Shown piece after piece: positions 1-50,949 of a DNA stretch of 50,949 nt. The notes under the pieces are model-generated. The model did no database searches and was not told the origin of the DNA. It saw only the letters and a list, made by a program, of their open reading frames with translations. The position numbers were made by a program, and so were the translations under genes. Every line of letters begins with the position of its first letter. Within the stretch, counting starts at the first letter, position 1. Origin of the DNA: an uncultured Planctomyces sp. (lineage in GTDB: Bacteria > Planctomycetota > Planctomycetia > Planctomycetales > Planctomycetaceae); NCBI GenBank assembly GCA_964539995.1, contig CAZILR010000001.1, forward strand, positions 1 to 50,949. The letters run 5' to 3'.

Positions 1-489
1 CAATGATTGCCGGAGCCACGATGAATCGCCGAGACCGAAGACGATCGCTGGCCTTGTTCCGATCTCCCGCAGGACAAGTCCGGGTTGTCGCCCGATCGGA
101 TGATGGATGCGACGTTCAAAGCGGATTTCGATGCCTTCTTCGCAACCAACCCGGAACTCATCCAACGTGACATCGGCCTGCAACTGGAAGCGTTCAAAGA
201 TTTCCACTTCACCAAACAGGTGACTCACGAAACGAGAGACTCAAAGCAGAGATGAACGTCTCTTCGGCAAGGTCCGCGCTCAAGGCCATCAGGCCCATTC
301 CGACAGAACAGAGAATTGGTTCAATCGCAAGCGGCAAAAGAATACGCTATTGGCCGAACGACGCCTGCCGTGCGAGTTGCCCAACATTCTCAAACGGAAG
401 CGATGACGCCAGAGACGGCGATTGGTCGTCAAAGGAAAGGCCCTCGGCTTGGCTCCGCTTACCAAGATTCCTGTTTGACGAGGTTTCAG

Positions 490-3400
490 ATGTTCCTGAG
501 ATTTTCCGCGTTTGTGATGATCGTGGTCTCTGTGTCGATGCTCGCTTGTGCCGACGAGTTGCGGCAGGTCATTTCGCGCGAGCATCCGGCGATTCAGGGA
601 ACCGGGAGCGGGCTGGCCGTTGGGCGAGATGGATCGGTTTATGTCTATGGTGGGAAAGATGGCACGGACTATGCGCTGCGACTCGCTCACGACGGATCGC
701 GGAAGTTCGGAATGCCGACCACCTATGCCACCACGGGTGTCGCAGCGGGTATCGATGGAATCGTGGCGACCTCGAACGCGCATTTCGCGAAGTCAGTCAG
801 CGTGTACGACCGCAGTGGCCGTGAATTGGGCAAGGTCGGTGGTTTCACCGGCAACGATACGGTCGGGTGGGATGGGCCAGGAGCGATTGAAGCTGGGACG
901 AGCGGCGACTTCTTTGCTCTTGATCAGCACGTCGGCCGCATCGTGCGCATCAATTCGTCCGGGCAGATCGTGCGCAGCTATCCGATTCAAGCCGAGGGCG
1001 AGAAGACTTCCGCGCGGTTATGGAGCTACGGCTTTCGTGTCTCCGAAAAGGACGAGCAGTTCTATTTCATTGTCGGAAACGAATTGCTCTGCCGAGGCTT
1101 CGACGGCGTGCGTCGCTGGTCGCTACCGTCGCGAGTGAGTGGTGATCCGTGGGGCGGATATTCGGGAGGCTTTGACGTCGATGCGACCGGTCGGCTGTAC
1201 TTGAATGACGGCGTGGATGCCAAGGTTCGGATCTTCGACGCGAAAGGGCAGCCGGCTGGCGAAGTGACGCTCGACATGGGCGATCGCGCGGCCAGTCCGC
1301 AGGGGCGGATCAGTCATCTGCGTGTGTTGGGTGACGACTTCATCGTGCGTCAGAAATCGGACACCGAAATCTTTCAGGTCTATGACCGAAGCAGCGGTGC
1401 GTTCCGCCGCGTCGTGAACATCGAACATGAGCGATTCACCGTCGAGTACCCGTCGCCGGTGTGGATCGCCGGCAAAACGATGCCGTTTGCGATTCGCTTC
1501 GACGCGGCCGGTCGCGCCACACAGCCACGATTGATGGCCTGGTTGCGACCGCTCGGCACCGTGAAGTTCGCGCCGTTGCCCGTCCATGACGGAAATGTCG
1601 TTGTGCCAGCGGATCGGTCGGGGCTGTTTCAGCTTCGAGTCGGATCGGGACTCGACGGCAGCAACTCGGAGTATCAAGTTCAGTCGGTCATCGAGATTCG
1701 ACCGGAGAACACGATCGGTTCGCTGTCGATTTTCACGCCGCTCAATCGGCGTTCGTTCCGCTGCGGCGAAGCGATCCCGTTCTCGGTGCTGTGTCGTGCG
1801 AAGGATCAGGCACTGCCGTCCGCAGTCGAGGTGCGGTTGCTGGACGACACCGGTCGCGAACACGCGCAACGGCGGATCGAATTGGCGAACGAGCCGGGCA
1901 AGACGGCTTCATCGCGGCTTGATCCCGAACTGACCGCGCGACTGGCGGCAGGCGAGTATCGTCTGACGACGACACTCGCCAATTGGACGATCGCGGATCA
2001 GTATTTGTCGCTCGGCGAAGGTGCGTCTGATCGTAGCCGAGTTGCTCCGCAACTCGGATCGGTGTCGCGGAGCGACACCGCTACGGGTCCGTTTCATCGC
2101 ATTCGACACGGCGACTATACGCTGGCGTATCCCACGACGACGTTCTTCGATGCACCGGAACAGATCGCTCGGCACGTCGCGTTGACGCAGCGAGTGGGTG
2201 AGAACCTGCTCGTCGATCGGTTGGGGCATGGTGGCAGCGGCGCGTTGGGTGAGTTGCCGAACACACTGCGCGATCCGGACCTGATCGCGCGACTGACGAA
2301 CGATCCGATCGCAGTCGCACCGGCAAAGGCCGAGTTCGAGAACCGTATCCTGCAAACCGTCGCGGCCTACGGAGCGGCGGGCATCGAGCAGCAGGCCATT
2401 CTGCTCTACATGGACGCTGGGCTGCCGATCGGCACCGGCTTTGACAAGCGATCGCCGGACGAATTGGCCCGCGAGGTTCAGAACGTGACGCGCCGGCTCG
2501 CGGACTATCCCGCGTTTCGCGGTTGGAGTTGGGCGGCCAACTGGTGGATCGAAGCTCGTGGTGCCGCGCTCGCGACATCGCCCGGCGAAAAGATCGCTTA
2601 TGAAGCGGCTTACAAAGCCGCGCAAGAATCGGGCCGATGGGATTCGGTGTTGGAGAAAGTTTCCGACCGCTGGATCAATCACGCGATCGATGCTGAGCGG
2701 CGACTGCGTACGGCGATGACATCCAGCACCGAGCCATCCAAAACGCTCGTCAGCGCGATGACCGCTCCGTACCGCCAGCCGGGGATCATCCCGCCACTGA
2801 CGTTTGCGAACGCGAACGAGGTCGATCTGCACTTTCAGGCCGAACAGATTCAATGGCCCATGATCTCCGCGCACAACGTCGATTTCTACAAGCGGCCGGG
2901 CCGGCCCGCGTGGGGGCATCCCGAACTCTGGAACGACGACGGCACCGGCGGTCAGATTCTGTCTGCGGCGTTGCAGATGGTGATGCGCGGAGCCAACGGT
3001 ATCGGTCAGTCGGGTTCCACGAAGGGTTTCAGTTCGCCGGACTCCGATCCTCGCAGCACCGGGCCGGGCGCGACGTCGGTGCATCGGCGCATGAATGAAT
3101 GGCTTGCGAAGCACGGCTCGTGGCTCGCATCGTTTGAAGCGAGCGACCCGATCGTGATTCCCGTCTCCACGCGCATGATGCGCATGGAACTTGGCTGGCA
3201 GGGAGTCGGCGGGTTCTACTTCACGCGGCTGTTTGAAGCGTACAACGCCTGCTTCCGCGCACATCGGCCGGCGAGCTTCGTGTTTGCCGAAGACTGCCAG
3301 CCAGAATCGTTCACCAAGTTCAAGGCCGTGCTGTTGGTCAGTCAGACGGTGGAACTTGATCCGCCACTTCGCAGCGCCCTCGAACGCGCCGCGGCGGCTG

Positions 3401-6141
3401 GCGTGCCGATCTTCACGGACAAGACGAGTCGAGCAGAACTCGTGAGAGATTTCTCGCCGCGTCCCATCGACATCGAGTTCACGCGCGTCGAACACGAGCA
3501 TCATGCGCTGAACGACGACAGCGCATTCTGGCGTTATCGCGAGCACATCCTTGGTCACGCCGCCGCGCTCGATGCGGCGTTCGGCAAGACCGTACCCTCG
3601 GTGGCCGAGTGCGAACATCGCGAAGTGCTGCTGACGGAACGGCGACTCGGCGATGTGAGCGTGCTTTGGGCGGTGAATGATGCGGCCGTGCCGTTGGAAC
3701 CGGCTCATCTCTGGCGTGTGAGTCTGGCGGCAGGCAGCCGAATGCCGGTCGTCACTCCATTGAACTGGCCAGCGGCAAAAGGGCGCGATGTGTACGAACT
3801 CTTTTCAGGGCAGCGAATCGATGCCGATGGTGAACTGCCCGTTGATCTGCGACATGCACCGGCTCGGATCTTCGTCGCGGTGCCGCGTGGCAGTCGAACG
3901 CCGATTCTCGACGCCGAACGTCGAGTCACATCCGAACCATTCGCCGCGCGGCTGCGGGATGTGGCCGTGAGCCGCGACAACGGAACTGCACTCGTCACCG
4001 CTGCTGGCTGGGATCGCAATGCGTTCGTCGTTGATCTCAAAGATGGGTCCGTGCGTCGGCAGGAGAAGATTGGACATCACTTCGCCTACGCACCGACTCG
4101 CACACTGACCGGTTTCGCCGTCCAAGGCTACGACCTGAATTCGGCGGAAGGTTTTCATCTGCATTTGCTGGACGATGCCGGACGAGCATCACGCCGTTTC
4201 GCGCTCTACGGGTTGCCCAAACGCGGTACGAACTGGGCCGTCGCGCGACAGTGGCAAGAGCCGATCAACAGCTTCGCGGTGTCTCCCGATGGAACGTGGG
4301 TCGCGTCGGCCGGTGATCTCGGTCTGGCGGTCTGGTCGGCAGATGGGAAGCGACTGTGGTCGGACGATTGGTGGCGCAACAGTCGTCAGCGACGTCGGCT
4401 TCTGGCGGTCGATCGTCGCACGTTGTTGGAGTTCGACGGTTTCACGGCGACGGCACGAGACGCGCAGACCGGCAAGGCACAGTGGTCGCACAAACTCGGC
4501 GAGACGGGTGTCTTGACCGCGGCGACAGCGAGCGCCGACGGCCGCGTTGTGGCACTCCGATCAACGGCGAACGGCGGGCGAGTTTTCATTCTTCGCGACG
4601 GACAGCCGACAGCGTCACTCGCAACCCCCGCCGATGGCATGACGCTGTCAGCGGACGGGCGATACGTCGCCGTCACTTGGCAACATGAACTGCGGCTGTT
4701 CGACACAACGGGAGGCTTACTCTGGAGCGTTGAGGCGGACGATGTGCTGCGCTCACCCCGCTTCAGTCCGAACGGGCAGCGAGTTGCCGTCGGAAGCGAA
4801 CTGGGCACGCTACTCGTGTTCGACACCGATGGCCGTCGCGTGTTGGAACGCGATCTCGGTGCGCTGCCGGTTGTCGATTGGCTCGACGATGGTGGACTGC
4901 TGGTCGCGACATGGCTCGGACAACTGACGCGACTCAAGCCGGACTTCGAGCCTCTCTGGTCCACGACCTTGCAATCGGATGCGGTCATCGGTTCGCAAGA
5001 TTTGCTCGCGGCCGACGCGACGCCAACATCGCGCGTCGAGGACTGGGGCAACGCCGCGCGGGAGACAGCACCGTTGACGCCCAATCTGCTCACCGAAACG
5101 CAAGCCCTGATCGAAGCGCGTTGCGAACCAACGACGCACGGCGATCCGCGACAGTGGCAACACAAAATCGAACTCTTGCGCGATGGCGATCCGGCAGCGC
5201 CGAAGACTCCGTGGCTGGAATGGACCGACATCAGCTACCTCGATTCGGGTTGGCGATCCAAGCTGGTCGTTGAGGTGGACACGTTTCGGTCGCAGGTTCG
5301 CCTCCGCGGCGTGACGATTGTCGAAGACGCCGCGCACCCGGAATCGTGGACTCGTGACATGCGACTGCAATGGTGGGATTCGTCGGCAGCCAACTGGCGA
5401 GACGGTCCGTATTTGCTGGCCAATCTCGCTCGCGCCAATCGTGAGTCATCGACGGTGGCCCACACACACTGGTTCGATGCGCCGCTAGAGGCCGCGAAGT
5501 TCCGGTTCGTTTCGACGGGCGGTGCTTCATGGCCGGTCGGCAACTTGCGCTGGGGCGAGTTGGTCTTCCACGGTGAAGTGCTGGGACCATCGCACCCCGA
5601 TGCGGTCGCGAACCGACCGATCGCGGTGCTGTTCGACGAGCGTGAGGATGACTTGAAGCACCTGCTGGCCTACGGCGACTACCCGTTCGCCTTCCGTTAC
5701 GACGACGCGCACTCCGGCGGCAAGAGTTTGGCGTTGACCCGTGCCGGCAGCACGACACCGAACTGGCGACCACCCTTCGGCCATGTGCTGCCGAACTGGG
5801 ACTTCGAGATTGTCGAGCATCCCGAGAAGCCCGGCCAATATCGTTGGCTGGAATTCTCGTGGAAAGCCGCGTCCCAGGAGACGCGCGGCCTGACCTTGCG
5901 ACTCGGCCCGCACCACGGTGGCGGCGTGGCACTCATCGCCGGTGAAGCCACTCGCTTTGAAAGTGTTATCGAATCCAAACAGTCCGACACACCACCAACC
6001 GCGTGGCAGACAGTGCGAATCGATCTCTGGAAACTGCACGGCAAGCCGTTCTCAATCCGCAGCCTGTCTCTCGGCTCGGTCGGCGGCGGAGCTTTGTTCG
6101 ACCGCATCGTCCTGTCGCGATCCGCCTCAGAGTTCAAGTAG
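490..6141 (+). CDS. Large secreted multi-domain protein: NHL-like repeats, uncharacterised central region, WD40/PQQ-like propeller, C-terminal beta-rich modules
   Basis: Open frame 316..6141. The first credible start is ATG 490, with GAGG about 8 nt upstream, giving the signal-peptide-like MFLRFSAFVMIVVSVSMLACADE. NHL-like strings: GRDGSVYVYGG, ATGRLYLNDG..VRIFDAKG. WD40/PQQ-like strings: SPDGTWVASAG..LAVWSADGKRLW, SADGRYVAVT..LRLFDTTG, SPNGQRVAVGS..LLVFDTDGR. Confidence 0.8.
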   Translation: MFLRFSAFVMIVVSVSMLACADELRQVISREHPAIQGTGSGLAVGRDGSVYVYGGKDGTDYALRLAHDGSRKFGMPTTYATTGVAAGIDGIVATSNAHFAKSVSVYDRSGRELGKVGGFTGNDTVGWDGPGAIEAGTSGDFFALDQHVGRIVRINSSGQIVRSYPIQAEGEKTSARLWSYGFRVSEKDEQFYFIVGNELLCRGFDGVRRWSLPSRVSGDPWGGYSGGFDVDATGRLYLNDGVDAKVRIFDAKGQPAGEVTLDMGDRAASPQGRISHLRVLGDDFIVRQKSDTEIFQVYDRSSGAFRRVVNIEHERFTVEYPSPVWIAGKTMPFAIRFDAAGRATQPRLMAWLRPLGTVKFAPLPVHDGNVVVPADRSGLFQLRVGSGLDGSNSEYQVQSVIEIRPENTIGSLSIFTPLNRRSFRCGEAIPFSVLCRAKDQALPSAVEVRLLDDTGREHAQRRIELANEPGKTASSRLDPELTARLAAGEYRLTTTLANWTIADQYLSLGEGASDRSRVAPQLGSVSRSDTATGPFHRIRHGDYTLAYPTTTFFDAPEQIARHVALTQRVGENLLVDRLGHGGSGALGELPNTLRDPDLIARLTNDPIAVAPAKAEFENRILQTVAAYGAAGIEQQAILLYMDAGLPIGTGFDKRSPDELAREVQNVTRRLADYPAFRGWSWAANWWIEARGAALATSPGEKIAYEAAYKAAQESGRWDSVLEKVSDRWINHAIDAERRLRTAMTSSTEPSKTLVSAMTAPYRQPGIIPPLTFANANEVDLHFQAEQIQWPMISAHNVDFYKRPGRPAWGHPELWNDDGTGGQILSAALQMVMRGANGIGQSGSTKGFSSPDSDPRSTGPGATSVHRRMNEWLAKHGSWLASFEASDPIVIPVSTRMMRMELGWQGVGGFYFTRLFEAYNACFRAHRPASFVFAEDCQPESFTKFKAVLLVSQTVELDPPLRSALERAAAAGVPIFTDKTSRAELVRDFSPRPIDIEFTRVEHEHHALNDDSAFWRYREHILGHAAALDAAFGKTVPSVAECEHREVLLTERRLGDVSVLWAVNDAAVPLEPAHLWRVSLAAGSRMPVVTPLNWPAAKGRDVYELFSGQRIDADGELPVDLRHAPARIFVAVPRGSRTPILDAERRVTSEPFAARLRDVAVSRDNGTALVTAAGWDRNAFVVDLKDGSVRRQEKIGHHFAYAPTRTLTGFAVQGYDLNSAEGFHLHLLDDAGRASRRFALYGLPKRGTNWAVARQWQEPINSFAVSPDGTWVASAGDLGLAVWSADGKRLWSDDWWRNSRQRRRLLAVDRRTLLEFDGFTATARDAQTGKAQWSHKLGETGVLTAATASADGRVVALRSTANGGRVFILRDGQPTASLATPADGMTLSADGRYVAVTWQHELRLFDTTGGLLWSVEADDVLRSPRFSPNGQRVAVGSELGTLLVFDTDGRRVLERDLGALPVVDWLDDGGLLVATWLGQLTRLKPDFEPLWSTTLQSDAVIGSQDLLAADATPTSRVEDWGNAARETAPLTPNLLTETQALIEARCEPTTHGDPRQWQHKIELLRDGDPAAPKTPWLEWTDISYLDSGWRSKLVVEVDTFRSQVRLRGVTIVEDAAHPESWTRDMRLQWWDSSAANWRDGPYLLANLARANRESSTVAHTHWFDAPLEAAKFRFVSTGGASWPVGNLRWGELVFHGEVLGPSHPDAVANRPIAVLFDEREDDLKHLLAYGDYPFAFRYDDAHSGGKSLALTRAGSTTPNWRPPFGHVLPNWDFEIVEHPEKPGQYRWLEFSWKAASQETRGLTLRLGPHHGGGVALIAGEATRFESVIESKQSDTPPTAWQTVRIDLWKLHGKPFSIRSLSLGSVGGGALFDRIVLSRSASEFK

Positions 6142-6309
6142 TCGAAGTACACGACGGATTTAATGTCGGTATACCGTTCGCCGTTTGTCTTCACTTCGAC
6201 CAATCACCATCAACTCCGCCGATCCGGCGCAGTTCTCGCTCTATATCCCCACGCGATCGGCTGAGTTTTTTACCACACGGCATTGACCTGCGGACCCGAA
6301 CGGGGGCTC

Positions 6310-9300
6310 TCAGAGAGTGGTCTTAATTTCTCCATTGATGGCATCAAGGGCATCACCGACCGATTGGAAAAACCAGTCCAGATCGACGTTATTTGGAGAC
6401 GCCGCACTACCATTGAGCCTATCGGCCGCATTTGCGTCGTTTTTCACGGAAGCGCTGTCGAGTTTGATCGTGCCGCTCGAAACGCCCGAGTCGCGAAGGT
6501 TCGACACGCGCGAAGCATAGTCCAGATCCGGTCGTTTCCACTCTGCAATGATTGCGATCAACGCGGAAAGGTTGCCGCTGTGAGAACTGATGCCGCCGAT
6601 CAGGATATCTTCGTCGAGGCCACCGATGAGCGTGTCGGAATCCAAGCCACCAATCAGCACATCTCGGCCGGTGCCACCGTCGAGTGAATCCTTTTTTGAG
6701 CCGCCGATCAACACGTCATCACCAGCACCGCCTCTCAAAGTGACCGAGCCAAGCGTGAATTGATCAGCAAGCAACTTGTTATCGGAGTCGCCGCCCAGCA
6801 GTTGGGCGGTTTCGATACCCGTCAGATTCAGCATGCCGAACCCGGAAGAAATCAACGACACGTTGGTCAACGTAGTCACGTCCACGTCGCGTTCGACCAC
6901 GATCCTGTCTGTGACGCCGCCTGTGCCCCCGTGAATGGAGCCACTGCCGGTCCAATTGCCGACTGTGAATATGTCATTCCCGGAACTGCCTGTCAGATTC
7001 GCGACACGCAGGTCCGACAATGCAAGATCCAAGTTGTCGGCCACATTTGTGATCAGTCGCGTATCGGAAAGTGCGAAAGTGGTCACGTTTCGTGACGCGA
7101 CGAGCGTGTCGATTCCGCCTCCGCCTGTCAGCGTTCCTTTGCCTTTCCACCCGCTGACGTTGAACGTGTTGTTCCCGCTACCACCGGTGAGGTCCGCGAC
7201 CGTGATTTGTGACAGCGTTAGGTTTCCAAAGCTCGGAGAGACCAGCGACGTGGCTGCCAGAGTGAAGTTGGTATCGCGCGTAATGGACAGTTTATTGGCC
7301 CCGAGTCCGCCAATGAGCTTGGCCGTTCCTGTCCAGCCGGTGAGGTCGAACAAATCGTCTCCGCTGCCACCAGTTAGGCTCGCGTCCGAGACGCCGGTGA
7401 GGGCGAGGTTCAGAGAACGATCAGACGACTGCAGGACCGAATTGCTCAGTAGAAAGCCGCTGTTCTTTGTGGCGATAACGGAGTCGCCAGTGCCTCCGCC
7501 ACCCGTGAGTCGGCCGCTGCCGGTCCAACCACTGACCGTGAATGTGTCTTTAGCGGTACTGCCCGTCAGATTCGCCGTTTGCAGATTCAGGAGCTTGTCC
7601 GCACCAACGCCAGTGAGGCTGGTACTCGTCAACACGAAATTGATGGCGTTCGGAGTGGCCGCGAATTCGGTCAACGTATTTGCGCCCTGGCCACCGTCGA
7701 GAGAGTCATTTCCCAATCCGCCGCTCAGAGTGTCGTTGCCTCCGCGACCATCGAGCGAATTGTTGAATTTGTTTCCCGTCAGAGAATCATTTCCAGCCCC
7801 ACCAATCACAGATTCAATGCTTTCGGGAATCATGATCAGGCTGCGATTGGTATGCACAGCCGCCAACGTCGTCTGAGCATTTCCCACCAGACTGATCGTG
7901 ATGGGAACGTCGGCCGGCAGAGCGCTAAAATCCAATTGATCGCCCGTCCCATCGGTCGCGAGTTCAATTAAGGAATCCGTTTCAAGGCTTGTCGCAAGAC
8001 CAAAGACGTAGAGATCGTTTCCTCCTCGTCCGACAAGTTGATCGTTTCCTGGACCACCCTCCAGACGGTTCACAGCGGCGGTGCCTTTGAGGATGTCATT
8101 GCCGGAACCGCCGGTCACGTTCTCAATCGTGTTGGCGGAAATCGTCAAACTAAAATCGGCAAAGACCACTTGAAGAGTGCCCAGACTGAGATCGACCGTC
8201 ACGCCGGAACTCAGCAAGCTGAAATCCAAACGGTCGCCGGTGCCTTCGGTACTCAATTCGGTCACAACATCGCGCTCATTAGTGCTCGTCTCATTTTGGA
8301 AGACGTACACATCGTCACCAAACTTGCCAAATAAACTGTCGTTACCAGTTCCACCGACGAGCGTGTCGTTGCCGGACGCTCCAGTCAAAGTGTCGTTTCC
8401 AGATCGGCCTTCTAATCGGTTGGCGACCAAATTTCCGATCAGCGTGTCGTGCCCCAAACCACCGATGACGTTTTCGATGTTGGCTGCCGAGAAGATCAGA
8501 TTGCGATTGAGGTGAACCAACTGTGTGGTCGCCGTGCTACTAAGATCCACGATCACGCTGACTGCTGCTGAAAGACTGCTGAAATCGAGTTGATCCGCCG
8601 TTCCTTCATTCGTTAGTTCGGTCAGCGTGTCTGTTTCGAGCGTCGTCGCTTCCGCGAAGAGATACGAGTCAGCGCCGGTGCTTCCCATAAGTGTGTCGTT
8701 CCCGCGTCCGCCAGTCAGTGTGTCGTTACCAGACCCTCCTTCCAAACGATCGTTCGCGAGACTGCCGATCAGCAAGTCGTTCCCCGCACCGCCAAGGACC
8801 GTCAGGAACATCGCAGGCAAGTTGCTGAAATCTGCGAGATCGTTCGCAGCACTCAAAGTGACCGTTAACGAAATAGGATCGTCGTTCGAACTTGTCGGCA
8901 ACGAAGCCGAAAGTTCAGGAATGGTCGCCGAAACATCGCCACCAGCGAGTTGCATCCGGAACCGTGAGACCAGCTCACCCGATGCGGGCGGCGACACCGA
9001 AACATCCGACGCGAAATCGGAGTTCACCGTGAATCGACGATTGGCCGTGGTCACATTATCGACCCAATGTTCAACCCCGGTCAGTACTACGGAGCGTTGG
9101 TTCCAAGTCATCACGGTGCGACCGGCCAAGTCGCTGGCGATGGCCGTCTCCACGGCCGTTATTGGGAGGCTTCCACCGACGATTAGCGAATCGTCAGCGT
9201 GGCCTCCTCCGGTGAAGAAGAGCCCGGCGATCGGCAACGGAAGTTGGCCCGCGCTCAGTTGCAATGTCAGATGATTCGCGCTGGAGACCCGGCCGGCAAC

Positions 9301-12300
9301 GATCAATTGCTCGACCTGATTCATCGGCCAAGTTGCCACGACAACTTGGGAATTGGCTGTGTCGCTAACAAGCAGTCGGCCAGACTCGACGCTGACCGTC
9401 AAGCCGCCGCTCTCTGGCCACTGGTTGGCGAGGATTTCAAAGACCTCCGGCTCGTCGATCACTTGGATCGTCACCGTCTGAATACGAGCGGCACCGAACG
9501 AATCCTTCACTTGGACTTCAAAGGTCAGTTCCGGGTGCGACTCGAAATCGAGCGAACTTCGCAGCGTCAATTGACCATTGCCGGAATTGATCTGGATGGG
9601 AAAGCCTTCGGTGGCATTGACGATGCTGAAGGTCAGACCTTGCTGGCCAGGGTTTTCGTCCGAAGCCTCGACCGTGCCGATGAACGTGGTTGGTGGCGTG
9701 AGTTCGAGAACAGAAATCGTCGCTGACGCGGCAACTTGCGGAGCGGCGTTGGCGAATGCCTCGATGGTGAAATCGGCGATACCTGTCGTGGCGTTTGGGC
9801 TGAGCGCAACCAAGTGCGTGCCGGCGGCGAGTCCGTTCTGATAGACATCGAAGTAGCCCTGAGTCAGCGTGCTGTTGGCGTTAACCAGTTCTTGATGACC
9901 GTTAGCCACGACGATGTCGAGCTGCAAATCACCATTCAGGTTGGCAACGATCGTGGCGGCCGGCGGCGGTCCCTGGATCGACGCGCTCGGCTCGAAGGGG
10001 ATCGCCGCCAGGAAGCTCACGCCACTCGCGACCCCCTCGTTGAAGAGCACATACATCTCCGGCTTGCCGCTTAATGTCGCAGCGACATCGGCATATCCAT
10101 CGCCATCGAGGTCGCTGGCGACGAGCGTCGCAATGGCGGGAATTGCGCTTCCCAACGAACCTCCGCCGATCGACCCGCCTTGAAACAAGTCACTGAACGC
10201 GACTCGCCCGGGCACCGTACTCACGCCTTGATTGAGCAGCACGCCCCAATTGGACACCGGCCCGTCGCTGTGCGCTCCGCGTCCAATCACGAGATCGGGG
10301 CGACCATCCTTGTTGAAGTCTCCCACCGAGACTTTCTGGACGGCTGGCCCCAAATCGGTGAGGGGAATAGGGTCCAAGAATGGGAGTTGATTCGCGCTCG
10401 CCGCCACGCCGTAGTGAATCACCAGCCCGTCATGGTTCGCCACAATCAGATCAACGAAACCGTCGCCATTCAGATCGGTGGATGCCAAATCATGAACCGC
10501 CAGGCCGAGCGTGTTGAACGTGAGTTTGGAAAAACTCGCTCCCGAATTGCGCAGCAGCCCTAATTGTGCGGACTGTCCCAATGTTGGCAGGCTACTGTTC
10601 GTGACAATGACATCTTGATTTGCGTCGCGGTCAATATCGACGAGCTGCATCTGCCGAGGCTTGAAGGTGTCGTTGAAAACAAAGGACTGTGACAATCCGA
10701 AGGCAGTGCTTCCGCTGTCTCGCGAGTAGAGAACAACCGCGCCTCGGAGTTGGTTGGTGTTGTCGTTTTCGGCCGCCACCGCCAACCAGTTGGTCGAGCC
10801 TTGCTGCCAACCGACCACCGATCGTGGCACCCGGAGATTTGAGGGAAGGGTCAACGTCCCATCCGCCACGAATGCCGGTGGCTGCCCTTCAGAATTGACC
10901 GGCGGTGGTGTTACGTTCCGAAAAAGCTCGATCGTGGAAAGCGCTTGGCTCGTGCTTCCCGCGCGAGTGCCGACAACCGCGAGGTCCAACCGAGCGTCGC
11001 CGTCCAAGTGGATCGTTGTGACACCGGTCGCGGAGACGACCGAGGTCGCGGTCTCGATCCCTTTGAAATTATGACCGTTGGGCGATTCTTGAATGACATC
11101 CGAACCGTGCTTCAATCGGACTTCGTACGATCCTTGAGGAAGATTTGATCGAGAGAACGTCCCATCGTTCCCGATCGCGACCGAAATCGGTGACGGAGGT
11201 GTTTCCAGAAACTTCTGTTGGATTTCAATGTGAGTGTCGGCTTTGGCCTCCGGTGACAAACTGGCCCAACCAAAGACGTTGCCTGAGATGGTCCCGTCCA
11301 CAGGAATAGACGCTCCGACAAGCTGCACTCCGAAGTTGCCGACCTGCACATCGCTCACCGCCAAATTCATCACATGACTTTGGAGGCGGGCCTTGTCCAA
11401 GACGGCGTTGGCGAGGGCGGCCACGCTCAGGCGATGCAGGTCGATACCGACATCGATTCGCGTCATCAGCCCTTGCTCGTTGTCGCCGTCGTGAATCACT
11501 TGCCCCGTGGTCCGCAGCAATTCTCGAAATTGGGCAGGAGTCAGCCGTTGCCCCAACCGTTCCTCGGCCAACTGCTGAATGAGCACTGCGGCTCCGGTGA
11601 CGAACGGCGCGGCTTGGCTGGTGCCGCTGAGGAGTTGAACCGAACCGTCCAACGCGGGCCCACGAATCGCCACGCCAGGCGCGAACACATCAGTGAGGCT
11701 CGCTGAACGCTGAGAGAATCCGGCAATCTCGTCGATGCTGATGGGGCCGATATCCGTGGCCCCAGTAGGCCAAGTCCTGCTCGAACTTGCCGCTCCATAA
11801 GTCGCGCCAACGGCCAGGACCGACGGATCAGCGGCGGGATAGGCCACTCCCAATGGCGTCGATGGACCATGAGCGTTGCCGGCCGCCGCGACGGTGATGA
11901 TGCGCAACGCCTCGAGTGCGGCGAATTCATCCGCCAAAGCACGATCCGCGACAGGATTCGAGAAGTTACCGGCAGCGAGTGAGAGATTCACTGCCACGAT
12001 ATTGAACACAGCGGCATTCGCCACGGTCCAAAGCAACGCCTCTTCGAGCGTTCGTGTATCGGTCGGTCCTGAGCCGAGTACTTTCAAATGAATGATGTCC
12101 ACACCGGGCGCGACCCCCAGAAAGTTTGACTCACCGGCGATGATCCCGCTGACGTGCGTGCCATGTCCTTGAGTGTCCTGACCCTCGGTCATCGGAGTCG
12201 AAGTGTCACCACTCACGAAGGTCTTATGCACGATGATGCGGTCGCCGACGCCGTCGTTATCGGCATCAGGTCCGAAAGCGGGATGATCGAGGTCGATTCC

Positions 12301-15300
12301 CGAATCGATCACGACGACCGAGTAACCACGGCCATCAATCCCCTCGAAGTCGCTGCGAAATTGAGGTAAATCGACCAGATCTTCTGGTCGTACCCCGCCA
12401 GTCCCTGATGTGTTCAACGGCGTCGAGAATTCGTTGTCTCCGGAATCTCCTGTGGATGACAACGTGAGTCGTTGCTGAGCAGCGAGGTCCGCAATGGGAT
12501 CAAGCGTCTTGAACAACGACGTGGTGGTGACTCGCGTGTCGATCGGAAAAACGGTTTTCAGCCCCAGAGCAGGACCAGTCACGATCGCGATCGGACTCGA
12601 ACCGGGAAGCAGATCATCAAATCGGTATTTCCCCAGAGCGTCGGTTTCCGTGAACCGCTCGTCGTTGTTCAACTCTCCGTCGCGATTGCTGTCCACGAAG
12701 ACGGTGACTCCCGGTCGAATTGGCTCGCCGGGTTCTTGGATTTTATCACCGTCGTCCACCCAGACTGTGCCCTCCACCTTGGGCCTGATTCGAGGCGGCA
12801 GCCATTGGCCGACAACCGGCGCGTCGCCAGGGAATCCATAGTCGAGTTGATAATCCACATGCGGGTTGATGCTGGGGCGACCGGAGTTGATGCTCGGATC
12901 GCTTTCATTGCGTCCCAGATACCACCTCATCAATCCATTGAACGTGACAGACCCGATCGTACCGACATCAGAGTCGTTGTCGCCGTCCCAATCACCAACA
13001 ACGACTTGGTCACCCGCCAATCCATACTGAGCTTGAGTGTTGCTGACCAACGTCACGGCGTTGGCGTTTCCGTTGTCTTGAGGCCGGTTGGTTTCAAAGT
13101 TCCACGTCAGCAGCGGTAAGCCTTGTGGGTTTCGTTCCTGAGTGATGAAAGCCAGATGATCGCGCCGATCACCTTGAACCCACTTCCCAACGACCGGCTT
13201 CACGAGGATCGCGTCGGCACTTTCGACACCAAAGACATAGGTGGCCTCAGCGAATACATCGTTGTCTAAGTTGAGAAACCAAGTGTATTGCTTCCGCGCG
13301 ACACCGTTGATGGTCACGGTTTCTTCACGCACGACTCCCAAATCGTCCGTGCCATTGCCGTCCCAATCGCCGACCACGGGTGTGTCGGTTGGGAAACCGA
13401 AGTGTTGAATGATCTCCGGATCGGGATCAAAGTCGGTGTCCAGCAGCCATTCGAGCAGACCATTGGAACCTGCTCGGACAACGCCGAGTTGGTCGCGATT
13501 TCCCCCGGTCCAGTTGCCAACGACGGGACGATCAGCGGCTAAGCCGTATCGAATATTGAGTTCGTTGGTGGGATCGCGATCGGTGTCGAGCAACCAACGT
13601 GTCGAACGAAACACACCAATATCCTGCGAGTTCACGACATCGACGCCGCCGGTCACTGCGAAAGTCCGCACTGGAAGACGTTGATCGCTGGTAATGACTT
13701 GAATGGTGCCTGTGCGCGGGACCAGTTCGTTTGCGGTATCGACGGTGAATTGGCTCGCGTCCATGTGAAGCGTGAATGTCGCAAATCCCCCGTTGGCCGG
13801 AATGGAGCCAGCCGGCGGTTGCTCGATGCGTTTGATCGGAAAGTCGCCGCCGATCAGCGAAACGGCGTTGGCACCGATGATCAGAGGCTCATTGCCGTCG
13901 TTGCGAATAGTGACGGTGCGCGCAGCAGCGACGCCTTGGTTGACCGTGCCGAAGTCGATCGTGCCTTGATTCACGGCGACCTCGGGAAAGATGGCGATGG
14001 CTCCCGTGATTGAGCCGACCAGTTTAATCGCGACAGTACGCTCACTGGGGTCGTTGGTCGTGATACTCAACGTCCCGGACTGAGCACCGGCGATCGAGTC
14101 CTTCAGCGTAACGGTGATCGCTAAAGTCCCTTGGCTGGGGATTGTGAAAGGACCACTAGGCGACACCGTAAACTGCCCGACGCTGGCCGGCAGCGATCCG
14201 ATCAAATCGGAGGTGCCATCGTTCCTTAGTGTGATGGTCTGCGATCGAGTGGCGTTGGATGTGCCGCGCTGCAAAGCGCCAAGGTTCAATTCCAGTGGTG
14301 CCAGATCCGTACCGCTCGGCCCCAGAACCGTTGCTTCGGGGATCTTCCAAATCCCTGCGACGGGAATGTCAGAAGGCAGGCCGTAGCGGAAGTCGTAATC
14401 AACGTGTGGGTCGCGATTGATATCGAGATACCAGCGGCGACGTTCGGAGCTGCTCACCCCACCGCCTGGCAAGAGTTGATGTTCGATGATGCCAGCATCA
14501 TCGTCACCGTCGCCATCCCAGTCGCCAACAAGGTGCGTTTGGCTAGATACCGCGGGATTCGGGACTAAGCCAAAATTGAAGGTTGCATCAGTCCCGTAGT
14601 TGAACCGGCTCAGTCCTGCTGAAACCGTGGTGATGTTAGCGAACGGTGCGAGTGCCCACGTTCTGGGTGAACCGACGACGGTGTTCTTGAGAATACGACC
14701 GACTTCGTCTCGCCCATCTCCATTCCAGTCACCGACAATGGCGGTATCGCCTTCCAAGCCGTAGGTGACGACGACATTCTGTGTCAGTTCTTTCGCTGAA
14801 CCATCGGCATTCGGAGTTGGGATCGTGGCGGTGGAGATTTTCCACTCCAGCCGTTTCCGACCGGTTGCCGCATCAACGACTGATCCGGGGCGGACGACCC
14901 CGAAGTCGTCACGGCCGTCGTTGTTAAAGTCTCCGACGACAGGGACATCACCCGGCACACCAAACAGAAACCGCAATTCGTCACCGGTATCCGTGTCAGT
15001 GTCCAAGAGCCAGAGCAGTTTGCCGTTGGATTCTCTTACGACCCCCGCGTAGGTGATGTTCTGGCTGTCGCTGATCCAATCACCCACGATCGGAATGTCT
15101 GTTGAGAATCCATACTCCAGACTCAACTCGGGAGCCGGATCGCGGTCGATGTCCAGCAACCATTGGTTGAATTGACTGCCATTGGGACGAACAACGCCGG
15201 GATATTCCGCCCGTGGAAGATCCGCCACGCTCCCCTGAACCGTGAACGAGAAGGTGGGCCGCAACACGTCGTTGGTCTTGAAGCTGACCGAGCCGGTACG

Positions 15301-16827
15301 ACTTCCGAGACTGCCGCTGGTCGTCATGCGCACGTCAAACGTCGCGAACGCGTTAGGGATCAACGTCGTCGCAGTGAAGTTGGCGGCCAGAGTGAAGTTT
15401 CCCGTGACGGCCAGATCGCTGAGCACAAGGTTCTGATCGCCGTCGTTCCGAACAGTGAAGGTCCGAGTATGGAGCACGTTGCTCGCAGCGGGGCCAAATG
15501 GAATCGTGCTGGAAGGGGCCACCGCAAAGACCGTCGTGACAGGACCATGCACCTGACCCCGGATCGGAATGGTGAATTGGGCTTCATTGTCGTCGCTCGT
15601 CGTGAACGTGATGTCGCCCGTGAAGGTTCCGACCGTCCCCGTTTTCAATCGGACGGTGAATTGATCGGACTCGCCGGGAGTAAGCGGTGACGTCAGCCCC
15701 TCCACGATTTCATAGCCATTGGGAACCGTGAGACCGCCGACCGTCAAGTTTTGATTGCCAGTGCTGTTGACCTGAAAAGTAATGCTTGGCTCTGCCTGCC
15801 CCAAGTTGGTCTCGCCGAATTCTTGAACAATGGGCGCAGGAAGTAACTCCTTGTCGATGACGGCGGTGTTGCCTTTGAAGACTTCGATCTCGGATTGACG
15901 AAAGAGACCGGTTCGCACGATGTCCGCCGGGCGACCGTTTGACGCTGGCAAACCAAACTGCACCGTTTTGTTGACGCCGATCGGAAGGTTTCCGACCGGA
16001 TTTGAATAGTTCCCATCGGTGTCGAGATACCAGGTCAGCGGCGACGTCGATGGATCGACGTAACCGAAGTTGTCGGCGGAGTCATTGTCGTTCCAATTGC
16101 CGACCACGGGAATCATGGACGATGCACCGAAGGTGGTCGTCGGGTACTCGAATCCCAGAATGCCATTGGTTTGAAGTCGAATATGCCACTCCCAGGACGA
16201 ACCGACACGCTTGACGTAACCGACGTCCGTTGTGCCGTTGCCATCCCAGTCGCCACTGATGGGAGTTGCACCAGCGGGTCCGTATGTCAGCGAACGCTCC
16301 GCATCGCCGTTCAATGAACTGGAGCTGGTATCGAAGTACCAGACGAGTTGTGTGCCTTGAGTTCTCACCACACCTGGATCGTCAACGCCAATCCCATCCC
16401 AGTTTCCGACGATCGGTGTGTCTCCCGGAAGACCGAAGACAAGAGGCTCACCTTCATGTTCGGCATCGCCGTCGGTATCGCGATACCAACGCAAGTACTG
16501 CTGAGTCTGGCCGGGCTTGAGAGGTTCCTGCCGCACCACTCCGAAGTCGTCGAAGCCATCGTTGTCCCAGTCGCCGACGACCGGAACATCGCGACGACCG
16601 CGTTCGTCGATCCCAACTTTGGCTTGGCCGAAAATGCGATCGATTTCATGACCGGAATCGGAGTCCGTATCAATGTGCCAAGTGTAGTAGCCGTAGGCGA
16701 CGGAACTACCGCTGGAGTAGTCGCCGAGATCTCGAACCGCAGCCAGCAAATCGGCGGCCAGCAAGGTTCGGTCTTCCAAAGCCTCGACCGTTTCTGATCG
16801 CAGCCTCCGCCTCTGATGAGTTTTCAT
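6310..16827 (-). CDS. Giant (about 3500 aa) mosaic surface/secreted protein: FG-GAP/VCBS repeats, Ig-like modules, embedded S8 subtilase domain, FG-GAP propeller, cadherin-like module, RTX calcium-binding repeats
   Basis: Single frame 6310..16920. The likely start is ATG 16827 (MKTHQRRRLRSETVEALEDRTLLAA). Motifs read in the translation: about 14 GDW(D/N)GDG..D.GVVR repeats; the subtilase triad VVVIDSGID / GHGTHVSGIIAG / SGTSQAAPFVTGAAV; DLNGDGFVDLIVAN, GDFNKDGRPDLVIG and SDLDGDGYADVAAT; a cadherin-like module ending VTIQVIDEPE; and GGxGNDxL nonapeptides. Confidence 0.95.
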   Translation of the reverse strand: MKTHQRRRLRSETVEALEDRTLLAADLLAAVRDLGDYSSGSSVAYGYYTWHIDTDSDSGHEIDRIFGQAKVGIDERGRRDVPVVGDWDNDGFDDFGVVRQEPLKPGQTQQYLRWYRDTDGDAEHEGEPLVFGLPGDTPIVGNWDGIGVDDPGVVRTQGTQLVWYFDTSSSSLNGDAERSLTYGPAGATPISGDWDGNGTTDVGYVKRVGSSWEWHIRLQTNGILGFEYPTTTFGASSMIPVVGNWNDNDSADNFGYVDPSTSPLTWYLDTDGNYSNPVGNLPIGVNKTVQFGLPASNGRPADIVRTGLFRQSEIEVFKGNTAVIDKELLPAPIVQEFGETNLGQAEPSITFQVNSTGNQNLTVGGLTVPNGYEIVEGLTSPLTPGESDQFTVRLKTGTVGTFTGDITFTTSDDNEAQFTIPIRGQVHGPVTTVFAVAPSSTIPFGPAASNVLHTRTFTVRNDGDQNLVLSDLAVTGNFTLAANFTATTLIPNAFATFDVRMTTSGSLGSRTGSVSFKTNDVLRPTFSFTVQGSVADLPRAEYPGVVRPNGSQFNQWLLDIDRDPAPELSLEYGFSTDIPIVGDWISDSQNITYAGVVRESNGKLLWLLDTDTDTGDELRFLFGVPGDVPVVGDFNNDGRDDFGVVRPGSVVDAATGRKRLEWKISTATIPTPNADGSAKELTQNVVVTYGLEGDTAIVGDWNGDGRDEVGRILKNTVVGSPRTWALAPFANITTVSAGLSRFNYGTDATFNFGLVPNPAVSSQTHLVGDWDGDGDDDAGIIEHQLLPGGGVSSSERRRWYLDINRDPHVDYDFRYGLPSDIPVAGIWKIPEATVLGPSGTDLAPLELNLGALQRGTSNATRSQTITLRNDGTSDLIGSLPASVGQFTVSPSGPFTIPSQGTLAITVTLKDSIAGAQSGTLSITTNDPSERTVAIKLVGSITGAIAIFPEVAVNQGTIDFGTVNQGVAAARTVTIRNDGNEPLIIGANAVSLIGGDFPIKRIEQPPAGSIPANGGFATFTLHMDASQFTVDTANELVPRTGTIQVITSDQRLPVRTFAVTGGVDVVNSQDIGVFRSTRWLLDTDRDPTNELNIRYGLAADRPVVGNWTGGNRDQLGVVRAGSNGLLEWLLDTDFDPDPEIIQHFGFPTDTPVVGDWDGNGTDDLGVVREETVTINGVARKQYTWFLNLDNDVFAEATYVFGVESADAILVKPVVGKWVQGDRRDHLAFITQERNPQGLPLLTWNFETNRPQDNGNANAVTLVSNTQAQYGLAGDQVVVGDWDGDNDSDVGTIGSVTFNGLMRWYLGRNESDPSINSGRPSINPHVDYQLDYGFPGDAPVVGQWLPPRIRPKVEGTVWVDDGDKIQEPGEPIRPGVTVFVDSNRDGELNNDERFTETDALGKYRFDDLLPGSSPIAIVTGPALGLKTVFPIDTRVTTTSLFKTLDPIADLAAQQRLTLSSTGDSGDNEFSTPLNTSGTGGVRPEDLVDLPQFRSDFEGIDGRGYSVVVIDSGIDLDHPAFGPDADNDGVGDRIIVHKTFVSGDTSTPMTEGQDTQGHGTHVSGIIAGESNFLGVAPGVDIIHLKVLGSGPTDTRTLEEALLWTVANAAVFNIVAVNLSLAAGNFSNPVADRALADEFAALEALRIITVAAAGNAHGPSTPLGVAYPAADPSVLAVGATYGAASSSRTWPTGATDIGPISIDEIAGFSQRSASLTDVFAPGVAIRGPALDGSVQLLSGTSQAAPFVTGAAVLIQQLAEERLGQRLTPAQFRELLRTTGQVIHDGDNEQGLMTRIDVGIDLHRLSVAALANAVLDKARLQSHVMNLAVSDVQVGNFGVQLVGASIPVDGTISGNVFGWASLSPEAKADTHIEIQQKFLETPPSPISVAIGNDGTFSRSNLPQGSYEVRLKHGSDVIQESPNGHNFKGIETATSVVSATGVTTIHLDGDARLDLAVVGTRAGSTSQALSTIELFRNVTPPPVNSEGQPPAFVADGTLTLPSNLRVPRSVVGWQQGSTNWLAVAAENDNTNQLRGAVVLYSRDSGSTAFGLSQSFVFNDTFKPRQMQLVDIDRDANQDVIVTNSSLPTLGQSAQLGLLRNSGASFSKLTFNTLGLAVHDLASTDLNGDGFVDLIVANHDGLVIHYGVAASANQLPFLDPIPLTDLGPAVQKVSVGDFNKDGRPDLVIGRGAHSDGPVSNWGVLLNQGVSTVPGRVAFSDLFQGGSIGGGSLGSAIPAIATLVASDLDGDGYADVAATLSGKPEMYVLFNEGVASGVSFLAAIPFEPSASIQGPPPAATIVANLNGDLQLDIVVANGHQELVNANSTLTQGYFDVYQNGLAAGTHLVALSPNATTGIADFTIEAFANAAPQVAASATISVLELTPPTTFIGTVEASDENPGQQGLTFSIVNATEGFPIQINSGNGQLTLRSSLDFESHPELTFEVQVKDSFGAARIQTVTIQVIDEPEVFEILANQWPESGGLTVSVESGRLLVSDTANSQVVVATWPMNQVEQLIVAGRVSSANHLTLQLSAGQLPLPIAGLFFTGGGHADDSLIVGGSLPITAVETAIASDLAGRTVMTWNQRSVVLTGVEHWVDNVTTANRRFTVNSDFASDVSVSPPASGELVSRFRMQLAGGDVSATIPELSASLPTSSNDDPISLTVTLSAANDLADFSNLPAMFLTVLGGAGNDLLIGSLANDRLEGGSGNDTLTGGRGNDTLMGSTGADSYLFAEATTLETDTLTELTNEGTADQLDFSSLSAAVSVIVDLSSTATTQLVHLNRNLIFSAANIENVIGGLGHDTLIGNLVANRLEGRSGNDTLTGASGNDTLVGGTGNDSLFGKFGDDVYVFQNETSTNERDVVTELSTEGTGDRLDFSLLSSGVTVDLSLGTLQVVFADFSLTISANTIENVTGGSGNDILKGTAAVNRLEGGPGNDQLVGRGGNDLYVFGLATSLETDSLIELATDGTGDQLDFSALPADVPITISLVGNAQTTLAAVHTNRSLIMIPESIESVIGGAGNDSLTGNKFNNSLDGRGGNDTLSGGLGNDSLDGGQGANTLTEFAATPNAINFVLTSTSLTGVGADKLLNLQTANLTGSTAKDTFTVSGWTGSGRLTGGGGTGDSVIATKNSGFLLSNSVLQSSDRSLNLALTGVSDASLTGGSGDDLFDLTGWTGTAKLIGGLGANKLSITRDTNFTLAATSLVSPSFGNLTLSQITVADLTGGSGNNTFNVSGWKGKGTLTGGGGIDTLVASRNVTTFALSDTRLITNVADNLDLALSDLRVANLTGSSGNDIFTVGNWTGSGSIHGGTGGVTDRIVVERDVDVTTLTNVSLISSGFGMLNLTGIETAQLLGGDSDNKLLADQFTLGSVTLRGGAGDDVLIGGSKKDSLDGGTGRDVLIGGLDSDTLIGGLDEDILIGGISSHSGNLSALIAIIAEWKRPDLDYASRVSNLRDSGVSSGTIKLDSASVKNDANAADRLNGSAASPNNVDLDWFFQSVGDALDAINGEIKTTL
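6700..7641 (-). repeat. About 4.5 tandem copies of a 61-68 aa repeat (consensus ..L...L......L.L......LTGGSG.D.F.V.GWTG.G.L.GG.G.D)
   Basis: Repeat units start at NFVLTSTSL (N codon at 7639-7641), GFLLSNSVL, NFTLAATSL, TFALSDTRL and TTLTNVSLI. Coordinates were derived by counting residues back from the stop at 6310. Confidence 0.75.
7690..8800 (-). repeat. Four RTX-type modules (GGxGNDxL nonapeptide runs, each followed by a conserved Y.F...D..E....G.D.LDFS.L segment)
   Basis: LEGGSGNDTLTGGRGNDTLMG (decoded at 8701-8760), LEGRSGNDTLTGASGNDTLVGGTGNDSLFG, LEGGPGNDQLVGRGGNDLYVF and LDGRGGNDTLSGGLGNDSLDGGQG. Each run is followed by ...GTGDxLDFSxL. Confidence 0.8.
11560..12340 (-). other. Peptidase S8 (subtilisin-like) catalytic domain embedded in the giant protein
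   Basis: Asp motif VVVIDSGIDLDHP decoded from 12281-12330. His motif GHGTHV at 12151-12168. Ser motif LLSGTSQAAPF at 11601-11634. The order is D-H-S, as in subtilases. Confidence 0.85.
12815..16700 (-). repeat. Intragenic FG-GAP/VCBS-like repeats (about 14 copies in three blocks of 4+5+5) interleaved with Ig-like modules
   Basis: Recurring (V/I)VG(D/N)W(D/N)GDG.DD.GVVR strings in the N-terminal third of the giant ORF. Block boundaries are approximate. The last copy, VVGQWLPP, was decoded at about 12790-12815. Confidence 0.75.
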
Positions 16828-17106
16828 CACCTGCTGTTGACGCCGAGTTTTGAACGACAAACACCACGAATCAATCCAAGAAGTGAGCAGCATCAGGACT
16901 CTCGGGGTCAGTGAAGTCAATCAGAGATCGACGTGAGAAGGGCATTGCGTCTCGACATTCTGGCCTGATGGCTATTCCAATCGCAATCACCAACCTCCAC
17001 GAACCTTGGATAACGGATCACTGCTTGATCCTGGCATGGACCCGCAATAGCCTGATTTGCCATCAATGTGGGGCAGGATGTCGGCGGGACTTGATTTCGG
17101 AAGGTA

Positions 17107-17742
17107 ATGGCAGTGGATTTCGCGGTGGAACAATCGACATCAATGACGCTGCTGGACAAAGCCAAAGGTGGAGACAGTGCCGCTTGGGACTTGTTGGTTC
17201 ACCTCTACACGCCGTTGATTTTTCGCCGCTGCCGCGCGCTGAATTTGACTCAAGAAGACGCGAGCGATGTTGTTCAAGAGGTCTTCCTCAAACTCTTGAA
17301 CGGCTTACCGAAGTTTGAAGCTCGTGTGAACGGCGGCTTCCGCAACTGGTTGCGGACGATCACGCGGAATGAAGTCACCAACTGGTTTCGCACGCGGACC
17401 AGAGAATTCGATGCGGTCGGCGGCACCGACGCGATGCTGCGCTGTCTCGATTTTCCAGAAGTGGTCACGGACGAGTCGCTCCTGTCATCCGCCAAACCCA
17501 GTGAAACGCAAGACGCTCTTCACGAAGCGCTTCGCCGAATTCGTGCCGAATTTTCCGATCAGGCTTGGCTCGCCTTTTGGCGCACGAAAGTGGATGGCAT
17601 GCCCAGCGCGCGTGTGGCTGAGGAGCTGAAGATCACCGACGGAGCCGTGCGCACTTCCGGCTATCGTGTCTTGCGCCGGCTCAAACAGCTCATCGGCGAT
17701 CAAGACAGCTCCGAGCCGGAATCGGCATCACGCGACGAATGA
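17107..17742 (+). CDS. ECF-type RNA polymerase sigma factor (sigma-70 family)
   Basis: Region-2-like DLLVHLYTPLIFRRCRALNLTQEDASDVVQEVFLKL and region-4 HTH-like PSARVAEELKITDGAVRTSGYRVLRRLKQL. The start could be ATG 17107 or ATG 17143 (MTLLDKAKGGD). Confidence 0.9.
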   Translation: MAVDFAVEQSTSMTLLDKAKGGDSAAWDLLVHLYTPLIFRRCRALNLTQEDASDVVQEVFLKLLNGLPKFEARVNGGFRNWLRTITRNEVTNWFRTRTREFDAVGGTDAMLRCLDFPEVVTDESLLSSAKPSETQDALHEALRRIRAEFSDQAWLAFWRTKVDGMPSARVAEELKITDGAVRTSGYRVLRRLKQLIGDQDSSEPESASRDE

Positions 17743-17757
17743 GCGATCGGCGGCCTC

Positions 17758-20700
17758 ATGTCTTCTTCTGAATGTTTCGATCGCTCGGTCTTGTTTCAAT
17801 TCGCATCATTTCGGCTTTCCGATGATCGCTTTGAACAAGTGGCGGCACACCTCGAAACCTGCCCGATCTGCCTGGCCGTTGTCGAGACTTTATCCTCCGA
17901 GCCTCTCACACGATCAGAGAGCCACAAGCCCGCAAGCATCCTCCGAGAGGACATGCAGACGTCGTCCGAATCCGACTCGAAGGACGTAGACGGGATCGCG
18001 ATCCAGAATCTGATTTCGCGAATGCTGCGTTTGCCACAGGCAGGTCCAAAGGCCAACGCCTCGTCCCCGTTATTGGAGCCGGGCGTTTGTCTCAACGATT
18101 TCGAGCTGGTCCAGCGATTGGGAGCGGGGAGCTTCGGCGAGGTCTGGCAAGCAATGGACCGCCGGTTGCGCCGCACGGTGGCCATCAAAGTTGCTCGGCG
18201 TCCCGATTCCGAGGCGGCTGGAAATGATTTCGAGCGAGAAGCTCGTGCCGCTGCGCAACTCGATCATCCGGCGATCGTCCGTGTCTTTGATGTCGGACAT
18301 TGGAACCGGTTGATTTACATCGTCACTGAATTTGTCGAAGGACAAACTCTCCAGGCCGCCGCTCGGTCATCTCCGTGGTCCTTCCGCCAGATTGCGGAGT
18401 GTTGCGAGACATTGGCACGCGGCCTCGCACATGCTCATCAGCGAGGCGTCATTCATCGTGACCTCAAGCCCGCGAATGTGTTGCTCGATGCGAATGGTCA
18501 GCCGCGCATTCTGGATTTTGGATTGGCTCGATTGGGAGGCGAACAGACCATCGCCGTCGAGGGCTGGCTGCTGGGCACGCCGGCCTACATGTCTCCGGAG
18601 CAGGCGCGCGGTCAGGCTCACTTGGTCGAACCGGAATCCGACGTGTATTCGCTGGGAGTGATCCTGTTCGAGTTGCTGACCGGCGAGCGACCCTTCCGCG
18701 GTGATCGAGAATCTTTGCTGGCTCAGGCAATCAATTCTCCCGCTCCCGCGCCGCGAAGTTTGAATCGGCAAACTCCGAAAGACCTGGATACGATCTGCCT
18801 GAAATGCTTGGAGAAAGAACCACGATTACGGTTCCGCTCGGCGAGTGACTTGGCCGATGAATTGCGACGGTACCTCGACCATCAGCCAATCGTGTCGCGC
18901 CCTGCGGGAGTCAGTGGCCGAGTCTGGCGTTGGTGTCTGAGGAAGCCTTGGATTGCGACGCTCAGCGGTCTGCTCATCGCCACGGCGTTGACGGCCAGCG
19001 TGCTCGTGACGTGGTCTTGGAGAAATGAAAAGTCGGCCAAGAAATTGGCGGTGCGACGTCTCGAATCGGCGGAAGACGCCATCACCGACCTGGTGCATTT
19101 GGCGGAAGGCATTCGTGACTTGCCGGGAGGCCAGCGACGTGGCCAGCAGATCCTGCAACGAGTGATCGAGCATTATCATCAAATGACCGACGCTAGCTTG
19201 CCAGATGATCCGGCGCAGCAGCGCGACATCGGCAATCTCTGGCTCAACTTAGCCGAGATCGAACAGTCGAGACATCAATGGGACGCCGCACGCCGGGCCG
19301 CCGACAAGGCTCAGCGAATTTGGGAAGCCTTGCGCCCACAAACTGCGTTTCGGGCCGAAGCGCTGCTCGGCCTGGCCAGCGTTCGACATCGACTTGGCTC
19401 AGTCCATGCCGCGAGTCAGCAGTATGCCGTGGCACTCGATGAACTCGGCCAAGCTCAGAAATGGATCAACGGACTCAGCCCCTTGCAGGGCGAGTTGGAA
19501 AAACATCGGCTCGCACTGACCGCGACGATTGCGTTCGATCAAGGACTGGCCTTGTTCGGACTCAAACGGTTCGCCGACGCCGAACAAAGCCTGTCGCAAT
19601 CGCACCAAGATTGGGACGCGCTGGTTCGACTCGACTCGGACCATCGGTTGGCGCGGCTGAATCAAATCCATTCGCTGCGCGTGCTCGGACGCATCCAGAA
19701 TGCTCGGCACTTACTCCGCGAAGCGGACGAGTCGATTCAACAAGCTCTGCGATTGGTGGAAGCGTGGCTGGGGTCCGAACCTGATGATCCTGAAATTGTG
19801 GAGTTGAAGGCTTCAACATTGTTGGACGTGGCCGACGTTGTGCGACGTCGGGGTCACTTCGGAGCGGAGCGAGAGCAACTGACGACTGCTCGCGAACAGT
19901 TGCAGCGGCTCCTGGAACTCGACAATCACAGTCCGCGCGTCCATTTGGAACTCACGCTGACTCTGACGCAATTGGCTCAGCTACAGCATCGAGCTGGCTC
20001 GAATCGTTCCGCGAAAGAGCTGATCGAAAAGGCTTGGGACCGAGCGGCGGAATTATCGGCCCTGTTTCCACAAGTGCCCGACTACACGCAAGCCCTCGCG
20101 ATTTGCTCGGACATTCATGGCGAGATTCTTCGCGAACTGGGTCTGGCCGACAAAGCGTTGGAACTGCATCGTTCGTCCGTCGAACTGTTCACGAACATGA
20201 TCGAAGCGACGCCCGACGTGCCTGACCTCAAGCAACGGTTGGCGATCAGTCACAGCCAGATCGGACAAGACTTGGCTCAGCGTCAGCAGTGGAAGGACTC
20301 TGAGACAGACTTTGACCGAGCGACGGAATTGCTCGAATCGCTGGCGTCACAGTTTCCCGATCAGAGGAGCTATCGCGAGTCACTCGCTGACGTGGTCACG
20401 GAGGCAGGGCTAGCCGCCGTGCAAGCTCAACGATTGCCGCAGGCACGCGAGTTGTTGGATCGTGCCACTCAACTTCGCCGCGAGTTGGCCGCGAGTGAAT
20501 CATCACCGGAGAACTTGCGGCAGTTGGTCTGGCTATTGTCCTCCAATCCGTTGGCGGAAGATCGTCGTCCGAAAGAAGCGTTGCCTCTCGCCGAGAAGCT
20601 TTGGCAGCGGGAACGTGGAAACGAGTTGTCCGTGTGTGTCAGCGTTCTGGCCTTGTGGCGTGCGGGCGACTGGCAGACGGCACGGTTACGGCTACGCGAG

Positions 20701-20955
20701 CATCTGGAGCTGGTTCCTGAATCGTCGGCCGCCAATCAATTGCTCTCCGCGTTGATTTCCGCCTCGGCGAATGAGCCAGATTCCGTCCGATCGTCCTGGG
20801 ACGAAGGATTGAAATGGCATCTGTCCGAGACGCCTCACGTCAGCCTGTTCACGCAGCTCCGAGCAGAGGCCGAGCAAGCTACGAAAGCTGTGCAAAAATC
20901 AACAACTCGTCCACAGGATTCCGAGGCGGCCGGTTCAAAGCCGCTCAAGCCTTGA
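17758..20955 (+). CDS. Membrane Ser/Thr protein kinase with N-terminal zinc-anti-sigma-like motif and long TPR-like C-terminal region
   Basis: Hanks motifs: GAGSFGEVW, VAIK, HRDLKPANVLL, DFGLAR, SPEQ. One TM helix (WIATLSGLLIATALTASVLV). A roughly 650 aa helical-repeat tail. The gene starts 15 nt after the sigma-factor stop. Confidence 0.95.
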   Translation: MSSSECFDRSVLFQFASFRLSDDRFEQVAAHLETCPICLAVVETLSSEPLTRSESHKPASILREDMQTSSESDSKDVDGIAIQNLISRMLRLPQAGPKANASSPLLEPGVCLNDFELVQRLGAGSFGEVWQAMDRRLRRTVAIKVARRPDSEAAGNDFEREARAAAQLDHPAIVRVFDVGHWNRLIYIVTEFVEGQTLQAAARSSPWSFRQIAECCETLARGLAHAHQRGVIHRDLKPANVLLDANGQPRILDFGLARLGGEQTIAVEGWLLGTPAYMSPEQARGQAHLVEPESDVYSLGVILFELLTGERPFRGDRESLLAQAINSPAPAPRSLNRQTPKDLDTICLKCLEKEPRLRFRSASDLADELRRYLDHQPIVSRPAGVSGRVWRWCLRKPWIATLSGLLIATALTASVLVTWSWRNEKSAKKLAVRRLESAEDAITDLVHLAEGIRDLPGGQRRGQQILQRVIEHYHQMTDASLPDDPAQQRDIGNLWLNLAEIEQSRHQWDAARRAADKAQRIWEALRPQTAFRAEALLGLASVRHRLGSVHAASQQYAVALDELGQAQKWINGLSPLQGELEKHRLALTATIAFDQGLALFGLKRFADAEQSLSQSHQDWDALVRLDSDHRLARLNQIHSLRVLGRIQNARHLLREADESIQQALRLVEAWLGSEPDDPEIVELKASTLLDVADVVRRRGHFGAEREQLTTAREQLQRLLELDNHSPRVHLELTLTLTQLAQLQHRAGSNRSAKELIEKAWDRAAELSALFPQVPDYTQALAICSDIHGEILRELGLADKALELHRSSVELFTNMIEATPDVPDLKQRLAISHSQIGQDLAQRQQWKDSETDFDRATELLESLASQFPDQRSYRESLADVVTEAGLAAVQAQRLPQARELLDRATQLRRELAASESSPENLRQLVWLLSSNPLAEDRRPKEALPLAEKLWQRERGNELSVCVSVLALWRAGDWQTARLRLREHLELVPESSAANQLLSALISASANEPDSVRSSWDEGLKWHLSETPHVSLFTQLRAEAEQATKAVQKSTTRPQDSEAAGSKPLKP
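17848..17871 (+). other. H-x3-C-x2-C (ZAS-type anti-sigma) motif at residues 31-38 of the kinase
   Basis: Translation reads AAHLETCPICL, with H31, C35 and C38 counted from ATG 17758. Confidence 0.6.
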
Positions 20956-20991
20956 AGACGTGCTGCCGACTTCGGCGAAACAAGCCTGAGC

Positions 20992-23532
20992 ATGGATGGC
21001 TCGATGGCTTTCCCACGGATGGGATCACCGATGACGCGCGATCGACTTTCGGCAGAATCTGCCTCGGCTGACGCTGCGCTCCGCGCGCGCGTCCGCCGGT
21101 CGTGTGCGCTGTTGGCGGTGACCTTGGCCTGCTGTGCATGGCCGTTGTTGGCGCAAGACCCCATGACTCACGTCCGGCCTGCGACTCGATTGTCTCCCGC
21201 AGAAGGTTCGTTCGGGGATGCTCTTGAAGAGCGCACCGACGACGAGACTTCGGAAGAAGACACCGCAACTGGTGTTCGACCTGCGTCATTGAAACAGCCG
21301 CAGCCGGCGCAGCTTGCTCCGATCGCGGCTGCTCCCGTGGTTCCACCAGCGCCGCAGCGGACGGGATCGGCGACCTTGTTCGACAGCCGGCGGCTCAGCG
21401 GCGAAGTGCTGCGAGAGCAACGTCAGCGACGAGCGGCACGAACGGCCAGCAACGTCATCGTCGGACTGGAAGGCAAAGCTCGCTCCACCACCGATGCGGG
21501 AAATTTGGTCGGCAAGTCCGCCACATCGGTCGGATTGGGAGTCCAACGCCGCACGCCTATCGTGACCGACCCGCGCATTCACAGCACGCGAGTCGGCAGC
21601 CAGAACGCCTCTGGATCGTTTTGGTTTCCCGCGCGGATTGATCTCGACACGCATTTGAACAAGCTCGACTCGCGGATCATCGAAGACATCATCACGGTGC
21701 AAGGACCGTACAGCGCGTTGTACGGGCCCGACTTTCATTTCTACGACGTCGAATTGCTGCCGTCGCCGCGCTACGACGATCTGGAATCGCATGGCAGCAG
21801 TAGTTTGGAGTACCGCACCAACGGCGAGCAGTGGTACGGCCGGCAAACCGGCTTGGTCGGCGATCAAACCTGGGGTGCGCGTCTGGGTTACGGACATCGC
21901 ACCGGCAGCGACTACAGCAGCGGCAACGGCACGGACATCCCGTCGAGCTACAAATCGCGAGACATCGACTTGGCCTTGGGATTCGATCTGGGAAGCGCGG
22001 ACCACGTCGAATTCAACCTTCTGCGGCTCGATCAAACCGACGTCGAATTCCCCGGCCAAGCGTTCGATTTGGATTACCTGGTGACCGATGGTTACGAATT
22101 GTCGTGGACTCACGACGGATTCGGCTCCTTCGATCAGATGGAGTTCGACGCTTGGTACAACCAGACACGCTTCTCGGGCACGCTCGATCCCGTGAAGAAG
22201 AGTCGCCTGTTTCCGGCATTCTCTGGCGGAGCGGCCAATCTGCGGGCGACCACGGATGTCGATGCGGCCTCGACCGGATACCGCTGGCTGTTCCATCGTG
22301 ACACAGACGAACTAGGACGCTGGACCATCGGCACGGACCTGCGCTACTTGCGGCAAGAACTGGATGAATTGAGTGACTTCGGGCCGGTCCCCTTGTTCGA
22401 CAACCGCAACTCGCCGATCCCCAAGTCGCATTGGGCGAACCCCGGCTTGTTGATTGAAAACCACAATCAGGTCAACGAACGATTGGCGTTCCATAGCGGC
22501 GCTCGCGTGGATTTTGTTTCCACGAACATTGACGAGAGCACCGCAAGCTTGGGAGCGCTCGGAACCGACGTGAATCCGGCGTCCTTGTCGGACATTTTAG
22601 GGAGCAGCGATTTCGGCCAGGATTTCACGCTGGCTTCGGTCTTCGTCACCGGCAGCTATGACTTGGACGAGCACATCACTTTGAATTTGGGAGCGGGACG
22701 CGCTGAGCGTGCGCCCCATCTCACCGAGTTGTATGTGGCCGAGGCGTTCATGTTCTTGCAACAGAATGGACTCAACTCCGTGACCGGTGATCCGCTCTTG
22801 AAGAAGGAGCAACTCTGGCAAGTCGATGTGGGTGTGTCGGGAAATTGGGATCGTGTTCGCGGTTCGGCGAATGTCTTCCATTCGTGGATTCACGACTACA
22901 TCACGTTTGAGAACATGGGGCAGTCCATTCCGTTGTCCGCCGGTGGCGACGTCGCGACTCGCTTGAAGTACGTCAACACAGACCTCGCCACACTGGCGGG
23001 GTTCAACGTCTTGGCCGAGGCCGACCTCACAGACATGCTCACAGGATTCGCGACCGTCAGCTACACGCAGGGTGAAGATCACACACGCAACGGCTCATTC
23101 GCCACGGTCCCCTTTGACGGTTCAGGAGCCGTGCAGCCATCCATTCGAGAACCCGGACAGCCGCGAGGAAATAATGGTCAGGTTGGCGCGGCCGAAGAGC
23201 CGTTGCCGGGCATCGTGCCGCTGGAGTCTCGCATCGGACTTCGCTGGCACGATCCGCAGCCGCGCCCCGATTGGTCCATCGAATTGGCGGCACGGATCGT
23301 TGATGAACAGAACCGAGTCGCGACCAGTCTGCAAGAAAAGCGAACTCCCGGCTTCACCGTCTGGGACTTGCGAGGCTATTGGCGGCCGAATCGAAACTGG
23401 CTCCTCACCACTGGCGTCGAGAACTTCACCAACAAAAATTACTTCGAGCATCTCGACTATCGCTCCTCGACCGGCCTCGCCGTGTTTCAGCCGGGGGTGA
23501 ATTTTTACTTCGGAACCGAGTGGTCGTACTGA
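20992..23532 (+). CDS. TonB-dependent-receptor-like outer membrane beta-barrel protein
   Basis: Plug-type motif IIEDIITVQGPYSALYGPDF and a long beta-rich region with alternating polar/aromatic residues. The C-terminus ...NFYFGTEWSY ends in an aromatic residue. The hydrophobic leader is LLAVTLACCAWPLLAQ. The exact start (20992 or a downstream ATG) is uncertain. Confidence 0.8.
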   Translation: MDGSMAFPRMGSPMTRDRLSAESASADAALRARVRRSCALLAVTLACCAWPLLAQDPMTHVRPATRLSPAEGSFGDALEERTDDETSEEDTATGVRPASLKQPQPAQLAPIAAAPVVPPAPQRTGSATLFDSRRLSGEVLREQRQRRAARTASNVIVGLEGKARSTTDAGNLVGKSATSVGLGVQRRTPIVTDPRIHSTRVGSQNASGSFWFPARIDLDTHLNKLDSRIIEDIITVQGPYSALYGPDFHFYDVELLPSPRYDDLESHGSSSLEYRTNGEQWYGRQTGLVGDQTWGARLGYGHRTGSDYSSGNGTDIPSSYKSRDIDLALGFDLGSADHVEFNLLRLDQTDVEFPGQAFDLDYLVTDGYELSWTHDGFGSFDQMEFDAWYNQTRFSGTLDPVKKSRLFPAFSGGAANLRATTDVDAASTGYRWLFHRDTDELGRWTIGTDLRYLRQELDELSDFGPVPLFDNRNSPIPKSHWANPGLLIENHNQVNERLAFHSGARVDFVSTNIDESTASLGALGTDVNPASLSDILGSSDFGQDFTLASVFVTGSYDLDEHITLNLGAGRAERAPHLTELYVAEAFMFLQQNGLNSVTGDPLLKKEQLWQVDVGVSGNWDRVRGSANVFHSWIHDYITFENMGQSIPLSAGGDVATRLKYVNTDLATLAGFNVLAEADLTDMLTGFATVSYTQGEDHTRNGSFATVPFDGSGAVQPSIREPGQPRGNNGQVGAAEEPLPGIVPLESRIGLRWHDPQPRPDWSIELAARIVDEQNRVATSLQEKRTPGFTVWDLRGYWRPNRNWLLTTGVENFTNKNYFEHLDYRSSTGLAVFQPGVNFYFGTEWSY

Positions 23533-23677
23533 GCCGGCCGCTCGCACGCGCCAGGCTGGCCGTTCCGGGACAACATTGTGTGACAAACGCTCGTTTGATG
23601 GGTGATCGGCGACGAATGCCGGTTTGACAGTGACGCCAGATTGGCCACGTCCCCAACCCAGACTAAGGAGCGAGATC

Positions 23678-26674
23678 ATGTTGTTTTCCCGCAAATCATT
23701 CGGTCGCTGGTGGCAGCAACTTCAGATGTCCGCGCCCGCGAAGCGACAGTCGAAGAACCATGAAACTCAATCGCTGGCGGCTCTGGAATCTCTCGAACCG
23801 CGAGCGGTCATGTCGGCCGCCCCGCTGATGGATCACATCGCCGTTGTTCGAGACGGCCACCAATGGATTCTGCCCGCGGAAGGAACGGGATCGGGAACGC
23901 AGGAGATTCGCGGTTATGGCTTGCCCGGAGACCAGTTCCTGTCAGGAGATTGGAATGGCGACGGCGCGCAGGATCTCGTCGTGGTTCGTCCCAACGCCGA
24001 AGGAGGACTGACCTGGTTGGTGGACCTGGGAACGGACAATCGGGTCGATGTGCAATACAAGTACGGCTTGGCGGGAGACACCGCGTTCCTCGGTGATTGG
24101 AACGGCGATGGCATCGATGACTTGGGGGTGGTTCGCCCCAATCGCGCGATCGGACTGCTCGATTGGTACTTGGACACGTCGCGTGTCGAATACGCGAACC
24201 CGACTCCGCGACAGTTCGGGCTGACCTCGCGAAATCACATTCCCGTGGTGGGGGACTGGAACGGCGACGGCCGCGATGATCTGGGAGCCGTCGAGGCAGG
24301 GACTGCTGGATTGTTGAACTGGTATCTCGACACGAACGGCGACAAGTTCGCGGATATCACTCGCGAATACGGCCTGGTCGCCGCGAAGCACTCGCCGGTC
24401 GTCGGTGACTGGAATGGCGACGGTCGCGACGATTTGGGAGTCACGTTCAAGAATACCAACAATCGACTGACTTGGTTGCTGGACACCTCTGGCGACAAGT
24501 TCGCCGACATCACGAAGAACTATGGGTTCGCGACCGATCGTCCGATCGTGGTCAACGTCACGAACAGCGTCACCGGTCACGATCGGGACGATCAGATGTC
24601 GGAAGCCCTCGCCTTGGGTCCGTTCAGCGGAACCAGAACGAATACTCAAGCCGGAGCGATCTCGTTCTCGACCGACGTGGACATGTTCTCGTTCACGGTG
24701 ACCGCCGGGCAGACCGTGCATTTCGACATCGACACCATTACGAACGGCCCTCCGGGACTCGGTTCGTACCTGCGCATCTTCGATGCTCAAGGGCGTGAGC
24801 TGGCCGCGAACAATGACCGGCTCGCTCCGGGTGATCCGCCTCCCTCGACAGGCCCCAGCAATCCCGATGGCTTCGATTCCTACATCCCATACACGTTCAC
24901 GAGCGGCGGCACCTATTACGTCGGTGTCTCGAACTGGCAGCATCGAGCCTACAACCCCGGCAACGGAACTGACGCACTGGGCACCGATCCGAATTGGCTC
25001 ACCGGGGCGTATTCGCTGGTGATCACCGCGCAGGCTGGTGACGACCGTTACGAAGAGAACGATTCCATCAGTGCCGCGGCGAACCTCGGTGCGTTGACGA
25101 CCAACCAGACATACGCGCTGAGTCTGCGAGACGGCATCGACTGGTTCCGGTTCGAGATTTCTTCCGGTGGGACAGCCGCGTCCACGATCACGACACAGTT
25201 CCAACATGCCTTGGGTGACGTCGATCTCGAACTCTACGACTCACGAGGCAACCTGGTCCGAGTGTCCGACGGCGTTTCAGACAGTGAAACGATCTCGATG
25301 GACCGGCTCGCTCGCGGCACCTACTTCCTGAAAGTCTTCGGGTACAACGGAGCGACAAATCCGGATTACACGCTGACGATCAATCCGCCGGGGTCATCCA
25401 CCATCGCCGACAAAAAGCTGTACCTCAACTTCGATGGTGCCTCGCTCTCAAACGCCGAATTGACTCAGTGGTCGCGGGGCAACTGGCTGCTCAGCGTGGA
25501 TGACATCGATCCCGAAGGAGATGGCATTCAGATTCAGCCGTTCTTGCAAGGTGAGTCGCTGAATGGTCAACGCGAGGCGATCATTTCTCAAATCGTGTCG
25601 ATGGTGCAGCGTGATCTGAATCCGTATGGCATTCAGGTGCTGCGTCATCGCGGCGACGCGATCGACGGCCGTGGCGTCACAACGATCTTCGTCGGAGCCA
25701 ACGAATTCGACGCGCACTTTGCTACTGACATCGACTACGGCAACGACAATCCGACCGACATCGCGTTCGTCACGAACGAAGATTGGGGCACAGCCGGTCG
25801 CACAGCGATTGCGCTGGCCGATGTCGTCTTGCACGAAGCGGGGCATACCTTTGGTTTGCATCACGTCGAAACGGCCGTCAACGGCCGCGTCTACGAAGAG
25901 TCCATGGGATTCCGCTACTCGGAGGACAACCCCGACAACTGGGTGAAAGACACCGCGTTTCTGGATCGCACATTCGCCCCGTATCTCGACCATGGTCCAA
26001 CTTCGCAAAACTCGCATCAGACCATGTTGAGCAACTTCGGAATGTCACAATCGATTGTTCAAAGCAAGCTCGCAACCGTGTCATTCGCTGCCCCCGGCGT
26101 CGTCGAGATCATCGGCAGTGCGAGCGCGGATCGAGTCAACGTCCAACGGCATGGCAACTCGCTGGAACTCATCGTCAACGGCCAAAAGTACGCGCTGGAT
26201 TCGTCGATTCAGACGGTCATCGTGCAGACCAACGGCGACACCAAGGATCGTGTCAGCAACACGGTGAGTAACGCCGTGCGGTTGGTGAACGTGAGCAGCC
26301 GATCCGGTCAAACGGAATTGGCCAGCATCAAGTCGGTCCGCGAAAACGCGACTCAATGGGCCGGCTTCGATTTGCCGGAGGAATCGCTTGACCATCGAAA
26401 TGTCGAGACGCCGAGCCATTCGGAGACCGCGCATGACCACGACATTCTGCCTCAGCCGAAGGCCGTGTCGCATCAGCGCCGACAGGACACGATAGACGAG
26501 CAGTTCTCACACCTGGCGACGGCTCGGGACGCGGGCCGTTCAGAGGTCATTGTGAAATCGTCAGAAAGCCGAAACGTCGCGCAGGAATCGAACACGTTGG
26601 AATTGAGCACTGCCAAGCGGACGCACCAGATGCGTGATGAGGTCTTTAGCGACTTGCGATCGTTGTTCGCCTGA
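23678..26674 (+). CDS. Secreted FG-GAP/VCBS repeat + two PPC (pre-peptidase C-terminal-like) domains + metzincin-type zinc metalloprotease
   Basis: ATG 23678 is preceded by AAGGAG (23665-23670). There are four GDWNGDG..DLGVVR repeats. The PPC-like segments are DVDMFSFTVTAGQTVHFDID and DWFRFEISSGG...GTYFLKVFGYNG..DYTLTI. The zinc motif HEAGHTFGLHH lies at 25832-25864. Confidence 0.9.
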   Translation: MLFSRKSFGRWWQQLQMSAPAKRQSKNHETQSLAALESLEPRAVMSAAPLMDHIAVVRDGHQWILPAEGTGSGTQEIRGYGLPGDQFLSGDWNGDGAQDLVVVRPNAEGGLTWLVDLGTDNRVDVQYKYGLAGDTAFLGDWNGDGIDDLGVVRPNRAIGLLDWYLDTSRVEYANPTPRQFGLTSRNHIPVVGDWNGDGRDDLGAVEAGTAGLLNWYLDTNGDKFADITREYGLVAAKHSPVVGDWNGDGRDDLGVTFKNTNNRLTWLLDTSGDKFADITKNYGFATDRPIVVNVTNSVTGHDRDDQMSEALALGPFSGTRTNTQAGAISFSTDVDMFSFTVTAGQTVHFDIDTITNGPPGLGSYLRIFDAQGRELAANNDRLAPGDPPPSTGPSNPDGFDSYIPYTFTSGGTYYVGVSNWQHRAYNPGNGTDALGTDPNWLTGAYSLVITAQAGDDRYEENDSISAAANLGALTTNQTYALSLRDGIDWFRFEISSGGTAASTITTQFQHALGDVDLELYDSRGNLVRVSDGVSDSETISMDRLARGTYFLKVFGYNGATNPDYTLTINPPGSSTIADKKLYLNFDGASLSNAELTQWSRGNWLLSVDDIDPEGDGIQIQPFLQGESLNGQREAIISQIVSMVQRDLNPYGIQVLRHRGDAIDGRGVTTIFVGANEFDAHFATDIDYGNDNPTDIAFVTNEDWGTAGRTAIALADVVLHEAGHTFGLHHVETAVNGRVYEESMGFRYSEDNPDNWVKDTAFLDRTFAPYLDHGPTSQNSHQTMLSNFGMSQSIVQSKLATVSFAAPGVVEIIGSASADRVNVQRHGNSLELIVNGQKYALDSSIQTVIVQTNGDTKDRVSNTVSNAVRLVNVSSRSGQTELASIKSVRENATQWAGFDLPEESLDHRNVETPSHSETAHDHDILPQPKAVSHQRRQDTIDEQFSHLATARDAGRSEVIVKSSESRNVAQESNTLELSTAKRTHQMRDEVFSDLRSLFA

Positions 26675-26779
26675 TTAGTCCCACACGGAGCGGATGCGCT
26701 CGCTTCGATCTCTCGATCAGGCTCGTTGCCTCTTGGAATTCACGTTACGACCCTCGTCATTTTTCACACGGAGAACATC

Positions 26780-27517
26780 ATGAACCTAAAGTGGATTTGG
26801 ATGATTTCGCTATTCGTCCCCCTGGCGTCTGCCCCGGTGATGGCTCACGACTTCAGTTGGGAGAATCTGCAAACCGCCTCGATGAAGCTCAACAAGCAGT
26901 TCGACTTTGAGGCCAACGTGGACGGATACATGCAGGCCTACCGTCCCGACGTTTGGAAGCGCTATCGCAACGACGAATTCGCACTGGAAGAGAAGCGGAT
27001 TGAAACGATCGAACTCATGAAAAAACGAGCGGAGAAGTTTGCGATCGACGAAGACTTCGTGCTCAATGTGCGACTCGATCTTGGCAAGTACGACTTTCGA
27101 GAAAGCCGCTTTCCGATCGAGAACATGACCGAGACACATTACTGGTATGCCAGCAAGTACTCGGTCGGTGACTTGCCGGGCCAGTTCACAGTTCGCTTTT
27201 CCAATGTGTCGCTCATGAATGCGATCCCGATGGCGAAAGAGTCTGCGAGCGACTTCGTGAAACGTCACAAAGATTCCTACGGTCAGGTCAACCGTGCTGT
27301 TTCCGCGACGATCCTGTTTCGACTCGTCGAGTTGAAACATAAAGACAACGAGTTTGTGGCGGAGATCCAGTCAGCCAAGGTCTTTGAAGATACGGCAAAG
27401 ACTCGGCTACTGCATGAATTCAAGAAGCCGCCACCACCGAAGAAGGAGCCAATGTTGCCAGAGGTCATCTCAAAGGAGGTTCCTGTGCCGATCAAGAAAA
27501 GCTCGGAATCCCAATGA
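26780..27517 (+). CDS. Hypothetical secreted protein with Pro/Lys-rich C-terminal tail
   Basis: ATG 26780 gives the signal peptide MNLKWIWMISLFVPLASAPVMA. I recognise no catalytic motif. The tail reads KKPPPPKKEPMLPEVISKEVPVPIKK. Confidence 0.75.
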   Translation: MNLKWIWMISLFVPLASAPVMAHDFSWENLQTASMKLNKQFDFEANVDGYMQAYRPDVWKRYRNDEFALEEKRIETIELMKKRAEKFAIDEDFVLNVRLDLGKYDFRESRFPIENMTETHYWYASKYSVGDLPGQFTVRFSNVSLMNAIPMAKESASDFVKRHKDSYGQVNRAVSATILFRLVELKHKDNEFVAEIQSAKVFEDTAKTRLLHEFKKPPPPKKEPMLPEVISKEVPVPIKKSSESQ

Positions 27518-27597
27518 GATCATCCCTGCGATAAAGCCGGTGCGTTCCTGAGTTGAAGGCGAATCACCCTTGATGCGACGGAAAGCCTGGGTCTGTG

Positions 27598-29997
27598 ATG
27601 AGTGATTGCTTTGAATTGGTGGAACTCAGTACCGGCCGAGTGCATCCGGTCGATGACTCGAAGGAGTACTTAGCGGGACGAAGCACCGAAGCGGAGATTT
27701 TTTTATACGACCTCGGGTGCTCGCGGCAGCAATTTCAGATCGTTTGTCGAGAAGGCGAGTTGGTCTTGGATGCCTTGTCCAACTCCGTTCCGACGACTTG
27801 TGACGGGATAGTGGTCACAGCGCCGATACCACTGCGTGACGGGTTGGAGATCGAAGTTCACCAAACCAAGTTTCAAGTTCGCCAAGTGGCCCTGAACGGC
27901 GAACGGCCATCGCATTCGGTGGAGAACTTGATCAGTCACGACATTCCTTTGGGACAATCATTTTCGGTTTCTGGTGAAATGACGATCGGCCGTGATCCGA
28001 CCTCCGACATTTATCTGCCTCACATTCAAGTGTCGCGCTGGCATGCGAGATTACGCGTCGTCCCTGAGGGAGCGATCATTGAAGACTTGGGGAGCGCGAA
28101 CGGGACGTTTCTGGACGGCCGCCGATTGCTCTTGCCACAGCGGATGACAGCCGGCTCCACGATTGGCATCGGACCGTACTCTCTGACGTTCACCGGTTCG
28201 ACGTTGGTCACGGCGACACGCACGAACAATTTGCAGCTTGAAGGACGCAGCCTGACTCGCTGGGTGAACACTCGCGTCGGCCCGGAAAATCAGCGAAAGA
28301 CGATCCTGGATAATGTCTCGTTGGTGATTCGCCCACACGAGTTTGTCTGCCTTCTGGGACCAACTGGGTCTGGAAAGTCCACGTTGCTTTCGGCACTGAG
28401 TGCTCGCGTGCCGGCGAATCAGGGGCAAGTGCTGATCAACCAATCGAACTTGTACGAGCACTTCGAGTCTCTGAAACGCGACATCGCGGTGGTTCCGCAG
28501 CGAGACATCCTGCACGACGAACTGCCGTTGGTGGATGCCTTACGCTACACGGCGCGACTGCGACTACCGATCGACACGTCGGTCACGGAAATCACCGCTC
28601 AGGTGGATGACTTGTTGCAGCGAGTAGGGTTGCCGGCACATCGACAGACTTGTCTTGGGCAATTGAGTGGCGGACAGCGGCGGCGCGCGAGCTTGGCCAA
28701 CGAATTGATTTCAAACCCCAGCCTGTTGTTTCTGGATGAAGCCACTTCGGGACTCGATGAGCAAACCGATCGCGAAATGATGCGTTTATTTCGGCGATTG
28801 GCCGATGCGGGCAAGACCGTCGTGTGCGTCACTCACACCTTGGCGAATATCGCCGAGACTTGTCACCTCGTGGTGTTGTTGACGGTGGGAGGAAAGCTCG
28901 CGTTCGTCGGAACTCCCGCCGAAGCGTTGGAGTATTTCCAAATCGAGCGGTTGGCCGACGTCTATGAAAAGTTAGAACGCGATGACGAAGCGGACGAATG
29001 GCAGAGGCGATTCGTGCAGTCGGCGTTGTTCGGCAAGTATGTCACGTCCCGCCTTTCGGCGGGGGCGGTCGCGCCGCAAAAACAAGGTGTGCGTGAGATT
29101 CAGTTCTGGCATGACACTTGGAACACGGCTCGGCATCAGTGGCCGTTGTTGGCTCAGCGTTATTGGCAAGTCTTTCGCGCGGATCGCCGATCGTTGTGGG
29201 GCTTGGGAATTCAAGTGCTGATCGTAGCGGCGGTTTTGTCGCTGGTGTTTGGCGACGTGAGCACACTCGCGGAACCATTTCGCCGCGCCGCCATTTCTTG
29301 CAATGTCCTGTTTGTTTTGGGCGTGTCTGGTTTGTGGTTTGGCTGCAACAACTCGGTGAAAGAGATCGTTCGCGAACGGACGATTTACACCAAAGAACTG
29401 CAAGTGAATTTGGACCCGACCAGCTATTACGCCTCGAAGTGGTTGTTGCAGGTCGTTGCTGCGAGCGGGCAGTCTGTCGCGCTGGCCATATTGGTTTCCA
29501 CTTGGTGCTCCTTGCCGGGAAACTTGGCCGCCCAAGCGGGATTGGCGGCGCTGGGAGCAACCGCTGGAGTCTGCGTGGGCTTGTTCTTGTCGACGATCAC
29601 TGTAACGGAGGCGGCGGCACTGACCTTGGTCCCGTTGGTGTTGATTCCCCAAATCGCGCTGTCGGATGTCTTCGTCCCTTTGGAGGGCTTCTCTCGCTGG
29701 TTGGGGCAGGGATTGGTTGCCAACTACTGGATTTACGGGGCTCTCCGTGGAACGCTGCCGATCGAACTCGTCGAACAACTCAATCCTCCGCTCGCTCCGG
29801 TGTTGCCGTTGGATCGCGTACTGGTCGCAGTCGGATTGCAAATGGCAGCATTGATGCTGTCGTCGATCGTCGTGCTGCATGTGCGAGACCGAGTCATGGC
29901 CTGTTCCAACAAATCATTCTTGGAAGCCATACGAGATTTGCCTGTGGTCGGACCGGTCATCGTCGCCATCGCGCGCCGCTGGTTTCGTCGCCGATAG
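27598..29997 (+). CDS. FHA-FHA-ABC exporter (fused nucleotide-binding domain and ABC-2-type permease), Rv1747-like architecture
   Basis: Two FHA-like modules (GRSTEAEIFLYDLGCSRQQFQI; IGRDPTSDIYLPHIQVSRWHARL..GSANGTFLDGRRL). Walker A GPTGSGKST, signature LSGGQRRR, Walker B LLFLDEATSGLD, and about six C-terminal TM helices. GTG 27595 is an alternative start. Confidence 0.93.
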   Translation: MSDCFELVELSTGRVHPVDDSKEYLAGRSTEAEIFLYDLGCSRQQFQIVCREGELVLDALSNSVPTTCDGIVVTAPIPLRDGLEIEVHQTKFQVRQVALNGERPSHSVENLISHDIPLGQSFSVSGEMTIGRDPTSDIYLPHIQVSRWHARLRVVPEGAIIEDLGSANGTFLDGRRLLLPQRMTAGSTIGIGPYSLTFTGSTLVTATRTNNLQLEGRSLTRWVNTRVGPENQRKTILDNVSLVIRPHEFVCLLGPTGSGKSTLLSALSARVPANQGQVLINQSNLYEHFESLKRDIAVVPQRDILHDELPLVDALRYTARLRLPIDTSVTEITAQVDDLLQRVGLPAHRQTCLGQLSGGQRRRASLANELISNPSLLFLDEATSGLDEQTDREMMRLFRRLADAGKTVVCVTHTLANIAETCHLVVLLTVGGKLAFVGTPAEALEYFQIERLADVYEKLERDDEADEWQRRFVQSALFGKYVTSRLSAGAVAPQKQGVREIQFWHDTWNTARHQWPLLAQRYWQVFRADRRSLWGLGIQVLIVAAVLSLVFGDVSTLAEPFRRAAISCNVLFVLGVSGLWFGCNNSVKEIVRERTIYTKELQVNLDPTSYYASKWLLQVVAASGQSVALAILVSTWCSLPGNLAAQAGLAALGATAGVCVGLFLSTITVTEAAALTLVPLVLIPQIALSDVFVPLEGFSRWLGQGLVANYWIYGALRGTLPIELVEQLNPPLAPVLPLDRVLVAVGLQMAALMLSSIVVLHVRDRVMACSNKSFLEAIRDLPVVGPVIVAIARRWFRRR

Positions 29998-30008
29998 CGA
30001 CCGCGGCG

Positions 30009-30989
30009 TCAGTATTTGCCGGTACGGTTGAGCCGTTCAATCTGTGCGAGCCGAGTTTCGATGGGCGGATGCGTGCGAAAGTGGTCGGCCAGATGTTTCA
30101 TCACTGTTCGTCGTTTGGTGGATGAATCCGACGTGGTCGCCGGACAATTCCGCTGAAGCATTTGCAGGCCGAGCGCCGCCTGATCGTGAGATCGCCCTTG
30201 TCGCCGCATCTGGGAGTAGCTCCAGCGGTCGGAAGCGAGTTCGTGTTCTTCCGAGTAGCCGACGGAAATGGCTCGATACGCCATCGCGGCCAGTCCTCCG
30301 ACGAGTTCACCTGCTGTTTGTTCGGCTCGGACAGCGGCGGTCATGCCTTGCACGCAATGCCGCAAATCGCAATGCGCGATCTCGTGACCGAGCACAAATC
30401 GCAACTCGTCATCATCGCGCACGACGTTCAACAGGCCGGTGTGAACGTAGACGTAGCCCCCCAAGTGCGCAAACGCATTGATGTTGTCGTCTTGAATCAC
30501 GGAGAAGTGGTACTCAATCTCCTTCCGCTTGCGAGCGTCCAAGAACGGTTGCACGAGTCGCTGGATGCGGCTCAACAACTCCGGCGCGTCTTTCAGCTTC
30601 TGCTTGTCGCGGATCATGGCATGCACGGATTTGCCAATTTGCTGCTCTTCGCGCGGAGTCAGGCCAGCCACTTGATCGAAGATTTCATTGCCGGCTTGCG
30701 TGACGTCGTGGCCGATATCGAAGGCGAGATCGACCAGAGTTCCGCGATGGTCCTGTTTTGGTGAGGACGTTGGCCGACGCGTCGGTGGGGAACCGGTCTC
30801 GGTCTTGGCCGCGTGACCGATCGGAGGATCGGACGGATTGGAATTCGAGGGGTGAGCATGTCCTGTTTTGGTTCGATCGAAGAGAGTCGCGCCGGCCCGC
30901 CGATGGACGATCGAGGCGACCGCCAGCAGGATGACCACGGTACAGACGACTTGAAATGCTCCGAACTTCACCGGCGGCGCACTCGACAT
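30009..30989 (-). CDS. Membrane-anchored M48-family zinc metalloprotease
   Basis: ATG 30989 is preceded by AGGAG. The N-terminal TM helix is FGAFQVVCTVVILLAVASIV. HEIAH lies at 30372-30386. NAFAHLGGYVYVHTGLL precedes the motif and the downstream EHELASD is a third-ligand-like segment. Confidence 0.9.
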   Translation of the reverse strand: MSSAPPVKFGAFQVVCTVVILLAVASIVHRRAGATLFDRTKTGHAHPSNSNPSDPPIGHAAKTETGSPPTRRPTSSPKQDHRGTLVDLAFDIGHDVTQAGNEIFDQVAGLTPREEQQIGKSVHAMIRDKQKLKDAPELLSRIQRLVQPFLDARKRKEIEYHFSVIQDDNINAFAHLGGYVYVHTGLLNVVRDDDELRFVLGHEIAHCDLRHCVQGMTAAVRAEQTAGELVGGLAAMAYRAISVGYSEEHELASDRWSYSQMRRQGRSHDQAALGLQMLQRNCPATTSDSSTKRRTVMKHLADHFRTHPPIETRLAQIERLNRTGKY

Positions 30990-31000
30990 GACAATTCTCC

Positions 31001-31948
31001 TCAGGATTCGTTGGCGGCCACGCGCCGCAGGGTCTCTTGAAATTCCAATCGTCGTTCGATCTGGCGGATTTCTTCCGGGGTGAATCGCGACCAATCGGGG
31101 TACGAATTCCGGCCGTCGTTTCTGCGTAGTTTGGGATGCAACATTTCCAAATTGGCAGGCGAAGTTCTCGCGATGGACCGGCTCTCTGCAACGATGTCTC
31201 GGTCGCGGTCCTCCCACACAACGTCGTTCTCTTCAGCCTGTATCCGCTTGAGAATCTCGCGACACGTTTCGGTATTCGCTCTGCCATCGGTGGGCCACGA
31301 GAATATGAGTTTGCCGTCGCTGTCCAAAAGATGTAGTTCATCCACGAAGCGAGAGTGTTCCAGCAGTTCCAGCGCATCGAGCAGCCATATGCACTTGTCG
31401 TCATGTTCGTCGCGAGAGACTCGCAAGACGAACCGTTCCGAATGCAGTGGATCCATTCTCCGGCAAACGCGGCTCCAACTTTGTGCCGGCGGAACGCAGG
31501 GGATCAGTACCACGACATGGTAGCCTCGGTCATGCAGATAGGTGACCAGAGTCTCGGACATCTCTGACGTGTCGAAGGTGCAAACTAGGACGAGGTGCCG
31601 ACGTGACTCGACAGCCTTCTCAACCAATCGGCCGGCAAGCTGAGCCGCCGATCCACGCAACGATTTTCCGGCCAAGTCGGCATCGTCCGGAGTCGCGACG
31701 GTGTAGCCAGGGTGCAACAACAGCAGCTCGGTCGGGTCGATCGTGACACAACCGCCATGTTCTCGCAGGCCGCGTCGCGCCGCTTCGGCCAGCACGGACT
31801 TTCCGGCTCCCGGCTGACCAGCCACCAAGATGGCTTGTGGTGCCGGCTGCGGTCGGCTGCCAGACAGGAAACGATCCAACGCCAACAGTTGCCACGCCTG
31901 TTCCAATTGTTGTTCGAGTTGTTCTGAGGATGGCTCATCGCGATTCAT
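31001..31948 (-). CDS. Zeta-toxin-like P-loop kinase with extra C-terminal domain
   Basis: AILVAGQPGAGKSVLAEAA (P-loop decoded near 31795-31830) is followed by VTIDPTELLLLHPGY. This matches the zeta/PezT pattern of a GxPGxGKS loop followed by D.D.fr..hP.y. Confidence 0.8.
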   Translation of the reverse strand: MNRDEPSSEQLEQQLEQAWQLLALDRFLSGSRPQPAPQAILVAGQPGAGKSVLAEAARRGLREHGGCVTIDPTELLLLHPGYTVATPDDADLAGKSLRGSAAQLAGRLVEKAVESRRHLVLVCTFDTSEMSETLVTYLHDRGYHVVVLIPCVPPAQSWSRVCRRMDPLHSERFVLRVSRDEHDDKCIWLLDALELLEHSRFVDELHLLDSDGKLIFSWPTDGRANTETCREILKRIQAEENDVVWEDRDRDIVAESRSIARTSPANLEMLHPKLRRNDGRNSYPDWSRFTPEEIRQIERRLEFQETLRRVAANES

Positions 31949-32160
31949 CGTAGCCCCAATTCCTGTTCGAGGTTCGTGACTTGTTGCATCAGCCGATGAA
32001 CCTGAGCTGGACGATGCTCGGCTTGCGCCAACTGGCAGTCCAAATCCAACCGTCCCAGCTCAGCGAATCGCCGTTCCCGTTCGTTGACGGCGGCCAGTAA
32101 TTCGGGCAACGCCGTCGGTGTTCCGAGTTCGGTCAGCAGTCGGCGAAATAGCTCACTCAT
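31945..32160 (-). CDS. Small helical protein translationally coupled to the zeta-like kinase (candidate antitoxin/chaperone)
   Basis: A 71 aa protein with predicted helical/heptad-like sequence. Its TGA overlaps the kinase ATG as ATGA at 31945-31948. Confidence 0.6.
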   Translation of the reverse strand: MSELFRRLLTELGTPTALPELLAAVNERERRFAELGRLDLDCQLAQAEHRPAQVHRLMQQVTNLEQELGLR

Positions 32161-32169
32161 GTTGTGCCC

Positions 32170-32397
32170 CTATGGCTTACGGGTTGGCTTCTTGGGTGTG
32201 AGATAGGGATGGGTCGGCGACTCCTTCTTCGTCGCATCGGCGAGCTTCCTCAGGTTGGCGGACGTGTTTTCCTTTCCGAGGTCAATGTCTTTGTTTTTGG
32301 AATTGTCTCCTTTGGAATTCCCGCCACCGCTGCCGAATGCTTGGGACAACGATTGGCCTTCAGGTTTTTTCTTAGGTTTCTTTCGGTCATCGAACAT
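32170..32397 (-). CDS. Small Lys-rich, probably disordered protein
   Basis: A 75 aa protein, MFDDRKKPKKKPEG...HPYLTPKKPTRKP. AAGGAA lies about 7 nt upstream of ATG 32397. The gene sits 9 nt upstream of the next gene. Confidence 0.5.
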   Translation of the reverse strand: MFDDRKKPKKKPEGQSLSQAFGSGGGNSKGDNSKNKDIDLGKENTSANLRKLADATKKESPTHPYLTPKKPTRKP

Positions 32398-32429
32398 GGC
32401 GAGTTTCCTTGGGTTTGTTGTCGAAGTGA

Positions 32430-33476
32430 TTAGCTTGTTCGTTGCGTCTTCTTGCGCGTGGTCGAGTTCTTTTCGGCTTCCGAAGAGCTGAGAGTCTTGG
32501 TGGTGTCACGACGTTGTTTCGCGACCTTGTCACCACAGCCGTAGCGCTGTGCCTTGGACGATTCGCTGCCGCCGAAAGCCCCGCCAAGCGACTTCTGACT
32601 CGTCTCTTTACCGGAATGACGTTGGTGAGCCGATGTCTCGGCGCGCTTCGCCATCGAGTCTGCTTGGGACGGGGTCTCTTTGAGGTAACTCTCCGCGCGT
32701 GGAGACTGCCAACCGTCAGAGACCCAGGACTTTCCGTTCTTGTCGACGTTGATCGTGGCTCGATAAAGCGGCTCTGGCTTAGCCTGGCTGCCTTCCGGTC
32801 GAGCCGAGATTTCGTACTGAATTTCCTTGAGGTCACGCGTCCCTTCGTGAGTCGAGGTGACCGTTTTCAACCAGACTTCGTTGCCATCGCGTTTCTGATC
32901 GTGGACTTCACGGACAAATTCTTCAACGCCGTGGTTTTGCAATTGATGATTCACCTCCTTCGGGCCGTAGGTGATGCCACAATCCGACTCCAATCCCGTT
33001 CCTGAGCCGCGGCTATGGAGTCGATCCACGTCACCTCGAGACTCAAGCCCGCTGCGGTTTTCGTTCTGGTAATCCAGCCGTTCTTGGGCCGGTCCGACTT
33101 TCGCGTTGATCGTGACTTCGCCCGTGGGGCCTTCGGTGACGGTGGTCGAATCGATCGACTCATTGCCGAGTCGCTGGCGGCGATCGAGTTCTGTCAACTT
33201 CTGCTGGTTGCCATTGGACTTGGTTTCCAGCTTCTGGATGTCTGACTCACGGCGATCGAGTTCGCCTCGCGATACGGCTTGTGGGTCGCGATCGTGACGC
33301 TCGCGGGCCTGACGCAACTCTTCCCGCTCGTGGCTGAGTTGCGACTTCAATTCTGCTTGTTCCTTTTTGAGCGGAGCACGTCGTCGATCATACGCCTTGG
33401 CCAGCTCGTCCTTTTGCTGCTGCTTGTCGGCTTCTGAATACATGCTGCGTTGGCGTGATTTGTAGTCGTCGGACAT
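32430..33476 (-). CDS. Coiled-coil protein with central globular domain and basic disordered C-terminal tail (putative effector/toxin)
   Basis: AAGGAA lies upstream of ATG 33476. The N-terminal 110 aa is charged heptad-like sequence (KEQAELKSQLSHEREELRQARERH). The central part reads DRLHSRGSGTGLES..PKEVNHQLQNHGVEEFVREV. The tail reads KVAKQRRDTTKTLSSSEAEKNSTTRKKTQRTS. Confidence 0.8.
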   Translation of the reverse strand: MSDDYKSRQRSMYSEADKQQQKDELAKAYDRRRAPLKKEQAELKSQLSHEREELRQARERHDRDPQAVSRGELDRRESDIQKLETKSNGNQQKLTELDRRQRLGNESIDSTTVTEGPTGEVTINAKVGPAQERLDYQNENRSGLESRGDVDRLHSRGSGTGLESDCGITYGPKEVNHQLQNHGVEEFVREVHDQKRDGNEVWLKTVTSTHEGTRDLKEIQYEISARPEGSQAKPEPLYRATINVDKNGKSWVSDGWQSPRAESYLKETPSQADSMAKRAETSAHQRHSGKETSQKSLGGAFGGSESSKAQRYGCGDKVAKQRRDTTKTLSSSEAEKNSTTRKKTQRTS

Positions 33477-33559
33477 GGCTATTTTCCTTGTGAAGAGTCA
33501 GGGGAGGACTGATCGGATTTGGCGAGCCGGAGGGCTAACCTCTTCCGGCATGCCAGACA

Positions 33560-33676
33560 TTAGGGGCGCATCCAGTAGTAGTAGCTGAGAATCTGCGTGT
33601 ACCCGCCCAGCACCAAGCCAATGATCAAGTACACGACGAGTGCGATCAGAAAGACGCGGAACAAAAGGCCGAACAT
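33560..33676 (-). CDS. Micro-ORF (38 aa), single-pass membrane peptide, absent from the ORF track
   Basis: Decoded by hand as MFGLLFRVFLIALVVYLIIGLVLGGYTQILSYYYWMRP followed by TAA. AGGAG lies 7 nt upstream of ATG 33676, and the ORF starts 16 nt after the stop of the upstream ATPase gene. Confidence 0.45.
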   Translation of the reverse strand: MFGLLFRVFLIALVVYLIIGLVLGGYTQILSYYYWMRP

Positions 33677-33692
33677 GGGTGTGCTCCTGTGA

Positions 33693-35642
33693 TCAAGAAA
33701 CGCTCAAGGGATGCCGCTTCCATTTGAGCTTGCGGATGGGCAGCGGCCGTTCGTCGCGGCCACCCAAGAACACGATGGATTCGCAGTGTGGCTCTGGTTG
33801 TTCGCGCGAGCAGATTGACAGCTCGCGGAAACGGTCGGCCGGACACCGCGCATGGAACTGCACGTTCGAGCTGATCTGTTGCGCGTTGACCGGCTTGAAC
33901 CAACCTCGGCCTCCCACCGCCGAAGAGACCCCGTCGATGCCGATCAAGTCTTGGCCGAACAGTTGTGACGTGAAGCTGTTGGTCGCCTCATCGGGATTGC
34001 GGAGAAAGATGCCGGTCAGACAGTTCCCCAGGAATGCGCGAGCGGCTTCCGGGCTGCCGAGCGCGCCGATGTTTTGCGTCGCCACGATGTTGGCATGGAA
34101 GCTCTCGCGCGACAGGCGGAACGTGTCGGCGTCGCTCTTGTCCTGCTCTTGATTCTCTTTCGAGCCGGCCGTGAAGAACTTTTGGAATTCGTCGCAGAAG
34201 AAAAAGCTGGGGCGCTTTTTGCGCGGGCGTCGCAGCACCTCGCGGTAATACTCCAGCTTCAGGAAAATACCGATCGTGCGAGCCATCGTTTCGCGGTCGC
34301 TGGTCGGCATGTGCAAGTACAGGATCTTGCCGTTGTCGATCATGTCGGCGATGCGATGGGTGGACCGGCCGGCAAAGCGAGTGGCATACGGTTGCTTGAG
34401 GAACGGAAACAGCATCCCGGTCAGATGCGCCTGCACGCTGGTCCGTGTCTCCGGAGCCATCGTGGCCCATTCGGTCGCGAAGAACGCCAGGCAGTCGTGG
34501 CAGCGCGGGTCGGTCACGTCCAGGCGATCGGCTCGTTCCGAGATCGCCGCGAAGCTGCTGGCCAGTTCATTGATCTGTGCGAAGCACGGCGGCTCGCCGG
34601 GAGGATTCGTGAGTCGCAATAGCTCCAGCGCGTATTGAATGAACATCGTCGACTTGGTGATCCAGAACGACGAGTTCGAGTCTTTGGTCCCCAGCGATCG
34701 TGAAACGGCGGCGAAACGAGTCGCCAGTTCGTATTCGTCGTCGGCCGAGTCGAACGGATTCCAACACACGCCACTCGCGTCGTCTGGGTCGAGAACGATC
34801 AAGTCCTGACGGCGTTGATACCGCAAACACAGTGCCTCGACATCTCGAAAGAACGTCCCCTTGGGGTCCAGAATCAGGCCACTTGGTTTCAGACCGGCTT
34901 GCGAGGCCGAACCAAACAGGCCGTCGAGAACGGAGTTCAAAACACAAGACGTCTTGCCGCTGCCGATCTGTCCGAAGACGACACAATTCTGCACGAAGTC
35001 ATTCCATTCCCAGTCATGTCCGCCCGCTTGGAACTTCAGCCCGTCTAGGATCGCCAGCGGCAGCGGGATGCCACCATCCGGTGAGTCATTCAACAGATCG
35101 CTAACGCAACGCGGCGTGAAGGATCGCGACAGCTCGGTCTCGTAGCACAGTTGCCGGTGTTTCTGAGCGCACTCGTGAAACAGGAATCCTCCGAAGACGG
35201 GAAACAGGACAAATCCAATCAGCGACAGCCACCACACCATGTTGTACAGCGGCGACAGGACGCCGAGATCCGGCAGCCACATGCTGACCGTGATCAAGCC
35301 CACGCTCGACAGAAACGCTCCCAGCAGAAAGCAGGGGACGGCGATCAATTGATTGAGCGAGAACAGCAAGCTCTTCCAGGCTCGTTCGAGCGGTTCCGGA
35401 GCCGACTCGTAGCGCCACGAGTACAACAGCAGCAGATATCTCCGCAAGGGGCCGAAGAACTGGTAAAGCAGGCACAACAACGCCGCGAAGTAGGCGACGG
35501 TGTAGCCCAGTCGAAACGGCTGCGGGACATGCTTCGGCAGCCAATGAATCGTGACCACGGTGGCCACGCACAGTCCGGCCGAAACGAAGAACTGCGTTTG
35601 AGCCGCGACGACATCCGTCTTGCGTGGGCAATCAGCATGCAT
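33693..35642 (-). CDS. Membrane VirD4/TraG/TraD-like (type IV coupling protein-like) P-loop ATPase
   Basis: About four N-terminal TM helices. Walker A VFGQIGSGKTS decoded at 34951-34980, then GLILDPKG (the DPKG signature of VirD4/TraG), Walker-B-like PSFFFCDEFQKFF and LSRESFHANIVATQNIGAL. The start ATG 35642 overlaps the upstream gene by 11 nt. Confidence 0.85.
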   Translation of the reverse strand: MHADCPRKTDVVAAQTQFFVSAGLCVATVVTIHWLPKHVPQPFRLGYTVAYFAALLCLLYQFFGPLRRYLLLLYSWRYESAPEPLERAWKSLLFSLNQLIAVPCFLLGAFLSSVGLITVSMWLPDLGVLSPLYNMVWWLSLIGFVLFPVFGGFLFHECAQKHRQLCYETELSRSFTPRCVSDLLNDSPDGGIPLPLAILDGLKFQAGGHDWEWNDFVQNCVVFGQIGSGKTSCVLNSVLDGLFGSASQAGLKPSGLILDPKGTFFRDVEALCLRYQRRQDLIVLDPDDASGVCWNPFDSADDEYELATRFAAVSRSLGTKDSNSSFWITKSTMFIQYALELLRLTNPPGEPPCFAQINELASSFAAISERADRLDVTDPRCHDCLAFFATEWATMAPETRTSVQAHLTGMLFPFLKQPYATRFAGRSTHRIADMIDNGKILYLHMPTSDRETMARTIGIFLKLEYYREVLRRPRKKRPSFFFCDEFQKFFTAGSKENQEQDKSDADTFRLSRESFHANIVATQNIGALGSPEAARAFLGNCLTGIFLRNPDEATNSFTSQLFGQDLIGIDGVSSAVGGRGWFKPVNAQQISSNVQFHARCPADRFRELSICSREQPEPHCESIVFLGGRDERPLPIRKLKWKRHPLSVS

Positions 35643-36657
35643 GGCGGGCGACTCCCGTGAGATGCGGATTCTGAAGTACCGGCTGAACGTCAATCCCTCC
35701 GTCCGGGTTGCGGTGCAATGCGATCTTGGTGGCTCCCGCATCGCGAGCGGCGATCATGCCGTCGGCAAACATCGAGTCGAGCACGCGGACCAACTCGCGC
35801 GTTCCGAAGTCCGCCAACTTTAGACTGGCCGACAGTGCGTCGAACAACAGGTGCGGATCAACGAACTCAACCTCCAGGTCGTACTGTCGCGCGAGCGCGA
35901 TGGTGCGCAGGGCCGTGATCTCGGCGAGGACTTCCTTCGGCAGCGACTTGAAGACATAGATGCGGTCAAAGCGGCCAAGGATTTCGGGTCGAAACGCCTG
36001 CGAGTCGCGCAGGTGTTTCTTGATCGCGTCAGCTTGCTCATAGGGATCGGGCAGTTCGTCTGCGATGCGAGCGATCGCTTCGTGCTCTTTGTTGCAGGTC
36101 AGAATGATGATGGCCTTCGTGAAGTCGGCGACGCGGCCGCTTCCCTGCTCGGTCAATCGTCCCTCGCCCATCATGGACAGGAACAGATCGAAGACCTCGC
36201 TGGCGGCCTTCTCGACTTCATCGAACAACACGACTCGATTCGGATTGCTGAGCATCGCTCGTGTCAGCTCGCCGCCATCTTCGGCACCGACGAATCCTTT
36301 GGTCGTGCCGATCAAACGGGTCTTTCCCTGCTGCGGTGTGAGGTCCGCGCAATCGATGCGCTTCATCTGCTTTTCGTCACCATACAACGCCTCGGCGACG
36401 GCCTTGGCCATTTCGGTCTTGCCGGTCCCTGTCGGGCCGACGAACAGAATGTTGGCCACAGGCCGATCGCGTCGGACCTTCGCCTTTTGCTGTCGGATCA
36501 GGCGAACCAGATCCTCGACAACATGATCTTGTCCGCGCACACGGCCAAGAATGATTTGTCGCAAATGGGATTCGCTGGGAACGGCGTCCCCTTTCTGACG
36601 GCTGCTGAGCAGTTCCATCAGCTTGTCGCGGTCGGTAATGGACAGAGGGTCGCGCAT
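35632..36657 (-). CDS. Soluble Clp/Hsp100 D2-type AAA+ ATPase (AAA_2 plus D2-small-like C-terminus)
   Basis: GQDHVVEDLVRLIRQ. Walker A ILFVGPTGTGKTEMAKAVAEALYG (36415-36438). Walker B VVLFDEVEKA. Sensor-like GRFDRIYVFKSLPKE. All resemble ClpB/ClpA D2. Confidence 0.92.
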   Translation of the reverse strand: MRDPLSITDRDKLMELLSSRQKGDAVPSESHLRQIILGRVRGQDHVVEDLVRLIRQQKAKVRRDRPVANILFVGPTGTGKTEMAKAVAEALYGDEKQMKRIDCADLTPQQGKTRLIGTTKGFVGAEDGGELTRAMLSNPNRVVLFDEVEKAASEVFDLFLSMMGEGRLTEQGSGRVADFTKAIIILTCNKEHEAIARIADELPDPYEQADAIKKHLRDSQAFRPEILGRFDRIYVFKSLPKEVLAEITALRTIALARQYDLEVEFVDPHLLFDALSASLKLADFGTRELVRVLDSMFADGMIAARDAGATKIALHRNPDGGIDVQPVLQNPHLTGVARHAC

Positions 36658-36669
36658 GAGTTGCCTCGT

Positions 36670-37875
36670 TTAATGTGCCAGTGCGAGCTGGCTGGAAGAA
36701 GCGGTTTCGAGGGGAGCCGAAGTGGACTGACAGCGATCGACGAAATCCTGAGTCAGCACCAAATTCCTCAGTCCGTGAGTGACCGCCAGGTGAATGGGAT
36801 CTGAAATCCAGCGCGAGATGCGAATCCTCGAAGACTCGCAACCGGTGGCCTCAGAGAAGTGTTCGACCTCACGCACGACGATTCGTGGATCGACGTAATC
36901 CAATTGCAATTCGTAGCGGTGACACTCATCCGCCATGAGTTGCAGCAACACGCGAGCCTTTGTCACGTCATCCAATCGCCGCAAGCACAGACAGTCGGTG
37001 GCCAGGTTGAACAACGCTGGCGGACAACCGATGTGTTCGCTGAGTGCCGAGAGCCACTTTTCGCGGTGGGCCTGTGAATCCGACTGGCATTCCGGCGGTA
37101 ACGATGGGCTGGTCAAGAAGACCAAGCAGTTTTGAAAACTCACGCTGCCCGTGTCGGACGAGCATTGGCCGCATTGCAGCAGACCCTGCAACATTTGCCA
37201 GACTTTCGGATGCGCGGCTCCGGCATTTTCCAGAATGACCGTGTGAAAAGGCTGCTGCCGCACCGGCAACACCAATGAACCGTCTTGCCCGGAGACACCG
37301 CAGAGTCGTCCGACTGCCGAGTCGTCGGCGTAGTCGCCGAGATCGAGAATCGTCACCGCGCCGTGTCGAAAGAGTCGCTGTCCGAGACGTACCGCCATCA
37401 GCCGCTTGCCGATTCCTGGAGATCCGACCAACCAAAACGCTCCGAGAGGCGGTAGCGATTGGCGTTCGACACAACCGCGCAACGAGACCGCTTTTCGCAA
37501 ATGCTCGACCATCACCTCGATCGCTTGATCGTGGCCGAACACATTCTGCTTGAGCTGTCGCGCACACCAATCGAAGTCACCCGAAGTCTTCAACAGTAGT
37601 GTGTCCGAAACACCATCGACCGTCAGGTCAGCCGGAAGTTGCTGCTGCGAGTAATGACAGACGCCATCAATCCACCATTTCCAGACAGCTCGTTGATACA
37701 GCTTGGCCAGCAGGCGTCGTTCGTATCTCAAGCCGTAGATCGTGGCCGCGGCTGCTCCGGCCAAGCTGACAACCAGCGTCGTGACGATCACGCCCGTGAA
37801 TCTCAGCAGTAATTGGACGGTCATCCACGCGCCGAGCACGAGCAGCAGATTCGAGAGTGAGGATTGTCGTGGCAT
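36670..37875 (-). CDS. Membrane-anchored, degenerate paralogue of the Clp-D2-type AAA+ ATPase
   Basis: Two N-terminal TM helices (LLLVLGAWMTVQLLL..VIVTTLVVSLAGAAAATIYGL). FGHDQAIEVMVEHLRKA. The Walker A variant is LVGSPGIGKR. The Walker B position reads TVILENAGAA instead of hhhhDE. Confidence 0.85.
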   Translation of the reverse strand: MPRQSSLSNLLLVLGAWMTVQLLLRFTGVIVTTLVVSLAGAAAATIYGLRYERRLLAKLYQRAVWKWWIDGVCHYSQQQLPADLTVDGVSDTLLLKTSGDFDWCARQLKQNVFGHDQAIEVMVEHLRKAVSLRGCVERQSLPPLGAFWLVGSPGIGKRLMAVRLGQRLFRHGAVTILDLGDYADDSAVGRLCGVSGQDGSLVLPVRQQPFHTVILENAGAAHPKVWQMLQGLLQCGQCSSDTGSVSFQNCLVFLTSPSLPPECQSDSQAHREKWLSALSEHIGCPPALFNLATDCLCLRRLDDVTKARVLLQLMADECHRYELQLDYVDPRIVVREVEHFSEATGCESSRIRISRWISDPIHLAVTHGLRNLVLTQDFVDRCQSTSAPLETASSSQLALAH

Positions 37876-37924
37876 GACAGAACCAATGCTGTTTCAAAAT
37901 GATGGCGGTGCTGGCAACTCCGGC

Positions 37925-38224
37925 TCATTCCTCCGGAGTCTTCAACGTCCCTTCGATGGCGTCCGCGGTTCGGTCGAGCGTCTTGTCGAACACGTCCAGA
38001 ACCTTGTCGGCGGTCTTGGTGGCTCGGCCGGGCAAGCTTTGTCCGCTGCCAGGCAGACGCCTTTTCAATGCATCGACCACACCTCCAGACGACGTGTCAT
38101 CCGTCTTGGGTGGCTGAGCACCGCCGTCTCCGGTCGCGATGATCAACGCGGCACCCACGGCGATGACGCTGACGACCACTCGAAAAGTGCCAGAGCTGTT
38201 CCAGACTTGTTTGACGAATTCCAT
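37925..38224 (-). CDS. Small membrane-anchored protein (99 aa)
   Basis: N-terminal TM helix FRVVVSVIAVGAALIIA, a Gly/Ser/Pro linker, and a C-terminal amphipathic segment TADKVLDVFDKTLDRTADAIEGTL. AAGGTG lies upstream of ATG 38224. Confidence 0.6.
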   Translation of the reverse strand: MEFVKQVWNSSGTFRVVVSVIAVGAALIIATGDGGAQPPKTDDTSSGGVVDALKRRLPGSGQSLPGRATKTADKVLDVFDKTLDRTADAIEGTLKTPEE

Positions 38225-38249
38225 GATCGCACCTTGCGGAGTTTGAGTT

Positions 38250-38354
38250 TCAACGCAGCTTCGCCAGCAACACGAGCAGACCGATCAGCGTGAACGCGCT
38301 GAGGCCGCGAAACAGCGGCAGGTCATTCCAAAGAGCTTTGAGGTTGGTCCACAT
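38250..38354 (-). CDS. Micro-ORF (34 aa), single-pass membrane peptide, absent from the ORF track
   Basis: Decoded by hand as MWTNLKALWNDLPLFRGLSAFTLIGLLVLLAKLR followed by TGA. It starts 8 nt after the stop of the 235 aa gene and ends 25 nt before the next ATG. Confidence 0.4.
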   Translation of the reverse strand: MWTNLKALWNDLPLFRGLSAFTLIGLLVLLAKLR

Positions 38355-38362
38355 GGCATGGC

Positions 38363-39070
38363 TCACTGCACATTCACAAACACGAGTTGCTCTTCACCTG
38401 GTTCCAGAGTCCGCACGAACCCCTGACCGAGACTGGTGCGACAAGCGACGGTGATTCCACCACCACCATCCTTGACCCCTCTGATCGTCAACGGAGTGGG
38501 GTTGTTGCCATAAACCGGAATGGTCAAGTTGGTCCCGAGATGGTTGATCGGAAAGATCCCCAGACTGCGCTGGCCGATCAGGACTTCCACTTCGTCCCCG
38601 TCCTCGGCACACGAGTCGTACAGGTGCAAGAGATAACTTCGAGAGCCGGCGTGTTCGGCGTCCGCGGCACTCACCGCGAAACCGCCGACAAACAGAGCTG
38701 GACCCATCGGAGTGACCCACTTCACCGACTGCTGTTGGAACGCCGGTTTGGTTTGCGTGTCCTTCCAATGTCGAGCCGCTTGCTCATGGTGCGACCAGTC
38801 GGAGTGCCCCGACTCAGAGGGACCGGACATGAACCAAGCGAGTCCGACGAGCGCGGCCGCCGCGATCGCCCACCGACGGACATTGCGACTCGATCGCGTC
38901 GCCGTCCTTTGGGAACTTGTCGTTGGTGATGAATTGCTCGGCGATGGACGAGCTGATGGCGACAACTCATCCCACTGCTGCGGGAACGGTGCTACGACTG
39001 TCGCGGCAGAAAATGGCGGCGGAGCCAACGCAGGCTGTGGATGTCTCGGTGTGGGATTCAAGGCGGTCAT
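38363..39070 (-). CDS. Bitopic membrane protein: Pro/Ser-rich N-terminus, one TM helix, beta-rich C-terminal domain
   Basis: A strong SD (GAAGGAGG) lies upstream of ATG 39070. The TM helix is WAIAAAALVGLAWFM. The C-terminus reads YLLHLYDSCAEDGDEVEVLIGQRSLGIFPINHLGTNLTIPVYG. Confidence 0.8.
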   Translation of the reverse strand: MTALNPTPRHPQPALAPPPFSAATVVAPFPQQWDELSPSARPSPSNSSPTTSSQRTATRSSRNVRRWAIAAAALVGLAWFMSGPSESGHSDWSHHEQAARHWKDTQTKPAFQQQSVKWVTPMGPALFVGGFAVSAADAEHAGSRSYLLHLYDSCAEDGDEVEVLIGQRSLGIFPINHLGTNLTIPVYGNNPTPLTIRGVKDGGGGITVACRTSLGQGFVRTLEPGEEQLVFVNVQ

Positions 39071-39217
39071 GATGTTCCTCCTTCTGAAATCGCAGTCGCA
39101 GAAACAGGTGGTTCAGCAATCGGTCAGCAGCCAGACCGTCGTCACTGCGCAAAACGTGAAATGAGATTTGGAGTCGATGGCGACGCCGTTCGAGTGGCCA
39201 ATCGCAACAAGAAATCT

Positions 39218-41242
39218 CTATCGCTCGTCGGTCCAGGGGGTCGAGGCGATCGTGATGGGCTTCTCACTCACCGGCTGGATAAATCGGGCCTTGACCAGTT
39301 CCGCACGCTTCTGTTCCGCCGCATTCGCTCGCGCCATGCCGGAGTAATATTGCTGGCTCGTCCCCGCCCAGCCTTGAGCCATGCGAGCGTAGTTGGCAGG
39401 CAGCGCGACGTAACCCTTTGCCGTGCGGACATAGTTGCCGGGGATGCTGGCGTACGATTTCGCGATTTGAATCGGTGCGATGACACGTCCCTCGATATCC
39501 GGTGCATTGACGCCGAATCTGCCAAGCACTCCGCGTACTCGGTTATAGTCGTGGAACTTTTGGTGAATGCGCTGTTGAATTTGATCAAGCTTAATCACGG
39601 GTGCATCGAGTCTCGCCGCGACCGCATTCATTTCACTCACCGCATTGTCCAGCTTGGACAAGCCGCCGACCGTGCCGCCTCCCGGAGTCAACGGAGTCGC
39701 GGGAGTGTGAAAGTCGGCGGCTTCCGGGAACCAATGCACGTCGTTGCGATGCAGCCAACCGGGTTCAGGCAACAAATTGTCGTTCACGGCGGTGACTTGC
39801 AGCCATTCGTCTTCGCCTCGCAATGACGTCTTCACTTGGGTCACGCGAACTTTGGAATGCGCCGTGATCTGTCGCAGGACGGTTCCTTTTTTGTCAGGTT
39901 GCTGTCGCAGCGCCACTTGCTTCAATGGCAGCCGCCCTTCGTTCCTGAGGTTGAGCAGTGGCTTGCCAGACTCATCGAGGTGCAACTTGCCTTCCTCGTG
40001 GGCGAGGTAGTTTTGAATGGTGGAGTAATCCCCTTTGACGAAGACCTCCAGGTGCTCTCCGGCTTTGGCGAACTCGGCCAGCGCATCAGAGAACATGCCG
40101 CAATTACGAAAGATGGCTCCGCGCCCCAATCGAGCGAGTCGGCATTCGGTGTTCAGATCGAGCGACGGCCGGAGGTAAGTTCCCAGCGCGTAGCAAAGCT
40201 GGTCGTGGTGTCGGCGATAGAGGTCCGATTCCGACCGCCGATCGTTCGTTGCCACGAGCGTCGTATAACCTTTGATGAATTCCGCACCGCTGGCTTGTTC
40301 GATGCGGATGCCTTGGTCCGCAACCAGATCTGCGGACTGACGACGTTCCACGTCGGGATCACTGGTGGTGATGACCCGGGTCGGTGCAAAGCTGGCGATC
40401 TTGGCAACGCTAAATGGCAACGCTAGGCCGTAGAACAGTTCAGGCCTTTGCTGCTCGCCGAGATCAGCCGCCGCATCTTGAGTCTTGGAGTAGGCATAGT
40501 CGAACATCTCAAAGAGCGACACTTCTCCGTTGCTGTTGCCGAGCAAGTCCGCTGCACCGCCGAGGCCCTCGGCCAAGAAGTACGAGAACAGAGCATGTGA
40601 CTCGCCAGCTTGTAGCTTGGGACTGACGTACGATTGCTGAGCCTCACTGCAACTGCTCACCAGCCAGACTCCTTCGGGTGGCGTTTGCAGCGGCTTGACG
40701 AACCCACGAATGCGGCCGTCCAAACTGTTGCGACATGCATCAACGACCAGCAGCCGTCGTTCGGCTTTGCAGTTTGAAAGACGCCCGGTGATCTCAGAGA
40801 CCTTGATCAACTTCGATTCCGCGAGCTGCGAGTCGTCAAGTGCCGCGTCGGTTGCATCTGACGGGCAGAAATAGCTCGTCTCTCGGATCGCGATGCCGTG
40901 TCCGATGGTCACGACCAAAACGAGGTCGTCCGTCATCGCCTTGGCGAAAGTACGATCGAGACGGTTGAGGATATTCATCCGGGTGGGCCGCAAGGTTGTG
41001 TCCGCAGCGGATTCCTGGATCACCACGATGTTGGATTCCGGGAAGCCGCCTCGCAGCAACACTTGTCGCAATCGCTCGGCATCGCGCTGGGTTCCCTCCA
41101 AGGAAGGGAGTTGCGTTGCTTGGGGATAATCACGAACGGCGATGATCACGGCATGACGAGTTTCCGCTCGAGCGGCTGGAGCTGTGGACCACAAACACCA
41201 GCCGGTTGCGAGCAACAGAACGAGGCGAATGGTCAGATTCAT
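39218..41242 (-). CDS. Secreted caspase-fold (peptidase C14) protein with intact His-Cys dyad, helical repeats and SH3b-like domain
   Basis: ATG 41242 is preceded by AAGGAG, with signal peptide MNLTIRLVLLLATGWCLWSTAPAARA. VVTIGHGIA carries the His codon at 40898-40900. LLVVDACRNS carries the Cys codon at 40733-40735. The SH3b-like stretch is VRVTQVKTSLRGEDEWLQVTAVN. Confidence 0.9.
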   Translation of the reverse strand: MNLTIRLVLLLATGWCLWSTAPAARAETRHAVIIAVRDYPQATQLPSLEGTQRDAERLRQVLLRGGFPESNIVVIQESAADTTLRPTRMNILNRLDRTFAKAMTDDLVLVVTIGHGIAIRETSYFCPSDATDAALDDSQLAESKLIKVSEITGRLSNCKAERRLLVVDACRNSLDGRIRGFVKPLQTPPEGVWLVSSCSEAQQSYVSPKLQAGESHALFSYFLAEGLGGAADLLGNSNGEVSLFEMFDYAYSKTQDAAADLGEQQRPELFYGLALPFSVAKIASFAPTRVITTSDPDVERRQSADLVADQGIRIEQASGAEFIKGYTTLVATNDRRSESDLYRRHHDQLCYALGTYLRPSLDLNTECRLARLGRGAIFRNCGMFSDALAEFAKAGEHLEVFVKGDYSTIQNYLAHEEGKLHLDESGKPLLNLRNEGRLPLKQVALRQQPDKKGTVLRQITAHSKVRVTQVKTSLRGEDEWLQVTAVNDNLLPEPGWLHRNDVHWFPEAADFHTPATPLTPGGGTVGGLSKLDNAVSEMNAVAARLDAPVIKLDQIQQRIHQKFHDYNRVRGVLGRFGVNAPDIEGRVIAPIQIAKSYASIPGNYVRTAKGYVALPANYARMAQGWAGTSQQYYSGMARANAAEQKRAELVKARFIQPVSEKPITIASTPWTDER

Positions 41243-41285
41243 GAGAAGACTCCTTGGAGAGGGAACATAATTGGGGAGTCGGCGA

Positions 41286-42722
41286 CTACTCATCGCCAGA
41301 CGTTTGGCTGAAGGACTGTGGGAAGCGTGATGCCGTGCCGGCATAAACCTTTTCGAGCGTTGGCGCGAGGACGTTGTCGTTCGCCTGGTCTGGGCTTCGC
41401 AGGCTCGACAGTCTCACAAAGCCTTCAGTCAACGGAGCGGCGGTGTAACCCAGCCGATTCACGCTGAACTCCGGACGGAATTGGCCTTCCACCTTCAGCC
41501 ACTCATTCCCGACAAACTTCGTGACCTTCACCAACGTCCCGGCGGGCAGGACTTCACGGACGGTGATCTCTCCGGGGACTTGGACGTTGGTGGCAAAAGG
41601 CAGCAGCACGATCAATGGCCGTTGCTGAGCACTCGCACGCGCCCAAGCGGCCGCGACGTTTTGAGCATCCGCCTTCGAGGCCACGGCCGTGTTGGTCAGT
41701 TGGTCAATCTCGTTCTGTGTTTTCGAGTCAGGCCGATACTGCGAGGCGCGAAGCAAGGACTCCAGCGCCGCGGCACCCTTCCGCTCAACCAGGAGTGTGT
41801 TGCGGGCGGCACTCAGCAATTCTTCGGCCAGGCGCTGGCGCAGCTCAATGGGCAGGCGACGAGCGTCATCGGGATCTTCGCTGATGGCTGCCAACGTGAA
41901 GTTGGCGGTGGTCTTGCCATGAAAAATCGGGGCCGTCAATTGCTGGGCCTCGGCCGAGAGCTGGCAATAGTCGGACAACTCGAGCAGCGAAACTTGGCCA
42001 TCTCTGTTGCCGTCAGCGTGCTGTGCCAGTCCATCAATCACAGATCGCATGAAACAGGATGTCGCACCGCGACCATCGGCTGGCTGGGTGAGTCGATCTC
42101 CATTGTTGAACATCACCCATTGGTGGTCGGGAACTTGTATCGGTCGTTCGCCCGCTTTCGAGGTGGACTTCTTGGCCACTTGAGCTCGGCTTCCCGCCGC
42201 GTCGATCAACAGACAGCGTTTTGTCGAAGCCGAGAGAGACATCTGGTGGACGACCTCTTGCACCGAGATCAGTGTTTTCCGAGTCTCTTTCGTGGCGGTG
42301 TCGTCGCTCGTGTTCAGTTCGGCCTGGGAGGTGTCGCTGGCACAGAGGAGATCGGTGTCGCCCAAGCGCACGGCATACGAGGAGACTGCCACCAGAAACA
42401 CATCATCCGCTCTGACACGATCCACCATTGCCTTCAATTGCTGACGAAAGCCATCGACGGTCGCAGGACGAGATTGACGTCCGCTGGGAATCGTCAACAG
42501 CACAACGTGATCGGCCGCGAAGCCCGCTTTCAACAATTGGTCGCAGAGTTGTCTCGCTCCCTCAACGTGATGTGGTGCCGACTCCAGTTCGGAATAGCGC
42601 GACGGAGCCAGGATCAATGCCCAGGCCGACCCCGGCTCAGCAGCCGGTAGGATCGCCGTGGCCGAGAACACCCAACTCAAGAAGGCGATTCGTAACCTCG
42701 AATTTGAACAGAGGAGTTTCAT
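41286..42722 (-). CDS. Secreted caspase-fold paralogue lacking both catalytic residues (pseudo-protease)
   Basis: It aligns by eye to the downstream paralogue: DDVFLVAVSSYAVRLGDTDLLCASD against DDLVLVVTIGHGIAIRETSYFCPSD (His to Tyr, codon 42375-42377), and KRCLLIDAAGSR against RRLLVVDACRNS (Cys to Ala, codon 42195-42197). The ATG overlaps the upstream stop as ATGA. Confidence 0.85.
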   Translation of the reverse strand: MKLLCSNSRLRIAFLSWVFSATAILPAAEPGSAWALILAPSRYSELESAPHHVEGARQLCDQLLKAGFAADHVVLLTIPSGRQSRPATVDGFRQQLKAMVDRVRADDVFLVAVSSYAVRLGDTDLLCASDTSQAELNTSDDTATKETRKTLISVQEVVHQMSLSASTKRCLLIDAAGSRAQVAKKSTSKAGERPIQVPDHQWVMFNNGDRLTQPADGRGATSCFMRSVIDGLAQHADGNRDGQVSLLELSDYCQLSAEAQQLTAPIFHGKTTANFTLAAISEDPDDARRLPIELRQRLAEELLSAARNTLLVERKGAAALESLLRASQYRPDSKTQNEIDQLTNTAVASKADAQNVAAAWARASAQQRPLIVLLPFATNVQVPGEITVREVLPAGTLVKVTKFVGNEWLKVEGQFRPEFSVNRLGYTAAPLTEGFVRLSSLRSPDQANDNVLAPTLEKVYAGTASRFPQSFSQTSGDE

Positions 42723-44905
42723 GGCTGAGTTCCTGAAAGAGTTGGAATGGGGAGTGACTTCACCACAGCTTGCTCAAAATCGCCGTAGCGAATGTGAACC
42801 ACGGCCAGCAGCTCTCCGGGAACTTGCCGACCCTGATAGACCTCGACCTTCTCGTGCCCGATCTCGCCCAGCTTGGTACCGAGCCGAGGCTGAGCGGCCA
42901 TGCTCATGGGTCGTTCCGTCGGCTTGTAAAACGCCGCCGTCACAATGCCGACATCTTTGGGATAGCCCTTCCTCCAAGCTTCCGAATCTGAAGCATCGGT
43001 GACGACGAACGTGGCTCGTTGAGCATCGCGTTCGGGTCCGGAACTCTGGTCGTCGATCGCCGTGAAGAAGCCGCGGACCTCGTACTTGCCTGGTTCACAG
43101 AACCACGCCTTGGCGTTTGTCAGGTTCACAGACTGTGCGGGGCTGGTCTTCTTGGAGAGATCCTTGTGGACCACCTCGAAATGTCCTTCCGTGGTCAGCA
43201 AGGGGTGATCGGGCAGCGTGTTCAGCCCGTCCACCAACAACCGCAGGAAGACCGGCTCAGTACTTTGGTTCTCGACCCAGACGGTGTAGCGGTCCCCTTT
43301 GTTGACCTTCACCGACAGATGCCGATCTTGGTCCGACCATATTTCCGGCAAGGCAACCCCGTTCCGCTTGAGCCTGACTCGGAAAGGAAACGAGGCCTCT
43401 TTCATGGGATGCGGGCGACGAGCCTTCTCTTCGAGGCTGGCGATCTCGGCACGAATCTGAGCCTGGTCATCGGTGTTGCCGTAATCGAGCAGCGGATACG
43501 GCTTGTTGTTTCGCGGCTGCGTTGTGGTCTTCTGCGTGTCGTTTGTCTTCACGGAAGTCCTCGTGTCTCGCGGGACTTTCGGTGCGGCGGACGGAAACTC
43601 GCTCATGGCGGCTTCATTGACGGCGCTTCGGCCGATCATGGCCCACTCGGAAGGATTCAACAGCGCGCGGCCCGAAGCCGTCGTGAAGGTCGCTCCGTTT
43701 TGCGGATTCCACGGACTGCAATTGATCTCGACGCCGTGCCCTGCTGATTGCCTCAACTGACATAACACAACGGCGACGGACTGGTTGCCAACTTCCTCTT
43801 TCAGGGACTGGCCCAACTTTGTCATCGCAGGCCCAAGAATCGTGTGCGGTCCCAGGTCCAAACTCTGCAATCGAGAGCGCAACCAATCTTCGCTCAACAG
43901 CCGGTATCGAAAGTTTGCGCGAGCAGCGATTTCACTTCGAAGCTTTTGGCCGCAGTAACGCAGCAACGGTCCGAAGTCCTGGCCGACCGTTTTGGCTCCT
44001 TCAACTGGCAGGACTTGGAAATCCGGGATCGCAGTCCCTTCAATGCCCTGCCTGTGCAGCTCACTCGCGATCCGGTCACCGAGGTCGCTCAGAAGTTCGT
44101 CGAGTTTTCGTGGCTTCGCCGAGGCGAGCACGATGGACTGGTTCAACGCCGGCAGGCGATCAATCACCAACGTGGCTCGGTCGGACAATTCCCGCTCAGA
44201 AAACGTCACAAACTCCTGCCAAGTCAGGTCTCTGCTTTGGGGATGATCGATGTCTCCTCGCAATCGTTGCGACCAAACCGAAGTGATCGCCGATCGGCTT
44301 GGCGGGCCATTCTTTTTTGATGCCGACGTTCGCGAATAGCCAATCACGACTCCGATTGCCGCCTCTGAATCGAGCTTTGCCAAAGTCGCCTTCACGGCCT
44401 GTGGCAGGTTGCTCGCAGAAGTTCCGTCGCAGGCGACATCCAACAACAACACGGCTGAACGACATTTGCTCAACAACTCCAGCAGACTGAGCAAGCTGAC
44501 GCCGTCCGCCGTCGGACTCGCAGGGTCCGTCGTCGAAACCGCCAATCGCGGAGTCTTGTCGGCCCCCAAAAGCAGATGACCTCGATAGTACAACAACGAA
44601 AGGCCGGAACCCTGCTTGGTCTCGTTGACCCACTTAACCACTCCGTCGATGAATTCCGGTGAGCTTGTCGGTGTCACCGCCTTCAACTGAAGTCCGCCGC
44701 GCAACAAAGCGGACGACATCCCTTCAACGTCTTGGGCCGCGTGCTCAAGCGGCGCGAGGTGTTGAAATTCGCCGACATCGATGACCAATGCGTGACGGTC
44801 GTTGGCCGAGGCTGGCGAGTGATGCAATGCCATCCCGACAACGGCGAGCAACAAAGCTCTGGCAGCGAGGCTGCTGAGAATCTGAATTGAGAAAGTGGCC
44901 CGCAC
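42719..44905 (-). CDS. Secreted caspase-fold protein (His retained, Cys in shifted D-V-A-C context) with large C-terminal beta-rich region
   Basis: The probable start is GTG 44905, 6 nt after AAAGGAGA; the ORF-track start at 44941 is also GTG. RHALVIDVGEF, LLYYRGHLLLG (His codon 44576-44578) and VLLLDVACDG (Cys codon 44429-44431). The C-terminal part contains LSVKVNKGDRYTVWVENQSTEPVFLRLLVDG. Confidence 0.85.
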   Translation of the reverse strand: MRATFSIQILSSLAARALLLAVVGMALHHSPASANDRHALVIDVGEFQHLAPLEHAAQDVEGMSSALLRGGLQLKAVTPTSSPEFIDGVVKWVNETKQGSGLSLLYYRGHLLLGADKTPRLAVSTTDPASPTADGVSLLSLLELLSKCRSAVLLLDVACDGTSASNLPQAVKATLAKLDSEAAIGVVIGYSRTSASKKNGPPSRSAITSVWSQRLRGDIDHPQSRDLTWQEFVTFSERELSDRATLVIDRLPALNQSIVLASAKPRKLDELLSDLGDRIASELHRQGIEGTAIPDFQVLPVEGAKTVGQDFGPLLRYCGQKLRSEIAARANFRYRLLSEDWLRSRLQSLDLGPHTILGPAMTKLGQSLKEEVGNQSVAVVLCQLRQSAGHGVEINCSPWNPQNGATFTTASGRALLNPSEWAMIGRSAVNEAAMSEFPSAAPKVPRDTRTSVKTNDTQKTTTQPRNNKPYPLLDYGNTDDQAQIRAEIASLEEKARRPHPMKEASFPFRVRLKRNGVALPEIWSDQDRHLSVKVNKGDRYTVWVENQSTEPVFLRLLVDGLNTLPDHPLLTTEGHFEVVHKDLSKKTSPAQSVNLTNAKAWFCEPGKYEVRGFFTAIDDQSSGPERDAQRATFVVTDASDSEAWRKGYPKDVGIVTAAFYKPTERPMSMAAQPRLGTKLGEIGHEKVEVYQGRQVPGELLAVVHIRYGDFEQAVVKSLPIPTLSGTQP

Positions 44906-44970
44906 GATCAGTCTCCTTTTGGTGTGATCAAACAATCGCACGCAATGTTCATGAACAGCACGGCTTCGAA

Positions 44971-50949: not shown

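Follow-up and report, generated by a model that had tools for sequence, protein, structure and literature searches.

A type IV coupling protein-like ATPase with four transmembrane helices in a conserved gene cassette beside variable toxin-like genes

Type IV coupling proteins (T4CPs), among them TrwB of R388, VirD4, Cagβ and DotL/IcmO, share an ATPase fold with Walker A and B motifs, an all-alpha insertion and an N-terminal membrane anchor in which two transmembrane (TM) helices flank a periplasmic loop. They are usually viewed as substrate receptors that function only when docked to a type IV secretion channel. Protein toxins are recruited as substrates by DotL and by the VirD4 proteins of Xanthomonas and Stenotrophomonas. 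The bacteria-killing X-T4SS of Xanthomonadales also ties a coupling protein to antibacterial toxins (X-Tfe effectors), including peptidoglycan hydrolases and nucleases; a full VirB1-11 set and effectors with XVIPCD are part of that system. In type VII (ESX) systems, a membrane ATPase of the FtsK/HerA superfamily is combined with a cytosolic AAA+ protein, a membrane-anchored S8 protease and leaderless toxin cargo encoded alongside, and in the SIR2-HerA and DUF4297-HerA defence systems and the PADLOC candidates PDC-M37 and Dodola an ATPase of a related superfamily is coupled to toxic effectors. The epsilon/zeta (PezAT) pairs consist of a zeta kinase and, before it, a small helical ORF that runs into the start of the kinase gene.

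The ATPase analysed here is encoded in a stretch of 50,949 nucleotides from an uncultured Planctomyces sp., referred to as the window. It belongs to a cassette consisting of X235, two AAA+ genes, the ATPase and a micropeptide, which is followed by variable toxin-like genes. The features of the window are given below in the reading direction of the cassette.

38363..39070, minus strand: X235, a bitopic protein of 235 aa with a disordered N-terminus, one TM helix and a C-terminal Ig-like beta-sandwich
37925..38224, minus strand: ORF of 99 aa with one hydrophobic segment and no Pfam match
36670..37875, minus strand: AAA-a, 401 aa, a membrane-anchored degenerate AAA+ protein (Pfam AAA_2, 1.3e-7)
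35632..36657, minus strand: AAA-b, 341 aa, a ClpB/ClpV D2-like AAA+ ATPase, predicted unfoldase
33693..35642, minus strand: coupling protein-like (T4CP-like) ATPase, 649 aa, with four N-terminal TM helices and a P-loop ATPase carrying an all-alpha insertion
33560..33676, minus strand: micropeptide of 38 aa, MFGLLFRVFLIALVVYLIIGLVLGGYTQILSYYYWMRP, with a single TM segment and the conserved C-terminal motif (Y/F)xWMxP
32430..33476, minus strand: effector-position gene, 348 aa, with a coiled-coil N-terminus and an Ntox4 toxin domain (Pfam 2.3e-9, 38 bits against a cut-off of 25)
32170..32397, minus strand: ORF of 75 aa resembling the C-terminal tail of the effector of locus L009 (judged by eye, unscored)
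31945..32160, minus strand: helical ORF of 71 aa whose stop overlaps the start of the zeta-like gene; no Pfam match
31001..31948, minus strand: zeta-toxin-like P-loop kinase, 315 aa (Pfam Zeta_toxin 1.9e-26, 93 bits against a cut-off of 22.3)
30009..31217, minus strand: M48 metallopeptidase with one TM helix (Pfam Peptidase_M48 1.5e-25)
27595..29997, plus strand: ABC exporter with two FHA domains, an ABC ATPase and an ABC-2 permease (Pfam)

The longest form of the ATPase ORF spans 33693-35741 (682 aa). The start at 35642, which yields 649 aa, is favoured because homologues of 640-650 aa are full-length and align from residue 1, and because it makes the gene overlap the upstream stop (at 35632) by 11 nt. 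A chance ORF is excluded by the match to Pfam TrwB_AAD_bind (46.8 bits against a cut-off of 20.5) and by 100 homologues, the best of which has an E-value reported as 0. Walker A reads VVFGQIGSGKTS, LDPKG follows about 30 residues later, Walker B is FFFCDEF and a further motif is SRESFHANIVATQN; all four had been quoted in the original prediction and were found to be present at columns that are invariant or nearly so in an alignment of 27 family sequences. GQIGSGKT and FFFCDEF fall on invariant columns, which gives the protein the conserved Walker A and B of a P-loop ATPase of the FtsK/HerA superfamily, and the C-terminus, with W641 and H644, carries a conserved (K/R)WK.HP(L/I). The original prediction of four TM helices rather than two was borne out by hydrophobic segments at residues 11-36, 45-66, 91-124 and 128-159, which match four long helices in the AlphaFold2 model (mean pLDDT 86.8). 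Whereas the two helices of the T4CP anchor flank a periplasmic loop, the periplasmic loops between these four are very short, and the four-helix N-domain is conserved and defines the clade.

Likeness to type IV coupling proteins had been read from the motifs, and the Pfam match, a PDB profile search (DotL at 2.3e-9) and the structural comparison all agree with it. With the AlphaFold2 model as query, Foldseek placed TrwB first (E 1.5e-13, target-normalised TM 0.68-0.72), followed by Cagβ and DotL, whereas HerA and VirB4 were clearly weaker (HerA at about E 1e-6, against about 1e-13 for TrwB). A profile comparison had been proposed that might have moved the protein to another P-loop family; its placement stays with the T4CPs, ahead of HerA and VirB4. 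Within the FtsK/HerA superfamily, the ATPase belongs with the type IV coupling proteins. Unlike the known T4CPs, it scores far below the cut-offs of all curated NCBIfam T4CP models (the best reaching 57.1 bits against 250), its TraG-D_C score is also under the threshold, and its clade is chromosomal and was not found on plasmids: a tblastn search of 72,556 plasmids returned no full-length clade member and four distant matches, which cover the ATPase part only at 29% identity or less. Judged by alignment scores, its relatives appear to form a discrete clade, with about 65 full-length representatives at E <1e-100 over which the four-helix domain is aligned; below these the scores fall to about 1e-64 and the proteins align over the ATPase part only. 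These are about 65 representative clusters among 1.84 billion proteins.

The micropeptide starts 17 nt past the ATPase stop, with the ribosome-binding site AGGAG, and was found directly 3' of the ATPase gene in about 41 loci (24 non-duplicate loci with a strict pattern and 17 with a relaxed one). AAA-b matches Pfam AAA_2 (5.8e-38) as well as NCBIfam ClpB (2.7e-55) and ClpV1 (4.9e-48), the latter two over the D2 part only; its Walker A and B motifs, G(F/Y)VG pore loop, sensor 1, arginine finger and sensor 2 are intact and conserved in 21 orthologues, and it is predicted to be an active ClpB-D2-like unfoldase. AAA-a has an N-terminal hydrophobic segment (residues 6-49), the Walker A variant GxGKR and the Walker B variant LEN and lacks an aromatic pore loop; this degeneracy is family-wide, and the synteny is conserved. 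The Ig-like domain of X235 contains the motif YDSCAEDGD...DGGGGITVACRTS, and its structure shows only a generic Ig-like sandwich, for which Foldseek gave nothing below E 1e-3 in the PDB. The 99-aa ORF is kept, at the same position, only in the closest relatives (L008 and L009). We know of no T4CP for which the split AAA+ pair, X235 or the WMxP micropeptide are obligatory partners.

Over 40 genomes carry the cassette. They represent at least six phyla (Planctomycetota, Acidobacteriota, Gemmatimonadota, Binatota, Verrucomicrobiota and Proteobacteria), among which it is patchily distributed, and include the complete genomes of Roseobacter sp. S98 (NZ_CP194010.1) and Tepidisphaera (CP051526.1). 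X235 accompanies the ATPase in 44 of the 50 informative loci, and AAA+ genes do so in 47. Locus ORFs were chosen by same-strand selection and cross-locus clustering; greedy calling gave spurious antisense ORFs in GC-rich loci. The ATPase had been called an orphan, a description that did not hold, as its gene overlaps the stop of an AAA+ gene, sits in this cross-phylum cassette and has toxin-like genes immediately downstream. The accompanying statement that the 50 kb contain no T4SS, relaxase or integrase gene stands for all large ORFs scanned with Pfam and NCBIfam. T4SS mating-pair and relaxase genes were likewise not detected by Pfam in six of the seven annotated loci, so that together with the plasmid search the proposed setting outside recognisable conjugation or T4SS is upheld, whereas T4CPs have VirB or Dot/Icm channel genes and a relaxase, and the X-T4SS its VirB1-11 and XVIPCD, neither of which was seen here.

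The proteobacterial variant has an additional CsgG-like outer-membrane lipoprotein and an AAA+ protein of the EccA/CbxX type. In 11 proteobacterial loci the lipoprotein is accompanied by two proteins with signal peptides, and L001 and L018 also have CsgG; a 617-aa protein of this variant had no match in a PDB sequence search. Membrane-anchored S8 proteases near the cassette have the T7SS mycosin as their best NCBIfam match. The scores amount to resemblance only, since the AAA+ protein of L045 reaches 230 bits (4e-68) against an EccA cut-off of 467 and the S8 protease of L018 180 bits (8.8e-53) against a mycosin cut-off of 279. Both EccA-like and mycosin-like proteins are absent from the cassette of the window itself. 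In its overall logic the cassette is similar to ESX systems. The ESX motor (EccC/EssC) has three FtsK-like domains, whereas a single T4CP-type ATPase domain is present here; EccB, EccD and EccE were not recognised by Pfam or NCBIfam, and the cassette hosts are diderm bacteria.

Unrelated domains familiar from secreted toxins replace each other at a fixed position after the micropeptide, beside conserved machinery, which is the pattern that marks polymorphic toxins. They include Ntox4, Gln_amidase (glutamine deamidase), VgrG3-like_C, ADP-ribosyl cyclase, Zeta_toxin and nuclease-like proteins, several of which carry DDAGHL or PD-(D/E)xK-like motifs, and some products are giant mosaic multi-toxin proteins. 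The effector-position proteins are leaderless, including those with the VgrG3-like_C peptidoglycan hydrolase module, for which no signal peptide was found. Most have no Pfam match, and a relaxed Pfam search of ten of them gave only weak hints of Ntox46 and Endonuclea_NS_2. No trafficking domain (PAAR, LXG, RHS, MuF, XVIPCD or similar) was detected in these proteins, and the small ORFs present beside effectors match no known immunity family in Pfam. The Ntox4 protein of the window, 40% identical to its L009 orthologue, also lacks a signal peptide and ends in a charged disordered tail with the motif LGGAFGG; the corresponding C-terminal LxGAFGG is common to only three closely related loci. Positively charged C-terminal tails are frequent in clear effectors (+4 to +10), although not universal and without a proper control, and are a lead only towards a T4SS-like signal. 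The PG_binding_1 proteins of L038 and L041 were rejected as exported cargo, because their Sec signal peptides make them no evidence for ATPase-dependent export.

Downstream of the Ntox4 gene, the 75-aa ORF looks like an orphan or duplicated tail module. The zeta-like kinase lies downstream of the cassette in 12 loci, and a similar small ORF precedes it in L006, L008 and L048. The 71-aa ORF of the window may encode an antitoxin, an immunity protein or a chaperone; similarity to epsilon and PezA was not detected, nor does it match any family although its position is conserved. Unlike PezAT, the pair recurs specifically downstream of the cassette. Some of the zeta-like proteins have long proline-rich tails. 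The true start of the M48 ORF is probably internal, near residue 76; this peptidase recurs in five loci and is loosely associated with the cassette. In 19 loci the FHA-ABC exporter is encoded no more than 10 kb from the ATPase gene; it is a possible regulatory or export partner, and Ser/Thr kinases are also among the cassette neighbours.

Our main reading, which we hold with belief and doubt in about equal measure, is that the ATPase is the motor of a dedicated envelope machine that is independent of a T4SS and most likely exports the toxin-like proteins encoded just downstream. The assembly, substrate, direction of transport and biological role we infer as follows. The ATPase would form a TrwB-like hexamer in the inner membrane, held by four helices per protomer and by the WMxP micropeptide. 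AAA-b, a soluble protein, would use its pore loop to unfold or prime cargo, AAA-a as an N-terminally anchored pseudo-ATPase would hold AAA-b at the membrane, and X235 would reach into the periplasm with its Ig-like domain. The cargo would be leaderless proteins with interchangeable toxin domains, in the window the Ntox4 protein and probably also the zeta-like kinase together with the 71-aa protein. The outer-membrane step may be provided in Proteobacteria by the CsgG-like lipoprotein and secreted accessory proteins, and regulation may come from the Ser/Thr kinases and the FHA-ABC protein encoded nearby.

We count in favour of export the T4CP fold with its all-alpha domain and intact catalytic motifs, the discrete clade, the synteny of the cassette, the intact motifs of AAA-b next to a consistently degenerate and anchored AAA-a, and the variability of leaderless toxin-domain proteins. 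The absence of mating-pair and relaxase genes from the window and from six of the seven annotated loci, the lack of full-length members on the plasmids searched and the envelope partners (CsgG-like lipoproteins, signal-peptide proteins, S8 proteases and EccA/CbxX-type AAA+ proteins) are counted on the same side. The leaderless peptidoglycan hydrolase is also included, since the cytoplasm holds no target for such an enzyme. Against export we count that an outer-membrane component could be identified neither in the window nor in the majority of loci outside the Proteobacteria, that no known trafficking domain or recognisable immunity gene was found with the effectors, that few effectors are matched by Pfam, and that LxGAFGG is restricted and charged tails are not universal. 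To our knowledge, protein translocation by a coupling protein without a VirB-type channel has never been shown, which counts on this side as well.

The main rival to export is a membrane-associated conflict or abortive-infection system, in which the ATPase, perhaps with the AAA+ pair, would sense or engage invading DNA or proteins and then free the neighbouring toxins inside the producer cell. Variable toxic effectors beside ATPases are also typical of abortive-infection defence systems, which counts against export, and here a zeta kinase, nuclease-like proteins, an NADase-like cyclase and Ntox4 share one fixed position next to conserved NTPases. Just upstream of the cassette are two EACC1-associated caspase-like genes, which are syntenic in L008; being of conflict-system type, they too weigh against export. 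The patchy phyletic distribution fits a defence role, as do the HerA ATPases that drive the SIR2-HerA and DUF4297-HerA systems, both among the weaker fold matches. In a PADLOC scan of the ATPase and nine neighbours, AAA-b matched PDC-M37B (2.4e-27) and Dodola DolB (5.4e-17). Identity with PDC-M37 or Dodola was nevertheless rejected, as only the AAA+ component was matched and no A-component or partner was detected among the 10 proteins; the ATPase itself gave a weak match to mad8 only, and no known defence system could be assembled from generic AAA+ and weak mad8 matches. The ATPase is also nearer to TrwB than to HerA and is membrane-embedded, and its neighbours are envelope and signalling genes rather than restriction-modification, CRISPR or mobile-element genes. 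The CsgG-like lipoproteins, signal-peptide proteins and periplasmic Ig-like domain suggest a machine that spans the envelope, and the leaderless peptidoglycan hydrolase module and the giant mosaic proteins fit exported toxins better than suicide effectors, so that we regard a defence system as unlikely.

A machine for housekeeping or stress in the envelope, which might for instance extract or turn over proteins of the membrane or periplasm and have the toxin-antitoxin-like genes as unrelated passengers, would account for the recurrent ClpB-like AAA+, M48 (HtpX/BepA-like) peptidase, S8 protease and ABC exporter neighbours; it is improbable given a distribution that is patchy and confined to so few clusters, toxin-like genes that consistently come right after the micropeptide, and an M48 peptidase limited to its five loci. 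Coupling proteins and FtsK/HerA relatives are established DNA pumps, and a minimal translocase working without a mating-pair apparatus in the manner of Streptomyces TraB might export or import DNA, with the nuclease-like proteins as its DNA-processing partners. A MobA/MobL-type relaxase gene does adjoin the ATPase gene in L007 and L043, both distant family members, but not in the other 48 of the 50 informative loci; the effector position also contains domains that have nothing to do with DNA (zeta kinase, glutamine deamidase, peptidoglycan hydrolase, ADP-ribosyl cyclase) and the conserved partner is a predicted protein unfoldase with a pore loop, which makes DNA transport distinctly improbable. 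The same two relaxase loci, the T4CP fold with its TrwB_AAD_bind match, and the chromosomal T4CP-relaxase pairs reported in a preprint on planctomycete plasmidomes could point to a displaced canonical coupling protein of a conjugative T4SS or ICE elsewhere in the genome. We give this very little credence because of the strict cross-phylum synteny with the AAA+ genes, X235 and the micropeptide and the absence of full-length members from plasmids; the low scores against every curated T4CP family and the four helices with minimal periplasmic loops also speak against it, and the preprint found no complete MPF system on planctomycete chromosomes.

If export is correct, this ATPase is able to power another kind of envelope machine. 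We further propose, with somewhat more doubt than confidence, that the cassette may represent an unrecognised class of protein secretion in diderm bacteria that exports leaderless, interchangeable toxins without a VirB-type apparatus and is built from the four-TM ATPase, the WMxP micropeptide, a split AAA+ pair (one active and one anchored pseudo-subunit) and an Ig-like bitopic protein, joined in Proteobacteria by a CsgG-like outer-membrane channel. Such a class would parallel the type VII system with a T4CP as its basis, and coupling proteins would be able to act as autonomous translocases. No description of the cassette was found in the papers searched on T4CP-like ATPases, polymorphic toxins, conflict systems, Lipocone or planctomycete plasmidomes. 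Should it serve defence instead, it would, we believe, be the first such system to be based on a membrane coupling protein. Export would provide a new route of toxin delivery for the poorly studied Planctomycetota, Acidobacteriota and Gemmatimonadota, as well as for marine Roseobacter-group bacteria and a Neorhizobium root isolate, and a catalogue of mostly unannotated effector families would come with it. The export reading is testable in the cultured carriers, namely Roseobacter sp. S98, Neorhizobium sp. LjRoot104, Seohaeicola saemankumensis and Methylosinus sp. Sm6. The public sequencing runs include no RNA and are DNA metagenomes from a biofilter and from freshwater sediment.

The ATPase at window positions 33693-35642 is a coupling protein that differs from the known ones in membrane domain, partners and genomic habitat. 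The ORF listing gave the longest ORF as 33693-35741 on the reverse strand (682 aa), and an internal ATG was accepted as the start because homologues are 640-650 aa long and align from residue 1, and because from this start the gene shares 11 nt with the end of the upstream gene (stop at 35632). The motifs and four TM helices of the original prediction were recovered in full. GQIGSGKTS, LDPKG about 30 residues on, FFFCDEF and SRESFHANIVATQN were all found, at positions that vary little or not at all among the 27 members of the family alignment. Four hydrophobic segments (residues 11-36, 45-66, 91-124 and 128-159) were identified by a Kyte-Doolittle scan, and the AlphaFold2 model (mean pLDDT 86.8, pTM 0.79) has four long helices at these segments.

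Pfam TrwB_AAD_bind matches the ATPase at 2.5e-12, its 46.8 bits exceeding the gathering score of 20.5, and the NCBIfam coupling-protein models gave sub-threshold matches only, the top one, conju_CD1115, reaching 57 bits where the cut-off is 250. DotL/IcmO was reached at 2.3e-9 in a PDB search with the family profile. The top Foldseek match for the model was TrwB (E 1.5e-13; target-normalised TM 0.68-0.72), followed by Cagβ and DotL; HerA, VirB4 and HerA defence complexes were found only at E 1e-6 or weaker. From these four placements the ATPase is therefore of the coupling-protein type, as had been proposed, and not of the HerA or FtsK type. A profile search over 1.84 billion representative proteins returned about 65 full-length proteins below 1e-100 in which the whole profile, including the four-TM domain, was matched, and the next tier, at about 1e-64, matched the ATPase part only. 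Ten proteins from this nearest outgroup tier likewise pass no curated coupling-protein cut-off. The four-TM family forms a discrete clade in a little-explored part of the superfamily.

The description of the gene as an orphan did not hold, as it was found to have conserved partners. The cassette and the genes that follow it in the window are:

38363-39070, further upstream: X235, 235 aa, no family match
36670-37875, reverse strand: AAA-a, 401 aa, weak AAA_2 match, N-terminal hydrophobic segment
35632-36657, upstream of the ATPase gene: AAA-b, 341-aa AAA+ protein matching the D2 half only of ClpB, ClpV and ClpA (AAA_2 5.8e-38, ClpB 2.7e-55)
33693-35642, reverse strand: ATPase, accepted form from the internal ATG, 649 aa, beginning MHADCPRK
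33560-33676, 17 nt after the ATPase stop: micropeptide, 38 aa, AGGAG ribosome-binding site, single TM, ending YYWMRP
32430-33476, reverse strand: gene at the effector position (directly after the micropeptide gene), 348 aa, leaderless, with a coiled-coil N-terminus, Ntox4 (2.3e-9, above threshold) and a charged tail
32170-32397, reverse strand: 75-aa ORF resembling an effector tail
after the 75-aa ORF: helical ORF of 71 aa with a stop that overlaps the following gene
after the 71-aa ORF: zeta-toxin-like kinase (1.9e-26)

Homologous loci from other genomes (L001, L002 and so on) were collected by exact-protein look-up (seven) and by a scan of one genome per species (53), and synteny was counted by tblastn, blastp and cross-locus clustering in the 50 non-duplicate loci with sufficient upstream sequence. 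X235 was found in 44 of the 50 and AAA+ genes in 47, with cassette order and strand matching the window in nearly all the loci that bear them. A micropeptide ending (Y/F)xWMxP lies directly 3' of the ATPase gene in 24 non-duplicate loci by a strict pattern and in 17 more by a relaxed one, and it is kept even in the few loci without AAA+ genes. The hosts belong to Planctomycetota, Acidobacteriota (Bryobacterales), Binatota, Gemmatimonadota, Verrucomicrobiota, Alpha- and Gammaproteobacteria, including four cultured carriers (Roseobacter sp. S98, Neorhizobium sp. LjRoot104, Seohaeicola saemankumensis and Methylosinus sp. Sm6).

Scanned with Pfam and NCBIfam, none of the window's large ORFs matched VirB4, VirB6, VirB8-11, a pilin, a relaxase or an integrase, in agreement with the predicted lack of T4SS, relaxase and integrase genes in the 50 kb. 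Of the seven loci for which Pfam annotation had been precomputed, six likewise have no conjugation genes. MobA/MobL-type relaxase genes adjoin an ATPase gene lacking X235 in L007 and, apparently, in L043. These distant family members (L007:12464-16467 and L043:9080-12700) keep the WMxP micropeptide, and they may link the four-TM clade to true conjugative coupling proteins. Plasmids commonly carry canonical coupling proteins; in a tblastn search of 72,556 plasmids no full-length family member was found, the only four matches being to the ATPase domain alone at 29% identity or less.

In 21 orthologues of AAA-b (about 330 aa) the Walker A GPTGTGKT, Walker B FDE(I/V)EKA, pore loop G(Y/F)VG, sensor 1 LTSN, arginine finger RPEIxGR and sensor 2 are kept, and such features are those of a threading unfoldase. 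AAA-a (about 400 aa) is consistently degenerate, with Walker A GxGKR, Walker B LEN, no aromatic pore loop and an N-terminal membrane anchor, and would be a conserved pseudo-ATPase acting as a tether or scaffold for AAA-b at the membrane. In AAA-a and its orthologues the arginine of GxGKR replaces the Mg-binding serine/threonine and LEN replaces the Walker B DE; the conservation of these unusual motifs points to possible selection for nucleotide binding without hydrolysis. In X235 a disordered N-terminus and a single TM helix precede a well-predicted beta-sandwich (pLDDT about 90), which forms the C-terminus and bears the invariant motif DGD...DGGGGIT. The sandwich is called a generic Ig-like fold because Foldseek gave no match better than E 1e-2 for the X235 model.

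Envelope components recur beside the cassette. In 11 proteobacterial loci, a CsgG-like lipoprotein and two signal-peptide proteins precede it on the opposite strand, an extra 617-aa membrane protein precedes the ATPase, and the AAA+ pair belongs to the CbxX/SpoVK/EccA type (EccA 4e-68, sub-threshold). L001 and L018, too, have CsgG-like genes beside the cassette. A membrane-anchored S8 protease, with T7SS mycosin as its top NCBIfam match (8.8e-53, below cut-off), follows the cassette in several Acidobacteriota and in Brevifollis. These subtilases (L018:12313-14190 and L047:12076-14082; also in L019, L026 and L033) carry a TM helix at the N-terminus, a propeptide of the I9-like type and, at the C-terminus, a polytopic membrane domain. 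Other recurrent neighbours are an ABC exporter with FHA domains (19 loci, including window 27595-29997), Ser/Thr kinases (18 loci) and M48 peptidase (five loci).

Proteins at the effector position are mutually unrelated across loci. Ntox4, found in the window, has been described as a toxin domain delivered by PVC/eCIS systems (Zhang et al. 2012, PMC3482391). Among 138 same-strand downstream ORFs, Pfam identified Zeta_toxin (8), Peptidase_S8 (5), ADP-ribosyl cyclase (3), T6SS_VgrG3-like_C (2) and Gln_amidase (2), the majority having no Pfam match; weak matches and motifs hint at Ntox46, NS_2-type and PD-(D/E)xK-type nucleases. In Bryobacterales the position is held by giant mosaic proteins of 1050-1977 aa with common shuffled modules. 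A VgrG3-like peptidoglycan hydrolase module is present in two of them and a glutamine deamidase module in two, and they all lack a signal peptide. The giant leaderless proteins (L002:12739-18006, L014:2481-5633, L020:5352-11282, L023:2284-7050 and L035:12585-16394) vary in module order and finish with low-complexity tails in which proline, serine or charged residues abound. The large PG_binding_1 proteins of L038 and L041 were rejected as cargo as they have Sec signal peptides, and are more likely structural periplasmic parts.

A motif S-L-x-G-A-F-G-G, about 45 residues before the C-terminus, is common to effector-position proteins with different toxin domains (Ntox4 in window 32430-33476 and L009:12294-13403, nuclease-like in L008:12218-13369), and this tail could be a targeting signal. 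The window's 75-aa ORF resembles the L009 effector tail, as though it were a tail module that arose by duplication or displacement. Extremely charged low-complexity proteins or tails (Q, E, R, K, D; up to 400 aa) also recur downstream, for example L026:10713-11927, L006:12136-13551 (C-terminal half) and L007:12089-12274.

The best-supported explanation, held with moderate confidence, is that the cassette encodes a dedicated translocation machine that works independently of a T4SS. Hexamers of the ATPase would be the inner-membrane motor or channel, with 24 TM helices plus micropeptides if assembled like TrwB; AAA-b, tethered by AAA-a, would unfold the leaderless toxins and pass them to the motor, X235 would extend into the periplasm, and a CsgG-like channel would complete the route in loci encoding one. 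Whatever here goes beyond homology, motifs and synteny we infer. Export is favoured because the toxin domains are otherwise known from secreted toxins, because a peptidoglycan hydrolase module occurs without a leader, and because of the giant mosaic toxins and envelope-spanning accessory genes. The FtsK/HerA-superfamily membrane ATPase, EccA-like AAA+, mycosin-like protease and neighbouring cargo genes recall the type VII system, a resemblance that would be one of analogy and not of membership. More tentatively, the system might be a new kind of secretion system; the cassette was not found described in the searchable literature, nor in PADLOC.

The main rival to export is a membrane-bound conflict or abortive-infection system, which stands because such systems, too, are marked by variable toxic effectors next to NTPases. 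In PADLOC, AAA-b has matches to PDC-M37B and DolB, and EACC1-associated-type caspase-like genes lie upstream of the cassette; set beside the leaderless hydrolase and the envelope genes, we consider this reading rather unlikely. Less likely again are an envelope housekeeping machine, which seems improbable, and a minimal DNA translocase, slightly more so. A displaced canonical coupling protein is very improbable; for planctomycete replicons, a preprint (10.1101/2024.01.22.576637) reports that chromosomes carry no complete MPF system.

Four genes lie immediately upstream of the cassette on the same strand (39218-41344, 41286-42722, 42719-44941 and 44971-47013, all reverse). Two encode caspase-like proteins, which match Peptidase_C14 and, below threshold, NCBIfam 'caspase, EACC1-associated type', and one of which has an SH3 domain; the others encode a 478-aa protein without annotation and a Ser/Thr kinase bearing TPR repeats. 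Synteny of the caspase genes and the 478-aa gene is seen in L008, and the group may form a conflict system of its own or extend the cassette system.

Elsewhere in the window, a 1941-aa ORF (316-6141, forward) with only weak WD40/beta-propeller matches overlaps an antisense 599-aa ORF without matches (1909-3708, reverse). A giant protein of 3536 aa, probably secreted or located at the surface, is encoded at 6310-16920 (reverse); it combines an S8 peptidase and RTX repeats with serralysin C-terminal, cadherin, FG-GAP, DUF1573 and HYDIN-like Ig domains. A same-strand run at 17107-26674 (forward) encodes an ECF sigma factor, a Ser/Thr kinase of 1065 aa that bears TPR repeats, a beta-barrel resembling TonB-dependent receptors, and a protein of 1016 aa in which PPC, FG-GAP and M10-like metalloprotease domains are accompanied by a weak T9SS sorting-domain match. 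ECF sigma factor and kinase pairs were also observed near the cassette in L004.
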